Source of the DNA: Marsupella aquatica
Taxonomy: Eukaryota > Plantae > Marchantiophyta
NCBI GenBank assembly: GCA_973895155.1
Contig: OZ316891.1
Location: 16,767,651-16,831,650 of the forward strand
Length of the DNA stretch: 64,000 nt
Direction: 5' to 3'
How positions within the stretch are numbered: position 1 is the stretch's first letter; every line of letters begins with the position of its first letter. Made by a program: the position numbers and the translations under genes. Positions 1-64,000 of this stretch are shown here, piece by piece. Under the pieces are notes generated by a model. It did no database searches. It was not told where the DNA came from and saw only the letters and a program-made list of their open reading frames with translations.

Positions 1-1018
1 GGACCATAAGTAGGAGCAGGTTTGGAGGTCAAAGCATGCAACTCATGTGTGGCATATTCCAGGGCTTGGAAGGAGTCAAGCAATAGGTTGTAGAGTGAGC
101 TATGAACTATAGTTTGGACTTGGTGTGTTAGGAGGACTTGGGGGAGGTATAGTTGGACCCCAGGTCAAGCTTGGTGTGGTGTGAAAGGAGAATAGTATAT
201 AAGGTGGAAGATTTTATTTGTTGAGGACCAGAAGTCTCATTCTTAAGTGTAAGCTCTACCTTGCAAGTTGGGGCTAAGATTGAGAAGGGGAAGGAGGTCC
301 ATGCTTAGTGTGGAGAGTGTGTAGTGACCTTTTATGTAAGGATTGAGTATACAATAAAAGGATTCTTCCAATCTTCATTGTGACCACTAAGTGTGACTAA
401 ATGTGAAGTATTTGAGAGCAAGAGAAGAGTCCATGCTAGGATGCAATCTTGGTCTAATCGTGAAGGGGATGTGCTGGTACACAACCAAGGCCAGGGAGAC
501 AAGGTTAAGGTGGAGCACTACTTTGGGGTTTAGAGAGGATTGTATCTTGAGGGTGGAAAGTACCTTGCTTTGTGTGAGAACCAAGAGGAAGAGTTCTTTG
601 CACAAAGAGTTTTTCTAGAGCTCAAGGGGGTGTGTGGACCCAAACCAAGGCCAGGGGGGAAATGTTAAGGGGTAACACTACCTTGAGGATCTTGAGGGGA
701 CTTAAGCTTGAAGAGAAAAGTACTTGGGGTTTTTGGGTGTTTGTTTAGGGTCTACTCTAAGGTGACAGCTTGGAGTGGATATCCCCCTTGCTAATCCTTG
801 GAGTAGAGGAGAGAGAAAGAGTGGGAGTGCAAAAGTAGTCAAGGTGACTACCTCTCTAGAAGTGGAGAGTTGAAACTACTTGTGTATGGTGTACTTAGAC
901 CTTGCATGCACATTTCAGAAGTTTTGTCAATCCTTTGTGACCCTGGTATGACATGGAGCAAGTATTAGGTAGTTTTTTAGGGGAAAAGATGCTTAAGCTC
1001 CTTGATAAGTGTTTGACA
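1..1018. mobile_element. Probable 3' ends of one or two nested LTRs inserted in the 5' LTR of family A
   Basis: G/A-rich non-coding sequence with LTR-like ends ...ATGACA (953) and ...TTTGACA (1018), after which family-A LTR homology abruptly begins. The left ends and TSDs lie outside the window. Confidence 0.35.
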
Positions 1019-2242
1019 GGGGCAAGCCATCAGTTGGCAAAAGGGTCTGGAGGAAACTGACTCCAGGTCTCAACGGGACACAGCCAAGATTGACACCCTG
1101 AAGGCAGAGGTGGCGCGGCTTCAAGGAGAAGTCACAAAACAGGCCCAGTTGGTGGACAAGCTGACGAGCGACACCCAGCATCTGGAGGAGGCATGCCAGG
1201 AGACCGTGGAAGAGGCAGACGCGGCAAAGCAGGAAAACAAATCTCTGCTGGACCAGGTCCAGCTACTCAAGCCGGACGCCGACAGGCTCAGAAGGCAGTG
1301 GGATAGCCGCTCCCACTCAGGCGGCTCTGGCAAGCGTGCCAGGCATTAGCGGCGGAGTAGGATTAGAGTAGAGCTAGGAATAGCTAAATTAGGCTATAGG
1401 GACAAGCACCTGCCCTAGTTAAAGCAGCACTGCCATGCTGTACAACCTGCATAGATTAGGATCTTCTAATAAGACAAGCCGTTTTCCAGCCTGACAGCCA
1501 GCTTAGTTAGGACCTTAGTTAGTGAATCTTCGGGCGCAAGGGCACTCCGTTCCTAGCCCTTAGTATTTAGTGCACCCCTTGGTAGAGGCAGGAGGAATTT
1601 TTAGTCTCAATGTTGGACATCCGCGGTATGTGCGGGGAGTCCCAACCTCTGGGAGTGAAAGAGTACCAAGGGGAGGGTGTAGGACTAAGCTCGTTGGGCG
1701 AGTGCGGAGCCGGGCTCCGTTGTAGTGTACATCCTCGGCCTCGGACCTGTTCATTCCAGGGCTTTTGGGTCAACTAAGTGTACGCATATGTCTCCTATGT
1801 AGTAAAATCCTTTCCCACTATTTCCTTCGTGTAAATCAAGATTGTATGCTTGTGCGTATGTATATGTGTGAATCTCGTGTATAGGTGCCAACGCTTGGCC
1901 AAAAGCACTACCCAAGTCGTGCACGAGGTGCAGCTTGCGGGTAAGTGGTTGCGAGCCCGGGTTTAGTACCCATACCATCGAATCCGGATCGAAGGCGGAC
2001 AACACGAAGGCTTAGAAGTCTGTAAGCCGGGGTCGATCCTGCTATCGACTGAGGTACGTTTCGGCAACGGAACACAAACCATACCTAAGAGGTGTCCGTA
2101 TATGACAATAGGCGCACTTAGCGCTAGTTTATGTGATTTAGGTGCATTTCGTGTCTCCCTCCCTGCCCAAACCCTCATATTGACAAAGGATGTGCCTGTC
2201 TAAACCGAAGCCCGGGTTAAGGCCTAGGCCGACAACGTGACA
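1019..2242 (+). repeat. 3' part of the 5' LTR of family A
   Basis: Direct repeat of the distal 3' LTR. Ends in CA and includes the C-terminal end of the LTR-encoded coiled-coil ORF (1110-1349). Confidence 0.92.
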
Positions 2243-2255
2243 TAGTCTTTGTTTT

Positions 2256-2273
2256 TGGCGCTAGATGGAGGGG
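2256..2273 (+). promoter_or_regulatory. Primer-binding site, tRNA-Asn-like
   Basis: TGGCGCTAGATGGAGGGG matches the complement of the plant tRNA-Asn 3' end (CCCTCCTTCTAGCG-CCA, recalled) with one mismatch. It starts 13 nt after the LTR end. Confidence 0.7.
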
Positions 2274-3074
2274 GCACTCTACGTGTAGTAGAGGGGAGAC
2301 ATGTGCGGGTGCACTTAGGCAGAATACACCAGGCCCTTGTGAGTTACTAACCATTGCATTTATACGAGTAAATGCCCGTTACTCGTTCTCAAGCAGCTTA
2401 CTTGAGGAGATTGACCATCGAACGAGAGAGTGCAACCCCCACAAGCTCCGACTCTTCAGGTTCAGAGGATTCACAATTGCCTCGACGAATGAACATACCA
2501 CCGGGACCTTCGGGGTCCGTTCCAGCCGGTCCTGCTCCGGTCCCTGCTGCACTGCCACCAGTACCTATGGCGGCCGCCCCACCGATGGCCCGCGCTGTCC
2601 AAGCTCCCCCACAAATATCACAATGGTCGCGGTTCCATTATTGACCTTTCAAAGGGCGTCATGGGGATGATCTGGATGAATGGTTGAATGAGTTTGAAGC
2701 CACTACTAAGGCCAATGGGGAAGACGCCATTAAGCTAACCGTCCTCCCCGAAGTGATGCGGGGAGAAGCTCATCCATGGTACAACTCGCTGCCACCCGGG
2801 ATTACATGGGCACAATTCCAAGTTGCGTTGCTACAAGAGTTTTGCGCCATTGGATCAGAGCAGCGTTCTTTATTAAAAATTGGCTAGCTTCACATGGGAA
2901 AGAAGGAGTCCCTGCGGAAGTTCATTCAGAAGTTTCAGAAACTTGCTGCCAAGATCCGGCCTAGGGCACGTGATGCGCTCCAGCTTACATGGTTCCTCCA
3001 TGGTTTGCCCACGAATATGCAATTTTGGTTGCGCGAGAATAATCCAATTTCAATGCAAGCAGCCATAGCGTGCG

Positions 3075-6000
3075 TGTGATAACATGGTTAAGAAGAAAGG
3101 AATAAAGAAAGTGGAAAAATTAAATTTTTTTGCCTTTGAAGCGGGAAAGAAGAACCTTAAATGCTAAGCAAATCATTATTGAAAGTCTAACAACCATTCA
3201 AGAGATTAAGAGAAGGAAAAGAGGCTCAACCGGAAGAAAGTATTTCTTGGTAAAAAGAAGGAAACCGGACCACAAACCGGAAGCCGTAAAATTGTCTCCG
3301 GACGCTATCAAGAAAATCTAACACCAGGTTCTTGAAGTCGAGGCTACGCTCTTTGTCTTGGGGAAAACCCATAAGCATTGGACTCCTGACAGTGAGCCGG
3401 AATCCCTCTTAAGGCCGAACCGGTTTTTCTCTTCTCACACCTCTCAAAGCTAAACAAAGTAAGTTTTGAGCTCCCGAGTGAATAGGCTTGTCGAAGCAGT
3501 AGAGAAAGGAGGCTCTTCCCTTCCGGTTGAGGATCTTAGGTCCGAATTATAGGACCATTCTAGTTTCTGTGAGAGAAAGGTATAAGAGAGCCTTGATAGA
3601 CTCGTGTGAGGTGGCAGCCTACTCCTACGCTTGGAGGGAAGGCAAGGGATGTGGAGATTTGCACTAAGGCCCCTTGTTTTGATAGTTGTCTACTTCCGGG
3701 GCTTGAGCCGGTTTCTGAACCGGAACTGAACCGGTGGAAAACCGGTTTCTGCTATATCTCGCTTGCTGGACGTTCATTTTCGCTGAAAGTGTGCTGAGAT
3801 GGAGAAGGTTGGTTGATATACGCGACGGAGTAATTATAGAGGCTATATTCACTTCTAGATCCTACCTTTTGCCTTCACCGGTTCAAATCTGTTTGCTACT
3901 CCAACTACCAGGCAGTATGAAGAGTGCCAAGAGCAGTCCTTCTTCCAAGACTCAGAGTGGGACTCCAGTAAAGCCTGAAGTACGACGTTCAAAGAGGAAG
4001 GAGGCTTAGATCACCATGAAGCCCTTGAGACCCCTCATTCCTATTGATGCAGCTGAGAAGGAACAGCTCCGAAAAGATCTTACACTAAGTGGCTGTGCCT
4101 CCTTGATGGATCTTACTTGGGGATTTCTGAGTGAAGACATGGTAAGGGAAGTGCTGGCAGGAGTTCCTCCCACAGAATTTCAGAAGACTGCACGAGCTCG
4201 ACCAGAAGCTTGGACCAAGGCATTCGTTGGAGAAGCTTTTCAGTTACCAGTGAAAGGGAGTGGCTTCTGCCCCAGAGGAGAGAATCTCACAGTGGAATAC
4301 TTTGGTGGCAAGATGGATGCCAAAGAAGGATGGACCATCAACCAGTGTACTCACAAGGACCTCAGGAACGTGATGACATTCCTAGTCCCCCTCATCTATC
4401 CAGAGAAACCAAGGAGGGTGATTCTTAAAGTAGGAAGTACTATCATTGCTTCCTTCTTCAAAACCAGAGAGGTATCATGGGCTACTATCTTCTCAAGTGT
4501 TCTAGAGAAGCAGGTCTCCGCCCTGTCCAACAGAGCCCCCACTGCTCTCTCCTGTTACTTGGTACATCTATACTCTCATGACCAAACCTTATTCAAACAT
4601 GAGAAGAGTGCATTTGGCACCAAGAGCAGCTATGTGAAATATGGAGTCTTGGATCCAGAAATTCAGAGCTTACCAGAGTCTGAAGATGACCCAGAGCCGG
4701 AAGAGATCGACTTTCTAGGGCCAACCAGGAAGAGGAAGCTCGACAAAACTGAACCGGCTTCTGATCCGGCTTCTGAACCGGTTTCTGACCCGGTTTCCTA
4801 CCCGATGAGTGGCGCTACTACCTCTTCAGCCGGTCTTTTGCACTCTACCGTACACCATTTTTCTTGTTTATTCAAGGATCTTTCGGCCATCAAGACCAAG
4901 ATGGGAATCATGGAACCAGTGCTCTCAAGGCTCTCCCAGGTGACTGGTGTGGCTCCTGCTGACCTTGTGAAGAAAGTGGAGGACCTGATGAAAGGAGATG
5001 AGAACAAGGTCAAGATTGAGCAGCTAGAGAAATCATTAGAGGAAGAGAAGAAGAAGAACTATCATCTTGAACAGTTGCTGCAGAAGGCAAAGGAGAAGAC
5101 CACAACGGAGCAACTACTCTTCGATAACATTTCTAGAGCTATGGATCACCTGGAACCCTTAGTAGAAACCAAGGGAGAGGACCTGGTACAGACCCAACTA
5201 TTCAGGCAGTACTTCATTGATGTTCCCAATCCCCTTCTCATGCCCTTAGTCATCCAGATTGCACATGACTATGGTGACAAGGTGGAAGAATGCCTCTCTG
5301 CCCTCAAGCTTATCCTTGCTGAACTAAAGAAATTCTATGACCTTTCTGATGAGGAGCAGACTCAATTTGCAGAGAAAGTCACTGTTCCATCTCCACAGGT
5401 GACACCAGCAGAAGGATGGGCTGACTCTCCTGATCCTGATATCACTTCTACCACAATTACACCCAATTTTCCACCCATTCCAACCTCACCATTTACTACT
5501 ACCTTTGGAGGTGTCACTTTCATGCCAAACCCTCTCAACTCCATTGATACAGCAGTAGACTCCACATCGATGAAGCCTGACACTTCAACTCCTGAAGAGT
5601 AAAAAGTTATTCCATCCGGAAGTTGAACCGGCTTCCCATCCGGTTTCCCACCCGGTTTTTGATCCGGTTTCGTGTTTGAAGCCCTATAAAACTTAGTATA
5701 GGAAGAATTAGACTTTGAATTTTTGCTGAGCACTTTATCTCATAGTCTAGTTTCAGACTTTAGCATTACTTTTTACTTTTACACTTAGGTTAAGAATTGA
5801 AGAGGCATACCTCTTCAACTTTTGTTTAGAGGAGACTTGTCCCTAAGTATAAGAGGGAAAGTTTCCACCATTTTACTCAGACTTGCATTTCACTTGTGAA
5901 AGTCTCCTTCTTTGAAGAGAAGTAATAGATTCATAATTTTGGTGATCTATGCTTTGTGTTTGGACATTAGTGTGTGACCATTCTTGCTAGAAAATCTATG

Positions 6001-6701
6001 GAAAGTGACTAGCAATGTCATAGTTAACCTTTAGGCTGACTGGAAATGCATGCCTGAGACCATGCAAAGGTCTAAAGATTCATGTTGACTATGGAATACT
6101 TATGGCTTATTAAGTATTAGTGGAAGAAGCACCATACGAGAACTCACAAATTGCGTAGTCCTAAAAGAGCAATCTAAAGGATTGAATAGAAGAATAAGTT
6201 AGTTCGGAGTAATCAGTACCACCTTTGCCTTGACATAGGTCTGAAAGTTAATACGGGCTATCTTATATACATCTTTTACAAATTCTTAGATGGTTGGCTT
6301 TAAGGATTAGCTTTAGGCATGAGCCTAATTTAGTCAGACTCTCTGTTGACTCTTAATCGTGCCTAACTTAGTCATAGATTGCTAAGTGGCGAGAGGAGAT
6401 GAGACATTTAAGGCTCGCCTAATTCTATCTTTACGCCTCCGGCTTTTGGTTATTTTGTTATAGTTTTAGAATTAATTATTGCACTGTTGATGATGCAAAC
6501 ATCACAATACCTGAGGATGTATTAAAAACTCCTTCCACCTGACCTAAGCATGTCGGTAAAGGCTTAAAATCTGAGATAGGTTAGCTTAACTATCTCAAAG
6601 TATATTAATACAATCTTTTAGGTTTCACAAGCTCTTAACGGGAACGAATTCTGGTTGTTTAAGAGAAAAGTAGTTCATATTTCCTTAAACCCTACTCTAT
6701 A
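3075..6701 (+). mobile_element. Solo LTR-like element, family D (3627 bp), containing a 528-aa ORF
   Basis: 5-bp TSD GTGCG (3070-3074 and 6702-6706). Starts TGTGATA, like families A and B (TGTGA). Ends CTCTATA (CA probably mutated). No gag/pol inside. Confidence 0.75.
4016..5602 (+). CDS. LTR-encoded accessory protein (plant-transposon extra-ORF-like domain plus coiled coil)
   Basis: Uninterrupted 528-aa ORF. N-terminal motifs (GCASLMDLTW, MVREVL, AFQLP, EGWTINQC, WATIF) parallel those in the family A and B LTR ORFs. Heptad-rich C-terminal half. Confidence 0.75.
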   Translation: MKPLRPLIPIDAAEKEQLRKDLTLSGCASLMDLTWGFLSEDMVREVLAGVPPTEFQKTARARPEAWTKAFVGEAFQLPVKGSGFCPRGENLTVEYFGGKMDAKEGWTINQCTHKDLRNVMTFLVPLIYPEKPRRVILKVGSTIIASFFKTREVSWATIFSSVLEKQVSALSNRAPTALSCYLVHLYSHDQTLFKHEKSAFGTKSSYVKYGVLDPEIQSLPESEDDPEPEEIDFLGPTRKRKLDKTEPASDPASEPVSDPVSYPMSGATTSSAGLLHSTVHHFSCLFKDLSAIKTKMGIMEPVLSRLSQVTGVAPADLVKKVEDLMKGDENKVKIEQLEKSLEEEKKKNYHLEQLLQKAKEKTTTEQLLFDNISRAMDHLEPLVETKGEDLVQTQLFRQYFIDVPNPLLMPLVIQIAHDYGDKVEECLSALKLILAELKKFYDLSDEEQTQFAEKVTVPSPQVTPAEGWADSPDPDITSTTITPNFPPIPTSPFTTTFGGVTFMPNPLNSIDTAVDSTSMKPDTSTPEE

Positions 6702-8171
6702 GTGCGCCGAAACCTACCGGGAGTCCACCTATAACTCCCGGTGAAGCCAGCGGGCACGCCGCAAGAAGGGCAAGTACGAAACCTTCATAGTGACTCCGAA
6801 TCAGACGACGAGAAGAAGAAGAAACGCAAGAAGAAGAAGAAACATCGTTTGACCTCGTCCAGTTTGGAGATAGAATCTAGTTCGGATTCGACTTCAACCA
6901 GCGGATCCTCCACTTCTAGCTCATCAGGAAGTGATTCGGAGAGCGAGAGTCGGGACAAAAAGAAGAAGAGGCGGGTTAAGAAGGAGGGAAAAATCAAGCC
7001 CCGTGTTCGAAGAACGATACCTGATCCAAAGGCCGCCGAAGCAGACAAGCTTAACAAAATCACGGATCGTCTCAAAGCACTGTCGGTACATCTCGCGGAA
7101 AAGCCTATGGAGAAGAAGAAGCCACCCGAGACCCGAGCACATGCGTGGTGTTCAAAGTGTTTCCAATCCGGGCATGTAGTGCAGGAATGCCCAAGATGGA
7201 AGAACCGAGTCCACCAGGTGGAATTAGATGATGTTGACAACCCGAGACCTGAATCGGAGTCCACAATGTATTTCTTTGAAGATCCCCCTGATTCGGTGTA
7301 TCATATTTCAACGGTGGGTCCGCGTAACTTAGCAGGTAGAACTGCATACCCCTACCCAAACAATGGCAGAAGTTTCCAAGTTATCGGTAACCCAAGCATT
7401 CCTCCTAAGCCAGGCATTTGGCGATCCCCGGTTTGTTACAACTGTGAGAAGCCAGGCCACTTTGCAAGGGAATGCACCAAACCAAGACGCCAGGGGGATC
7501 GCCGAGGCACACCACTATGTCAAGTTTTCAAAATGGAAGCTCACTCCACGGCCAACTGTCCATTGGTAATAGCCGCTCGAACAAACGTAGCAAGACGTAG
7601 TTGTCCAAATGATTGCTGTGGAATGGCAAGATGACAACACCGAGTGGGTAAATCTGGTGGACGTGGCGGAGCACCCTAATCCATCGGACGAGGCTGAGTG
7701 CTACCGAGTGTCAACAAGAGCCAAGCGAAAGGAAGAGAAACAGGAAGAAAACGCAGGAAAAAGCAAGATACTACTCCAGTGCAGCTAGCGATAGATATAC
7801 CCCCGGAGAAGGACGATGATTACCGTCGGGACGACCCAAAGCTATTTTATCCCCGCATCAAAGAATTGGTAAAGAAACAATTGGAGGCCTATGAAGCTCG
7901 GGAATACCAAAAAGCAATCGATAAGGACATCAAAGCTGCCGAGGCCGCCCAGCGACAGGAGCAAGAAAAGCAGGAGGAGGAAGCCAAGCAACAGCCGAAG
8001 GAAGAAAAGAAGGAGGACTATGATATTAAGGAAGACATGAAGAGTTGCCCAATTACGGCAACGGTAGGGCAATTGCTGCAGAACAATCCACAGTATCAAC
8101 GGCAACTGAGGGAGTTGCTTACGGGTCGTTGACAGAGGCGACTACCTCGAGTTGGGATCGCGGACTGCAAC

Positions 8172-11100
8172 ATGATATGCAAAGACCTAGGAGCGCCGGA
8201 CATCTTGATTGAGATCAATAATTGTACCATCAAGATGGTTCTCATAGACGGAGGAGCGGGAGTCAACATCATGACTGAGGAAACATCAGTCAGGTTAGGA
8301 TACCTCACGTATCAACCCACAGCCCGAGCTATCAGATTAGCAAACGGGGCAAGGATCCTTCCATTGGGCACGCTCACTCGGGTGCTCACTCTTGTAGGAG
8401 GGGTGGAGTTCTATCTCAACTTCCTAGTCATGAGGCCGGTTCGGCCCTCCTCTTATCCGGTCCTCCTGGGCAGACTGTGGCCGAGTAGTCACAGATTGGG
8501 GAAAAAAGGAGCTACGGTTTGGGACACCCACAGTACGAGTATCTTGGGCACTGGATGATTATCAGGGTGAAACCCCAAAAGGACCCAAGGAATAGATTTG
8601 GAGACCTCGGAGGAAGAGGAGCTCAATATGATTGAACTCATTTCATCCCTGTCCGAGGAAGTTGTCTTCGGAGTAGAGGCAACCCGGGAAACACATCTCC
8701 TGAATTACCCGAAGGTTGCTATTGAGTCCACCCCGAGCACCTCTACCGCCCAGACCGATGAAACGCAAAAACGATCCATCAATACGGAGGACACAGCTCC
8801 AGCTAAGCAGGGAGCCGATGCTGCTTCTACCAGTGCAGAGCCTAGTGACCACGAACCGGCCAAAAAACTGCCCGAGGCCAAAAACCCAAGGCCGAGACAT
8901 AAGAAACGAGTCTCCTAGGACCCGTCCATCCCGCAATTGGAGAAATTAACCCCAAATTCAAAACCGATCCTGGTTCCACCCATGTACGGAGGAGTTCGGT
9001 TAGCTAAGCTGGATGCGAGCCTGGACCCGAGCTTGCGGAACCAGGTGGAAGTCATAAGAAAGGAGTACTACCGGAAGTACACCATTGGTATGGATAAGTC
9101 TTTTAACCTGGGCCATGCTCTAACGGGAGGCAGAAAAATCTATCCAAGCACTGCTCAAGGAATATGAAGATGTGTTTGCATGGAGCCATCACGATTTGAC
9201 GGGACTCTCCCCCGAGTTGGGAGAACACACGATCAATTTGAACTTGGGGGCCCATGCAGTATGGCAGCGACAACGTCGCATGAACCCGAGGTACTCCATC
9301 TTAGTGAAGGAGGAAATCGATCATCTCCTCACCGCAGATATCATCTACCCGGTAATGGCCAGCGACTGGGTTTCTCCCATTGTCATTGTACCAAAGAAGG
9401 GAGGTATGGACGGAAAACCTAAGATTTGGATCTATCAGGACTATCATAAGCTGAACGACGCAACCTGGAAAGACCATTACCCGTTACCATTCACAAAATA
9501 TGGTTCTCGATATGGTAGCCCGAAACAAAATTTATACATTCCTTGACAGGTATTCGGATTATAATCAAATCTGGATCCGCCTCTCGGATCAGCTCAAAAC
9601 AACGTTCACTACGGAATGGGGGACGTTCGCATTTTGGAGGATGCCGTTCGGGCTATGTAACGCCCCAACCATGTTTCAGCGACTCATGATGAATATCTTC
9701 CACGATTTTCTACGGGAATTTCTGGAAATATTTATCGACGACTTCGCCATCTTTGGAACCATCGCCATGCACCCCAAACATCTATGACGTACACTACAAC
9801 GATGCCGAGAGGTTAACCTCAAGCTACATCCCGCCAAATGTTTTTTTGGGGTAGAAGAGGGAGTGTTACTCGGACATCGTGTGTCCAAACGGGGTATCGA
9901 GGTGGACCAAGAGAAGGTCGCGGCTTGGATGGCGGTGGTGTTTCCCATAGATCGAAAAGCGGTACGATCCTTCTTGGGCTGTGTAGGGTACTATTGTCGG
10001 TTCATTAAAGATTTTGCTAAAATTGTGTTGCCCTTAACCGAGATGATGAAGAAGGACGCGGTGATCGAGGAGACACCTAGGAGATGGATTGCTTTCGAAG
10101 AACTCCGTAAATGACTCACCACCGCACCTATCATGGTCACCCCGGACTGGAATAAGGAGTTCCATGTGTATGTCGATGTGTTAGGATTCTGTATCGGATC
10201 CGTGCTCAGTTGATGGCTAGCAAAGTAGATGGGGTGGTCATGTCCATCCTCATCAAGCTGACTGAGCATGATAATCTACTCATGTAAGAAGTTCCGGCAC
10301 TATCTGCTTGGCTACAAGGTCATATTCCACACGGATCATGATAGCCTGAAGTACATGGTCAACAAAGCGGATGTGACAGGACGGATAGCCCGGTGGGTGC
10401 TACTTCTCCAGGAATTTAACTATGAAGTTTGGGTTTGGCCAGGAAAGGCACATCTCAACGCCGACTTCTTTTCAAGGTTGGACGGCGTACCAGTCGATCA
10501 GCCAATTAATGATTCTTTTTGAGACGAGGAGTTATTCCACGTAGGGGCGGGAACGCCTACGTGGTACGGCTCAATAATCACCTTCCTCTTAACAGGCCGC
10601 ATCCCCGATGGCATCAATCAGGAGGCCGCCGCTGTGTTTTTATGAAAGGCCGGGCCATACGTCATGATACAGGGCCACCTACACAAGGAAGGAGTTAATG
10701 GGAAGCTACGACGTTGCTTAGAGTACAAGGAGACGCTTATCGTTATGCGGGCCTTGCATGAAGAAGAAGCTGGAGGCCATTTTGCGGCTATCACGACAGC
10801 CCGAAAGATTCTAGATTCAGGGTATTGGTGGCCTACGTTGCATCGGGACATACAACATTTCATCAAGGGCTATGACCTGTGTCAGCGGGCTGGGGCCTCA
10901 AGACAATCTCATCATCACCCTCTCACGTCCGTGCTTCCCTTGGCACCTTTCAAAAAGTGGGGTATTGATTATATCGGACCGTTCACTCCCGTTACCCGAC
11001 GACAAAGATGCAGGTACATACTGCTAGCTATAGATTACTCCACCAAATGGGTTGAAGCACGGGCTACGGTAAAGGACAACGCTGCAACCACCGCCAGGTT

Positions 11101-11820
11101 CTTATACGAGCAAATCTTCACCCGGTTTGGGCCGCCCTTGGAGTTAGTAAGCGACCATGGAACACACTTCCTCAATGATATCGTGGCCCAGCTTACGGAG
11201 CATTACCTAGTCAAGCACCGCAAGACTACCCCGTATCATCCTAAAGCCAACGGGCTAACAGAGAGAGCCAATCGCATCATCGGGAAGATCCTCAACAAGA
11301 TAGTAGCCGCGCACAAAACGGATTGGGATGACAAGTTGTACGCAACGGTGTATTTGTAGAATCTGGCTTACAAGACTACTACGAGTCACAACCCGTACTT
11401 TCTCGTGTTCGGCCAACATTTGTTGGTGCTCGTTGAGTTTGAAGTCCACACTCCCCGGGTAAGCATTCGGGATCGCTTACTCGAAGCTGAAAGTTTGTCG
11501 GACAGAGCTTATCAGATTGAAGCATTAGAAGAAGCACGGCTATTGGCAGCTCAACAGTCGTCAAGCAGTAGGTAGCTTCCAAGAAGTAGCACGACAAAAG
11601 ACTACAGAAGGTCGACGTCGTGACAGGTGACCTAGTCCTGCTGTACGATAGTAGGTACATGCAGTTTCCGGGGAAGCTTCATACCCGTTGGCTAGGGCCT
11701 TTCCTAGTCAATCAGATCTACCCTAATGGATCTTTGGAACTCGCAATGTACGCTGGCAATTTACTACCCACGCGAGTCAGTTACGATCGTGTGAAGAAGT
11801 ACCACCATCAAGACGATGAC
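8172..11820 (+). pseudogene. pol: pol of family A (aspartic protease, RT, RNase H, integrase) with stops and frameshifts
   Basis: LIDGGAGVN protease; WVSPIVIVPKK, RMPFGLCNAP and FIDD in RT; RNase H with KKFRHYLLG; integrase zinc-binding GGHF, WGIDYIGPF, SDHGTHF, YHPKANGLTER and WLGPF. Confidence 0.95.
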
Positions 11821-11855
11821 GCCGAGAGTGATGTTCATGAGGACGCTTCACAATT

Positions 11856-11868
11856 AAGCAGGGAGCTA
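11856..11868 (+). promoter_or_regulatory. Polypurine tract of family A
   Basis: AAGCAGGGAGCTA lies immediately before the TG start of the 3' LTR. Confidence 0.65.
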
Positions 11869-12868
11869 TGTGATGCCGCCGGTACGGCGGGTAATGAGTA
11901 ATTTGATCTAACCGCGCTTAGCACGTGCGTTAGGGGTATCTTAGGCCGTTATTATTAGCATAACGACAGTATTTAGGTAGCCATTTATGAGTAGGAAATC
12001 ATTAGTCAATAAGGGGAATTCATGTTCGGGCTGGCAGCGTGTCGCCATTCGCACGCTCGGGTTGAGAGCGTGTAATGGGCCCTTTTTCCCCCTCCCTCGG
12101 GTCCGTATAACAAACTCTGGGAGGCGGCCACTGACACAAGATGACCTGGACTAGCGAAGGGGCCGGTACACTGCAAGTGTGAAAGGCTCGGCCTATAAGC
12201 GACGAGGAAGCGTCGGGCGATCGATGAGCTCTCAAGGTATAAAAGGGGGGTCGATCCTTTGCAGTGCACCAACTATCCAGTCCACGCGCCAGCTTCGATC
12301 CCAGCTCTCTCGCTTTTCCTTAGTCACCTGCTATCTCCTCTGAATGTTGCACACGATCCTTTCCAGTTCGGCCATACCATTCTGGACTCAGTTCCTGTCT
12401 ATCGAAGGGCACTTGGCCGACTCGTTGAAACACGCCAACCCGTGCTGATATGAGATCAAACGCAAATACGAGAGAGCCATCCGCCTAGCAAGCCGCCACC
12501 ACTATCTCCTTAACTTTGAGTACCCATCCCAGAGTGAGCTTTACCGACCCGAAGAGTACTTCTTTGACGAAGGCAAATACATCGGCTTCTGGGAGGCATT
12601 GCTTTGGCTTCCGGACGAGGTCTTAAATATTCCGAGCATGATCGACTTGCAGCAGCACCACTTTGACCACATCTCTGCTCGGGTACGGGCTATCATCAAT
12701 CGCGCTACCACCACCTGACCGAGAGGAAGGAGAGATGTCCGCTTTTTCTAGTCACCCCGGTAATCAGTCTCGCAGTAGGAAGAGAAAGAAGCCCGCAGCC
12801 GTATCCAGGTTGCCTTTGGCCACGATTGCGGTAGCCAAGCTGACCATGCATTGCATGGGGGACAATGT

Positions 12869-14329
12869 TGTCATGGGGATTCTATGTTTAGTAAGTTCCT
12901 CCTAAGTATAGCTTAGTAGTATAGGATAGTAGTTTAAATTCTCGCATATGCAGTCTATAGTGTGCATGCTACAGTGCACAACCTACAGTGTGCATGCTAC
13001 AGTACACGGTCTACAGTATGCATGCTATATTGTTCGATCTACAGTGTACGATCTACAGTGTGCATGCTACAGTGTGCATGCTACAGTGTACGATCTACAG
13101 TGTGCATGTTACAGTGTACGATCTACAGTATGCATGCTATAGTGTGCATGCTACAGTGTGCATGCTACAATGTACTGTCTACAGTTGCTCCGCTCACGTA
13201 ACTACAGTACTAGCACACTTACTTGCCTTGGATGTGTGACACATGGCTTCCATCCGTGTGCCATGCTTGATCCGTGTGCTTGAGATGTGAGCACTATAAA
13301 TAAAGAGGAGAGGGGCTCTCTCCCCTCACTCCCCATTTTTCATCAACTAAGTTGTGAAGTCTTAAAAATCCATTGGACTTGATGATCTCTTCTATGAATA
13401 TAACCCTTATGAAGTAGACCCACTCATGCACTCTTGCTTAGAGCTTTGGCTCGGCCAGAGATATTTTGTATGAGTCGGACCTTCAGAAAGTGTTGTCATT
13501 TGATAGGAGATGGTTATTAAGTTCTAAAGAGTTGAAAAGTGCTCAACAATGCCTTGACATCATATGCTCCCTTTTGGGTGAAATCCTTATGAAGTAGACC
13601 CACTCATGCACTCTTGCTTAGAGCTTCGGCTCGGCCAGAGGTATTTTGTATGAGTTGGACCTTCAGATAGTATTTTCATTCAAAAGAAGATCAACCTATT
13701 AAGATAAACATCTGCATGTATATACTTAGAGTTAACTCAATGCATGATATTTGTTTGAAATGAATGATCTTTTCGTTGAATGATTCTATCTCTTGTCATT
13801 AGAATAAAAATTAGTTGGATGGAATATATTTGATAGTACGATAATGCCTAGACCTGTACCTATTCTTCCTCTCCCTAATCCTTTCCTTATTAGAATTCAT
13901 GTACTCCAAAAAGAGATAATGCGCCAGCATATGACTTTTCACTTTGGAGAAGCATTTGCAACTGTGGTATTAAATTCAATAGAGCCAATTGTATACCCTT
14001 ATGTAGTTTACGGGCAGGATTGGGCTTGCACAATCTTTATCTTGTATTGAGATGGATCTCAACAAACCTCCCTCCGATGAACCTCCTGTTTCTTTCTCGT
14101 TGGGAGATATTTGTTTTGTAACTCGACCCAAGGTAGCTGCCAAGGAGGCAATAGTCCATAGGTATGGAGAAAAGGGTTATGATGTTGTGCTTTCATCCAC
14201 GGAACCGTTCCTTATAGTGTCTGCTACCCAGTCTAGAATAATAATCATGATCTTAACTTAAACTCTCTCTTGACACTAGCAGCCATAGGCCCGGTGCTTC
14301 CTCAAGAACCACATTTTTCCCCCCAGACA
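12869..14329. mobile_element. Solo LTR, family E (1461 bp)
   Basis: Termini TGTCATGGGG...CCCCAGACA. 4-bp TSD ATGT (12865-12868 and 14330-14333). Family-A sequence is continuous across it. Confidence 0.8.
12955..13185. repeat. 14-bp minisatellite, about 16.5 units (CTACAGTGTGCATG / CTACAGTGTACGAT)
   Basis: Tandem units read directly in exact 14-bp register. Confidence 0.9.
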
Positions 14330-17300
14330 ATGTTCACAAGAACATCCTCCACCCCAAGCATGCATGCTATCTGAAGACCCAGGGGTTTGAGCACCTCGCC
14401 TCTCTCCCTTGGAACGGAAGCAGGTATTACGGGCAGGATATGACGGAGTTCATTCACTCTCCTGGGGGCAAGGGAGCTAAATACTAGTCATCTAGCTTCC
14501 CGGCCGAGGGGGTAGTGGACAATGGGTTCTTAATGAGGATGTGCCTCATCCCGGAGGTAGCAAAACGCCTAGAGTTCCAGCGGTAGCCCTCCACATGATG
14601 GAACCCAGAGGAGAAATATCGGTCGCTCAGGTCATCGAGGTGGAGAACTATCGGCCCAGGAAGTGGGCTCTCTTCTTCGTCAAGAAGTTCCACGAGGAGA
14701 TGGAGCGGAGAAGGAAGACTTTGTACCTTTGGCGGAAAGGCGTACTTCGCTAGCCACGTCAAAATCATCCTCGAGTGGTACGCTTGTTTTGACCGCCAGA
14801 GCCTCCCGCGTCTCAACAAGCCTGAGCTGACCCCGCCAAAATGGGTGTTCCTAGCCCAAGTAAGGCGACCGCAGCCCGAGGCCATAAGTCTGGCAACTGC
14901 AAGTCCTGCTACCCCGGCCCCGCAACCCGCCGCTGCTGCCCCGCCAGGCATACCCATTGACGTTATCACGACCTTAGACACGATCAATCGGGACAATGCC
15001 ATCGAAGTCAGGCCGGATGAAGCCGTACTCAAAGTAGATGCCACAGTAGCCGGGAAGATTCCTCCACCCCCCGCGGTTGTGCAGGAGAACCACCCATCTC
15101 TAGTGGGACCTGCCCGAATCCAGAAGGACACAGTCTAGACCATCCGGAACTCTTTGCGCCGGGCACATTTTTCAACGGTTGTTGGGAGATTTCTCGCAAC
15201 AGATCTCTCGGGACACCGGGGAATACATGGCCCGGAGGGTGGCCTACTTCTTCAACCAGAAGTTGGTTGTGGCAGTAAGGGCAAGACATGCACAGGCAGA
15301 GATCGCGCAGAGAATAGAGCGATATCGGGTTGAGTGTGCCTACCTGAAGGACAAAGTGGCAACCCTGGAGGCTGAACTCCAACAACTACGGCCTCAAGTA
15401 ACGGCCACGGAGGACCAGGTCGCTGAGGCTAGAGCCCAAGCCGCCTTAGCAGTACAGGCCGGGCTCAGAAAGGACGTCGAGATTGCGCAGCTCCGGACCA
15501 AGATTGACGGTTTGCAGGGGCAAGCCGTCAGTTGGCAAAAGGAACTGGAGGAAGCTGACTCCAGGTCTCAACGGGACACAGCCAAGATTGACACCCTGAA
15601 GGCAGAGGTGGCGCGGCTTCAAGGAGAAGTCACAAAACAGGCCCAGTTGGTGGACAAGCTGATGAGCAACACCCAGCAATTGGAGGAGGCATGCCAGGAG
15701 GCCGTGGAAGAGGTAGACGCGGCGAAGCGGGAAAATGAATCTCTGCTGGACCAGGTCCAGCTACTCAAGCAGGATGCCGACAGGCTTAGAAGGCAGCGGG
15801 ATAGCCGCTCCCACTCTGGCGGCTCTGGCAAGCGTGCCAAGCATTAGCGGCGGAGTAGGATTAGAGTAGAGCTAGGAATAGCTAAATTAGGCTATAGGGA
15901 CAAGCACCTACCCTAGTTAAAGCAGCACTGCCATGTCGTACAACCTGCGTAGATTAGGATCTTCTATTAAGACAAGCCATTTTCCGGCCTGACAGCCAGC
16001 TTAGTTAGGACCTTAGTTAGCGAATCTTCGGGCGCAAGGGCACTCCGTTCCTCGGCCCTTAGTATTTAGCGCACCCCTCGGTAGAGGCAGGGGGATTTTT
16101 AGTCTCAGTGTTGGACATCCACGGTATGTGCGGGGAGTCCCAACCTCTAGGAGTGAAAGAGTACCAAGGGAGGGTGTAGGACTAAGCTTGCTAGGCAAGT
16201 GCGGAGCCGGGCTCCATTGTAGTGTACATCCTCGGCCTTGGACCTGTTCATTCCAGGGCTTTCGGGTCAACTAAGTGTACACATATGTCTCCTATGTAGT
16301 AAAATCCTTTCCCACTATTTCCTTTGTGTAAATCAAGATTGTATGCTTGTGCGTATGTATATGTGTGAATCTCATGTATAGGTGCCAACGCTTGGCCAAA
16401 AACACTACCCAAGCCATGCACAAGGTGCAGCTTGCGGGTAAGTGGTTGCAAGCCCGGGTTTAGTACCTATACCATCAAATCCGGATCAAAGGCGGACAAC
16501 ACGAAGGCTTAGAAGCCCGTAAGCCGGGGTCGATCCTGCTATCGACTGAGGTACGTTCCAGCGGTGAAACACAAACCATACCTAAGAGGTGTTCGTATAT
16601 GACAATAGGCGCACTTAGCGCTAGTTTATGTGATTTAGGTGCATTCCGTGCCTCCCTCCCTACCCGAACCCTCATATTGACAAAGGATGTGCCTGTCTAA
16701 GCCGAAGCCCGGGTTAAGGCCTAGGCTGACAACGTGACATGAAGCCAAGCACTTAAATACTACGCCTTGTTTCTTCAGCCGCTCTGTTTGGTTGTCGGCT
16801 CGCCGCTGTAAGTTCTCCATCTTCCTCTTGCTTTCCTACAACTCCTCCTGTACTTCATCTAGGTCCTTGCGTGCCTCCTCCAGCTCCTTTTGGGCTTCCT
16901 CCCATTCCTTCTTTAAGGTAGCCCTCTCCTCCTGGGTTGCTCTTAGCTCTTTGTCGAGCTCCGCTACGACCTCAGACTCCATTTTATTCATCTTGGCATA
17001 AGTTTGATCGAGCTGGTCGTCTTTCTCACGCAGGTTGGCCTTGAAGCTTGTCGTCAGGGATGCAAGCTCCTGGTGCAGCGCAATAATCCCTTGATAGGAT
17101 TTCCCTAACTCGGCCTCCTTCTACTCAAGGGCTCCGCGGATATCCTTGAGTTCCCCCTTCAACGCCCTTTCCCTTCTCTGAGTCTCCGCCATGGCCCGAT
17201 TGGGGGGATCTCTTCGTGACAGCAAATAGCAAACAACAAACAACAAACAGTAAATAGCAAACAACAAAACTCATACAAGCAAATAAGCACCCAAAAAAAG

Positions 17301-17969
17301 ACACTGAAGGATAAGAAAATATTGCCACATATATTGGACAGGAAGCGGCCATTGACTACATTTACACTAGCGTCGAGTGCTATAAGGAAAACATTTGAAT
17401 AAAAACCTCTTTGAACTACCGGCTATAGTAATAGCGTCGGGCGCTACTCTAATCCGACACGTCACGGCGTTCTTATTTAGTGTCGTTGTTCTCCACAAAC
17501 GGGTAAATAAAACAAGGAAAACTAAAGACCAGATCCACAACCACCACTCGACTCTGAGCCCGATTCAGAACCGCTACTTTCTGATCTATCAGTGGACTCT
17601 GCTTCGTCGTCCACATACTTGGATTTTGCAATATCATCTACGAAGTGATTCTGCACAAACTTTTTATCTGAGCCTCTCCTGAGTCTAAGACCCTTACTCT
17701 CCCAAGTAAGCGTCCTGACTGAATCTGCCCGTCGTGCCGCCTTTTCAGCATAAGAGGGGAGAACAAATGGCTTCTCCGGGGTCTATACAACGTTCCTAGA
17801 GACGTTCTTTCAAAGTTGAAAATGCCTTCGAAGATTCCACTCTGACCTGAGAATTTGAACTGGAGTTCTTTAGTTGAAGTCGGGAAATCGGGCAAATTTT
17901 CTAGACAAAAGGGAGTATAGGAGTTCTTTGGAAAAAATTATACAATGAGAGAAAGAAAGCTAAAGAAAA

Positions 17970-20900
17970 TTACTCTTCTGACTCTTCACTGTCCTCATCT
18001 CCAGATCCAAGGTCCACCACATTCTTCGACACCTCATCATCTTTAGATTGCTGAGAAGCATTGCCACCCTCACCCTCGTCTTCCGAATCAAAATTTAGAA
18101 TAGCACGGAGCCTGTCCTGCTTCTTACTTCCAGGAATCTTCTTAGGAGGAGTTGGTGCAACCACTTCTTTGTTCTGTAAAAGATCGAGGAAGACCTTACC
18201 GGAAGTATCAACAAACTCTGGCCGATTTTCCAGCCCAACAACAAAGCAACCAGAATAATCTCCAGCCACAAACGTACTACCGGAACCTACTGTCCAGTCC
18301 ATAATGATATCTCCAGGAAGAGTCACCAATTCCAAAATAGTTTGCATGAAACCCACAGGCAAGCGTGAATTTCCTGCAAATTGGAGCTCAGGAGTCGGGT
18401 CATGTCGCGGCAACAAAAACCCAATAATGTTAGTGACGGAAGGGTCTTCTTCATTCGATAGTGGCCGGAACTTGGGGTCTTTCGGGACCCTTCCCTTTGT
18501 CGAAATGCGGCAAAATATATTAAGAGTAAGTGTGAATATCTGCAACACAGTTTCCCAATGAAGGCAGTATAAGAAAACAGACACATATATTAGCGCTTGG
18601 CGCTAGTCAACCCTTCATCCTTACGAAAGATAAGTGAATTGTAGATATAGCGAATGCTAATAGTAGCGTCGGGCGCTAGTATGTGCAAGAGGAATTGTTA
18701 CCTGAGTATCAGATCGGGGCCTATACATTGGTGTAGTCATGACCACATGGTGGGTTGAAATACACTGGAAACACTTAGAATCCTGGCAAGCCGCAATCAC
18801 TTCAGATACCTGATCATAGTCTCCTCTGTGTAAAATTGCAAGTAGGCCATCGTCTGCCAGGAACGGCTCCATGGCTCGGAAGAAAGAGCTGGGAATAGTG
18901 TAATCCTGAAGGTTCCACTTGGGAACCTTCCGATCAAGAAGTGTTGGTTTTAATCCAGTGGGAATGTAGATGAAACCAGCATCCACACCAAAGCCCCTCT
19001 CTTTTCCTCCATGAATTACTCCCTTCTCTCTATCTCCTGACTTTACCAATTCCTTTCCCCAGGCCTCAACTTTAGTAACCCACATGGGCTTCATCCCCTT
19101 GTTAAATACCGAATCATAAAATTTGTTTAAATTGGACTCCACAAAATAGTGTCTAGAACACCTTCGCTTAAAATTCCCGACATCTCTCTGGAGTCCATAG
19201 GAAATAACGTCTTGAGTAGATGATGCTGCTCTATCCTCACCGGCGCCTCTCTTTTTCTTTTTCTTTGTGCTAGTTGCGTCAATAGGGACAATGGATTTTC
19301 CAGCACCATCCGGGGTCCCTTGATCCGGGGTTTCTTGAGCTCTAGTGTTTGCCTCCGATGCCTGAGGAGTTGCATCATTCTTCCCTTTGGCAGCCGGGAC
19401 CTCCGTGTCGGACTTTCGACCTCCTGTTAGGCACAAAAACTTGCATGAGTCCAACCTTTCAGACTAGCGCCAGGCGCTATTAATCAAAGGAATTTCCAAA
19501 TGTAACTCCTGCATAAGCAACGCCAACAAGTAACCAAAAAGCGCTTAGACTACTCACTTTTCTTGAAGGACCTTGTGGAGTCACTTGGTGCAGCTGACTC
19601 ATTCTTTGCCTTTGCTCTTGGCTTACGACTTCGGTCAACGTGCATGACAAGAGACTCACAATTCTTTTGTAACTCAGAGGCAGATTCGTCAACATCAGAC
19701 TGGAGACCTTGCTTCGTTGCAGTCACATAGTTGGCAGGGATCTGGGACTTCTGCAACTTCATGAAGGCATCCTTCTCAGCTTCGTCGAACGGTAAATCCC
19801 ATTTGTCTGTGTAGAGGTACCATGGACAGTGAAGTCTCTCCCACTCCGACAATGAACGTGGTGGAAACTTTCCCTCCGCTGGGTACATCGAATACAGGTC
19901 AAAAATAGCGTCTCCCTCTTCAATAGACACCCATTTCTGAAATGCAGCCGGGTATGCCCATAGAGTGTCAGGAGATCTAAGCTCCATCCACATGTAAAAC
20001 CGGTATAGATATCGTTTGGCTCTCTTCCGGATCCGCTCTGTGTAATCTTCCTTGTCGGCATATTTGGAAGGCCACAAGTTGTTGAAGAATTTTGCCTTGA
20101 CAAGATCCCCAAAGTTTCTGAATTCATCGAGAATGATCTTAAGCATGGCCTCTATTGACTCACACCCAGACTTTGTGAGACGGTCAGCCGGCATCCGGTC
20201 ATAAATCTGTTTGAAGGAAGTGTGAAGCATTCCAGTTGCAATTCCCTCCACAATATTCCAAGTATGCCATGTATGGCACCACTGCTTCATAGGCTCGTCG
20301 TTGACACTTGCAAGATGGAAAAACTGTTTCCGAATCTCGGGAGTGCAGTGGGCTACTAGAAGGGTGCACCTCAATTTTGGATCTAGGTATGAAACAGCAG
20401 TAAACAACCTGGCTCGATCCATTGTGCATACAACTGTGTCTGGCTTCTTCTCCCGTTTGTTCTTCTTAGTTACGGGATACATCTCAGCACAGGTTCCCAA
20501 ATAATCTCCAAAATCCGGATGAAGTAAAGGGGTGATGTTCATCACTTTGATCGACCAATCTTTGGTCGCCTCCTTCATCATTGCCTCATGCCTCTTTGTG
20601 GTCTCCTCTTCTGACCAAGGAGCCCCTTGAGCTTTGGCTAAAGCCATATCAGACTTAAATTGATTTGAGTAAGACTTGATTTTGTCCACACACAGAATGT
20701 AGATGAGAGTATCCTGTGGCATTTTATGTGTAAACCAAGACCCCTTTCTTGTCTTCTTTTGGATCGCCTCAAACTTTGCCATGTTTGCGCTGTCGATGAG
20801 TGGCTTATAGTGATCAAGATCACGCGACAGAATTTGGGAAATTCTGTCCGCGTCAAGAATCCAAGAAGGCTCGACGACTGCTTGTCCAAGCCTGGATGCA

Positions 20901-21581
20901 ATGAAAAGGAATTAGTAGCGCCGGGCACTAGCAAAAATTGGGGAATGAACACTTTTGCAAAGCATGTTTGGTCCAAAATGAATGACCAGGGTTACAACAG
21001 TTAACGAATAGAACTTACTGGTTCACGGTGTGCATTGCCGCCTCGAGCTCAACTAGCGAACCTCTGTCACCATTGAAAATGATGCAAATCACATGAGGAT
21101 GATACTTCAAGTTGTCCGGATTCTCCCTGGTGTTGATTGACCAGGAGTACAATCGATGATTTCCGTCAAACACACAAAACATTTTATCTTTTAGAATATG
21201 GAACGTTGGGTCCGCATCACACTCTTCCTCAAACTTGTCGTTCTTTGCGACCCAGATTGGATCCCAAGAGTCCCGGATATCGCTGGTGCATATCTGAGGA
21301 ACCCCATCGGCATTCGCAGGCTGAACGTAGAAAGGCATCCCAATGCGCGAGTTGTACTCGGTGACCCAGAATGATTCTTTCAACTTCTCAATCGATGCAC
21401 TTTCTTTCTGTAAGGTTCGAACAACCTCCATGGGGAGCAATCTACAAAGAGGAATTTGAGGTGGCTCCTTATCGAATCCTCGAAAATCCTTCTCGAACAA
21501 CAATGCGTGCTTTGATATTACCTCATCCATTGATAAGCCAATGTCACTAACTTCACCCATGGAGACCTCCTTAGGGTCCAT
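17970..21581 (-). CDS. Spliced ParB/Srx-domain plus DNA amino-methyltransferase-fold fusion protein, 1062 aa (exons 21581-21019, 20891-19558, 19423-18702, 18539-17970)
   Basis: Three GT-AG introns join four ORFs in frame with no stops (3189 nt). N-terminus has IPLCRLLP..VR, KLKESF, FDGNHR and terminal VN (ParB-like). C-terminus has RLPVGFMQTILELVTLPGDIIMDWTVGSGSTFVAG..SG..VVGLE (motifs X/I of N6_N4_Mtase). Upstream VDAGFIYIPTG and FLADDGLLAI occupy the motif IV/VI positions (beta-class order). Confidence 0.8.
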
Positions 21582-22879
21582 TCTCCCTCTCCTTGACCTC
21601 GGGTAGGGCTATGCAGATTCAGGTTTGGAAGTTGATAGGGATGCAGTCGATCAAGTGACGCGACGGGTGTATATTGAACCAGCGAATGAAGACTGAGAGG
21701 ACTCAGAATGACCACCATCAGCCTCCCCCATTCTCGTATCACCCAGCCAAAAGTTGTCGTGGAGAGCGACTCGACCACCCGACACTGTCGTACGCGCCGT
21801 GCAGTTCTTGTGACAATCACGTCTCAAAATGTACGGGACCAATAAAGGACGCACATACGCACTTGAAAAACTTGTACAGTCCGAGGTCTGAGCGCTTAGA
21901 CGGACTAAATTATCCCAAACGAGCGATCTCCACCTCGTATTAAGACACCGATACAATGGACCCACCCATTCGATTACAACGGTCCCAAGTACAGATGGCA
22001 TTCTCTGATTGGACTTTCATCCCAGACAAAAGCAAAAAGGGTTCCGTGAACCTCAATCTACTATAATATTACCGTTGGAAAGTGACCGTTGGAACCACAT
22101 CAGTGTTGGTAGTTGTGGATAGCGCCAGGCGCCATTATACAACATACCTTCAAATGTATCTGAAAAACCGTCTTCATGTAGATACGGGCAGTACTGTCAA
22201 TACTATTCTCTATAAATTTTCCAATTTTGTGCAGGTGTTGACAAGCCAACTTTAGTAGCGCTCGGCGCTAGTATTCAAATAAATGATGAAATCGGAGTCC
22301 AATGACAACAAACATGACCACATGAACCCATTCATTCAACGAATATTCCAATGAATTACAATAGCGCCTGGCGCTATTAAAATGCACATCAATTGAACAG
22401 AATTTGTTGAAATAAAAGTAAAAAATAACTCCAAACGGGTCTGACTTGTGATTCCTTTAATTAATAGCGCCCAACGCTATCAAAAACAATTTAAAGATAA
22501 GACATGTCACGACAGTGTTAAGGACACTTTGTTTCTCATAATAGCGCCGAACGCTACTAAAAACATTGATAGCAAACGAGTGTTTACAACAATTTCAAAG
22601 AAATCGATCAGGTTTGCATTCAGAAATACAATGCTAACACTGGAGTAGAACCGGAAATTAAAGCTTGGTATTCTGAATTCAAAAGCATTGACACCGATGT
22701 AAAAATGAACGGTTGTGCCGTTCATATACAAAATGTTACAGTACACTAGAAATCCGGCATACGATGAAGGAACGGTATGCATTTTCTATCGGAAAAATGT
22801 GTGGAAACAGATCCTATCAACCTCGATGGATCCTCCAAGTCTCTCCAGCACTCGAACGATATGCTCTGACAACGGGAAA

Positions 22880-23308
22880 TCAGTCTTCCCACCAACTTGG
22901 CTTGTACGCATCGGAGTCGTCATTCGAGTCGCTTGATCCATACCACACAAATCCTTGCCTACTCGGTGATGAGTCCCCGCTCGAAGAATGATCACTCTTA
23001 GTGGATGAAGAAGGCTCGGAGACACCCGTGCAGATAGTGTCGGCTCTCGGACGGCCGACTAAAGCAAGGGCGATATCCCTAGCGGGAACAGAAGTCGGGC
23101 CGCTTGGATTTGGCCGACTGGCTCCTTCGCTGTGGCCTGCAGGTGGGGCATTCTTCGTCTTCGAGATGAGTTTGCCCTTCTTCGAGATTGGAACCGTCAT
23201 CCTCTCGGCATTCGGCCGAGGCGGTAAGCTATTTGATGCGGGGGTCTCCCGGTCGGTGTCGCTTGGGACAAGTGCCTCCTCCTTTGCCTTCCCTCGTGGA
23301 GGTGCCAT
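22880..23308 (-). CDS. Small S/P-rich ORF (142 aa, MAPPRGKAKE...) in the MULE; separate gene or upstream exon
   Basis: Open frame with basic and low-complexity content on the same strand as the ParB-MTase gene. No recognisable domain. Confidence 0.35.
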   Translation of the reverse strand: MAPPRGKAKEEALVPSDTDRETPASNSLPPRPNAERMTVPISKKGKLISKTKNAPPAGHSEGASRPNPSGPTSVPARDIALALVGRPRADTICTGVSEPSSSTKSDHSSSGDSSPSRQGFVWYGSSDSNDDSDAYKPSWWED

Positions 23309-24071
23309 TGAAAGTGAGGATGAGAATGAGAACAAGAAGCGCAGACAAGAATGCGAACGAGGACAAGAGCGCGAACTAGGACGAGAATGAGAAACGAGGA
23401 CGAGAACGAGAACAAGAACGCGCACGAAGCAAAATAGAACCACTGGGCCCAAAAGCAAGAACAAGAACCACGCGCCCCAAAGATGAGCCACAACTGTGAC
23501 TCAGTGAAGAATGGCTCAACAATGAGGTTATCGGAGAAGAACGGCGAGATATAAGGAGAATTCGCACTTGGTCCAGGGTACCCACTTCGAAGAGGACCCT
23601 CTGAGAGCACTTTCGGAGACGCTTCCTTTCTGATACATTTGGACCCGGGCGGATCGGATTCACAAAGATCCAGTGGAGATCTTCAAGTGTGCCAACTTAA
23701 TGACTCGTATTGTATCGCATTATCGTACTTTTCCTTCCATTGAATGTTTTCAAGTCCATTGAAATAGGTAGCGCCAGGCGCTATTATTAATTGCCTTCGT
23801 ACTCCTCACCCAGAGGTAGCGCCAGGCGCTATTATTATTGGCATTCGTAGTCCTCACCCAAGAGTGTTTTACACTTAGAGGTAGCGCCAGGCGCTAGTAA
23901 CTATGAACCCAAATCTTGCCATTGGTAAGACGACAAAATATCATTGATGGAGTGCGTCCAAATCTATAACGACTCTATAGTGAGAATGAAACGTTTACTT
24001 CTCGTACTCGAATCTCATGATAAACATATTTCATTTCGCGCGGGGCAAAGGCATATCCCTCTTTTGAAGCC

Positions 24072-27000
24072 ATGGCTCAAAATATTGTTGTCACAAGGAA
24101 GGACACTCGGGATGTAATCACAATTCCCGTCCTTGAATCATCTGAATCAAAGCGTGTTTCAGAGGAATATTTGGGAGTGAGATTTGATGTCGCCAAGGAG
24201 TCTATTTTAGCAATCTTGTTAGTGTCGGTTTGTTTGGGGAAGACTCCAGTTTTCTACGATGTTGTTCATGGTCAAAGGTATTGGACTTTGGAGGCTCAGA
24301 AAGAATATGAGGTTTTTGTTTTGAGAGATTCTGGGGCCTCCTGTACTTGTCCTCCCACAGCGGCTGAACTCGATGTCATTGAACTCTCGGAAAGTTCTAG
24401 AGATGATAAGCAAGCGACAACTACTCTCGGAGAGAAGATTCCAGTTTACCCATCCGAGGTTAAAAAGGAGTGTAATGCGGATCGAGAAAAGATTGTGCCT
24501 TTAACTGTGTACCGGCAGAGTGCAATGGATACAATCTTGAAATCCAAAGGTCATAGTGAATTGTCTCGGTTTATAAGGGGGAGTGATTTTGTTAATCACG
24601 TAGTGCCTAGTCTTCCCACATCTTACAATGGGAATGTGGTTTTTGAGTTACCCCCGATAGACTGTGTGAACGCTGGTGAACGTTTGAAAGATATGGATCG
24701 TGGTAAGGATTGTTATTATTGGACTCGGATTCTGAAAACGTCTTCAAATGTTCTTCCGAAGAAAATGTGGGATTTTGGGAAAGTCCAGTGTACCGGATCG
24801 CTGCAGTGTCGAAATAATGCTTGTCCGTGGTGGAAAGACAACAAGTTTCAAAATAATGAGATGTGGGCAAGAACCCCAAAACTTTCAGGCCCATTCCGAG
24901 TTGGGGAATTGATCTCCGAAGGTGGAGTTGTTTGTCACCATTGCTCCGAACCTCCGATGTGCATTGAGGCTTGCCCTGCTCTAATGTTCTACATGAATCC
25001 ATCTGCGAAAGTTGACGTTAAGTCTTTGGCCCACATGTCACGACTAGCTGTTCATATGGGATTTCACAATCATCCCAGTCAACGGGTCTTTTCGAGGGAG
25101 GCAAAAAAGGTTGCAAGGTCTCATCTGGAGAAGGGATTCACTGCAAACCCCATGGCATCCCCAGCAGGGATAAAAAACTCTACGACTGAGACACTGACAA
25201 ATACATTTTGCGAGGCCTCTGTTGAAGAAATCTCTCTCGAAGAAGAGAAGGAAATTTGGGAGTCCCTGATGGTCGTGGCATCTCCTCAGAAGTTTGCATC
25301 TATGTTAAGGAGTGTCCGTCAAGATCAGAAGGGGAAAGGGGAACTGGAATTTCTTGTGAGGATGCAAAAGTGTATCCGACTGCCTTTTCTTCATAGGTTC
25401 TTGCTCCCTGGTCAAGGCTGTCGGGACGAGAGTGCTCATATCTTTAAAATGATCGTAAAAGGTGACGAGAGTGGTCTGGACCTGCTCCAAAGAATGAAAT
25501 CTGGTGGGTCGTTAGAGGGTTCATGGGTAAGTTTTGACGTGATGCATCGAAGCACGGCAGATTGGCTTACTTTTAGTGCCCATGTATATGATCATCATTA
25601 CCGGGCACTTTGCACCATATTCACTTGTGAGCTAAAGGCCGAAGATGCAAAATCTCTGGAGAGAGCCTGGCGTTTGATGCTAGAGGTTGCCAATGAAAAT
25701 GGTTTAGAGGATGTTACAATTCAGGGATTCATGGCAGATAATGCTCAGGCTGGTTGGAATGTTGTTCGAAACGTGTTCTTTGACGGTGTACCCGACCCAG
25801 AGCGAGAAAGATCAGATGCCTTTCATTTTTTCCAATCTTTTCATCGTCATTCCCAAGAAGGTGTGAAAGATGGAAAGCACGGAGAGCACAAGGAGATGTG
25901 GGATCGTCTTCGGAACGTGCCAACTTTCTTGAAAGCATATCGAATCTCGAGGGAAATCGATGACTGGTGGAGGTCTGGCAATTGTCACTCAGGCAAACTT
26001 CGGATGCTGCAAGAGTGGCTGTCTTGGTGGGTTGTTCGATGGAGACAATGGGGGAACTTCATAAGACTGGTGAGTTATACACTACTCTAGGATGCATGTT
26101 CCCATTAATAGCGCTCGGCGCTAGTGAAGCATGTGTGAGATAGAAGAGTTCCTTATCCGCAAGAGTAGCGCCGAGCGCTAATAATCCGTTTGGACTATGA
26201 GTGATGTAAGGACTTACTTTATTCTGTGTTCAACAATTCTTTACATGGAAATATCATCATTAGTTTATTAGCGTCTGGCGCTACTGTTATTTCCATTGTG
26301 TTGCCACTTTTGTGTGCAATGTTTCAGAGCAAGAGTGCCGAAGAAGTTGGGATGATTCCTAATTGTACTGGTTCAGAATCTAGGCATGCTGGAATGAAAG
26401 CATGGCAACAGAAAAAAAGGTTGGTCTGTTTGAAGGATGCAAAACGGACCAAAATAGAGCGGTTGCTCAAATTGCTGCTTATACTGCATACAAAAGGGGA
26501 TTGAGCAGAGGAACTGGCCCAACTATTTTTGAGCTTGCCTTCAAATCGGCAGACCTGGTGGGGTCACCGCGTCTCTTTGAGGAAGCCACCAATCTCCTCC
26601 TGTCAAACGCTGCTGATTTTGATTTGGAAAGAAGCGTTCTATTGAATGGTGATGTTGTAACTCGATCGGTGAAACGAAAAGGACATGCAACTGGGAACGT
26701 CTCGGCAGAAGACTCGCACAGGCATGATACCATCCTTGTTACTTCACCAAATACAAAAGGTTTGAAAAGGAGAAACCTGCATTCCACTGATTTTGAGAAA
26801 ATGCCTTCTACGCCTTCAGCCGGTGGAATTGATGCGGTCCATAATTTGTCAGAAAGCGATGCTTATGAGGAAGTTGTGGTCATTGACACACCTTCGCGTC
26901 AAGCAACAAGATCCTCTGTCCCACCAGTGACCCCTGCAAGACCTGTCGAGACTGCATATTGTCATTCAGTTTCCCCAATGGAAAGTGAAGTACCTCCCGG

Positions 27001-27853
27001 TGCCTCACAGTTGCGTCGGACCTCAAAACGGGGTGCGGGTCCAGTGTGTAACAGAACCCTTGGACGGGGAGGTAGTCGTGATGAATGTCGAAATCGAGTA
27101 AAGAAGGTAGGCCTTCCAAATCCAGATGGTGTTGTTGCAATTTCTGTGAGAGGATGCAAAATGTTCAGGGGGCAACCTTATAACAATCAGATATGGTTTT
27201 GCCCCAACAACCACTGTCACCAAAGCACAACAAGGAGAGGAGTCTCGGACATTCCCAATGTTCCTTCACATCTCCCAATTGCCAGAGGGACCAATCTTTG
27301 TGGAGCAGAGATTCAATTTTTGAAAGAACAAGGACTTGTTCTCTCTGAAGGCCGTGGAGATGAAATCGAAGCACCGTTGCCTTCTGTGTTACGGATTGAT
27401 GTCAATCTTTTCCCGGAGAGGATCAACCTAACTGACCCATCTGTGAGGTGTGCTTCAAGGAACAGGAAGAAATGCTTGCAAAGAGTGCATCTTACCCAAA
27501 CACATTTGAAGAGAATTGAAGCCTCTGAAAAAGAAGTGATGAGCGTCATTGGAGAGAGAGAGATCACGAGTGGAAATGCATCGGGGAAACAGTTTTGTAT
27601 CCGGACCCATGAACATGAGAGATCAGTCGCCTCTTATTGGGTTCAGATATGTTGTTTCCCATGTTGCTCCTACGAGGATTTCTACCGTCGGCATACTTAT
27701 TGGAAGCCTTACATGCCTTGCAAACATGTGTATTGGGTGTTCAAGAATGTGTTCAAACTAGATGTGCTCAATTCGACATTATGTAGCCAACCAATTCTAA
27801 CGTTGGGAGAAGTCCGTTACATACTTGATAGGCAGTTGGGAACGAGAATGTAG
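24072..27853 (+). pseudogene. MULE-type DDE transposase with GCM/WRKY-like zinc domain and C-terminal SWIM finger (intron 26070-26327; one frameshift near 26412-26418)
   Basis: CTGSLQCRNNACP...CHHC...HMGFHNHP; SFDVMHR; GFMADNAQAGW; ERSDAFHF; after the intron PNCTGSESRH (catalytic E region); SWIM-like CCSYEDF...PCKHVYWV. Confidence 0.8.
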
Positions 27854-28152
27854 ACTGTTGCTTTATCGTTGAACAGCTACAATTGTAGTTTGTCTTTTCT
27901 AACGGGCAGAAGTGTGAGTTCTTAAAGTGTTGTTTTTTTGTATAATACAATACGCGCTAGTATTGTATGACTTTGTTTTGACTTCGTATTTCGTGGCAAT
28001 ATATTGGAGTCCTTGTGTGAAATAGTCAAGAAATTTCCTCTGATGTTGTACAATGGTGGGACCCACCATAATATTGTCCGCACAATTATTGCATATATGG
28101 ACGCTACATACCCTGAAGAGAAGAAACTAAAATGCATACAAGAAAAAAAATA

Positions 28153-28286
28153 CTCATACAAGAAAACAGAAACTCATACAAGAAAACAGAACCTCGTACG
28201 AGTAAATAGATATGCTCATACGAGGAACTTGTTTACTTGTACGAGACAAAATTTTGCTTGTACGAGGCAAAATTGGCTCGTATGAG
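28153..28286. repeat. Subterminal array of seven CTCGTACGAG-type 10-bp palindromes spaced 20-22 bp apart
   Basis: Copies start at 28153, 28173, 28193, 28215, 28236, 28257 and 28277. Confidence 0.85.
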
Positions 28287-31200
28287 AATATCTATTTGCT
28301 ACTTGCTAGCACGATGGTTATACCCGCCCGATTGTTGACTGCTATGTGGGCCTCCTCTGCATCCCTCAGCTCCCGCTTCCACTTCTCCCTTTCCTTGACC
28401 GCATCGGCCAACTCCCCCTGGGTCCAAGTCAGTTTATCCTTGATAATCTGATTATTAGACTGAGCGGTATCCAATTGCCCTTGCATGATGTTTAGCTCAT
28501 GCCGCTTAATCCACAGCTCATCTTGGGCTTTCTTGGCAGCCTTCAGGTCTTCTGCCTTGGCTACCTTCTCTCTAAGCCGTCGGATGACCTCGTCCTTCTT
28601 TCTTCTCTCCAAAGCCATCGCTTCTTCCAATCGGCGTTTCTCCAACATCTCCCTCTGGAAAAAAGGTCCCTGCTCCAACTCCTCCCCAAAGATGTTGAGC
28701 GCAAGTTCCCCACACATCTCCCCGTACTCCATGGCTCTTTCTTTAGCATAGGTGGAGTGAGTAGAAGTCATCGGCATCAACCACCGTGGCCTTTGTTCCC
28801 AAGTCGCCTTTCGTATTTCTTCTATCGTGGCTGGAGGGCTGCCCCGTCTTTCTGCAAGCCGCCGGATGTCTTCTGGCCATTCTCCCCCAAGTAAATCCTT
28901 CTCCCTAGCCGGGGTTGCCTCCTCTTCTTCCCTGAGTCGGTCCTGAAACTCCTGTGCCGTCTGCTTTATTCTGTCAAAGCTTGGGGGGAGCGACATCTGG
29001 TGGGGGAGACTCGGGGCTGCTCTGCTGGGTGGGGTCCCCTCAAACTACTCTTGGAAGCGTGGGGATGAAGCGGCCACAGGTCCTTATTCCTGGGACATGA
29101 TGGTCCAACCCATAGCTGGAGTCATCATTGCCGTAGTCCTCCACCACCTCCTCCCCAACTTGGACTAACAACTCCCCTTGCTGCTCTCCTGGTCTTGCTG
29201 TGAACATGGCTTCCTTCCGATCATAGCTCACAGGTCCTAGTTCCTCCTCCGGCTTCCAGGCTGTCTTCTCCCTCCACTTACAGCAAACAGGAGCTTTAGG
29301 CTGCTTTCCCTCGGCTTCGGGACTCGAGGCTCCTACATACATTCTAACCCCCGGCTCATGTTCCGGCCTCCTTCTTTCCTTGGCTTCGGTAAAGGGGTTT
29401 TCCTTCATGAGTCGGCTTAAGCCGACCTCTGAAGGAGTGTCCTGTACCTGTGCCATTGCCGTTGCCATTCTCTTTTCCTTCTCCAGCAATTTCAGTAGAT
29501 TCTGCATGCCTGGTTGCTGCATCGGCAAGTCCTCCGTCCTTGGCCTAAACACCTGCTTGATTGTAGGGCTGTCGGGCTGGTTTGGTTTCTCTATTGCCTG
29601 CCTCTATTTTGGAACCTCCTCTGGTGCCCTTGCCTGCAGTGGAAGTATCGGGGTAAAGATCTGACTTTGGGCATACCGGCACAACAGCGGATGTGATAGC
29701 CAAGCCGGGACACACTTCCCATGCCAATGGCCTGCTGTTCCTCCTTCAAGATCTTCTTCAGTTGGGTGAGGAGGTACCCGTTGTAGTCCCGGCTTGGGTC
29801 TAGCCTCTCTGCCAGGTATACTTGTGCCTTGCCGATCTCTGCCCTTGGCAAGTTGCAGTGCATGGTGACCCGCAAGAAATCAATCATTTCTCCGATGTGC
29901 GTGTTGGTGCAGGTGTTTTGAAAGAAGCCATTCTTTGTTGATGGCCCTGGAAACGACCAGAACTCCTTGTCTAGCAAGGTCTTCCAAGTATCTACTTTGG
30001 TCTTATTGCCCATCGGCAAGCCAAACACTTCGGCAATCACCCGGGGAGTGAGATGGAAATCCTTCCCATACACCCTTGTGGAATCGGTCTTGGGCTCCCA
30101 AGATCCCACAAATTCTAATAAGTTTGAATCCGGCACCTCCGGCTTCAGCCATGGTAATTTCACGAAGGCTTCCAAGCCAGATCTGGCCATGAAGCCCTGG
30201 TACTTCTGAGTCTGCATAGCCGTAAAGCATGCATCCTCTTCTTGTGCAAAGTGTAATTGCACTTCCTCGGGGAAGTGTCATCTCTTGTTGGAACGGCATT
30301 GATGGGGTCGACCTCCTCTTCTTCGGCTTCTCCCTGCCTCCTACTTCCCTGCTCGGCTGGCTTCCTGGGTGCCGCCGACCTCGTTCTCCTTGCAGAGGTG
30401 GTCTCTTCGTTGGCGTTCCCTTTTCTCTTCATAGCTGCTATCGTGGATGTTTCTCCGAGGATGGTTGCCTTTGTCCACCCCTCCGTGCTACCCTTCAACT
30501 CCTAGTGTATGTCGTTGCAGCGGTTGATGGCTTCCCAGATGCCGACTATTCTGTTCTCACAAAACAGAAGGTCGTCGAGTTCGTCACCAGTAGGTGTCCA
30601 CGGGAATTCAACCATGATGAGTTCTCCTCCTAAGAAGGTGGACTTCTGCAGCTCCCACAGTCAAGCGAGCTCCTGCCATTCTCAAACAGCTCTCTCCAAT
30701 CTTCGTCCTCGTAGGTCCCAATGTACTTAGTTGCCCGTTCTAACAGGCATCCCCAAAAATGAGCAGTTTGATTGACGTTGCTCATACCCTTCTTTGAATT
30801 GATAGTCGGTATCTGCTCCCGCCCCAAGTGCTTGCCTAAGCAACTGACAGTAGTTGGCTTCACGTAGTCATCTGCTTAGTTCGTGCTTGCAATTGAGCCT
30901 TCATTCCTTGCGATCAATCCTTACCCCCATCTTGCCTGTTCTTCCTTCCCGTTAGTTACCCATAGCCACCGGTACTTAGCGCGCCCTAACCCTAATCGTG
31001 TTCCCTCCCCCGGCGTCCTTACTTCCGGCCTCGGCTCGGGTTCCATAGCTACCCTCAATTGTTTATATTTTTCTTGTTTTTTGTTACTATACTAATGTGT
31101 TTCCAGGGTACACTCCTGATTTTTACCATTTAAACTGGCCTAGTGATTCCTGGCTAGGCATCACAGAAGGGTGAGGGGTACAAGCAACAGCAAGCGACCA

Positions 31201-33087
31201 AGTGCAGGCATTCAGATCAACTAATAGGTGATTTTCTCCTCTTCCCTTCCTGACTTCCTTTCTTTAGTCTCTGCATGTAGAATGCCATGAGTTCTTTCAG
31301 ACAATATCTTGCCATTTAATGATTGACTATTTGTGGTGCTTTCAGGGTTTATGTCCATTGCGAGGACAGTGCATTGTTGACGAGAGACAACATTTGGGTT
31401 TGCGTTGTGGTCCAAGCCTGGTGGTCTGTTGTTGGTGGGCTCACTTCCCCACCCATTGTGAGAAAGCTGGAGGTCTCCAGTTCATGTGGGAGGTAAAGAA
31501 TTCCCTCTCGCACTTCTCTCTCCCCTAGATAAAATGCTATGGGTTGTCATTGTGTGCTGCCATCTTAGGTTCTCTTCTGTGACAATCCTTGCTACTGTCA
31601 TCTGTGTAGGTAAAATGTAGTCAATGACAACTCGCAAGCATTGGTGACAGTCTTTGGGCATTTGGGGTGCAGGACCAAGCTTTGGCAATCCGTTTTCTCT
31701 AAAGGTGAAGGAGCAACAGTGGAAGGTCCAAAGTTTAGCCGCTAGGTAACTATTCCTCTCCTATCCTCTTTCTTCAATTTCTCATCGGAGATCAATTGTT
31801 GTGCTTTATTGTGATGAGAGGTAGCCATCATAGTTGACAGTTTGTTGTGCTTTGAACATTTAGCTACAATTTTCACCTCATTATTTATGGTTCCATTTAT
31901 TTTGTATGCACAGGTAACACTCATTGTTGATTTTAAGACCGTCAATACTTCTGAGAAGCTACACGGGACATCAAAGAAGCAACATTGACTGGACGTTCAT
32001 TCTGGGTGCGGGTCTCAATTTTGGCAGTCTATTGGTGGAGGGGCCAGAGTGACAGAGCAAGTGGAAGTGGGGAGTTCAGCTTTGCGGTAACATGTCCTTC
32101 CCTTTCTTTTGTTTGTGAAGTGCAAATTGTGACCAGTTTTATTGCAGCGTATATCTCCTTGTGTGAAAGTGTCTTTTGTATCTGGAGGTAACACTTGATG
32201 TTGATTTGACGAACGTGGTCAGTTCAGACAAGTTAGACGGGACGTCAAAGAAGGTCGAGAAGGTTGGTGGATGGGCCATAGTGGCAGCAAGTGGGCGTGC
32301 GGAGCTCAGCTTTGCGGTAACATTTCCTCTCCCCTTTTCGTCTATGAAGTTAAATTGCTAATCCATTTCATCTGCCCTTATTTGTAGATGACAGTATTTT
32401 GTGCTTTCAGGTTTCCTCTCCATTTTCACACTCCTCCTTTCACTAACACATATAATCCTGTCAGTTTGTGTTGACAGCAACTCAAGACAACGGCAACTGC
32501 ACCACTTCAAAGGGCAACAGGAGGAGGTACTAGGCCAGGGTTACTTCAGGTAACCATCACCATTCTTCACAGATGCTATCCTTCCCTCTTCGGTGACATT
32601 TTTTTTTTCAGGGTTTCCTTTCTGTTTTGACACTCCCAAGTTTTACCTGCGCAGATACTGTTACTTTGCTACGAGCAATCTCGTAATCAGTGTGGGAATC
32701 TACAACAAGGTCGACACTCAAAAGGGCGTTAGGCCGACAACAACTGTTACATAAGAAAGTTTACCTTTCCGGTGAGCACTCCCGTACCCATTTTTTTAAT
32801 TGTTGGAGCGTTGGACATGAAATGCTTTGAGTTCATTGTGATAGGATGTAGCCGTCTTGGGTGCTAGTTTGTTTTTCTTTAATTGAAGGGTTTCTCTTGT
32901 TGTTTAATGTCCCATGATGTCTTTTGTTTATGCAAGTAACACTCGATGTTGATTTGAAGAACTTCTGAGAAGTTCGACAGGATCAATATCAAAGAAGGTC
33001 AAGACTGAAAAGGTAAACACAAGAAGCTCACCATATGGATATCACCTAACTTGGAACTTTTGCAGTCCCTCACAATGTACGCTAGTT

Positions 33088-33627
33088 GTGTGCTATTTTG
33101 CCTTATTGTTAGCCGGGTTCTTTACATTGAGTCTGACAAATTTCCTTCTGTTTGAAGGTGATCGCAGGATCAAGCACCTTTTGTTTTGTGCACAAGGTGA
33201 GACTCGGGCTACTGCAGCCATGGTGTCAACACGCTCTCAGACTTTGGCTGCCCTCCAAGCTAAGGAACTCAGATTGAAAGAGAGATTGGAATATATGGGC
33301 ATTCTAAAAGGACCCATTCTATGTTTGTTTGGCTGTGTACCTCCTCGTTTGTTGACTAGGCGCACTCTTTGGAGTAAGAGGGTCAACCCGACAGCGATTT
33401 TGTTCTTCAGATTGGTAGATGGTGTGCAGGGCGAGATGATCACCGGGGGTTGTCTCCATCCCCATTCCCTTAGGTGTTTGGCTTGTGATGTGCACCCCGA
33501 TGCAGATATCAATCATGATTGGGCCTTCAAAGAAAAGCGCGCCCAAAAGTTGTGCCGATTGTGGCACACTGACCTGTATGTGAATGGTACTGGTATCATT
33601 AGTGATACAGCCCCCGCAAAGGCTTAG
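33088..33627 (+). CDS. Hypothetical protein (MVSTRSQ... about 135-179 aa)
   Basis: Open frame only, with a few Cys/His residues. No recognised family. Confidence 0.25.
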   Translation: MCYFALLLAGFFTLSLTNFLLFEGDRRIKHLLFCAQGETRATAAMVSTRSQTLAALQAKELRLKERLEYMGILKGPILCLFGCVPPRLLTRRTLWSKRVNPTAILFFRLVDGVQGEMITGGCLHPHSLRCLACDVHPDADINHDWAFKEKRAQKLCRLWHTDLYVNGTGIISDTAPAKA

Positions 33628-36600
33628 GCTCAATTAGTGTACTCCAATCGGATTTTGTATATTTTGGCATGTGATCGACTCAAGATCGATTACATTAGTG
33701 TCTTGCACAATACTAGACCAGTAGGACTAGGTGGGGTGTAGCGAGCCATCTGGTTTTTATGGAAATGACCCCTAGTAGTCACCTGTCAATAGCGGTGTGC
33801 TAGTTGGCACCAAACATTTTGTAAACATAATTTATATAACTATACAGTCAGTGAATTTGTATTGAAGTAGCCATCAGTCTCAAGAGTCTGAGTTTCCAAC
33901 TCAATGGGAAACAATGATGATGAGCGTGCGGAATTTTGTAAAGCAAAATTTTGACTGTGGCAACATCCGGAAAAGTTCCTATGACCAGTAGTGCTTGCTC
34001 TACTTCAACTTGACAAACTTGGGATGATCTGCAGGTGTGGTACTAAGCACCGGAGGTCGGACGGCCAATAGCAAAGACATGACCAAAGCTTCACCTACAA
34101 AATTCACTGGTACGTTCCGCAACAGTGATTTATTTAGAGTTGAATAGGAAATTATTTAGGGTTGTTTCTTGGTTCTACAGTTATTTTATCAGGTGGAATG
34201 TGCTTTGGCGAACAGGGCTTGTGTTTGTAAAGGTAAAGCATGATTTTGGTTTTGTCATTTCTGCTATAGACATAGGAATTGCTTGCAAGGCCCATTGAAT
34301 TCAAGGAGACCATTGAGGAGTGACTGCCTCAATGGAGGCTGCTGGATTTCATCGTTGGCAGTCTAGCGCTCTTTGAAGGAGAAGCAGGTTGCCTGTGAGG
34401 GGGGGGGGGGCTTGGAACTGACACCCAATGGCAATGAGTGCTTAGAGCCATTGAGTCATAGTTGTTGGGTGGTCCTGGTTAGGAGCTTTGGAATGAATCT
34501 GTTCCATCCGAGTGTGTCTGTGAGTAAATTGGAGACTGTCCACCATACATGTTGAGGAGATTGATTGGAGTGTAGGGCCTAGCCTCGACTGCACATGGAC
34601 CAAGCACATAGAGAAGCTACGATCAATGGGACAAGCTTAAACGGGACAAGCTTAAACTAACCATGTGCAAATCCCAATCTCCCTTGTGCTTACACTGAAA
34701 CTGGAGTCCTTGCATGCAAAGGGTACAACCCTTCCCACCCAAAAGGAGAAAGGTGCAATGGATCTTGAACTTGGCAATGATCACGAGAAATGGCCGGGAT
34801 GGGGCAAGGCCCTTGTGGGATTGGTCCAGTGAATGTGGTCTCAACAGGTGGGCTGCTTTAGGTCAGTCTTTGTTAGAAACCCCATTTCTGCCACTCCTAG
34901 CTTGCTGGTCTGTCTGAGATGTTTAAATAACTTACTTCGGTGATTTCTAATCGAAATCATCATAGTTTTTGAGTCGACGTTCATGCTCCTTTTGTCTTCT
35001 GAAATGTTTGCAGGCCCGTGGGAGGTGGATGTAGAGTCGTCAGAGTGTTTCACAACATGCCCTCTGCCACTGTATTTCAAGTAGCCTCAGAGTCCGGAGA
35101 ACAAAAACCGGTGTCCTCATATAGTTATAGGAAAGGGGAAACCTTCGCAGATGCCAGACAGAAGTTGGCGGCACACTTTGATTTTGAGTTCCAATTCATA
35201 GATGTCAATCTATCTAGTAGGATGCGTGAGTCATGGGAGGTAGTAAATTCCTTAGAGGATTGTGGGGGAAAAGTGATCATCATCCCCAAAAACCCCAGGG
35301 ATGCTGCAAACTTGCCTATCCAAAGTAAGGCGGTTATGTCGCAACAAGTCCTTGGAAGCAGCAATGCCTCCAATGGGCCTGATATCACAATAAGTGATGA
35401 TCTTGCTTGGGATCGTGCTGGTTCTCCCATATTGGAAGAACCCCCACTTGAACAGTCAACACCAGACTATGTTGGCCCATTGGAGGAAGCCCGGGAGGAA
35501 GCTGACCCCCAGGTCACTTTGGAGTCGGAGTTAATGACCAATGAATTAAAGAGGACGTGGTCTTCATGTGTAGAAAAGTTTAAGGATCATATGGAGTCAA
35601 TACAATGCGCTCACCACAAGTGGAGGGTGAAAACCTGGGACAAAGACAATGTGCCATGTGGACACATTGAATGTTGCGAGTGTGACACTCGCCATGATGG
35701 GTCAGCAAAGGGTTTGATGGATAAGACATCCATCAATAATGCCTTCACCAACTTCAAAAAGAAGCATCTGATTTCATCAAAGCATGTCGCCCGTGTGGCA
35801 TCTAATAGGGGTGAGAGGCTGCACTCTAAGGAGGTTGCACGGAGGGCTCAAGCAAATACATTGACTGATCGAGCTATACTTGAGCAACACCTAAAGATTT
35901 TGCACAAGGTTAATGAGTCTCAAACTGTCGGGAGAGAGACTTTTACAGTTTTAGGTGATGTGGAGAAGGACCCCTTGGAGTTACACAAATTCAAACTTTT
36001 GTGCAATTTCTGTTCAGAGCACCTTGTGCTCATTCCAAAACAACGGAATTTGGAGCCCAATCTTGAAAGTCTGTCACGTCGTCAGCCTAGGCCTTAAGCC
36101 GGGTTTCGGCTTAGACAGGCACATCCTTCGTCAAAATGAGGGTTCGGGCAGGGAGGGATGCACGGAATGCACCTAACTCACGTAAACTAGCACTAAGTGT
36201 GCCTATTGTCATATACGGACACCTCCTAGGTATGGTTTGTGTTCCGCCGCCGAAACGTACCTCAGTCGATAGCAGGATTGACCCCGGCTTACGTGCTTCT
36301 AAGCCTTCGTGTTGTCCGCCTTCGATCCGGATTCGATGATATAGGTACTCAACCCGGGCTCGCAACCACTACCCGCAAGCTGCACCCCATGCCCGACTTG
36401 GGTAGTGCGTTCGGCCAAGCGTTGGCATACACGAGATTCACACATACATACACGCACAAGCATACAATCTCAATTTACACGAAGGAAATAATGGGGAAGG
36501 ATTTTACTACATAGGAGATATATGCGTACACTTAGTTGACCCGAAAGCTCCGGAATGAACAGGTCCAAGGCCGAGGGTGTGTGGTGCGTCCCATGGCTCC

Positions 36601-39094
36601 CCAAACCCAAGAAAACCCCCTTGCTCAAGCCGATTCCCGCAGGTTTCGTCCTTGGCGAGGCCGTTTCCGCCGCTTAGCGGCATGGGACGCTGCTAACTCT
36701 CCTTCTACTACTATTAACATTTTACACACATATACTGGACAGATCCTTCATCGGGTCATGAGATACTTAGCCGGCCTATTCTAGGTATGTTTGGATTCCG
36801 CCGTCGGAATGATCCCCAATTGGCTTGGTTAAGCCGCTAAGACCTCTCTCAGCTCAACACATCCAACTCTCACTCCCTTGCTACTTCCCTTCATTGATGT
36901 GGGCACTCTTCACACAAGTTAATGCGACACACAAATAGCAAAATGACTCATTCTGACTGAGTTATACCATGCACTTGCCATACAAACAGTACATCTCATA
37001 CACAAGCTCTGCAAACTAAGCCGTGAGGCCAACTCTATTCAGTTCTTAGGCATGAGGAAACATGAATATACACAAGGGTCACTGTATAACTAACCAAGAG
37101 CTTCTCTTACTACTTGATCCCAGCCCTGCTGGTGCAACTAAAAACTTGCTAAAGAAGAGGCCTTGGACTCCCCGCTGCCCAGGTATTTATCCTGGCAGCA
37201 GATCTGTCCAGAACTTTGCTGCGTAAGCTTAACCTATCCTAACTGTAATCTACCTATCTGTACAGCGAGGCAGGAGCACAAGTGTTGCTCCTACCAGTGG
37301 ATCCGCCATCCCACTAATCTAAGTGTCAGGGCCGTCTCCTGGTCTTGATCCTAATCCTAAACTTGGAGATCTGAGCCCGCCCTGCCCACTCACGCCTCCT
37401 ACCTCCACGTCCGCCCTTCCTAAAAGGAACGGCGCCCTTGCACCGTCATGACACCGGTGGCGGACCCTCAATGGACGCCCCCAACGCTTCCCCCGCAGCC
37501 ACTGCCGTCGGTCCGTCCTCTGACAGATTACCTGCCCCGGACCGAGTCAACTCTTCATCGGCTTGACTGGGTCCATCCTCGGCTTCGGCCCCAGCATCGG
37601 TCACGGCCCTCGATACGGCTTCGGCCTCCCCGGCATGTTCTAGTGGAGGATCCGGTACCTCGGCTTCATCAATAGCTGTCCCGGCCTCGGCCTTGCCATC
37701 CCCACCTTCTTCAACAGGTGGATCTACTGCCATAATCATGCCGGAGGTTGGTGCCGGGTTGACCTCCTGGGTCACAACAACTTGATAAGCCGTATAACTC
37801 CCAGACCCAGAAGGTTTCCGCTTCTTCTTCTTCCCTGTTTCGGTAGCTGGTCCCTTCCCCTTGCTACCTATCTCCGGCACCGGGGCGTGTGTCTCGGCTT
37901 GTGTTTCGGCTAGTACCCCTCCTGGTAACGGAGTTCCCACAATTGGAGTTGGACCAGATGAAGCTAAGCACTTAAATACTGCGGCCTGTTTCTTCAACCG
38001 CTCCGTTTGGTTGTCGGCCCGCCGCTGTAAGTTCTCCATCTTCCTGGTGGTTTCCTCCAACTCCTCCTGGGCTTCCTCTAGGTTCTTCCGTCCCTCCTGC
38101 AGCTCCTTTCTGGCTTCTTCCAATTCCAATTTTAAGGTAGCCCTCTCCTGCTGGGTTGCTCTTAGCTCCTTGTTGAGCTCCGCTACGACCTCAGACTCCA
38201 TCTTATTCATCTTGGCATAAGTCTGGTCGAGCTGGTCGTCCTTCTCACGCAGGTCGGCCTTGAAGCTGGCCGTCAGGGACGCAAGCTCCTACTGCAAAGC
38301 AATAATCTCTTGATAGGATTTCCCTAACTTGGCCTCCTTCTGCTCAAGGGCTCCGCGGATATCCTCGAGCTCTCCTTTCAACGCCCTCTCCCTTCTCTGA
38401 GTCTCCGCCATGGCCCGATTGTTGGCGGTTATGTGGGCCTCCTTTGCGTCCCTCAGCTCCTGCTTCCACTTTTCCCTGTCCTTGACCACGCTAGCCAACT
38501 CTCCTTGGGTCCGAGTCAGTTTATCCTTGATAATCTAATTGCCAGACTGAGCGGCATCCAATTGTCCTTGCATGATGTTTAGCTCATGCCGTTTAATCAG
38601 CAGCTCATCTTGGGCTTTCTTAGCCGCCTGCAGGTCTTCCACCTTGGCTTCCATCTCCCTAAGCCGTCGGATGACCTCGTCCTTCTTGCTTCTCTCCAAA
38701 GCCACCGCTTCTTCTAATCGGTGCTTCTCCAACATCTCCCTCTGGAAAAAAGGTCCCTGCTCCAACTCCTCCCCAAAGATGTTGAGCGCCAGGTCCCCAC
38801 GCATCTCCCCGTACTCCATGGCTCTATCTTTAGCATAGGTGGAGTAAGTAGAAGTCATCGGCATCAACCACCTCGGCCTCTGTTCCCAAGCCGCCTTGCG
38901 GATTTCTTCTACGGTGGCAAGAGGGTTGCTTCTTTTTCCGGCAAGCCGCCTGATGTCCTCCGGCCAATCTCCTCCTGGTAAATCTTTCTCCCTAGCTAGG
39001 GCTGCTTTCTCTTCCTCCCTAAGTTGCTCCTGAAATTCTTGTGTCGTCTGCTGTATGCCGTCAAAGCTCGGGGGAGCAACCTCTGGTGGGGGAG

Positions 39095-42000
39095 TGTGGT
39101 GCGTCCCATGGCTCCCTAAACCCAAGAAACCCCCCCCAGCGCAAGCCGATTCCCGCAGGTTTTGCGGTTGGCGAGGCCGTTTCCGCGGCTTAGCGGCATG
39201 GGACGCTGCTAACCTCCTTCTACTACTACTATTAACATTTTACACACATATACTGGACAGATCCTTCATCGGGTCATGAGATACGTAGCCGGCCTAATCT
39301 AGGCCTTCCCTTGTCTTCCCCTCCGTCTTGTTAGGTATGTTTGGATTCCGCCGCCGGAATGATCCCCAATAGGCTTGGTTAAGCCGCTAAGACCTCTCTC
39401 AGCTCGACACATCCAACTCTCACTCCCCTGCTTACTTTCCTTCCTCTATTAGTTGATGTGGGCACTCTTCACACAAGTTAATGCGACACACAAATAGCAA
39501 AATGACTCCTTCTGACTGAGTCATACCATGCACTTGCCATACAAATAGTACATCTCATACACAAGCTCTGCGAACTAAGCCGTGAGGCCAACTCTATTCA
39601 GATCTTTGGCATGAGGAAACATGAATATACACAAGGTCACAGTATGACTAACCGAGAGCTTCTCTTACTACTTGATCCCAGCCCGGCTGGTGCAAACTAA
39701 AAACTTGCTAAAGAAGAGGCCCTGAGCTCCCCGCTGCCCAGGTACTTATCCTGGTAGTGGATCCGCCTAATTCTTTGCAGCGTAAGCCTAATCTACCTAA
39801 CTGGATCTACCTATGTACAGCGAGGTAGGAGTACAAGTGTTGCTCTTACCAATGGAACCGCAATCCCACTAAGCTAAGTGTCAAGGCCGCCTCCTGGTCC
39901 TGATCCTAATCATAAACTTAGAGATTTGAGCCCGCCCTGCCCACTCACGCCTCCTCCCTCCACGTCCGCCCTTCCTAAAAGGAATGACGCCCTTGCACCG
40001 TCACGACACCGGTGGTGGATCCTCAATGGACGCCCCCAACGCTCCCTCCACAACCACTGCCGTTGGTCCATCCTCTGATAGATTACCTGCCTCTGACCGA
40101 GTCAACTTTTCATCGGCCTGACTAGGCCCACCCTCGGCTTTGGCCTTGGCTCGGAAATCATTCTCGGCTACGGCCTCAGCCTCAGCTACGGCCTTGGCCT
40201 CAGCTACGGCCTCCCCGGCCTGCTCAAGAGGTGGATCTGGGATACCGGCCTCATTACTGAGTAGTTCGGCTTGGGCCGCGCCATCCCCACCTTTGGTGAT
40301 AGCGGGATCCATTGTCGTGTTCATGCCGGACGTTGGTACCGGTTTGAGTACGGCTTGAGGGGTCGAATAACCTCCGGACCCCGAAGGTTTCCACTTCTTC
40401 TTCTTCACTATCTCCATAGCCGGTTCCTTCCCCTTGCCGCCAACGTCCGGCACCGGGCCGTGTGTCACGGCTGGTCCTTCGGCAATTACCACCCAGGGTA
40501 ACTGGTTTGCCCCAACGGGAGATGGACCTGATGCAGCTAAGCATTTAAATACTGCGGCTTGTTTCTTTAGCCGCTCCGTTTGGTTGTCGGCCCGCCGCTG
40601 TAGGTTCTCCATCTTCCTCGTGATTTCCTCCAACTCCTCCTGGGTCTCATCCAGGTCCTTACGTGCCTCCTCCAGCTCATTTTTGGCTTCCTCCAATTCC
40701 CTGTGGGCTTCCTCCAATTCCTTCTTGGTGGTAGCCCTCTCCTCCTGGGTTGCTCTTAGCTCCTTGTCGAGCTCCGCTACGACCCCAGACTCCATGTTAT
40801 TCATCTTGGCATAAGTCTGGTCGAGCTGGGCGTCCTTCTCCCGCAGGTCAGCCTTGAAGCTGGCCGTCAGGGACGCAAGCTCCTGTTGTAGCGCAATAAT
40901 CCCTTGATAGGATTTCCCTAACTCGGCCTCCTTCTGCTCAAGGGCCTCTGCGGATGACCTCGAGCTCTTCCTTCAGCGCCCTCTCCCTTCTCTGAGTCTC
41001 CGCCGTGACCCGGTTGTTGACTACTATATGGGCCTCCTCTGCATCTCTCAACTCCTTCTTCCATTTCTCCTTGTCCTTGATTGCGTTGGCCAATTCTCCC
41101 TGGGTCTGAGTCAGTTTATCCTTGATAATCTGATTATCAGCCTGCGCGGTGTCCAACTGCCCCCTGCATGATGTTCAGCTCATGCCGCTTAATCTGCAGT
41201 TCATCTTGGGATTTCTTGGCCGCCCTTAGATCTTCAATCTCGGCTTCCATCCTCCTAAGCCGCCGGATGACCTCGTCCTTCTTGCTTCTCTCTAAAGCCA
41301 CCGCTTCTTCTAATTGGTGCTTCTCCAACTGCTCCCTATGGAAAAAGGGTCCTACCTCCAACTCCTCCCCAAAGATGCCGAGCGCAAGTTCCCCACATAT
41401 CTCACCATACTCCATGGCTCTATTCTTAGCGTAGGTGGAGTAAGTAGAAGTGATCGGCATCGCCCATCGCGGCCTCTGCTCCCAAGCCGTCTTGCGGATC
41501 TCTTCAATCGTGGCTAGAGGTTTGCTTCCTTTTTCGGCTAGCCGCCTGATGTCCTCCGGCCAATCTCCTCCTGGCAAATCCTTTTCCCTAGCCAGGGCTG
41601 CCTTTTCTGCTTCCCTAAGTTGCTCCTGAAATTCCTGTGCCGTCTGCTTTATGCCGTCAAAGCTCGGGGGAGCAACATCTGGTGGGGGAGACTCGGGGCT
41701 ACTCTGCTGGTTGGGGTTCCCTCGAACTACCCTTGAAAGTGTGGGGATAAACCGGCCACAAGTCCTTACTCCTGGAACATGATGATCCGACCCGTAGCCG
41801 GAGTCATCATTGCTGTAGTCCTCTACCGCCTCCTCCTCGGCTTGGACTACCGGCTTCTCCCGCTGTTCTCCTGGTTCTGTTGTGAACACGGCTTCACCTC
41901 TCACCGGTCTTGGTTCCTCCTCCGGCTTCCGTGTTGATCTCTTGTTCTCCTTGTCGTGGCCGGGAGCTACGGCCTGCTTCTCCTCGGCTTCGGGACTTGA

Positions 42001-43869
42001 GGCTCCGACATACATCCGGACTCCCGGCTTGTGTTCTGGCCTCCTTCTCTCCTTGACCCCAGTAAAGGGGTTTTCCCTTGTAAGCCGGCTTAGGCCCACC
42101 TCTGGAGCAGTGTCCTGCATTGGTGTCGTTGCCGTTGCCGTTGCCGTTGCCGTTCTCTTTTCCTTCTCCAGTAATTTCAGCAGATTCTGCATGCCTGGTT
42201 GCTGCATCGGCAAGTCCTCCGTCCTTGGCCTAAACACCTGCTCGATTGTAGGACTGTCGGGCGGGTTGGGTTTCTCCGTTGCCGGCGTCTGCTCCGGGAC
42301 CTCCTCCGGTGCTCTTGCCGATAGGGGGAGTACTGGGGCAAAGATTTGACTTCTGGCATATCAGCACAACAGCGGAATGTGATAGCCAAGCCGGGACACG
42401 CTTCCCACGCCGATCACCTGCTGTTCCTCCTTCAAGATCTTCTTCAGTTGGTTGAGGAGGTACCCGTTGTAATCCCGGCTTGGGTCTAGCCTTTCTGCCA
42501 GGTAGACCTGAGCCTTGCCGATCTCTGCCCTCGACAAGTTACAATGCATGGTCACCCGCAAGAAGTCGATCATCTCTCCTATGTGCGGGTTGGTGCAGGT
42601 GTTCCAGAAGAAGCCATTCTTCATTGATGGCCCGGGGAACGACCGGAACTCCTTGTCAGGCAAGGTCTTCCTGGTATCAACTTTGGTCTTATTGCCTATC
42701 GGCAAGCCAAACACTTCGGCAATCACCTTGGGAGTAAGATAGAAATCCTTCCCATATATCCTCGTGGAATTGGTCTCGGGTTCCCATGACCCCATGAATT
42801 CTAATAGGTATGAATCCGGCACCTCCGGCTTCAGCCATGGTAATCTTACAAAGGCCTCTAAGCCGGATCCGGCCATGAAGCCTTGGTACTTCTTGGTCTG
42901 CATGGCCGTAAAGCATGCATCCTCCTCCCGTGAAAAATGTAGTTGCACCTCCTCTGGTAGGGTTGCTGCCCAGCCTTTCCAGGTGTCATCCCTGGTTGGA
43001 ATGGCATTGATGGGATCGTCCTCCTCCTCTTCGGCTTCTCTCTGCCTCCTCCTCTGCTGTTCTGCTAGCTTCTTTGGTGCCGCCGACCTCGTTCTTTTTG
43101 CCGGGGTGGCCTCTTCGTTGTTGTTCCCCTTCCTCTTCATTTCGGCTCCCGTGGATGTCTCTCCTAGCACGGTTGCCTTTGTCCACCCCTCCGTGCTACC
43201 CTTCAACTCCCAGTGTATGTTATTGCAGCGTTTGATGGCTTCTCAGATGCCGACGACTCTATCTTCGCAAAACAGAAGATCGTCGAGCTGATTGGAAGTA
43301 GGAGTCCACAAGAACTCGGCCTTGATGAGTTCGCCTCCTAAGAAAGCCGTCTTCTGCAGCTCCCACAATTGAGCGAGCTCCTGCCGTTCTCGAGCTGCCC
43401 TTTCTGATTCTTCATCCTCGTAAGTCCCAATGTACTCAGTTGCCCATTCAAACAGGCATCCCCAAAAATGTGCCGCTTGATTGACGTTGCTCATACCCTC
43501 CTTAGGTCGATCGTTGGTATCTACTCTCTCCCCGAGTGCTTGCCTAAGCAGCTGACAGTAGTTGGCCTCCTGTAGTTGTCTGCCTAGTTCGTGCTCGCAA
43601 ATGAGCCACCATTCCCTGCAAGCGCTCCTTACCCCTCTCCTCTTCCGGTCCTTCCTCCCGTTGATCCTTCCTAGCCACCGACGCTTAGCGTGCCCTAACC
43701 CTAATCTTATTTTCACCCCCAGCGTCCTTACCTCCGGCCTCGGCCCGGTTCCATAGTCGCCCCTAATTGTTTATATTTTCCTTGTTTTGTCCCTATACTA
43801 AGGTGTTTCTAGGGTGCACTCCTGCTTTACCCACTTAACTGGCCGAGTGATTCCTGGCTAGGCATCACA
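39095..43869 (-). mobile_element. Family-B solo LTR, copy 3, uninterrupted (4775 bp)
   Basis: TG...CA termini and perfect 5-bp TSD GGGAG (39090-39094 and 43870-43874). Confidence 0.92.
40001..43754 (-). pseudogene. Family-B LTR-encoded long ORF (about 1250 aa in consensus)
   Basis: Successive ORF fragments, with breaks at different places in the three copies. Motifs GLEAFVRLPW, LLEF, IAEVFGLP.G and KNGFF.NTC, followed by a long coiled coil. Confidence 0.72.
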
Positions 43870-44067
43870 GGGAGACTCGGGGCTACTCTGCTGGGTGGGG
43901 TCCCCTCGAACTACTCTTGGAAGCGTGGGGATAAACCGGCCACAGGTCCTTACTCCTGGAACATGATGATCCGACCCATAGCCGGAGTTATCATTGCTGT
44001 AGTCCTCCACCTCCTCTTCCACTGCTTGGACTCCCGACTTCCCCCTCTGTTCCCCTGGTCCTGCCGT

Positions 44068-46289
44068 TGTCCTGAGGATAAGCAAAGAGGTGGGGAAAGA
44101 GGCTCAAGGGACACGCAGGGTGTATGGCTGCTTGAGATAGGAAACGGTTGCAAACAAGATAAAGTAGACCCTAAGCACTTCCTTTCATCCACATCATCAC
44201 AAGCAAGCAAGCAAGCAAGCATGCATGCTTTCGAAACTCAAGCCATTTACATACTCATATCCAATCACAATCAAAATAACTAGTTCAAGCTTCCCAATGT
44301 AATCCTCACAAGTCTAAGCCCAACATTCAATTGGTCACCATTCCTTTTCCAACACTTGATTGCACACAATCCCTTGCAACCTTCTAAGGTACACAAGTTC
44401 AAGTGTACATTCAATGTGGTCAAGTTAAGGGTCACTCTTGGTTGTGGCTAAGACAAGTGGGACATCCAAAGGTATGCAAGGCATCTCTATGCACCATTCA
44501 AACATCCAACTTTCGAAACATGGGAAACTACTTTCGAAAAGTGACCTAGGGTTGGTCAACAAACTCCTTAACAAACATGGAATTGACCTTAGTCCCTTCC
44601 TCTAGTAGAACCACCAAGTATAATCCACAAACAACCCAATCCATCAATCGAGAATGCCTTCACTCTTTACTCTTGCAACTTCCCTCATGCATAATAACTA
44701 CTTTCGAAAGTACCTTCATTCAACCCATCTACTTTCAAAAACACCTTCAAGCTCACAACAACATTCGAAAATGGCATGAAGACATTCATTCTAACTATTC
44801 CATTACTCATAGCCAAAGCAAGGCATCAACACACATCTCAAAAACAAGGATACCTCTCCTCTAAATGCATAGCAAGAAGGCACATGTAGCATCATGGCCT
44901 CCAAGTAAAAACATGGGTCACAAGCAAGACCCTCCTATCAAAAATGAATCATCAACCAAGCATTCAAAATCCCTCCATAGCCTATCCAAGCTTCAAAACC
45001 CTAGTCTCCTTCTCTCATACTTCCTTCTATCAACCAAATCTACTTTCGAAGCTTCAAGTCAAGGAGTTTACAAGAGAGTAGGACTTCTTAGTGAGCCATC
45101 TCTAATGCAAGACTCCCAAGCTTCAACAAGATTAGGTCTCATCTCCTCTAAGCTTTCGAAAATCTCCTACAAGTCCATTCTCCTCAAAACTTGAAGCAAC
45201 AAACCTACATTCGAGTATGCCTTCTTGTGGACAATCTCTCATGCAAGCTCCTTATACTTCCTACTCACATCCTACCTCCTTCCTAAGGCTTCAAGTCAGC
45301 CTCTCCTACATTCGAAACCTCTCTCCAAATCCCTAGAAAAACCATCACAAAACTCAATCTCTTCACATTCAAAGCTTCTACTCCATCTATCTCTTCACAA
45401 AATCGCCTCTACATCTCCTACCCTCAAAATCCTAAGGCCATGGCCAAGGAGGAGGGCTCCCCCTTCACTCATGCCTCATGCTCGAGCTCCCCTCAAGAGG
45501 TTCGCTCCTACAACTAAAAATGGGACTTAACACTCCAAAACGGCAAAACGGCAGCACTTCAGCAGCATCTAACCTTCGAACCCTTGGCCACTCGAACTTC
45601 CTCCTTTAGTATCCACGTGGGAAGGCCCAGGGCACCCACAAGCTCCTCCACTTATGGTTTTAATCCTCGTTGAATCATAGCCCTCGATCTCACACCAATT
45701 AGATCCAACGGCCAAAAATGAGCCAAAAAACCCCTCCTTAGTAACTTGCAAACCAAAAGAGCTTCGACCTTTTTGAAAAAGCCACGACCTCCACCAAGCC
45801 CTAACTCATATCTCCACCTTAAATCCAAACCATCCATTAACCAAAACCAAGATCCACCGTTGAAGTAGATACATTGAATCTGGTCCATTTAACACAAAAA
45901 TTTGAATCCGGTCCAAATCTCACAAAACTGATGCACTTGGTCCAAACCCTCTTACATGCCTTGAACCTGGTCACCTCCTCCATGTATTCAATGAACCTGG
46001 TCACCATGTCGCCAAAACCCTTGCTTGTCGAGCAAGCAACCTCCATTCCGCCGGTCCGCCAAATGATAACTTAATCGCTGGTCACAAATGAAAAACATAC
46101 CTCACAATAGTAACAAGGGTGGGTAGGCTCGACCTCATCCCTACCTTGACCCTCATAACTCTACTTCCTCCTTCACCTTGGTCAAGTTAGCTCAAGTCAA
46201 GTCAACTTGCCCAAGTTAGAAGCAAAATTGGTTTCAACTTCCTTCACAAAACATGAGGATTCCTCCTTTAGGATGGAAACCTCATGACA
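44068..46289. mobile_element. Solo LTR, family C (2222 bp)
   Basis: Termini TGTCCTGAGG...CCTCATGACA (9/10 inverted match) and 4-bp TSD CCGT (44064-44067 and 46290-46293). Confidence 0.82.
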
Positions 46290-48656
46290 CCGTGAATATG
46301 GCCTCACAGATCACGGGCTCTTGTTCCTCCTCTGGTTTCCAGGCTGTCCTCTCCCTCTGCTTTCCGTGGGAAGGAGCCTTAGGCTGCTTTGCCTCCGATT
46401 CGGGGCTTGAGGCTCCCACATACATTTGAACTCCCGGCTTGTGTTCCGGCCTCCTTCTCTCGTTGGCTCCGATAAAGGGGTTTTCCCTCCTGAGTCGGCT
46501 TAGGCCGGCCTCTGGGGCAGTGTCCTGTACCGGTGCTGTTGCCGTTGCTGGTGCCGTTCTCTCCTTCTCCAGCAATTTTAGCAGATTCTGCATGCCTGAT
46601 TGCTGCATCGGCAAGTCATCTTTCCTTTGCCGAAACACCTACTCGATCGTAGGACTAGCAGGCTGGTTGGGCTCTTTTGTTGCCGGCCTCTGCTCCGGAA
46701 CCTCCTCCGGTGCCCTTGCCGATAGGGGAAGTACTGGGGAAAAGATTTGACTTATGGCATACCGGCATAACAGCGGCATGTGATAGCCAAGCCGGGACAC
46801 GCTTCCCATGCCGATCACCTGCTGTTCCTCCTTCAAGATCTTCTTCAGTTGGTTGAGGAGGTACCTGTTGTAATCCCAGCTTGGGTCTAGCCTTTCTGCC
46901 AGGTAGACCTGAGCCTTGCCGTTCTCTGCCCTCGGCATGTTACAATGCATGGTCACCCGCAAGAAATCGATCATCTCTCCGATGTGCGGGTTGGTGCAGG
47001 TGTTCCGGAAGAAGCCATTCTTCGTTGATGGTCCTGGGAACGACCGGAACTCCTTGTCAGGTAAGGTCTTCCTGGTATCAACCTTGGTCTTATTACCCAT
47101 CGGCAAGCCAAACACCTCCGCAATCACCCGGGGAGTGAGATAGAAATCCTTCCCATACACCCTCGTGGAAATGGTCTCGGGTTCCCATGATCCCACGAAT
47201 TCTAATAAGTCTGAGTCCGGCACCTCCGGCTTCAGCCATGGTAATCTTACGAAGGCTTCCAAGCCCGATCCGGCCATGAAGCCCTGGTACTTCTTGGTCT
47301 GCATGGCCATAAAGCATGCATCCTCCTCCCGTGCAAAATGTAATTGCACTTCCTCTGGTAGGGTTGCCGCCCAGCCTTTCCAGGTGTCATCCTTTGTTGG
47401 AATGGCATTGATGGGATCGACCTCCTCCTCTTCGGCTTCTCCCTGCCTCCTGTTCTGCTGCTCTGCTGGCTTCCTTGGTGCCGCCGACCTTGTTCTTTTT
47501 GCCATGGTGGCCTCCTTGTTGTTGTTTCCTTTCCTCTTCATCTCGGCTGCCGTGGATGTTTCTCCTAGCACAGTTGCCTTTGTCCACCCCTCCGTGCTAC
47601 CCTTCAACTCCCAGTGCGCGTCGTTGCAGCGGTTGATGGCTTCCCGAATGCCGACAATTCTGTCTTTGCAAAACAGAAGGTCATCGAGCTGATTGGCAGT
47701 AGGAGTCCACAAGAACTCGGCCTTGATGAGTTCTCTTCCTAAGAAGGCAGACTTCTGCAGCTCCCACAGTCGAGCGAGCTCCTGCCGTTCTCGAGCTGCT
47801 CTCTTCGATTCTTTGTCCTTGTAAGTCTTAATGTACTCAGTTGCCCGTTCGAACAGGCATCCCCAAAAATGTGCCGCTTGATTGACGTTGCTCATACCCT
47901 CCTTGACTCGATCGTTGGTATCTGCTCCCGCCCCAAGTGCTTGCCTAAGCAGCTGACAGTAGTTGGGCTTCCGTAGTCGTCTGCCCAGTTCGTGCTTGCA
48001 AATGAGCCACCATTCCTCACGAGCGGTCCTTACCCCTCTCCTCCTTTGGTCTTTCCTCCCGTTGGTTACCCCTAGCCGCCGATGCTTAGCGCGCCCTAAC
48101 CCTAATTGTGTTCTCTCCCCCGACGTCCTTACCTCCGGCCACGGCCCGGGTTCCATAGCCACCCTTAATTGTTTATATTTTCCTTGTTTTTGTTACTATA
48201 CTAATGTGTTTATAGGGTACACCTCCGTTTCCCCATTTAATTGGCCTAGTGATTCCTGGCTAGGCATCACATGGTGTACACTACAACGGAGCCCGGCTCC
48301 GCGCTCTCCCAGCGAGCTTAGTCCCACACCCTCCCCTCGGTACTCTTTCACTCCCAGAGGTCGGGACTCCCCGCACATACCGCGAATGTCCAACACTGAG
48401 ACTAAAAACCCCCCTGCCTCTACCGAGGGGTGCACTAAATACTAAGGGCCGAGGAACAGAGTGCCCTCGCATCCGAAGATTCACTAACTAAGGTCCTAAC
48501 TAAGCTGGCTGTCAGGCCGGAAAACGGCTTGTCTTATTAGAAGATCCTAATCTACGCCAATTGTACAGCATGGCAGTGCTGCTCTAACTAGGGCAGGTGC
48601 TTGTCCCTATAGCCTAATTGAGCTATTCCTAACTCTACTCTAATCCTACTCTGCCG

Positions 48657-50488
48657 CTAGTGTCTGGCACGCTTGCCAGAACTGCCTGAGTGGGAGCGGC
48701 TATCCCGCTACCTTCTGAGTCTGTCGGTGTCCTACTTGAGTAGCTGGACCTGGTCCAGCAGAGATTTGTTTTCCCGCTTCGCCGCGTCTGCCTCTTCTAC
48801 GGCCTCCTGGCATGCCTCCTCCAGTTGCTGGGTGTCGCTTGTCAACTTGTCCACCAACTGGGCCTATTTAGTGGCTTCTCCTTGAAGCCGTGCCACCTCT
48901 GCCTTCAGGGCGTCAATCTTGGCTGTGTCCCATTGAGACCTGGAATCAGCTTCCTCCAGATCCTTTTGCCAATTGACGGCTTGCCCCTGCAAACTGTCAA
49001 TCTTGGTTTGGAGCCGCGCAATCTTGGCGTCCTTTCCGAGCCCGGCCTGTACTGCCAACGCTGCTTGGGCTCTAGCCTTGGTGACCTGGTCCTCCGTGGC
49101 CGTTACCTGAGGCCGTAGTTGTTGGAGTTCAGCCTCCAAGGTTGCCACTTCGTCCTTCGGGTAGGCAGACTCAACCCGATATCGCTCTATTCTCTGCGCA
49201 GTCTCTGCCTGCGCATGTCCTGCCCTTACTACTGCAACCAACTCCTGGTTGAAGAAGTAGGCCACCCTCCGGGCCATGTATTCCCCGGTGTCCCAAGAGA
49301 TATGTTGCGAGAAATCTCCCAACAACCCGTTCAGAAAAGTGCCCGGCGCAAAGAGTTCCGGATGGTATAGATTGTGTCCTTCTGGATTCGGGCACGGACA
49401 GACTCCAACCCGTGCGGGAGTAGGGGTGGACACATCCAGCCCTTGAGGTAAGTCGGTCAAAGGGGCTGGTTCCACTGGAGGTGGATGGTTCTCCTGCACC
49501 ACCGTGGGGGGTGGCGGAATCTCCCTGACCACCGTGGTATCTGCTTCGGGTACGGCTTCATCCGGCCTGGCTTTGATGGCATTGTCCTGATTGATCGCGT
49601 CTAAGGTTGCAATAACGTCAATGGGTATGCCCGGCGGGGCGGCGGGTTGCGGGGCCGGGGTAGCAGGACTTGCAGCTGCCAGACTTTGGGCCTCGGGCTG
49701 CGGTCGCCTTACCTGGGCTGGGAACACCCATTTTGGCGGGGTCAGCTTAGGCTCATTGAGACGTGGGAGGCTCCGGCAGTCAAAATGAGCGTACCACTCG
49801 AGGATGATTTCGACGTGGCTAGCGAAGTACGCCCTCCCACCAAGGTACAAAGTCTTCCTTCTCCGCTCCATCTCCTTGTGGAACTTCTTGACAAAGAAGG
49901 ATGCCCACTTCCTGGGCCGATAGTTCTCCACCTGGATAACCTGAGCGGCCGATATTTCTCCTCTAGGTTCCATCATGTGGAGGGCATACCGCTAGAACTC
50001 TAGGCGTTCTGCTACCTCCGGGATGAGGCACGTCCTCATTAAGAACCCATTGTCCACTACCCCTTCGGCCGGAAAGCTAGATGACTGGTATTTAGCTCCC
50101 TTGCCCTAGGAGCCCGCGACTCTACCCGGTTTATTCCCTCGGGTAGGCCAAAAATCATCTTCAGACGTGCCTCATCGAGACACATCACTCTCCCGTGCGC
50201 TCGGGTTTGTTGACAGGCCTTGTCAAAGTTCTGAATGAACTCCGACATATCCTGTCCGTAATACCTGTTTTCGTTCCAAGGGAGAGAGGCGAGGTGCTCA
50301 AACCCTTGGGTCTTCAGATAGCATGCATGCTTGGGGTGGAGGATGTTCTTGTGAATGCTGTCCCCCATGCAATGCATGGTCAGCTTGGCTACTGCAACCG
50401 TGGCCAAAGGCAACCCGGATACGGTTGCGGACTCCTTCCTCTTCCTACCCCGAGACTGATTCCCGGGGTGACTAGAAGAAGGGGACAT
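48657..50488 (-). pseudogene. Family-A LTR-encoded ORF, most complete copy
   Basis: GFEHLASLPW, MSEF, MIFGLPEG, DNGF..RTC and KWASFF, then a P-rich linker and coiled coil. A few frameshifts and stops. Confidence 0.72.
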
Positions 50489-53400
50489 CTCTCCATCCTC
50501 TCGGTCGGGTGGTGGTAGCTCGACTGCTGTGAGTATTGATGTCGGGGCCGCTAGTGTTACCGTGTTGTCCCCTCAGGCTTGCTGGGGTGGTGCGGGGTTG
50601 TTTGTACCCCGCGGTCATCGATTCAGAGGAGGGTGAGCCTCCTCGTCCTCGGAGCTGATATGTACCGTATTCACCACGGATCATACTCAGAGAGGTGGTG
50701 GAACCGGTGGCGGTGATCAGCTTGGCTGAGGCCGAGGAGGTGCAGGTGCAGGTGCGGGTACGGGTACGGGCACGGTTTGGCCAGCACTGGTCATTGAGGG
50801 TAGAGTTGCCATGAAATTCTGCAAGTGCCGGTGGAGATTTCTGACGCAAGGGAAGATGGTCCTGTCGACTGGGTGGTGTTGAATTCGCCGTTGATGATAG
50901 CCCGGACCCGAGCGGGGATGTGGTCAAAGTGGTGCCACTGTAAGTCAATCGTGCCCGGAATATTGAAGACCTCGTCCGGAAGCCGAAGCAGTGCCTCCCA
51001 AAAGCCGATGTATTTGCCTCCGTCGAAGAAGTACCCTGATAACTCTTTGGGTCGGTAAAGCTCGCTCTGGGACGGGTACTCAAAGTTAAGGAGATAGTGG
51101 TGGCGGCCTGCTAGGCGGATGGCTCTCTCATACTCGCGTTCGATCTCATATCAGCGCGGATTGGCGTGTTTCAATGAGTCAGCCAAGTGCCCTCCAATAG
51201 ACAGGAACTGAGTCCAGAATTGTATGGCCGAACTGGAAAGGATCGTGTGCAACATTCAGGGGAGATAGCAGGTGACTAAGGAAAAGCGAGAGAGGTGGGA
51301 TCAAAGCTGGCACGTGGATTGGAGAGCTTGGTGCACTGCAAAGGATCGGCTCCCTTTTATACCCTGAGAGCTCGTCGATCGCCCGACGCCTCCTCGTCGA
51401 TTATAGGTCGAGCCTTTCACGCTCATAGTGTACTAGCCCCTTCTCCAGTCCGGGTCAGCTCGTGTCAGTGGCCGCCTCCCGGAGTTTGTTATACGGACCT
51501 GAGGGAGGGGGAAAAAGGGCCCATTACACGCTCTCAACCCGGGCGTGCGAATGGCGACCCGCCGCCAGCCCGAACATGAATTCCCCTTATTGACTAATGA
51601 TTTCCTACTCATAATGCCTACCTAAATACTATCGTTATGCTAATAATAATGGCCTAAGATACCCCTAACGTGCGTGCTAAGCGCGGTTAGACCAAATTAC
51701 TCATTACCCGCCGTACCGGCAGCGTCACAAAGTCATTGCAATAGCATCAGTCATCTAAATTATGTTGCAAGGAGTCAAATGCCTGCTAGAGGAGATCCTG
51801 TTCTGTCAGGACGGCCTGGAAGACCTCGCCAAGTGGATGCGAGGGATGTCAAACAAAGGACCATCCAAGGCTTTTTAACTCAGAGGCCGAGTGGAGGGCC
51901 GTCTTGTAGTTCCTCTTGAATGTCTATAGAAGAAGAAAGAGGTGGGCACTTATCTCTGTTGTGTTGGGGTCTTTGGCGTGATGCGGTCCAATATGGTTCA
52001 GAAACCAGGCCTATTAAGGGAATCTTAAACGACCAACTTAAAGTTGAGGGACTTTGGCTTGCAGAGCCCTTGGTCGTAGAAGATGTGTTCTGTGTAACCG
52101 GGCAGGAAACTTATCACATTGAGGGTCTCTTTAGGCACAAGCATTGCAGTAGATTATCAAAACTTGGGGGTGGCTTTAAAGACTTGACATGTGAACATTG
52201 TTTTAGTATAAAAGGGGAACCCGACTTTAGGCTCAGGGTGGCTAGAGAATTCAAAGCCTCTGAGATGAGAAAAGAGGAAGCAGCGGGACTGGGAAGGGTC
52301 GTAGGTTAGATTACCTCACGGTTCCCAAGGTCCAGCAACAAGCAAAGTGTTATAGGAATCGAGTTCTGAGAGAACGAAAGCTGCAAAGAATCCTTAGTCA
52401 TAGATTATTGATGGTTGAGGCCCGTGTCCCCCCGATTGGGGAAGTCTGCCTTAATTACCAGGAACCAAATAAGGCCACAGTGCTGAAGTTTTGTCAATCC
52501 ATAGTCTTGGCACACAAAAGGGGTGCCTTTGGAGGGAGAGGTGCCCTGTGGGATATGTTGTCAGACATTGCTTCGAACCTAAACAAAGAGAAGTAGGGTT
52601 ACCGATATAAGGCAGGAACAAAGCTTCTTTGCCAAACACTCTTTTTGCATGGTGGGAGGCGCGTTGTTGATTGTCTTTCTAGTAATGGAATAGGTCCTAG
52701 TTTGAACACCCTTCAATGAGATAGGAGAGGGATGGTTGTGTTCCGTGCAGGAATTCATGCATCTCAATTCAAGTTCATCGCCAAAGTGTTCTCACAATTA
52801 AAGGATTGACTTGGCATATGTGGGCCGATTCCCTGTTTTATGGCAGAGGATGAGATTGTAGTGAAAAAAACCGTGAGGTAATTACTATCTCACTTCATAA
52901 CCTTTGGGCTGATGTACCTGCTGTTGTATATTTGAATATGTACACCAAAAAGGCAGCAACCTAAAAAGTCCTTCACCTTACGTTTGCAGATGGCTGCCAA
53001 AACAGGATACTCTTATTGGGTTTTGTGGGAAGAGAACTGAAGGCCACCAATGTGTAGCAGGCTTGGAGGTCAAGGTGGGCGAGGGAGAAGCTGGGTTTAC
53101 TGCCATCATCGATTCTTTTGAGAATTTCCGTGTAGGGAACCTAGCAAGGTGTATCATGGTCAATCCATTGGTTGTAGGGCTTCCTCACTTGGCTGTAATG
53201 GGCGATATAACATGTAATAAGTTTGATGCCCCTTGGGTCAGGCGCCAGTGAGACAAAGTGGAATCTCTCTGGACAACTCATTGCCTGGATTCGGTGGGCC
53301 GTCTATTGGGACATGCCAGTGATGGGGATTCACGAAGGAGAAAGCTTATGTTGGAGGATTATAGTGGGAGAGGGATTGAGGGGCCAAGGCAAAACCTGGG

Positions 53401-55280
53401 TTGGGAAGGTTGGCAGCTGACTCACTCGATTACGACTACTGCCCAGGCCTCTAGAGGCTATGCTGTAGGACTCCATGATCAGGATTATATCCATAATGGG
53501 GAGAAGCTAGTGAACCCACTTGATTCAAGTGCCAGGATTTTGAAACTAGGAGCAAGCGTTGCAACCATAAGTCACTTGATACACTTAGAGGAGTTATATG
53601 AGGTGGCTCAGCATGGCTTGAACAAAGAGGACATACGTCGCAGAGATTGGCAGAATTGGGCAAGTGCACAACGACTTTGTAGTCGTAAAGTCAGTAATTC
53701 TTTGCGGCTGCTACGAGACAGAGCAGATGCTAGGGTTGAGCTTACACTTGGGACAGAGGTGTACATTAGGATATGTGCAGATTATTTGGACATTTTTCTT
53801 AACACTCGGCTCAGTTTGCGCGAGAGGATTGTTCTCTATGGGAAGGTGGGATTCTTTTTCAGGCTTTGGCGTCTGTGGTGTTTTCATGGGAACCACTCAG
53901 TTGGGGGTAACACACACCCTATCACCTTCACCCATAGTTGTATCCCATGCAGACATTCCTTGACATTCAAATGTCAGTGCATTTTGTTGTTCTTTTGATA
54001 ATCCAATTCAGGGACAAATTCCAAGATCTACCTGTACCCTTGCATTTGACTGGGTCAGATTCTTGTGAGCAGTTTTTTTCCAAAGTTGGGGGCATGAGGG
54101 GCAATGAGCGAAGCTATGACATATCAGAATTGGTGGAATGTGCTACTAATCTGATCCGGTTGGCTGCAATGGATTTGACCAAAGGAATTATGGGTGTGGG
54201 GAAGAGTCATAAAAAACACTCAACCATTTGGATGGGACTGCACCCAATAGAAGCTGGGGTTGATGCAATAGCAGATCAAGCAAATTATACAGGAATCAAA
54301 ACAAATGCAGAGGTTATCATTGCTTTGCAGGATGGGTTGGTATTGGCCCAGACTATTGCAACTGAGTGTCAAATGAACCCTTCCACATGTGGTGGACTTC
54401 ACCTTGGACGACTGAGGCGAAAGGGGCTAAGTATGGTGGATGGTGTGATGTGAATGTTGAGTCATTAGTTGATGTGGATGAAGGTTTGGATGATGAACCA
54501 CCACCATTAGTACAGCTTGTTGTCCTAGTGGAACAGACTCCTGAGGAGATTGCCATGTTTTTAGATCCAGGGGTAGTGGATGCTGGCGCTGCAATTGAGG
54601 TTACCATGGATGCAATGCATTCTGACTTGGTGTATGGTGCCCCTAGACAGGAGTTTAAACGAACGGTATCTTACAAAGACAGGAGTATCTACAAAAGTAC
54701 CCTGGTGAGCCAATTAGTGGGCAACCCACACCTTAGTAAGGACCGTCTCACTCGAGTGAAGCAGAGTATCTATTTCAACAATTTAGTGGATAAACCAAAT
54801 GTGCGTGAAGGATCTCCATCCATGTTTATGACAGTTGGAAGTGACTGTGGAGTATTTTTTGTTGATGACACTTCTCAGGGTAGAACCACTAGAAATACAG
54901 AGGCCATAGCTTGAGCAATGAAAGGGAAGGGGCATGCCAAGAAGTCAACCGATTCTAAAAGGCCTAGAGGTGAAGCTGTCACAGTGACTTCAGTTACAGG
55001 AGTGAAATATAAGTGGTGGATTGGACAAGTCCAAAGCATCCACAGGAAATATGGGAACAAGATAGGAAGATCAAGGGAAGCATTGGATTTGCTTGATAGG
55101 CCTGGTACTGAATCATGTTGTGAAGTGAGGTTCAATTGGTTTACTCCAATCAGGGCAACTGGGTGTAAGTTTAAGTATGATATGTGCGATCCTAGCAGCA
55201 TTCTATTGGAGGCTATCATTTCAACAGTGAGCTTTACTGTAGATCCATTGTACCCAAAAATCTTCATATTACATCTTGAT

Positions 55281-58200
55281 TGTTGTAGGATCAATGAGAC
55301 AAAGAATAGTTCCATCTTTATTCCTGGTAGGATATGTACATGTGGTCACGGCCTAAGTAGTTAGGGTAGTTACATAGGGTTAGTATATCCCAAAGGTAGA
55401 CTTAACTCAGGTATGAGTTACAACACTCCCCCTTTGTAACATTGGGGTTTAAATGTTACAATCAAGAGTCTACTTTGGGCATACTCAGTGGTATACAATA
55501 GGTTTTGTTTATGTCTAGCCTATTTTATAAATGGTGCAGCCATCTCAAGTCTACTATGAATGTAAAGCTTCTCCTAATAGATGTCTTATAATTCATGTTG
55601 CATGGTAAAGTGTAAGTGGGGGATGTAACCTCATTAAAACCTCCCCTACTTTCTTTGTGGGAGGAAAGAGTATTACCATCCCCATGGGTGAAACATAATT
55701 GGGTTTAAGCATATAGCGTATGTGTAATTTCTACAAAGTATCTTAAGGTGTTTGTCAACACTATAGGCTTGTTGAAGATCCTCCTTGGTTGGTGTTAGCA
55801 AAGTTGATTGTATCTTGTGTCTTGCGTTTCTTCCCGATCAGGCAATGAAGATTCCTCAATGGTCATAGATTACATGCAAGGAAAAAACAAGGTATTAGTT
55901 CATTATGAAGATGATATGGTTGATTGAAATCCGATGGCCTTGGAATCGTTTGGAGTGTCCAATCCTAGGTCTCATATATCATAGGGATTTCCTATTAAGA
56001 TATAGCGTACCATCTCTCATGGTGCCTTACCAAGTCATACCTCACCTGATAGTACCTTGCAACGTGATACCATACTTCATATGATCATATGATACCTTAT
56101 CATGATATGATGTGGGGTCTTTTATATTTCAAAATTTAGTCATCATGACATGTCATCCAATATTGGTGATTTAATGCATTTTTTCATAATTTGGCCATAT
56201 GGTTCTAACTCATGGAATGTAGTTCCATTTTTAAATATTCATTGTTGTGAAAGGCACTTGTGTAGTAGGCACATCCCATGGGTTCGTTTTCTTGGAGCCA
56301 AGTCTTTCTTGAGGTCTCCCCTCAATTTGTCAAATATATTTCCTTTCTGCCTTAGTGTGCAGTAGGCATACATTTGTTGTCATGTGCAGTAGGCACAGGG
56401 TTTCTATGTGTAGGAGGCAATCTGGGGAAAATATCTCCCCTTTAATTTGTGAAATTAATTGGTGGAAGTAACCATCATTAACATTTTCAATAAGTGTTTT
56501 TGTATGTGCCTTAAATCATTTTGGCATGGCATGAATTTTTCTTGTGAATGTTAATGCAAATCAACATTGTCACAGTTGGCTTTTAATAACTCTGAAATGT
56601 CTTGCTGCTTTTTTTTCAGTCATCGTTTGTCTCCATGTAGATTCTGTACTTGAGCTTCTTTCTTTATGTCCTTACTTCATGTCTTGTTGTTTGGTTTTTC
56701 TTTCCTTTTGAAGAGAAAGTCTCTTTGTTCTTTAGTTCTCCATTCCTTAGTGTAAAATGGTCTTCCTAGAAGGAAAAAGGTGGAGGACTTTCCTTTGGTT
56801 TGATGGCTTCTTTTTGTTGTATTCCCTTAATCCCGTTGGTGTTTGCTTTTTCATCCCCGTTCTTAGTATATGTGTTCCTTAAATCAATATTTTGTGGCAA
56901 TGTTTCCTTTGTAAAGAAAGGTGCTTTTTGTTAAGCTCGTATTTTGCTAAAAACAATTGGAATTTGGGGTTGGTTTGGTGTTTAGGTTGTTTGAAGTGTA
57001 TTTCCCTGGTTAAGTGCACATTTTTCTTTGTAAACACAAATCTCTTTGAAGGGTTTTTCAATTAAGGAGGGTTTGCACTTAGCGGTATGTTCTCGACGTT
57101 TTCTCGATGTTTCAGCATTTTTGTTGTGAGATTTGACTTTGCTGCGTGCGTTCCCTTCGTGCTCTTACCCTCTTTTCTCCAAGCTTCTGTTGGTTCGTGC
57201 TCCCTAAATGTGAACTCTTCTTTATTTCTTTGTGGTCCTCTGGTTTATCTCTCTTCCTTCAATCTTCATTGATCTCCAGTCTTCATTGACGGTCAATTGG
57301 TCGATTGTTGACAATCTTGGAGTGCGTGGTCCGAAGTCACAAATTTTGGAGCTCATTGGTCAATTTTCTGGACGACGGAGCTCTGCTGCTTTTGATAGGC
57401 CGACAGGGATTCTTGGAGTTTTGGGCTGCATGAGGATTGATTTGCTGACTGAGTGAGAAAGAACGAACCAGATGGCAAATAATCATCCCTACGCTGGAGG
57501 ACTAAACCTGGACAGCGTCTATGGAAGGAAGAAACCATCCGAGACTCCGACGCAAGCATCAGCAGTCCGACCATATATCGATGAGTCTTCATCAACCGGC
57601 CCTTACGGTGGCTCTCAATACGCTTCTCCTTACACGAAACTAGCAGCCAAGCCGATAACAAAGGGCTACTCTCGGTCGGGTGAACCGCTGGTAGGTGCTG
57701 CACCTGCCTATGGAAGGCCGGCATCTGGGTATGGTGAGGATTATGGTCCCTCGCCTGGAGATCCTGCACCTCCTCTTATACAAGTCCCCGAACACTTCTG
57801 AGTGCAACATTTGGTCTCTGAATTCTCTTACATTTTTCGCCGCCTGAAATATCTTGAGGAACCTTCTCGAGAGTGTCGTATGGGTCAAGGGGGGGCAATT
57901 GTTGGAATAGGGAGCATTTGCCAAAACTAGTACAACATGAATTTGGACGGCACATCTTCGTAATCCTTGCCACTGTGCAGAACCTAGGAATTGGATAACT
58001 TCCAAGGCAATAGATCGCTTCAAAACTGAGATATCGACGAGGCGTCATCGCAATTCTGCACTTAAAGTTGACAGAGACACCAAGATCGAGGGAATCCATT
58101 GCTCAAAAATTTGTTAAAAATGAGAAGAAGACATCCAATAGCAACCATGAAACTTAGGACGAGCGGGATCCCAGCGTGCATAGCCCAAGCCGACAACAGA

Positions 58201-58620
58201 CGATGCGGACGCCGTTTGCTCCCAATGTATCCCGCTTCCCCTTCACGCAATTGGCCGCATTCAAGCTAACGTCAATGCCATCTTCGTCCACATTCCACCA
58301 CAGTTCAGAGTGCAGAGTGAGCTGCAGCGCTTCAAGCAGCTCTCGCAAAAAAAAACTAAAAAAACTTTGGCACATTCAAATCACGTCTTCAGGGCTCTCC
58401 CTCCTTTCTTTGTCTTAGAGTGAATCGGTCATGGCCTAAAAATTCAGCCAGCCTTAGGCTCGTGCTGATAACGTGTTGTAGGATCAATGAGACAAAGAGT
58501 AGTTCCATCTTTATTCCTGGTAGGATGTGTACATGTGGTCACGGCCTAAGTAGTTAGGGTAGTTACATAGGGTTAGTCTATATCCCAAAGGTAGACTTAA
58601 CTCAGGTATGAGTTACAACA
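55281..58620 (-). mobile_element. Small non-autonomous LTR element (Copia-type signals), 3340 bp
   Basis: LTRs 55281-55425 and 58474-58620 (TGTTGTA...TACAACA). TSD TTGAT. On the minus strand, PPT AAAGGGGGAG and PBS CGTTATCAGCACGA. No recognisable pol. Confidence 0.88.
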
Positions 58621-59887
58621 TTGATGATGTAATAGCTCTTGACGATTTTGTAAAGAATAGAATAGTTTAATTCATTTTCGGTAAGCACTTACCTTTTATA
58701 CTTCTATCCGTTTGTATTATTATAGTTAGTTTGTTCTGTACATTTAAATGACATGTAGCTAGTGATATTTATGAGCCTCTTACTCAAGTACATATTACCC
58801 ATATGAGTGCTATTGTTATTGATATGTGTTTTGGTGATCTATTGTTGGGTCAGGTAAATCCAAATCATAGCGTGCAACATTGTACCAGCAGAGTTGGTGC
58901 AGGGGTCTCAGGTTGTTGTGAAATCATGGGATCATCACGATTTGTCAGGAGAAAGGTCCACATTAGGAGAGCTTACCCTCCTGTGCGGCCTTCAGTACAT
59001 AGCAGAAGGCAGCCTATGATACTCCGAGACCTTAATGCAAGAATGAATAGGACATCCGCCTCTGATCCTGGGATGAACTCAGTCAAGGAGGAAGTAGAAG
59101 TGCAGCTTGGTGATAATTCAGTGAAGAGCTCGACGAAGGGGAGCCGAATGCAGGGCCTCAATGGCAGTGTAGTCATGAGTTGCTATGGTGATGATGTTTG
59201 TTTCTCAAGTGATCCTATGAAGCCTGAGCAGGCGGCGGGGCAGGCGGCTGAATCCTGTCCAAAAATGAGTGCTGATGAAGTTGAGGAGTCCAATATTATG
59301 GCAGTAGGCGTGCCTGCTGCTTTTCTTGATTACATATTTTGGCCTGTATTGGGGTCTGTACATTATTATTCTATTCATGAAGCTGATGATTATTGTTTTG
59401 AGTATTGTTTAGTGCCTATCAATGTGCATAGGTTCCATGCCTCTTAGTGTAGCACCTGCTTAGCTCCAGCATTTCTGAGGGGATTGCAATGGAGCTCTTA
59501 GCTATCCAACCAGTATTATAGGTAGTAGTGTAGGTAGTAACAAAAGTCCTCCATATATGAGGAAGGCATCAATAACACTTTTGTTATTGCCACAAGGCTG
59601 TATCCTAGTGGCAAAAAGTATGCTACTAATAAAAACCCTACTCTCAGTACTTCAATCATGCGTTTGATGTATGGTGGCAATTTTTTTTACTAATGAATGA
59701 AGGGTGTTGTAAATTCATTTTTTCACTAAATTATAAGAATCCAAAGGGCTCAAATTATTCAGTGAAAACATAAATTTATAACTAACAAGGGAAATATGAA
59801 AAGTCCAAAAAATTCTAACAAGGGGTACTAGGGGGAGGCTTGATCTCAGGGGGGTTCACTTAATTTACTAGGAGTGAGGGCCCAGGG

Positions 59888-61180
59888 AAAGTACCGTCAA
59901 ACCTTTTTCACTCATGTGTCTCAATCTGTAGTGCCAATATTGAGCCATCTTGTCTTGAGATCTAGTTACATTGGCTTCTTCACAAATCACATTGCCCTCC
60001 AACAAATAAAGAATCTTATTGTGCTGCTTACTCTTCAGGACAACCTTTTTCCTTATTGACACCTGAAGTACACCATTAGCAGAACTCTGTTGATGACCAT
60101 TTACTTCCAGCATTCCAAGAGAAATCAAATTCTTTTTCATATCATAAATGTGTTTGAAATTTCTCACTATTTGCACAGCTCCATCAAACATCCAAATTTT
60201 CATGAATTCAATTGTTTGATAGGGGTGATCATTCCCCATCAACACTGAACCATTTGATACAAAGTAAAAACTGAAAACTCTCTCATACAGAAAATATGAT
60301 AAATATAGACACAATCCAAAATCCATTCATCATCATTTTCTTGGGATAAAGTGCAAAAGGCAACATCTTGACTTCATAAGATTTCATTGTCAAGCATGTC
60401 TACATCATCGTACGTCCACATGTGCAAATAACGGGTTATTCACCTTAACTCAACAATCTTTTTTTCATGTGACCAACCTTATTACATTTCCAGCATGTAA
60501 TTGATTTTTTCTTGAGATCTTTCTTGAGACCTAGATCTATATTTATCCTTGCCTCTATTTACGTTCCATGATCGGCCATGGTTCACAATCAAAGCAGATC
60601 CTGAGGGACTTGATGGCGTAGAGGACGAGACCATTTTTTGTTGTATAGCATCAGTTAACAGAGTGTTTACAATCTCATTGTAGGTGGTAGTTTACTTATC
60701 ATGATGAAGTAGCACTCTTGACAAAGACTGATAGGATGCAGTCAAAAAGCTCAAAAGATGAAGTGTCTTTCTCTCATCAGTTAATTCATCTCCAAGATTT
60801 GACAAAGTTGTAACTAGATCATTGAAAGCATCAATGTGATTTTGAATCTTGGTGTTGTTATCCTTCATCTTAAAACTCATTAGTTTCAAGGCTGTATAGA
60901 GCCCATTAAAAAACTTCATGTGATGGTATTTATGCTATAACGTTGTGAACAAAGACAGACATGATGAGTGTTCACCAAGATGCTTGATGATGTGAGACTA
61001 GAGATAGAGTGTAATGATACTCACACCTTGTTCATGCATGTCGTTCCATGCACTCTGTTGCATGTCGCTCGGCTTGTCCTTCAACACTCCTTTCACTTGC
61101 TTCTCCCATAAGAGATAGTTCGAACGACCATCATACTTTGTAACATCAAACTTGGTCAATCCAAGCTTCAATGAACCCAT
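59888..61180 (-). pseudogene. Ty1/Copia gag-protease-pre-integrase remnant, truncated near 59887
   Basis: KYDGRSNYLLW, NHIDAFNDLV, CWKCNKVGHMKKDC, WILD, KKNLISLGML and WHYRLRHMSEKGL. Confidence 0.85.
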
Positions 61181-62340
61181 CTTGAGTGCTACAACTCTTC
61201 TTGTGTCACTTTGTAGCTTTTCTCCTTCGTCCGTGCCGGTTACTCAACTCAAAATTTCAAAAAATCATAGTTTTTGTAACTTCTCAAAAACTTTGAAACT
61301 TGTCATCACCACATAGTCCACTAGCCTAGCAAACCAACACTGAAATCCAAAATTGACACCAAGCTCTGACAAAAAACATTTTCACATTTTGATCGGGGTG
61401 GGTAAACTTAAAATTCTCCCCCGTTTTGACCACCTTGGGGAATAACCAAATTTCAAATAACAACCCAACGTCAAAAGTGCAAGGTGATCAGTGCACCTCG
61501 TTGCTAACTCTACTGGCTACCAACTTCCCAAAGATAGAATCTTTGATGGACCGCCAAAATCTGCTCTCTATTTTTTGGGAATATTCCTACACATAGCAGC
61601 AGGGCTCATAGGGGGCCGTTCCCCCTGTCGGAGGCCGGTCGATATCGGACTATCGAGCTATATCGATCTGCATTATCGGGCTGCAATATCAGCTTGTCAA
61701 TATCAGGCTGCAGTACTGGTCTGTCAATACCGGGATGCAGTATTGGGTTGTAATATCGACCAATGTCGGGCTGAATCGTCAACAGGTCCAACAACATAAA
61801 AACCCTAAACCCTAAATCTCGAGCTCAGAACGACCACGTTGCCGTGATCTCTACGTTGAGCCGTAGCACTTCACATTTCTACTCCCGTGCCGAGCGTGAC
61901 GACAAGAAAATGTGCTTAAGCAAAGCTAACTTTTCATAGCCATGAAAAACCAAAAACATCTCTTTTGCTTGTTGCGTTGCACTTGGTAACAAATCAACTA
62001 CCAAAATGATCAATTTTGTCCAATTTACGATTTGAGCTATAGCATGCAACTCCTCACGCATTGCAAAGCTCACATCATCAAGAAACCTATCTCAGATCCC
62101 TCATCTGGAAAAACCGTTGAAGAAACCGTCAAATACAAATCATTTTACACCCAAATCCAGAATGACTCAAACTTCAATTCCTCCACGCCACAAACTCCGT
62201 TCAAGGATTTCTACGCACCGCTAGAAATTCCTTGCCCCGATCTATCTACTGAGCCCATAAACTTTGAGTTCCACGGGACGGAACTTTGGGAAATCTACCG
62301 ACAAAAAATTGTCATGAAAAAAGTCGTCTCCCAGGCTTGC

Positions 62341-62756
62341 TGTAACACTAATTATTGAACTATGACGTATTTCTCTACGATAAGATCATGACTCATCTCA
62401 TGCATACATAGTCGACACACTTGAATACATGATTCATATATTTTCCAAGGTTACATCCACACGAACACGAAAGCTAAGAGTAGTCTCCACATACGAGCTC
62501 TCTTTTTCTCTCAAGTCGCTTAGTTACAATGAGCAAATATCATTTTACCAATGACTTACACTAACCCTGGTATATACAAGGTCACACACGACTAACTTAA
62601 TTTCAACTAAATTCTTAATTACAGTTAACCTAATTATTATAACCTATGAGTCACAAAACTAAGAACAATCTTTAACACTAGAAAAATGAACTTACTGACA
62701 AAATGGATATACAGATCCCTTACAAGCAAGGTCGGCCCCAAAATGTGGGTGTCACA
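62341..62756. repeat. Possible LTR
   Basis: TGTAACAC...GTGTCACA inverted termini, but no TSD and no partner found. Confidence 0.3.
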
Positions 62757-63733
62757 ACAAGGGAAGGGAACATGCACCCTAGGAACATGGCCAAAGAAAC
62801 ACGGATGGTACAAAGATGAGCCATAGCAAACACAACTCTGCCAATAGGGTCGCCCTGTTGGGTGGTACACAATGGTTTCTCCTATTCATAAAGTCAAACA
62901 CTTTAGCATGAGTGATGCAATCTTATTACCTCCCTTGCCTTTTATGGTCCCCGGAGCTAATAATACATTACCATTACCAATTAAAAAAGACACAAACTTA
63001 AATCCTATTTTTATTGCAAAAAGTTTTTTGAATACTGTTGTAAACTTGCATTTTGATTGCCTGGAGAGGAAGTTGCATACTTCTTATGGAAAATTCAGAA
63101 AACATGTATGTAAAGGCCCACAATCTTATAGTCTATAATGTGGAGGTTGAGCTTGAACCAGGCCCAGGCTTTACTACTAATAGATGTCTGCAGGTGTTCA
63201 GTCCAAGCCAAGAGTACTGAGACAATTCCAAATGGTTCAGCAGGTGGTAGCATGGATAACTTGCCAACAGATGATCAGCCCAGACAGGACCAAACGCAGA
63301 CATATCTTTAGTAGTGTTATCTGATGTGGTGAGAGGCCACTGATGAACCCAGGCTAGGACAGACATGGGACAGGACCAAATGCAATGGAAGATATCTACA
63401 AAAGTGTTGGGTGGACATCTAAAACAGTGGTCTCTGTGTCAGCCCTGTCGAGGTGGGGGAGGCGCCACCTGTTTTAGCTGGCTGGTACACGTGTTCCCAT
63501 CAAAATATTATTTCCCGCAGCACCACTGTAGAAAAAATATGTTAGCGCAATGATGACTCGGTAATGAGATATAATCAACGGCCGTGGCAAAGCTGTGAGT
63601 GGATGAGCCCAACAAAATCGCATCACTCGCCCTGAACGTTCTTTCACCGGGCTCTAACGGGATATCAATCCACAAAGCCCTCACTGAAGAACTTTATCGA
63701 ACTTGTCTGAAAGGCGAACGATGCTCGAATGCT

Positions 63734-63949
63734 TCAAGAAACCGTATCAGGTGATACCATAGAAATTTGCAGGGGCCCGCCAAGGGTAAAGGGATTTGTA
63801 TCCTGTTTCGCAAGGACGGTTAGAAGGTTTATCGGGCCGACGAATTTCGTACCAGTTGTCAGTGTAGATCTTGTGGCGCTGAGACGAAGATGACGCAGGG
63901 AGGACAAGAACCTAGGAGTTTTGGAGAGGGGATGTTGGGCTGAAGACAC
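63734..63949 (-). pseudogene. Possible Gypsy integrase C-terminal remnant
   Basis: LSSLRHLRL...KFVGP resembles the GPY/F region. Highly decayed. Confidence 0.3.
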
Positions 63950-64000
63950 GAGCTCGTTAGGTGTCAGTCCTGCTCAGTGCAGACACAAAATGCGTCGTCT

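Follow-up and report, generated by a model that had tools for sequence, protein, structure and literature searches.

Bacterial ParB proteins are CTP-dependent clamps that load at palindromic parS sites and spread. VirB has been described as a ParB-type anti-silencer (PMC10770331). In eukaryotic transposons, the published description of Sola1-1_Ec32 from Ectocarpus proposes that its accessory protein binds the transposon that encodes it and modifies that DNA (PMC12477816), and for PAG3/PAG2 of red-algal Plavaka elements the preprint's account proposes self-binding and reports homologues in Chondrus Mutators (10.1101/2025.02.11.637652). Mutator-like elements have target duplications of 8-11 bp, and non-TIR MULEs are recognised among them (PMC6446971); VANC motifs are described as family-specific and as lying in introns and intergenic DNA (PMC5735166). 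Hence, the idea pursued here has already been put forward, as a hypothesis, for Ectocarpus and red-algal transposons; its land-plant variant appears to be new, and a literature search (with Repbase, subscription journals, Iyer et al. 2011 and bioRxiv supplements outside its scope) found no land-plant report. Our preferred reading, with a probability of roughly 0.45, is that the accessory protein of a liverwort transposon provides VANC-like, family-specific self-recognition through its own palindrome, likely shielding the element from host silencing.

We found that the window (the whole 64-kb stretch of Marsupella aquatica DNA analysed) contains an insertion of 11,123 bp whose host is a repeat far more abundant than the element (Table 1). 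Elsewhere in the window, the host repeat occurs twice with a single GCCCGATTG and no element; in runs X1, X3 and X6, too, there are contigs in which 17193 is followed directly by 28326, which is the empty site. An assembly artefact is ruled out by the empty sites and sibling copies, and a bacterial contaminant by the conserved introns of the accessory gene. The 9-bp duplication fits the Mutator-like range, as do the degenerate terminal repeats (20 of 30 end bases identical). Hence, the element of about 11.1 kb delimited by target duplications in the first-pass annotation holds, given the 9-bp duplication, the empty sites and the many copies; around related loci, a search for target duplications gave chance candidates only. 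An intact active copy is ruled out: two stops interrupt the accessory gene early on, and the transposase frame shifts at an A7 run (26412-26418) where other copies have one extra A.

Table 1. Positions of the element, its genes and its repeated motifs in the window
Feature	Position	Strand	Remarks
Left 9-bp target site duplication	17194..17202		GCCCGATTG; empty sites elsewhere
Mutator-like DNA transposon	17203..28325		11,123 bp; multi-copy; ends GGG...CCC
Right 9-bp target site duplication	28326..28334		GCCCGATTG; empty sites elsewhere
CTCRTAYRAG, single copy near left end	17270..17279		motif scan
2 palindromes 3' of accessory gene	17368..17446		17368, 17432
Accessory exon 4	17970..18539	-	C-half of MTase fold, SAM-binding motif I, acidic tail
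SAM-binding motif I, DWTVGSGST	18273..18299	-	PF01555 match
Accessory intron 3	18701-18540	-	GT-AG
2 palindromes, accessory intron 3	18591..18678		18591, 18664
Accessory exon 3	18702..19423	-	basic low-complexity linker and N-half of beta-order MTase fold
Motif IV, YIPT	exon 3 (Y codon 18968-18966)	-	alignment with Riccia and phage proteins
Accessory intron 2	19557-19424	-	GT-AG
1 palindrome, accessory intron 2	19465..19479
Accessory exon 2	19558..20891	-	conserved, all-helical middle region; candidate DNA-reading part
Accessory intron 1	21018-20892	-	GT-AG
1 palindrome, accessory intron 1	20916..20930
Accessory exon 1	21019..21731	-	probable start 21731; S-rich leader, then ParB/Srx-fold domain
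DGNHR, conserved G-x-x-R phosphate-binding (P) motif of ParB fold	21153..21167	-	alignment A1
Premature stops in exon 1 leader, window copy	21653-21651 and 21611-21609	-	codons 27, 41
5 palindromes upstream of accessory gene	22120..22556		22120, 22256, 22362, 22465, 22542
Possible third small gene, broken	22510..23308	-	MAPPRGKAK start, later protein-like frame
3 palindromes upstream of transposase	23769..23896		23769, 23817, 23882
Transposase exon 1	24072..26069	+	Cys/His-rich N-part, FDVMH and FMADNA aspartates, DAFH
3 palindromes, transposase intron	26109..26283		26109, 26166, 26269
Transposase exon 2	26328..27853	+	GSESRH glutamate, SWIM-like end
18th palindrome, relic, 3' of transposase	27950..27960		9 further bases in other copies complete it
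CTCRTAYRAG, 7 copies near right end	28153..28286		candidate transposase sites

The accessory gene and the transposase are divergent, on the minus and plus strands, respectively. The four-exon, 1062-aa reading frame reported before was reproduced with ATG 21581 and three GT-AG introns, and its splice structure is supported: of 45 related loci extending as far as the exon end at junction 1, 38 have a GT there in the same phase, and Riccia gene models align at both junction 1 and junction 3. Junction 2, the least tested, lies in the low-complexity linker, where three acceptors within 39 bp preserve the frame. The start was revised, as the frame continues 50 codons upstream of ATG 21581 to ATG 21731 with two stops in between, the second of which (21611) is CAG in other element copies; hence, the true start is probably 21731 rather than 21581. 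The possible third gene had no Pfam match and no counterpart in related loci. The transposase has D, D, (C/D)xxH and E motifs that, by eye, we take to be the MULE-type DDE pattern (DAFH is DCFH in one relative), and its CCSYEDF...PCKH presumably resembles SWIM; there was no match to MULE families in Pfam and PDB, nor to the SWIM zinc finger in Pfam. Its exon 1 has six relatives at 43-53% identity.

Exon 1 is predicted to adopt a ParB/Srx fold (pLDDT 92.4). In the VIA structure comparison, the best match was Srx (Z 6.6, rmsd 3.6, 89 aligned), the second was KorB (Z 6.4, rmsd 2.8, 93 aligned) and rows 1-9 were all Srx, ParB-like, SerK, SbnI or Atu1540; ranks 1-10 of Foldseek were Noc, ParB, PadC and Srx, with a best E no lower than 0.03. 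The DGNHR motif is well conserved in alignment A1 (G 68/71, N 70/71, H 64/71, R 59/71), and relative to bacterial ParB, a helical insertion makes the liverwort domain larger. Pfam matches among the 71 ParB-domain members were weak (DndB was commonest, 4/71, best E 0.066), searches of PDB with exon 1, alignment A1, P0161 and A4 gave chance rows only, and word-index searches with exon 1 (against longer proteins) and with the MTase half of exon 3 gave no matches. As a lead only, a protein-atlas match listed DUF3723 (31%) and ParB_N (11%). On the predicted structure, exon 1 carries a ParB/Srx nucleotide-binding fold, which bears out the ParB/Srx-like N-terminus with DGNHR noted at first.

Exons 3 and 4 carry a methyltransferase-like domain. 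Exon 4 matched PF01555 above the cut-off (E 4.4e-6; profile positions 164-219, the motif I part) and PHROG DNA methyltransferases (E 5e-6), and the Riccia protein P0161 aligned with a phage beta methylase over about 200 aa at 21% identity. The domain order is permuted, with the catalytic motif before the SAM motif (beta class), and these three matches support the beta-order N4/N6 methyltransferase fold first proposed. Searches of prokaryotic genomes and viral contigs gave no close relative, with weak phage matches at E 0.04. With a profile partly built from the very loci counted, in 14 of 21 locus clusters the ParB exon was followed by an MTase match in the same orientation, and in 0 by one on the opposite strand.

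The standard catalytic motif is [DNSH]PP[YFW] (PMC4738411), and neither the window nor the motif IV residues of the relatives conform to it. In the alignment, Riccia DLPT and the window's YIPT fall at the position of phage DLPY, and relatives have DLPT, DMPS, DIPE, DVPS, DCPM, DCPV or DVPR, i.e. D-x-P and a mostly non-aromatic residue; a single Adiantum (fern) model has DVPF. Since the motif is altered across the family, methyl marking by the accessory protein, as the first-pass annotation had it, is doubtful on these residues. We consider it quite unlikely that a palindrome-loaded, active amino-methyltransferase with a non-standard active site writes 4mC/6mA over its own element: liverwort and fern relatives alike, and many loci, retain motif I and D-x-P followed by a P-x-W-N stretch, phages are described as commonly carrying ParB-N6_N4_Mtase fusions (10.1101/2025.10.10.680097), 4mC enzymes are described from Marchantia and rotifers and the Adiantum DVPF would also suit such a writer, but YIPT and the non-aromatic variants speak against it, as does the SPPY that known eukaryotic 4mC enzymes are described as retaining.

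The middle region (exon 2) is predicted to be all-helical (mean pLDDT 70.6) and had no meaningful fold match among solved structures. No HTH or C-terminal dimer domain was shown by a profile comparison with 77 bacterial ParBs, which missed even the ParB domain, and an HTH-like appearance noticed by eye is therefore not put forward. As described, 11 of 28 purified ParB-fold proteins bound nucleotide, not always CTP, and among ParB-fold fusions there are many whose ligand is ATP or GTP, or that bind nothing (10.1101/2025.10.10.680097). Hence, the CTP-driven sliding clamp suggested earlier is not supported.

We confirmed the 17 copies of a 15-bp palindrome, TAGCG-N5-CGCTA, 14 with exact arms and three with one mismatch; all lie inside the element, the remaining 52.9 kb of the window having none, whereas 0.08 are expected by chance (maximum of 1 across 200 simulated sequences). 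All 17 are non-coding (P ~1.5e-7 under even placement), seven of them in introns, and each of the four introns of the element holds at least one. Arm positions are conserved (33-34/34) and inner positions variable, as expected for a dimer site. By counts and placement, a chance repeat or a tandem array is rejected as their origin in the window. In several relatives, the palindromes are part of tandemly repeated units (51 to 140 bp), as might be seen if local duplication had produced them with no protein to bind them, and host-factor sites could be invoked likewise; both are highly improbable, since flanks of most window palindromes are unrelated to one another, the arms have resisted CpG decay (changes in 2 of their 34 CpGs) and the palindrome word changes wholesale among clades.

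Full-length relatives of the accessory protein are present in Riccia and partial ones in Adiantum; those with a named source among the 10 matches checked were from Riccia or Adiantum. Of 32 zones reaching 3 kb upstream from the ParB domain, that of the window among them, 16 contain one gapped palindrome in at least three copies (six of these 16 belong to a single clade), compared with 0 of 35 control blocks of flanking DNA of mixed kinds rather than matched promoters; the other 16 zones, and four clades, have no clear palindrome. The word differs by clade, e.g. GGTGCC-N6 (L006), TTCGG-N2 (L009) and GCCGT-N2 (L026), and AACTTT-N8 tracks one ParB clade (SH-aLRT 99 in a quick tree of 64 rows that excludes loci with fewer than 100 aligned residues, among them L051, which mixes two palindrome motifs). 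The pairing of gene and palindrome first seen in the window thus recurs in relatives, with different palindromes per clade. A divergent transposase lies beside the gene in 6 of 20 locus clusters. In four pairs of intact relatives from the L006 clade, the ParB exon has dN/dS of 0.04-0.11; hence, it is under purifying selection.

Since gene, transposase and palindromes are co-inherited, co-divergence does not name the binder. It is unlikely, if worth weighing, that the palindromes are sites for the transposase and that the accessory gene, as conserved cargo, serves another purpose. Three sites before the transposase start and three in its intron count against the ParB protein as binder, and a Mutator transposase alone is described as able to bind motifs and to activate and hypomethylate its family, AtMu1 transposase being a sequence-specific activator; it does so, however, at termini, with AtMu1 peaks at terminal repeats (10.64898/2026.08.24.746577). 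In L062, moreover, seven of eight sites precede the ParB domain by 0.8-1.8 kb, and 0 are near the transposase, which lies 4-6 kb away; sites in L064 likewise cluster at the ParB gene, and L030, L043, L048 and L077 have sites and ParB gene with no transposase detected. A separate subterminal motif, CTCRTAYRAG, is available to the transposase instead of the palindromes; elsewhere in the window it has one chance-level match, at 11101. On sequence grounds, the accessory protein likely binds the palindrome of its element.

Binding could also serve repression, with the palindromes as operators at which a KorB- or DndB-like repressor restrains its own gene and the transposase, limiting copy number. 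Site density in most relatives is highest just upstream of the ParB gene, and KorB and DndB are among the structural and weak Pfam matches above; sites in all introns and beyond both 3' ends exceed the needs of promoter control, and we judge this improbable.

For family-specific self-recognition, the helical middle region of a dimer would read the two TAGCG half-sites, and the nucleotide-binding ParB domain would be a switch for loading and spreading, or for bridging of sites. The methylase-like domain may bind SAM, or flip or cover cytosines, probably instead of transferring methyl groups. In effect, the element would be protected locally against methylation, or both divergent promoters would be activated; by analogy, anti-silencing is likely. 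Every family would shield itself alone, which would explain the joint divergence of protein and palindrome, as for VANC and its motifs. The self-recognition model of the first-pass annotation thus stands in its folds, splicing and gene-palindrome pairing, whereas its sliding CTP clamp is not supported and its methyl marking is doubtful. Unlikely is a bolder form in which land-plant Mutators run a ParB/parS-style clamp, nucleotide-gated, palindrome-loaded and spreading, whose repurposed methylase fold (base-flipping shield or non-standard writer) excludes host 5mC, with many orthogonal co-evolved pairs in liverworts, ferns and relatives.

Family-specific self-recognition here would extend to land plants the proposal of two 2025 algal genome papers for ParB-type self-binding or self-modifying transposon proteins. 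The hosts can be grown and transformed, and several natural protein-palindrome pairs make cognate versus non-cognate binding directly testable. With a methylase-like half that is conserved despite lacking the standard catalytic motif, the question becomes one of reading or shielding rather than of marking. If this is true, an anti-silencing system of independent origin would stand beside VANC as the second of its kind, and it may also be the first ParB-type clamp at work on DNA in eukaryotic chromatin.

Compared with known systems, the locus fuses a ParB-like domain to a modifier fold on a DNA transposon, as in algae. Like Sola1-1_Ec32, by its description, it encodes a protein of about 1100 aa with ParB-like and N4/N6 methyltransferase domains opposite the transposase strand; unlike it, Sola1-1_Ec32 belongs to the Sola superfamily in a brown alga, and the passage describing it names neither a palindrome array nor an altered catalytic motif (PMC12477816). 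As the preprint describes PAG3, both have a ParB-like accessory protein by inverted-repeat arrays, with PF01555 in the cassette; in PAG3, however, ParB is fused to a 2OG oxygenase, the methylase is a separate gene with SET, the repeats are tandem arrays beside the gene rather than dispersed through all introns, and the PAG3/PAG2 hosts are of the CACTA superfamily in red algae (10.1101/2025.02.11.637652). Phage ParB-N6_N4_Mtase fusions, MpDN4MT1 and rotifer N4CMT share the prokaryotic-type beta-order fold in or near a mobile element, or in a eukaryote, but are described as retaining DPPY, DLPY or SPPY, which this family lacks. Bacterial ParB/parS, KorB and VirB share the ParB/Srx fold, G-x-x-R and short palindromic sites (10.1101/2025.10.10.680097; PMC10770331), but there is no ParA here. 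VANDAL21/VANC21 is likewise Mutator-like, with degenerate ends, an accessory gene and family motifs that co-evolve with the protein and, as here, amass in non-coding DNA; VANC, as described, has DUF1985/DUF287, for which a Pfam search of all exons and the Riccia full-length models gave no match, and a non-palindromic 9-mer motif, and its anti-silencing is demonstrated whereas that of the liverwort protein is proposed by analogy (PMC5735166).

The element is flanked on both sides by GCCCGATTG, its 9-bp target site duplication, and the insertion site is carried once in two other window copies of an abundant host repeat; these empty sites bear out the limits drawn in the first-pass annotation. 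We also found contigs spanning the empty site, joined across the element, in three of four sequencing runs. All four runs also yielded pieces of the element at 80-100% identity, and in each run these fill 29 or 30 of the 30 bins. Hence, the element belongs to a multi-copy family. Its termini read GGG...CCC and agree at 20 of 30 bases. One copy of a 10-bp motif, CTCRTAYRAG, lies close to the left end, and seven copies lie close to the right end. The window copies of the host repeat share 82-90% identity; the depth of this repeat is far above that of the element, and it encodes coiled-coil ORFs for which a family search gave no match. An LTR retrotransposon remnant is also present.

Features in the window and in related metagenome loci
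Feature	Sequence	Position	Strand
LTR retrotransposon remnant, zf-CCHC and integrase ORFs	window	6735-7634 and 10646-11359	
Host repeat, copy holding the element	window	16739-17202 and 28326-31166	
Host repeat, other copies	window	36575-43872; 46292-48274	
Mutator-like element	window	17203-28325	
Accessory gene, upstream ATG	window	21731	minus
Possible third gene	window	22510-23308	minus
Transposase	window	24072-26069, intron, 26328-27853	plus
Eighteenth palindrome (in other element copies)	window	27953	
ATGGT-N7-ACCAT array	L051	8202-9527	
ORF like transposase N-terminus	L006	3-731	minus
CACTA-type Transposase_21 ORF	L053	1861-2523	plus

The transposase has six relatives at 43-53% identity, and visible in it by eye are motifs that we take to be D, D, (C/D)xxH, E and SWIM-like. 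The putative assignment of the element to Mutator rests on these by-eye motifs and the 9-bp duplication, with no confirming match for the transposase from searches of domain and structure libraries. The duplication is read as a Mutator criterion following PMC6446971. Between the transposase and the accessory gene there may be a small third gene; it is split into two frames and had no match in Pfam or among the related loci.

For the accessory gene, we reproduced the splicing proposed from the sequence, which yields a 1062-aa product. A total of 213 relatives match exon 1 with E no higher than 0.001; the named ones are from Riccia sorocarpa and Adiantum, so the host is likely to be a non-seed land plant. 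Riccia gene models align over exons 1-2 (E 1e-51 to 1e-59), the alignment of one protein (P0021) extends over exon 3 too, and in another (P0160, 1207 aa) all parts of the architecture are present. Intron 1 phase is kept in 38 of 45 loci. The family is under purifying selection: dN/dS was 0.04-0.11 in four pairs from the clade of locus L006, and two pairs of decayed copies gave 0.33-0.42. An Adiantum member (P0130) is annotated with an extra NIF/FCP1 phosphatase domain, which may be a gene-model fusion.

The accessory frame reaches up to an upstream ATG, giving a leader like those of the nearest relatives. In the window copy this leader has two stops, at one of which other copies read CAG, and the transposase frame shifts at an A7 run that is one A longer in other copies. 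Hence, the window copy is probably dead in both genes.

The predicted structure of exon 1 (pLDDT 92.4) had 11 of 48,161 chains with Z of at least 2, the best at 6.6; the top nine comprised Srx, KorB, PadC, pNOB8 ParB, SerK, Atu1540, SbnI and Spo0J, and the first ten Foldseek rows were Noc, ParB, PadC and Srx, with weak E-values. These Z-scores are modest, but the matches are concordant and the DGNHR motif is near-invariant among aligned relatives, so the modeled N-terminus can be regarded as ParB/Srx-like, as first proposed. Profile comparison with 77 bacterial ParBs did not detect even the ParB domain itself, and the helical middle region had no match among solved structures; neither comparison showed an HTH, which may still be present.

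The C-terminus had been called a beta-order N4/N6 methyltransferase fold. The fold stands: the domain matches PF01555 above the cut-off, and the Riccia domain aligns to a phage beta methylase. The standard catalytic motif is altered: phage DLPY falls on DLPT in Riccia and YIPT in the window. Relatives have DMPS, DIPE, DVPS, DCPM, DCPV or DVPR, with DVPF in one fern model, and the amino-methyltransferase motif [DNSH]PP[YFW] (PMC4738411) is absent in nearly all family members compared. The domain itself is kept in 14 of the 21 locus clusters that have 3 kb of downstream sequence, by a profile partly seeded from the same loci. These sequences suggest a domain that is probably not catalytic, and the loss of the motif makes it improbable that the accessory protein is an active 4mC/6mA writer on its own element.

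We confirmed 17 copies of one palindrome in the element (0.08 expected), all non-coding, seven of them in introns, and none elsewhere in the window; other element copies have one more. Written out more fully, the palindrome reads TAN-TAGCGCC-N-GGCGCTA-NTA, and its five outermost arm bases hardly vary. At its centre, five-base words that are CCWGG or CCSGG-like are frequent; such words are targets of bacterial cytosine methylases, and this centre is probably a by-product of palindrome symmetry.

Metagenome contigs were scanned for ParB loci; of 81 loci the best 80 were taken, and these fall into 54 clusters. In 16 of 32 zones, the 3 kb leading up to the ParB domain held at least three copies of one gapped palindrome; this was so in 0 of 35 controls, which were flanking blocks and not matched promoters. 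Against the association, six of the 16 positive zones belong to the AACTTT-N8 clade, and four clades of decayed copies have no clear palindrome upstream of ParB. The words differ by locus or clade: GGTGCC-N6 (13 exact copies in L006), TTCGG-N2, GCCGT-N2, ATGGT-N7, ATGTG-N6 and AACTTT-N8. The last has at least three exact copies in eight of ten loci of one clade, the remaining two loci being about 2 kb long, and is absent from 31 of 32 loci outside it. The exception, L051, keeps two exact sites; its methyltransferase part resembles that clade, and 18 ATGGT-N7-ACCAT copies (at most one mismatch) lie upstream of its ParB gene. A motif switch or a separate insertion is possible there.

The palindromes could instead be transposase sites, an unlikely reading on balance: the AtMu1 transposase activates and hypomethylates its own family (10.64898/2026.08.24.746577), but in L062 and L064, two loci where both genes are seen, the palindromes are at the ParB gene and none at the transposase. 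Autorepression, with the palindromes as operators, appears less probable than either the transposase or the writer reading, and sites for a host factor, or a mere by-product, least probable of all. A same-type transposase lies divergently upstream of the ParB gene in six of 20 clusters. The L006 ORF, which looks like the transposase N-terminus by eye, is divergent from the ParB gene and gave no detection with the transposase profile. In L053, the CACTA-type ORF shares the strand of the ParB gene and is about 3 kb upstream of it; by analogy with the algal ParB genes, which move between superfamilies, the accessory gene may be carried by CACTA elements too.

We favor self-recognition by the accessory protein, which would shield or activate its own element with a methylase-like part that is probably not catalytic, and give this a probability of roughly 0.45. 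Beyond the anatomy, we infer every step: the protein would bind its family's palindrome as a dimer, its ParB domain would act as a nucleotide switch for loading or spreading, and the bound protein would then shield or activate the element.

The element is real and well conserved; what is new is that the lineage is a Mutator one in land plants, that the palindromes are specific to clades and that the catalytic motif has been lost across the family. We found no land-plant report of a ParB-methyltransferase transposon gene in the literature searched, which was a part of all sources. A ParB survey lists phage proteins in which ParB is fused to a methylase and gives Srx as the eukaryotic member commonly found; a search of its text turned up neither transposons nor plants (10.1101/2025.10.10.680097). 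VANC of Arabidopsis is the tested functional analogue (PMC5735166). Elements of this kind have already been proposed in algae. In a Bostrychia preprint, the ParB-like PAG3 is described next to arrays of inverted repeats, and homologues of it are reported from Mutators of Chondrus (10.1101/2025.02.11.637652). Sola1-1_Ec32 of Ectocarpus carries a 1104-aa ParB and N4/N6 methyltransferase gene opposite its transposase, and the product of this gene is proposed to bind and modify its own transposon (PMC12477816).

Follow-up and report, generated by a model that had tools for sequence, protein, structure and literature searches.

To our knowledge, only VANDAL/VANC, TnpA and, recently, AtMu1 have been shown to recognize and unsilence their own copies, and how the effect of short motifs reaches over kilobases is an open question for self-unsilencing transposons. 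In Arabidopsis, where the pairs VANDAL21/VANC21 and VANDAL6/VANC6 have been described, VANC21 binds motifs lying within introns, between genes, and in non-coding DNA at the termini (PMC5735166). For Ectocarpus, it has been proposed that the accessory protein of Sola1-1_Ec32 binds the element that encodes it and modifies it (PMC12477816). In red algae, the accessory genes PAG2 and PAG3 occur in Plavaka, Zisupton, and Mutator elements, and inverted repeats have been proposed as parS-like self sites (bioRxiv 10.1101/2025.02.11.637652). Since algal transposons have already been proposed to carry ParB/methyltransferase cargo and to bind themselves through inverted repeats, the element described here is a variant rather than a new kind. 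What would be new is its occurrence in a land plant; open-access full text, with Repbase and subscription journals outside its scope, held no description of such a land-plant element.

The element lies within a 64-kb stretch of DNA, referred to here as the window. It resembles Sola1-1_Ec32 in that an accessory protein with fused ParB-like and N4/N6 methyltransferase (MTase) domains (1,104 amino acids there, 1,062 here) is encoded on the strand opposite the transposase. However, the element is Mutator-like and belongs to a land plant; its catalytic motif IV is non-canonical, and all of its introns and spacers carry a 15-bp dyad, whereas the string "palindrom" is absent from the main text of PMC12477816. 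PAG2 and PAG3 likewise bring a ParB-like domain and a PF01555 methylase as transposon cargo, but there two different genes are involved, one joining the ParB-like domain to a 2OG oxygenase and the other joining the methylase to SET, whereas a single protein holds both here; the red-algal repeats form tandem arrays next to PAG3, whereas the sites here are dispersed singly through all introns and spacers. With the VANDAL elements, the locus shares a Mutator-like character, short or degenerate terminal inverted repeats, accessory genes, and one short motif in introns, between genes, and in non-coding DNA of the termini, which in VANDAL is absent from coding probes (PMC5735166, PMC10398659). The VANC motifs described there are 8 to 9 bp, non-palindromic, tandem, and family specific, whereas the motif here is a mostly non-tandem dyad of 15 to 21 bp. 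The tandem multiplication and fast divergence typical of VANDAL are not seen, with 2 of 17 sites in a tandem unit and a half-site that is apparently conserved, and the candidate reader has ParB and MTase folds. The ParB-N fold and the repeated occurrence of a dyad some 15 bp long recall bacterial ParB/parS and KorB. KorB operators are dispersed across a plasmid and make a nearer analogy than parS. Unlike bacterial ParABS, the locus has no ParA (no ATPase family was found among the scanned element ORFs of at least 100 amino acids) and no assigned helix-turn-helix, and its gene is eukaryotic, contains introns, and carries a fused MTase fold. MpDN4MT1 of Marchantia and N4CMT of a bdelloid rotifer also bring a bacterially derived beta-class amino-methyltransferase fold into a eukaryote, but they belong to the host, retain SPPY, and have shown activity, whereas here the fold is transposon cargo without SPPY.

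The transposon occupies positions 17203 to 28325 of the window (11,123 bp), is multicopy, and sits in a repeated retroelement-like sequence. This host repeat is broken at the transposon and has an uninterrupted copy at 37958 to 39094, in which GCCCGATTG is single (38413 to 38421); around the transposon the same 9 bp stand as identical plus-strand target-site duplications at 17194 to 17202 and 28326 to 28334. Empty-site joints were seen in three of four runs, and along the element, contigs are 80 to 100% alike. The ends are imperfect 31-bp terminal inverted repeats (17203 to 17233, plus strand; 28295 to 28325, minus strand) that match without gaps at 21 of 31 bases. A 9-bp duplication lies within the 8 to 11 bp characteristic of MULEs (PMC6446971), the terminal repeats lie within the MULE range (14 to 500 bp, or degenerate or absent), and by its target-site duplication, terminal inverted repeats, and MULE-like transposase the element is Mutator-like, a divergent member. 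Coding DNA makes up 64% of its length.

The transposase is encoded on the plus strand in two exons. Exon 1 (24072 to 26069) contains a Cys/His zinc-finger region, the first two acidic residues, and a DxxH motif, and exon 2 (26328 to 27853) contains the putative catalytic E and a Cys-x-Cys...CKH pattern, seen by eye and without a Pfam match, which may be a SWIM-like Cys/His motif. The acidic residues and DxxH are conserved in alignment A1, the top three ESM Atlas clusters carry PF10551 MULE (61 to 87% of members; scores of 0.92 to 0.94), and four relatives were found at 43 to 53%; viral contigs yielded no relative of the transposase. As a Pfam hmmscan of the transposase gave no match, we regard it as a divergent MULE member. 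A relative that lacks the intron (L001) supports the 258-bp intron of the transposase (26070 to 26327), and the frame is broken near 26411 in the present copy, where other copies differ by one base. ORF0, on the minus strand (22880 to 23308), encodes 142 amino acids of low complexity with no Pfam match. It may be a separate small gene or a 5' exon of the ParB-MTase gene; no strong in-frame splice from ORF0 to ParB-MTase was found. Near the right end lie seven CTCRTACGAG-like palindromes spaced 20 to 43 bp apart (28153 to 28286), with one more at 17270. To judge from its position, this subterminal repeat would be a better candidate transposase site than the 15-mer, which agrees with the original prediction that the latter is unlike subterminal transposase sites.

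The accessory gene, on the minus strand, joins a ParB-fold domain and a beta-class methyltransferase fold in one protein. Splicing of the element's genes was deduced from reading frame and homology, and here four exons give an open 1,062-amino-acid frame colinear with Riccia models; there may be further 5' exons. Exon 1 (21019 to 21581) encodes a ParB/sulfiredoxin-fold domain (DGNHR), recognized by fold comparison and homolog alignment. In a model of homolog P0033, residues 137 to 308 matched KorB (Z 5.5, 3.1 Å, 95 aligned; VIA), pNOB8 ParB-N (Z 5.0), PadC (Z 4.5), and sulfiredoxin (Z 4.3), and the Atlas ParB/Srx score is 0.94. By these models the domain is a ParB-N fold, of either ParB or Srx-like subtype, and the Z-scores are middling. 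Exon 2 (19558 to 20891), with 106 relatives at E ≤ 0.001, encodes a domain that is all-helical and of unknown fold in the P0033 model; structure comparison of this domain matched nothing specific and allowed no helix-turn-helix to be assigned, and Foldseek with the 864-amino-acid model returned nothing at E ≤ 0.001.

The MTase part spans exon 3 (18702 to 19423), with a linker and the N-terminal half of the fold, and exon 4 (17970 to 18539), with the SAM-binding motif I region (DWTVGSG) and an acidic tail. PF01555 (E 4.4e-6) was the only Pfam family found in this large gene, and Foldseek, run with a model of homolog P0114 that is itself of low confidence (pLDDT 45.9), matched M1.HpyAVI (E 4e-7), CcrM (1e-6), and N4CMT (about 2e-3). 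The putative motif IV precedes motif I, as in the beta class. In beta-class N4C/N6A enzymes the catalytic motif IV is DPPY or SPPY (PMC10406627). The pattern [DSN]PP[YF] occurred in 0 of 140 fetched proteins, and the putative motif IV is YIPT (in exon 3) or YLPT in the element family, while 17 homologs of Riccia type show D[LM]P[TS]. The register that aligns the YIPT stretch with motif IV is our assumption, drawn from CcrM-type enzymes.

The original prediction placed a 15-bp palindrome in introns and spacers and never in an exon, and overall this was confirmed. Allowing up to two mismatches, TAGCGCCNGGCGCTA has 16 matches in the 64 kb, at exactly the positions predicted; the expectation is 0.06, and none of 100 shuffled sequences gave as many as 16. 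A 17th site, at 17368, has three mismatches, each C>T or G>A; the sole other three-mismatch match in the window, at 49337, lies outside the element, and its changes are not deamination-like. All 17 sites fall within 17203 to 28325, 15 of them internal to the element, and none touches coding DNA (P = 2.6e-8 for 17 independent sites, or 7.5e-4 for seven clusters). No palindrome within two mismatches occurs in the remaining 52.9 kb of the window. All four introns of the element carry the palindrome: ParB-MTase intron 1 (20892 to 21018, 127 bp, site 20916), intron 2 (19424 to 19557, 134 bp, site 19465), and intron 3 (18540 to 18701, 162 bp, sites 18591 and 18664), each confirmed by the open colinear frame, and the transposase intron (sites 26109, 26166, and 26269). 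With seven sites in introns, 10 of 17 lie outside confirmed introns. Two sites, 17368 and 17432 (17368 to 17446), lie near the left end as predicted, downstream of the ParB-MTase gene and 165 and 229 bp from that end. Two clusters had been assigned to the divergent intergenic region. The assignment stands for three perfect sites at 23769, 23817, and 23882 (23769 to 23896), in the divergent spacer, but not for five sites at 22120, 22256, 22362, 22465, and 22542 (22120 to 22556), which fall in the stretch from ORF0 to the start codon of ParB-MTase. Because the 142 minus-strand codons of ORF0 separate this cluster from the triplet, it sits either in a tandem spacer or in a 5' intron. The flanks, said to differ too much for simple tandem duplication, are indeed unrelated in 135 of 136 site pairs (median identity, 35%), the exception being 23769 and 23817, which form a 48-bp tandem duplication 91% alike. 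The 10 within-cluster spacings gave no significant helical phasing, the best value being P 0.15, for a period of 10.5 bp.

The constrained part of the palindrome is its arms, TAnTAGCG...CGCTAnTA. CCNGG, originally taken to be the core, is where the sites vary: it is intact in 7 of 17, versus 14 of 17 for the TAGCG/CGCTA arms. A symmetric gapped flank consensus extends the half-site, with A at position -1 in 27 of 34 half-sites and T at -2 in 22 of 34, position 0 being free. Departures from the consensus are mostly C>T or G>A, as predicted (15 of 16), and when two sites of the triplet were dropped, leaving 15, arm CpG positions were changed in 2 of 60 cases versus 13 of 60 for core positions (P = 0.004). 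Of 31 hand-picked rows listing changes of the present copy relative to the family majority, 25 place the change at CG/CHG, versus 33% expected. This bias, together with the few changes at arm CpGs, suggests that the element family is under methylation and that the arms look selected or shielded. In the three sites between 18500 and 19600, no variant reached 30% or more among the 40 of 45 rows listed. CpG observed/expected by distance from the sites showed no gradient (0.66, 0.77, 0.76, 0.69) and thus no long-term footprint of local demethylation. A hairpin was also considered and rejected, as there is no covariation and deviations within the palindrome are not compensatory. In Rfam, the right-end repeat alone drew matches, to miRNA families; they were weak, far under the gathering score, and none of them relevant.

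The named homologs of the ParB-MTase protein that were found come only from Riccia sorocarpa and Calypogeia fissa. Introns had been thought to act as carriers that spread the sites, but their positions are common to homologs at 25 to 45% identity (Riccia genes at about 25%), so that the introns are old and predate or house the sites rather than spread them. Homologous intron read-through peptides in relatives at 38% and 47% identity look motif-encoded; at the protein level and post hoc, such peptides from distant homologs tentatively point to the same half-site, two of them with a spacer of 3 nt and three with one of 2 nt. Spacers of 0, 1, 4, 5, and 6 nt gave 0, 0, 1, 0, and 1 matches in the read-through tails, which is not significant. 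The half-site seems conserved across families at 30 to 47% protein identity. Co-variation of motif and ParB protein, a proposed check, gained no support: on a quick protein tree (147 columns, support 78) one spacer change suffices, but it also does so in 98 to 110 of 500 shuffles. VANC motifs turn over fast, and the seemingly deep half-site conservation here would also fit a host factor. A metagenome scan yielded three loci: a transposase on each of two short contigs, and a decayed element (L003), the sole locus with both genes; none of the three had a repeated palindrome.

As originally proposed, the palindrome behaves like the element's own binding site, being confined to the element within the window, absent from exons, conserved in its arms, and adjacent to a ParB-fold gene. 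Judged from the sequence, the palindromes are likely sites of some element-encoded protein, and the ParB-MTase is the probable reader. That the outcome of binding would be anti-silencing is, by analogy, an evenly balanced proposition. In the model that we favor, to which we give an even chance, a ParB-MTase-like protein would bind the palindromes and shield the whole element from host CG/CHG silencing, or reactivate it, much as VANC does for VANDAL. A protein dimer would read the two arms TAnTAGCG(C) and tolerate the central YYNRR as a spacer. The ParB-fold domain may act as a nucleotide-gated clamp that loads at palindromes and spreads over neighboring exons, and such spreading would account for the retention of a site in every intron, at intervals of about 0.8 to 1.5 kb. 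Lacking DPPY/SPPY, the MTase fold is probably a non-catalytic DNA or methyl-base binder, or has atypical chemistry, rather than a classic 4mC/6mA writer at CCNGG. The old introns would be places where palindromes can be kept, the sites avoiding exons because coding constraint forbids them there. A more detailed version, which we regard as speculative and not very likely, is an old, widespread MULE lineage of early-diverging land plants with a captured bacterial ParB clamp, using CTP-gated loading on parS-like intron dyads, sliding, and shielding by a rewired MTase fold, with families distinguished by the half-site spacer (2 versus 3 nt).

The most probable alternative, though itself unlikely, is that the transposase binds the palindromes as an activator or transpososome organizer. 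A transposase can be a sequence-specific activator in its own right, and that of AtMu1 binds and activates its own elements (bioRxiv 2026.08.24.746577); palindromes here exist near both ends, and the transposase of the present element has a Cys/His finger region. However, binding by AtMu1 and TnpA is terminal, whereas 15 of 17 sites here are internal, and the right end arrays a different palindrome. Quite unlikely is an active N4-cytosine/N6-adenine MTase that marks self at CCNGG or the arm CpGs. The beta-class fold, a retained motif I, the intact 1,062-amino-acid frame, and arm CpGs that resist deamination all suit such an enzyme, as does the action of eukaryotic 4mC enzymes on CpG (PMC10406627; bioRxiv 2021.02.12.428880), but none of the 140 proteins contains [DSN]PP[YF], the putative motif IV is YIPT or YLPT in this family and reads D[LM]P[TS] in 17 proteins of Riccia type, and CCNGG is the least conserved segment.

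A slightly lower probability goes to a host transcription or chromatin factor exploited by the element, a reading that fits a half-site seemingly conserved across families, unlike fast-evolving VANC motifs. Against it, the palindrome is absent from the neighboring 52.9 kb, the exact 15-mer was not found in a literature search of open-access full text, and a spacer that seems family dependent (2 versus 3 nt) suits co-evolution with an element protein. We consider it improbable that ORF0 is a separate VANC- or MudrB-like factor binding the palindromes; the three-gene layout and the site clusters on both sides of ORF0 would suit this role, but ORF0 is of low complexity, without a Pfam domain, and in composition like the disordered N-termini of Riccia ParB-MTase proteins, of which it may be a 5' exon. 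Palindromes as MITE or introner footprints, or as RNA/DNA hairpins for splicing, are the least probable reading and largely refuted. Each intron has at least one palindrome and the dyad is perfect, but the flanks are unrelated, as the original prediction, which had set a MITE footprint against itself, needed them to be; the distance from intron palindrome to acceptor varies from 24 to 204 nt; the intron positions are old and common to distant homologs; flanking position 0/16 is complementary in just 3 of 17 sites; and neither the Rfam matches nor the 10 of 17 sites outside confirmed introns suit a splicing hairpin or an intron footprint.

Self-binding by the ParB-MTase, if true, would offer an epigenome tool that derives from bacteria, is specific for a sequence, and possibly spreads, and a ParB clamp in particular would be the first ParB-type loading and spreading on eukaryotic chromatin and would account for kilobases protected by a short motif. 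The element provides a sharply defined candidate site together with a candidate reader that is intact, spacers that vary naturally, and liverwort relatives, and Marchantia and Riccia permit a direct test of the self-binding model. Other copies of the element also preserve a site that the present one has lost in part: at 27945 to 27968 only the right arm, GCGCTA, remains here, and X1 and X2 each have one contig in which TAGCGTCGG, inserted behind 27953, gives the full palindrome.

The palindrome pattern is real and specific to the element. Across the 64-kb window, TAGCGCCNGGCGCTA has 16 matches at ≤2 mismatches versus 0.06 expected, and a seventeenth site at 17368 carries three mismatches, all C>T or G>A; every site coordinate in the original prediction was correct. 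Coding DNA makes up 64% of the element, and none of the 17 sites touches it (P = 7.5e-4, counted as 7 clusters), in line with the prediction that exons are avoided. Seven sites are spread over all four introns, also as predicted, two lie near the left end, three (23769, 23817, and 23882) lie in the divergent spacer, and five lie between the start of the ParB-MTase gene and ORF0, a 142-codon minus-strand ORF (23308-22880) upstream of it that is either a separate gene or a 5' exon. The prediction had placed the triplet correctly but had assigned those five to the divergent spacer as well. An eighteenth site is found near the right end in other copies, and the window copy retains one of its arms. 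Since sites occupy introns, spacers, and ends, what they follow is non-coding DNA of every kind rather than introns in particular. At or close to 18984, 19465, and 22362, some contigs switch to motif-bearing or unrelated sequence, and in one case a perfect palindrome abuts 18984 (exon 3); such joins may represent deletion derivatives, or diverged subfamilies that recombine at the sites.

The deviations were described as mostly C>T or G>A, and 15 of 16 are. The core is not CCNGG as claimed, being intact in 7/17 sites compared with 14/17 for the arms, and YYNRR fits the central pentamer in 17/17. With two of the triplet sites dropped, arm CpG positions changed in 2/60 cases versus 13/60 for core positions (P = 0.004), which would be the reverse of unselected CG-dominated deamination. 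The consensus extends outward across a gap, with A at -1 in 27/34, T at -2 in 22/34, and position 0 free. A hairpin under pairing selection was rejected, as position 0 complements its mirror position in only 3/17 sites. Because no flanks resemble each other apart from a single 48-bp tandem pair, the footprint of a MITE is excluded, and the claim that flanks mostly differ and reflect no simple tandem duplication holds. Such a layout is what one expects where a protein with two-fold symmetry binds.

Within the window, a host repeat intact at 37958-39094 is broken between 17202 and 28326, defining an insertion at 17203-28325 with the 9-bp duplication GCCCGATTG on both sides and 31-bp terminal inverted repeats that agree at 21 positions. 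In each of four public runs, contigs covered 29-30 of the element's 30 bins at 80-100% identity, and three of these runs contained empty-site joints, which together make the element a multicopy family. The transposase had no match in a Pfam search; its look-alikes in the ESM Atlas are MULE clusters, and the window copy is frameshifted near 26411. A transposase relative in metagenome locus L001 (2009-3394) lacks the intron and so confirms the splice frame; the intron is present or absent within the lineage. The decayed metagenome locus L003 has a ParB-like fragment (4436-4642, minus) head-to-head with transposase fragments (9953-10846, plus), the same layout as in the window, but its DNA is AT-rich and contains neither the palindrome nor any repeated dyad.

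The idea that introns are carriers spreading the sites was not supported by comparison with homologs. Deletions in five named Riccia models and one further protein end at residues 315-322 of the Riccia model P0113, and intron 1 falls at residue 321. In other homologs the breaks coincide with introns 2 and 3, and exon-sized ORFs read on past the same donors and stop shortly after. Intron positions shared with distant homologs are old, so the introns house the sites; no sign of introns inserted to spread sites was found among the homologs compared.

Once spliced, the four minus-strand exons of the ParB-MTase gene form one uninterrupted 1062-aa frame, which can be aligned across all three junctions with P0113 and other Riccia models. 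The only named homologs belong to two liverworts, Riccia sorocarpa and Calypogeia fissa (~22-30% identity). More than 30 annotated R. sorocarpa gene models (among P0027-P0136) belong to this family, several auto-named "Trimethylguanosine synthase," and are apparently unrecognised transposon cargo. The N-terminal domain has ParB/sulfiredoxin features: in the predicted model of homolog P0033 (pLDDT 69.9), KorB and pNOB8 ParB-N were the best two of 48,161 VIA matches, and PadC and sulfiredoxin match the same residues, all four with middling Z of 4.3-5.5. DUF3723 turns up in Starship papers; the ParB-like exon (21019-21581) resembles Ascomycota DUF3723 clusters (0.93; PF12520 in 31% of members), and its domain may be common to fungal and plant transposon cargo. 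Structure searches gave the middle helical domain no fold assignment. The C-terminal domain matches PF01555 and, in a low-confidence model, beta-class methyltransferases (Foldseek E 4e-7). Where catalytic motif IV would lie, the window has YIPT, other copies YIPT or YLPT, and 17 homologs D[LM]P[TS]; none of 140 fetched proteins has a DPPY-like motif. DPPY/SPPY is the catalytic motif of CcrM and N4CMT in the available text of PMC10406627.

The evidence is best explained by taking the dyad as a putative self-recognition site, which the element's own ParB-MTase would read to counter host silencing. ParB behaves as a clamp, which could provide a physical route for spreading from the sites. The closest functional precedent in the accessible literature comes from VANDAL21: its VANC21 protein binds a motif located in introns, between genes, and in the non-coding ends of that element (PMC5735166), and the effect of VANC21 extends into coding sequence as well (PMC5735166; PMC10398659). 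Two results count against the ParB-MTase reading: structure searches assigned it no HTH, and no CpG gradient surrounds the sites in the window element. The family bears a signature of plant-type methylation, as 25 of 31 hand-picked alignment rows from public-run contigs, where the window copy has A/T and most others G/C, lie in CG or CHG context versus 33% expected.

Rivals to self-recognition by the ParB-MTase are that this protein is an active methylation writer at the sites, or that they are bound by a host factor, by the ORF0 product, or by the transposase (compare the accessible part of bioRxiv 2026.08.24.746577). A second, CTCRTACGAG-like palindrome, present seven times at the element's right end and once at its left, would be a natural candidate for transposase binding. 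Farther inward, 117 bp and ~320 bp from the two ends, a 10-bp inverted match ATATTGCCAC / GTGGCAATAT (17319-17338 and 27993-28008), each followed by ATATTGGA, might represent either a third binding motif or a scar left by an older nested insertion.

In the available portions of published work, Sola1-1_Ec32 of Ectocarpus has, opposite its transposase, a gene for a 1104-aa protein with ParB-like and N4/N6 methyltransferase domains, which was suggested to bind the element that encodes it and to modify it (PMC12477816). Red-algal elements with ParB-like PAG3 beside tandem inverted repeats prompted the same suggestion (bioRxiv 2025.02.11.637652). Both the pairing and the parS-like idea have thus been published before. 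ParB-HTH-fused methylases of chlorophytes and chytrids (Iyer et al., PMC4738411) appear there as another class. What is new is a Mutator-like carrier in a land plant and a defined dyad that recurs in all introns and spacers, along with an apparently non-canonical catalytic motif across the ParB-MTase lineage and hints that a half-site is conserved while its spacer varies.

Those hints come from prokaryote-style ORF calls of relatives, which run into introns. We screened the read-through tails of 91 proteins, of which 31 extended as far as the end of the exon and 28 continued into a tail (750 aa); 19 of P0001-P0110, taken to be gene models (9 on appearance), were excluded. The translated 15-bp motif occurs in two tails versus 0.07-0.08 expected (P ~0.004): as SARR-stop in P0001 (47% identical), within its transposase intron and ~35 nt past the donor versus 39 in the window, and as LAPGAS in intron 2 of P0013 (38% identical). 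With a 2-nt spacer, a form absent from the window, these half-sites gave four further matches in P0029, P0034, and P0088 (twice) versus 0.15-0.19 expected (P ~0.0002 before correction for seven spacers), this pattern and the P0001 match having been spotted by eye before testing and compared at the protein level. A tree gave no support to co-variation of spacer type with the protein. The tail matches are leads, not proof, and hint at half-site conservation.

The surroundings of the element (1017-16740, 28326-31081, and 36072-51732) are nested, decayed retroelement-like repeats with a zinc knuckle (6735-7634), a protease (8133-8558), an integrase (10646-11359), and several copies of coiled-coil ORFs. 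The window also holds a tandem array of ~20 units with a 14-bp period (12921-13200).

Follow-up and report, generated by a model that had tools for sequence, protein, structure and literature searches.

HIV nef overlaps U3, and the LTRs of HIV and MMTV are near 1.3 kb or less in length. The MMTV sag/naf ORF likewise lies in U3 and is expressed from a U3 promoter, as outlined in part of PMC9412291. The extra ORFs of OTA elements (Athila and Ogre/Tat) include ATHILA ORF-1 (PF03078), Transposase_32 (PF20167) and PMD with a coiled coil (passages of PMC4408406, PMC6317226 and PMC11728184), and the reviews, in the sections that deal with such ORFs, place them in the internal region (PMC7264820, PMC6317226). 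The relevant passage of PMC4408406 states that extra ORFs are absent in Tat lineages I and II and in Tat-like moss elements, while liverwort Tat Z2 'zero structure' elements are described, in an excerpt of PMC13468544, as keeping the domain order of Ty3/gypsy while lacking an added RNase H. Rice Retrosat2, RIRE3 and RIRE8 possess 3.2-kb LTRs and an ORF0 upstream of gag-pol (PMC3485330, in part), and the accessory gene of maize Grande, which has its own promoter and a nuclear product, is antisense in the 3' internal region (PMC11963269, in part). Our literature search for ORFs within plant LTRs returned none, only the MMTV case; such ORFs may already be described in Steinbauerova 2011, in Repbase or in the element-level table by Neumann 2019.

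The window analysed here, meaning the whole 64-kb stretch of DNA, contains a Ty3/gypsy LTR retrotransposon (family A) whose LTR was confirmed to house a long sense accessory ORF. The family A features are as follows.

1017..2242, plus strand: 5' LTR remnant of the full-length A element; another element has displaced its left part
2256..2272, plus strand: PBS (TGGCGCTAGA...), beginning 13 nt past the LTR end (2242)
2372..11901, plus strand: degenerate gag-pol with zinc knuckle, protease, RT, RNase H and integrase
11856..11868, plus strand: PPT and CTA spacer (AAGCAGGGAG-CTA), at the integrase frame end and directly before the LTR start at 11869
11869..16739, plus strand: 3' LTR of the same element, its ORF with deletions and frameshifts
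12869-14329: insertion in the 3' LTR, 4-bp TSD
51729->36072, minus strand: A solo LTR, starting TGTGAC and ending GTGACA
48277..51729, minus strand: 5' part of the solo LTR (unit nt 1-3453), with the TG end, TATAAAA at 51361, ATG at 51256 and the entire ORF
36072..36579, minus strand: 3' part of the solo LTR, with the CA end
48659..51256, minus strand: accessory ORF of the solo copy (unit nt 474-3071), ~865 codons with stops and frameshifts

Three anchors set the limits of this 3.96-kb LTR (3961 bp in the solo unit, nested insertions excluded): one copy is followed by the PBS and gag, another comes after pol and the PPT, and the third is a TSD-flanked solo copy (AAGTC/AAGTC at 36067-36071 and 51730-51734). 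The full-length element has terminal direct repeats with TG...CA ends, a PBS after the first and a PPT before the second. The sequence-only reading had placed the family A ORF within the LTR, and the PBS, the PPT and the AAGTC-flanked solo all agree with that placement. The ORF, of ~2.6 kb and in sense orientation, is ordered as an N-terminal domain, a conserved core (~50380-49760), a Pro-rich linker and a coiled coil. Because another element cuts the 5' LTR at ~1017, only the last 110 ORF codons are visible in it, its 5' end lying outside what the window shows. A true LTR consisting of the 1.2-kb repeat at 1011-2242 was rejected, given that this repeat begins within the ORF, where the CA end of a different element lies; a short 1.2-kb LTR is also ruled out by the solo copy, which sets the full length. 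The 5' and 3' LTRs are the closest pair, with 5.8% divergence, and differ from the solo by 8.2% and 8.9%.

The gag frame starts at 2372, and Pfam domains in gag-pol occur in the order zf-CCHC, aspartyl protease (below cut-off), RVT_1, Integrase_H2C2 and rve, giving gag followed by PR-RT-RH-INT, with the RNase H identified by eye. The internal region consists of gag-pol alone, leaving no space for an extra ORF. The PPT is short, at 10 nt with one C, and the last 11 codons of the integrase frame fall within the 3' LTR. We take the PBS TGGCGCTAGA to be not of tRNA-Met type and presumably to match tRNA-Asn; no tRNA genes were found in the 64-kb window. Among OTA (Athila/Tat) traits, family A has this presumed non-Met PBS, a 5-bp TSD, no chromodomain hit and an integrase that ends at the PPT. 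Lineage traits were compared with a table in the supplement of PMC6317226, part of which gives Phygy and Selgy a 4-bp TSD and a tRNA-Trp or tRNA-Ala PBS; both were rejected for family A on its TSD of 5 bp versus 4 bp in the table. An added RNase H (aRH) had no match in the translated pol, nor room in it, placing the element outside the Tat clade sensu Neumann 2019, and the missing aRH fits Athila or liverwort Tat Z2.

Two further families of units, B and D, and an additional insertion, C, were delimited in the window.

36580..48271, minus strand: B1, TG...CA, 4.69 kb net, TSD CACCA/CACCC (4/5)
48156->37446, minus strand: B1 ORF, 1234 codons in a single frame with 3 stops
39095..43869, minus strand: B2, uninterrupted TG...CA, 4775 bp, TSD CTCCC/CTCCC (5/5)
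43754->40001, minus strand: B2 ORF, broken by stops and frameshifts; its core domain spans 43017->42364
28326..31165, minus strand: 5' part of B3, covering ~900 codons from the ORF start
3075..6701, plus strand: D, TG...TA, 3627 bp, TSD GTGCG/GTGCG (5/5)
3917..5602, plus strand: accessory ORF of D, 561 codons long and interrupted by a single stop at codon 31
44068..46289, no strand assigned: C, solo-LTR-like, TGTC...GACA ends, 4-bp TSD CCGT

The B units are 4.7-4.8 kb long and TG-started, with 5-bp duplications. B1 sits inside the A solo LTR and is interrupted in turn by C and B2, B3 resumes at 17202->16740 past an 11-kb DNA transposon, and D is inserted into the gag of the full-length A element. 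The D terminus is TA rather than CA, and its ORF offers 528 open codons from the second ATG at 4016. Insertion C is unrelated to A, B and D and carries no related ORF. That B and D are TG-started, 5-bp-TSD units with a sense ORF, as proposed from the sequence alone, was borne out, with duplications matching in B2 (5/5), D (5/5) and B1 (4/5). No terminal direct repeats occur within A, B1, B2 or D, and short terminal repeats of their own were rejected for B and D for want of any; no convincing remnant PBS or PPT was found within the units. At the level of the unit, B and D look like solo LTRs (TG...CA, TSD, no internal terminal repeats), D with its TA end. The B units are likely LTRs carrying a related gene, and the D unit is probably one as well.

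It is improbable that B and D are instead separate mobile units (non-autonomous, DNA-type or internally deleted) sharing the gene with A. Consistent with such an origin, no B or D copy adjoining a PBS, PPT or gag-pol, and no internal region for either, was seen in the 64-kb window, D ends in TA, and the three families have no nucleotide similarity beyond the first 6-9 nt (the first 9 nt, TGTGATGCC, are identical in A and B, and D starts TGTGAT). However, B and D possess neither a transposase nor long terminal inverted or direct repeats, and they share with the proven A LTR the 5' terminus, the length of the TSD, the direction of the ORF and the general layout.

The ORFs of the three families have the same orientation and layout, occupying 560-1230 codons, or 46-79%, of a 3.6-4.8 kb unit, and share a core of ~180 residues plus a coiled coil. 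The A and B cores are 24% identical over ~180 aa (BLASTP E 4e-17), while D is a remote homolog with a pairwise BLASTP E of only 0.24. Searching with HMMER and the B2 core as query returned 22 hits at E<=0.001, among which P0005 and P0009 were discarded as spurious for their unrelated Pfam domains, and P0006, P0016 and P0021 were excluded from a search profile built solely from 17 database hits. This profile scored B at 195 bits, A at 79+54 bits and D at 16.6 bits; the D match had an E of 3e-4 among 1298 six-frame segments, the next-ranking segment, belonging to none of the three families, had an E of 0.57, and 0/500 shuffles of D reached the D score. An hhalign comparison of alignment A2 with D gave a probability of 73% and an E of 3e-5 over 141 columns. 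The relatedness of the three ORFs claimed by the sequence-only reading thus stands, directly for A and B and via the profile for D, and the parallel motifs listed there align in the same order in all three ORFs.

Relatives could be named for P0030 and for 4 of the 10 clusters looked up; all are proteins of the liverwort Calypogeia fissa, among them CAM6122807.1, CAM6082161.1, CAM6082530.1 and CAM6090539.1. Word-indexed protein searches yielded 0/7997 and 0/247 candidates with D and 2/7996 with alignment A2, and pattern matches in metagenome contigs gave no related loci (0/276 and 0/227). Pfam PF03078, PF20167 and PMD PF10536 had 0 hits when the window cores, the 22 sequences from the HMMER search and 18 members of the alignment were scanned. 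Language-model atlas rows with ATHILA or Transposase_32 (0.87-0.89 for B and D, leads only) point weakly to ATHILA/Transposase_32. There was no PDB sequence match to the accessory protein, the B core structure model was poor (pLDDT 43.8) with an uninformative best fold-search Z of 3.0, and Pfam coiled-coil hits were dismissed as noise. The protein comprises a conserved alpha/beta core, a disordered linker, basic clusters and a coiled coil. Sense orientation and a coiled coil are also seen in some env-like extra ORFs (PMC7264820), yet an env-like membrane protein is extremely improbable here, given that the highest 19-residue hydropathy is 1.05-1.28 in A, B and D, that none has a transmembrane helix, and that all have basic clusters. 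The homologous gene is probably an accessory one that encodes a nuclear protein. By analogy with what has been guessed for PMD/ATHILA-type extra ORFs, its product might act in the nucleus on the chromatin state or integration of the element, a tentative suggestion that we would sooner doubt than accept.

We favour, with moderate confidence, an explanation in which A is a Ty3/gypsy element with an ORF-bearing 4-kb LTR, B and D are solo LTRs of related Tat/Athila-like families with a homologous gene, and the arrangement arose by U3 capture. The ancestor would have had the layout pol, extra ORF, PPT and short LTR, and a purine-rich stretch where pol ends would have been taken over as PPT, so that the extra ORF, together with the promoter it carried, turned into U3. 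The resulting LTR would consist of a 5' leader with a TATA box, the ORF and a conventional LTR part of 0.9-1.1 kb, the latter serving as genomic-RNA promoter and polyadenylation region. Reverse transcription would then copy the ORF once from the RNA 3' end and duplicate it into both LTRs, and LTR-LTR recombination, favoured by two 4-kb repeats around a 6-kb interior, would strand the gene in solo LTRs.

The promoter signals bear on this anatomy, with no single TATA match being above chance. In A, TATAAAA is present in both copies 105 nt 5' of the ATG (LTR nt 369), and the 3' part holds 10 TGTA versus a shuffle mean of 4.6 (P 0.005). In D, a TATAAAA at 5685 follows closely on the ORF stop, the 82 nt that precede this box contain 5 CCGG, and a second CCGG cluster precedes the ORF. 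Neither A nor B has a canonical TATA 3' of the ORF; A has TATTTA only, and the post-ORF TATA-like word of B reads GATAAATA in B1 versus GATAAGTA in B2, with further TATA-like words at nt 58 and 95. Since no canonical TATA follows the A ORF, this ORF may lie in R/U5 rather than U3. The TATA at nt 369 would then be the sole promoter, with early polyadenylation in the 5' LTR giving the accessory mRNA, read-through giving the genomic RNA, and Gag-Pol made via splicing or internal initiation, an arrangement reminiscent of the 5' extra ORF in Ogre-type elements, but with a PBS shifted to its 3' side. The only canonical TATA of A does precede the ORF, the TGTA-rich tract follows it, B has its words at nt 58 and 95, and a donor-like GTGAGT (a weak lead, ~6% by chance as an estimate) occurs 97 nt after the A 5' LTR. 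We nevertheless regard an R/U5 location as somewhat unlikely: the canonical TATA of D, with its repeat cluster, is 3' of the ORF, the B U3 would be just ~100 nt, and the common origin of the families argues for a single layout.

For the B ORF, dN/dS was 0.30 (0.25-0.37) between B1 and B2 and 0.26 between B1 and B3, with core values of 0.22 and 0.12, while shifted-frame controls gave 0.75-1.13. A context-matched test gave z of 8.6 and 7.9 for B and 2.5 (P 0.009) for A, whose frame+1 control was also low (dN/dS 0.46 by the simple method). These codon comparisons clearly show purifying selection on the B ORF and support it more weakly for the A ORF, in line with the dN/dS below 1, rather than near 1, expected from the sequence-only reading. 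The 860 nt of B 3' non-coding sequence diverge by 0.078 versus a dS of 0.34, as expected for cis-acting LTR sequence. In-frame stops, frameshifts or nested insertions break 6/6 copies compared (A solo, A 3' LTR, B1, B2, B3 and D). The idea that each solo LTR leaves behind a whole gene is supported as to the full coding length, which is retained, and so far not as to a working gene. The selection signal reflects replicating ancestors and not these resting copies, which are decaying.

There is a slightly better than even chance that the gene matters only in replicating elements, the ORF in silenced, decaying solo LTRs being a by-product without effect. Besides the breaks in all six copies, the three B1 stops imply ~2% neutral decay per copy, which suffices to explain the dN of 0.04 that separates the B1 and B2 cores. 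Set against this, old nested copies from a single window make a poor sample, D retains 528 open codons, and the A solo retains its TATA, ATG and TGTA-rich 3' tract. The by-product reading is compatible with the proposed anatomy and denies only a working gene in solo LTRs.

Plant LTRs are usually treated as non-coding, and a selected gene of 560-1230 codons in an LTR shifts where to look. An LTR-resident ORF could explain the apparent absence of extra ORFs in basal Tat-like elements, as put in the passage of PMC4408406 cited above, the 4-5 kb LTRs of some non-chromovirus elements and the many unnamed liverwort proteins of this family among gene predictions. It also raises the questions of the age and original position of accessory genes and of solo LTRs as expressed genes. 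It is quite doubtful that early-branching liverwort Tat/Athila-like elements keep the accessory gene in the LTR as a promoter-ORF-polyadenylation cassette from which solo LTRs supply protein in trans. Were this true, the PMD/ATHILA-type extra ORF would predate seed plants and have been missed by internal-region surveys, and the host's main deletion route would spread the elements' chromatin-acting gene.

Compared with known systems, family A resembles OTA extra-ORF elements in being a non-chromovirus Ty3/gypsy element with a 5-bp TSD and a presumed non-Met PBS, and the accessory ORFs resemble theirs in length, conserved core, C-terminal coiled coil and, for B and D, the PF03078/PF20167 atlas leads. 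By contrast, OTA ORFs, where the sources at hand describe them, are internal (ahead of gag, or after pol but short of the 3' LTR), whereas the family A ORF is in the LTR and has no Pfam match. Similar to Tat Z2, family A has its domain order without aRH, and the accessory-protein relatives are named from a liverwort. Retrosat2, RIRE3 and RIRE8 likewise have very long LTRs and numerous solo copies, and Grande an accessory gene with its own promoter, but in contrast to ORF0 and the Grande gene the family A ORF is inside the LTR. Finally, like MMTV and HIV, the family has a protein gene in the LTR, doubled at both ends, with an upstream U3 promoter proposed here; those are vertebrate retroviruses with unrelated proteins, while here 560-1230 codons occupy a 3.6-4.8 kb unit.

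We resolved the order of the nest by self-comparison and reading of the junctions, which placed a full-length element of the Ty3/gypsy family A as follows.

ends 2242, + strand: remnant of the 5' LTR
starts 2256, + strand: PBS
from 2372, + strand: gag, then protease, RT, RNase H and integrase
11856-11865, + strand: short PPT
11869-16739, + strand: 3' LTR

Unit D was inserted within the gag of this element with the duplication GTGCG, and the host of the A insertion was B3, a B unit that is also split by an 11-kb DNA transposon. The interval 36072-51729 is a solo A LTR (3961 bp net of insertions) on the minus strand; it is flanked by AAGTC duplications and contains the unit B1, which contains both the unrelated insertion C and the unit B2. 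The solo unit begins like the sequence that follows the PPT and ends like the one that precedes the PBS. Among the A copies, the 5' and 3' LTRs of the full element were the closest pair at 5.8% divergence (other pairs, 8.2% and 8.9%). The accessory ORF, a long sense ORF, spans nt 474-3071 of the unit and lies inside the limits fixed by PBS, PPT and solo copy; family A carries a protein-coding ORF inside its LTR, as the sequence-only reading had proposed. Only the last 110 ORF codons are seen in the 5' LTR of the full element because another element ends at ~1017. The integrase frame reaches the PPT and continues for 11 codons past it, and the A internal region is therefore without an extra ORF.

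Within 2243-2272, the A PBS begins 13 nt past the LTR end. The accessible text of Neumann 2019 gives an allowed distance of 0-5 nt (PMC6317226), so that pipeline would score such elements as without PBS. A 14-nt tandem repeat is located at 12921-13200, within an insertion in the A 3' LTR. The same early ORF codon is TGA in both full A copies (~51153-51151 and ~12446-12448), reflecting either a CpG hotspot struck twice or inheritance from a source element with an already shortened ORF.

B2 measures 4775 bp and its 5-bp duplication is perfect; B1 comes to 4686 bp net, its duplication matching at 4/5 positions; and D is 3627 bp, with a 5/5 duplication and TA at its end. No terminal direct repeats were found in B1, B2 or D, and no transposase match to B or D in Pfam. 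The first nine bases of B are those of the A 3' LTR, of which D shares the first six. The B1 ORF is a single frame over 1234 codons with three stops, and the D ORF, of 561 codons, has a single early stop. Within the window no gag-pol adjoins a B or D copy, and locus searches in metagenome contigs found no related loci. We hold B to be an LTR with high confidence and consider the same probable for D, both being seen as solo-like units; known here only in that form, they very probably carry the ORF inside the LTR too. D (3075-6701) also contains an AACCGG/CCGGTT-type word in four clusters (close to its 5' end, ahead of the ORF, within the ORF, and before the downstream TATA), with AAACCGG occurring 11 times against 0.2 expected; a host factor or a protein of the element itself may bind these words.

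Sequence comparison indicates that the proteins of A, B and D are related, in agreement with the earlier claim. A and B are 24% identical over ~180 residues (E 4e-17), and D was not found in pairwise comparison with the other ORFs (E 0.24). A HMMER search with the B2 core, the conserved region, against 1.84 billion representatives returned 22 matches (two judged spurious), and 17 of the remainder were built into a profile including no window sequence. Against 1298 window segments, this profile ranked B, A and then D above everything else, with D scoring 16.6 bits (E 3e-4 for that segment set), and 0/500 shuffled D sequences came near the true score. The profile alignment with D reached 73% probability over 141 columns. 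The A N-terminal domain faintly matched three relatives (E 0.02-0.1). Ten clusters were looked up, comprising four named Calypogeia fissa, five unnamed assembly proteins and one mixed hypothetical; P0030 is a further Calypogeia fissa protein. These relatives make a liverwort or another bryophyte the likely source of the window.

Selection was compared among A and B copies, D being a single copy. The dN/dS was 0.30 (0.25-0.37) for B1/B2 and 0.26 for B1/B3, falling to 0.22 and 0.12, respectively, in the core, with shifted-frame controls at 0.75-1.13. Because transitions dominate, we added a context-matched test in which each substitution was relocated at random among sites sharing its base and CpG context. 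Synonymous changes remained in large excess for B (227 vs 143, z 8.6; 182 vs 113, z 7.9) and in smaller excess for A (64 vs 49.5, P 0.009; frame+1 control, P 0.11). The evidence for A is moderate because the simple method gave its frame+1 control a value just as low as for the true frame. The dN/dS check that had been called for on LTR copies thus points to constraint, clearly in B. The three B1 stops imply ~2% decay per copy, which would account for the core dN of 0.04; the B core would then have stayed nearly invariant during family replication, with decay in the resting copies.

A, B and D units share one layout of leader, ORF and 0.9-1.1 kb of non-coding sequence. In D, the ORF stop is followed by a CCGG-repeat cluster and TATAAAA, and divergence is four times lower in the B 3' part than at B synonymous sites. 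Our analysis favours an ORF that would lie in U3 with a separate upstream promoter, a layout that could be reached by a PPT shift from an Athila-type 3' position of the ORF. In A, the single canonical TATA lies 105 nt before the ATG and a TGTA-rich tract lies downstream of the ORF; the A ORF may instead be in R/U5. Under either placement, the solo A LTR contains TATA, ATG, stop and candidate 3'-end region in that order.

The core matched no Pfam family and no solved structure. The top atlas cluster for B and D was unnamed and of the same length and size for both (279 aa, 72 members, 0.91), followed by ATHILA and Transposase_32 clusters (0.87-0.89), which are leads only. The B word pattern W-x-P-E-T...T...A...GLP presumably resembles the plant mobile domain (PMD). 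A low-confidence structure model has helices, a beta hairpin and further helices; the accessory proteins have basic clusters and no transmembrane helix. According to the accessible part of PMC5418596, PMD proteins of the host function in silencing, and for transposon copies an anti-silencing role has been guessed. A nuclear accessory role is our best guess.

The transposon splitting B3 (17203-28325, 11.1 kb) is flanked by a 9-bp TSD, GCCCGATTG, has imperfect inverted ends starting in G, and contains the following features.

24024-27853, + strand: transposase-like gene with a SWIM-like Cys/His motif (by eye) and without a Pfam match
21015-21608, - strand: frames with a ParB-like DGNHR word, by eye
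17970-18602, - strand: match to N6/N4 DNA methylase (PF01555, E 4.4e-6, above the Pfam cut-off)

We take it to be a Mutator-like element with a DNA methyltransferase-like gene. TGTC...GACA units without the accessory ORF (44068-46289, 12869-14329 and 1-1017) represent a second lineage of LTRs within this nest; two of the three have 4-bp TSDs and the third runs off the window edge. Another degenerate transposon has host-side frames at 52264-55364 and 35003-36097, the frame at 35003 being interrupted by the A solo LTR; a weak TNP-like GTP-binding match (E 0.028) suggests a P-element-like transposase.

The element class is known, and the accessory gene class is likely known already. Extra ORFs are assigned to the internal region, and non-chromovirus LTRs of up to ~5 kb are noted, in the accessible parts of Vicient and Casacuberta (PMC7264820) and Neumann et al. 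(PMC6317226); those of PMC3485330, PMC11728184, PMC11963269, PMC7466625, PMC12885004 and PMC13468544 describe no ORF in an LTR. The LTR position is not described for plants in the accessible literature, outside which lie Repbase and most subscription work, and this is not proof of novelty. A core plus coiled coil, as in the accessory protein, is also how Tat extra ORFs are built, as far as the available text of PMC4408406 describes it. A literature phrase search for an ORF within an LTR returned MMTV only, and the favoured U3 layout with an upstream promoter can be likened to MMTV sag as presented in the accessible part of PMC9412291.
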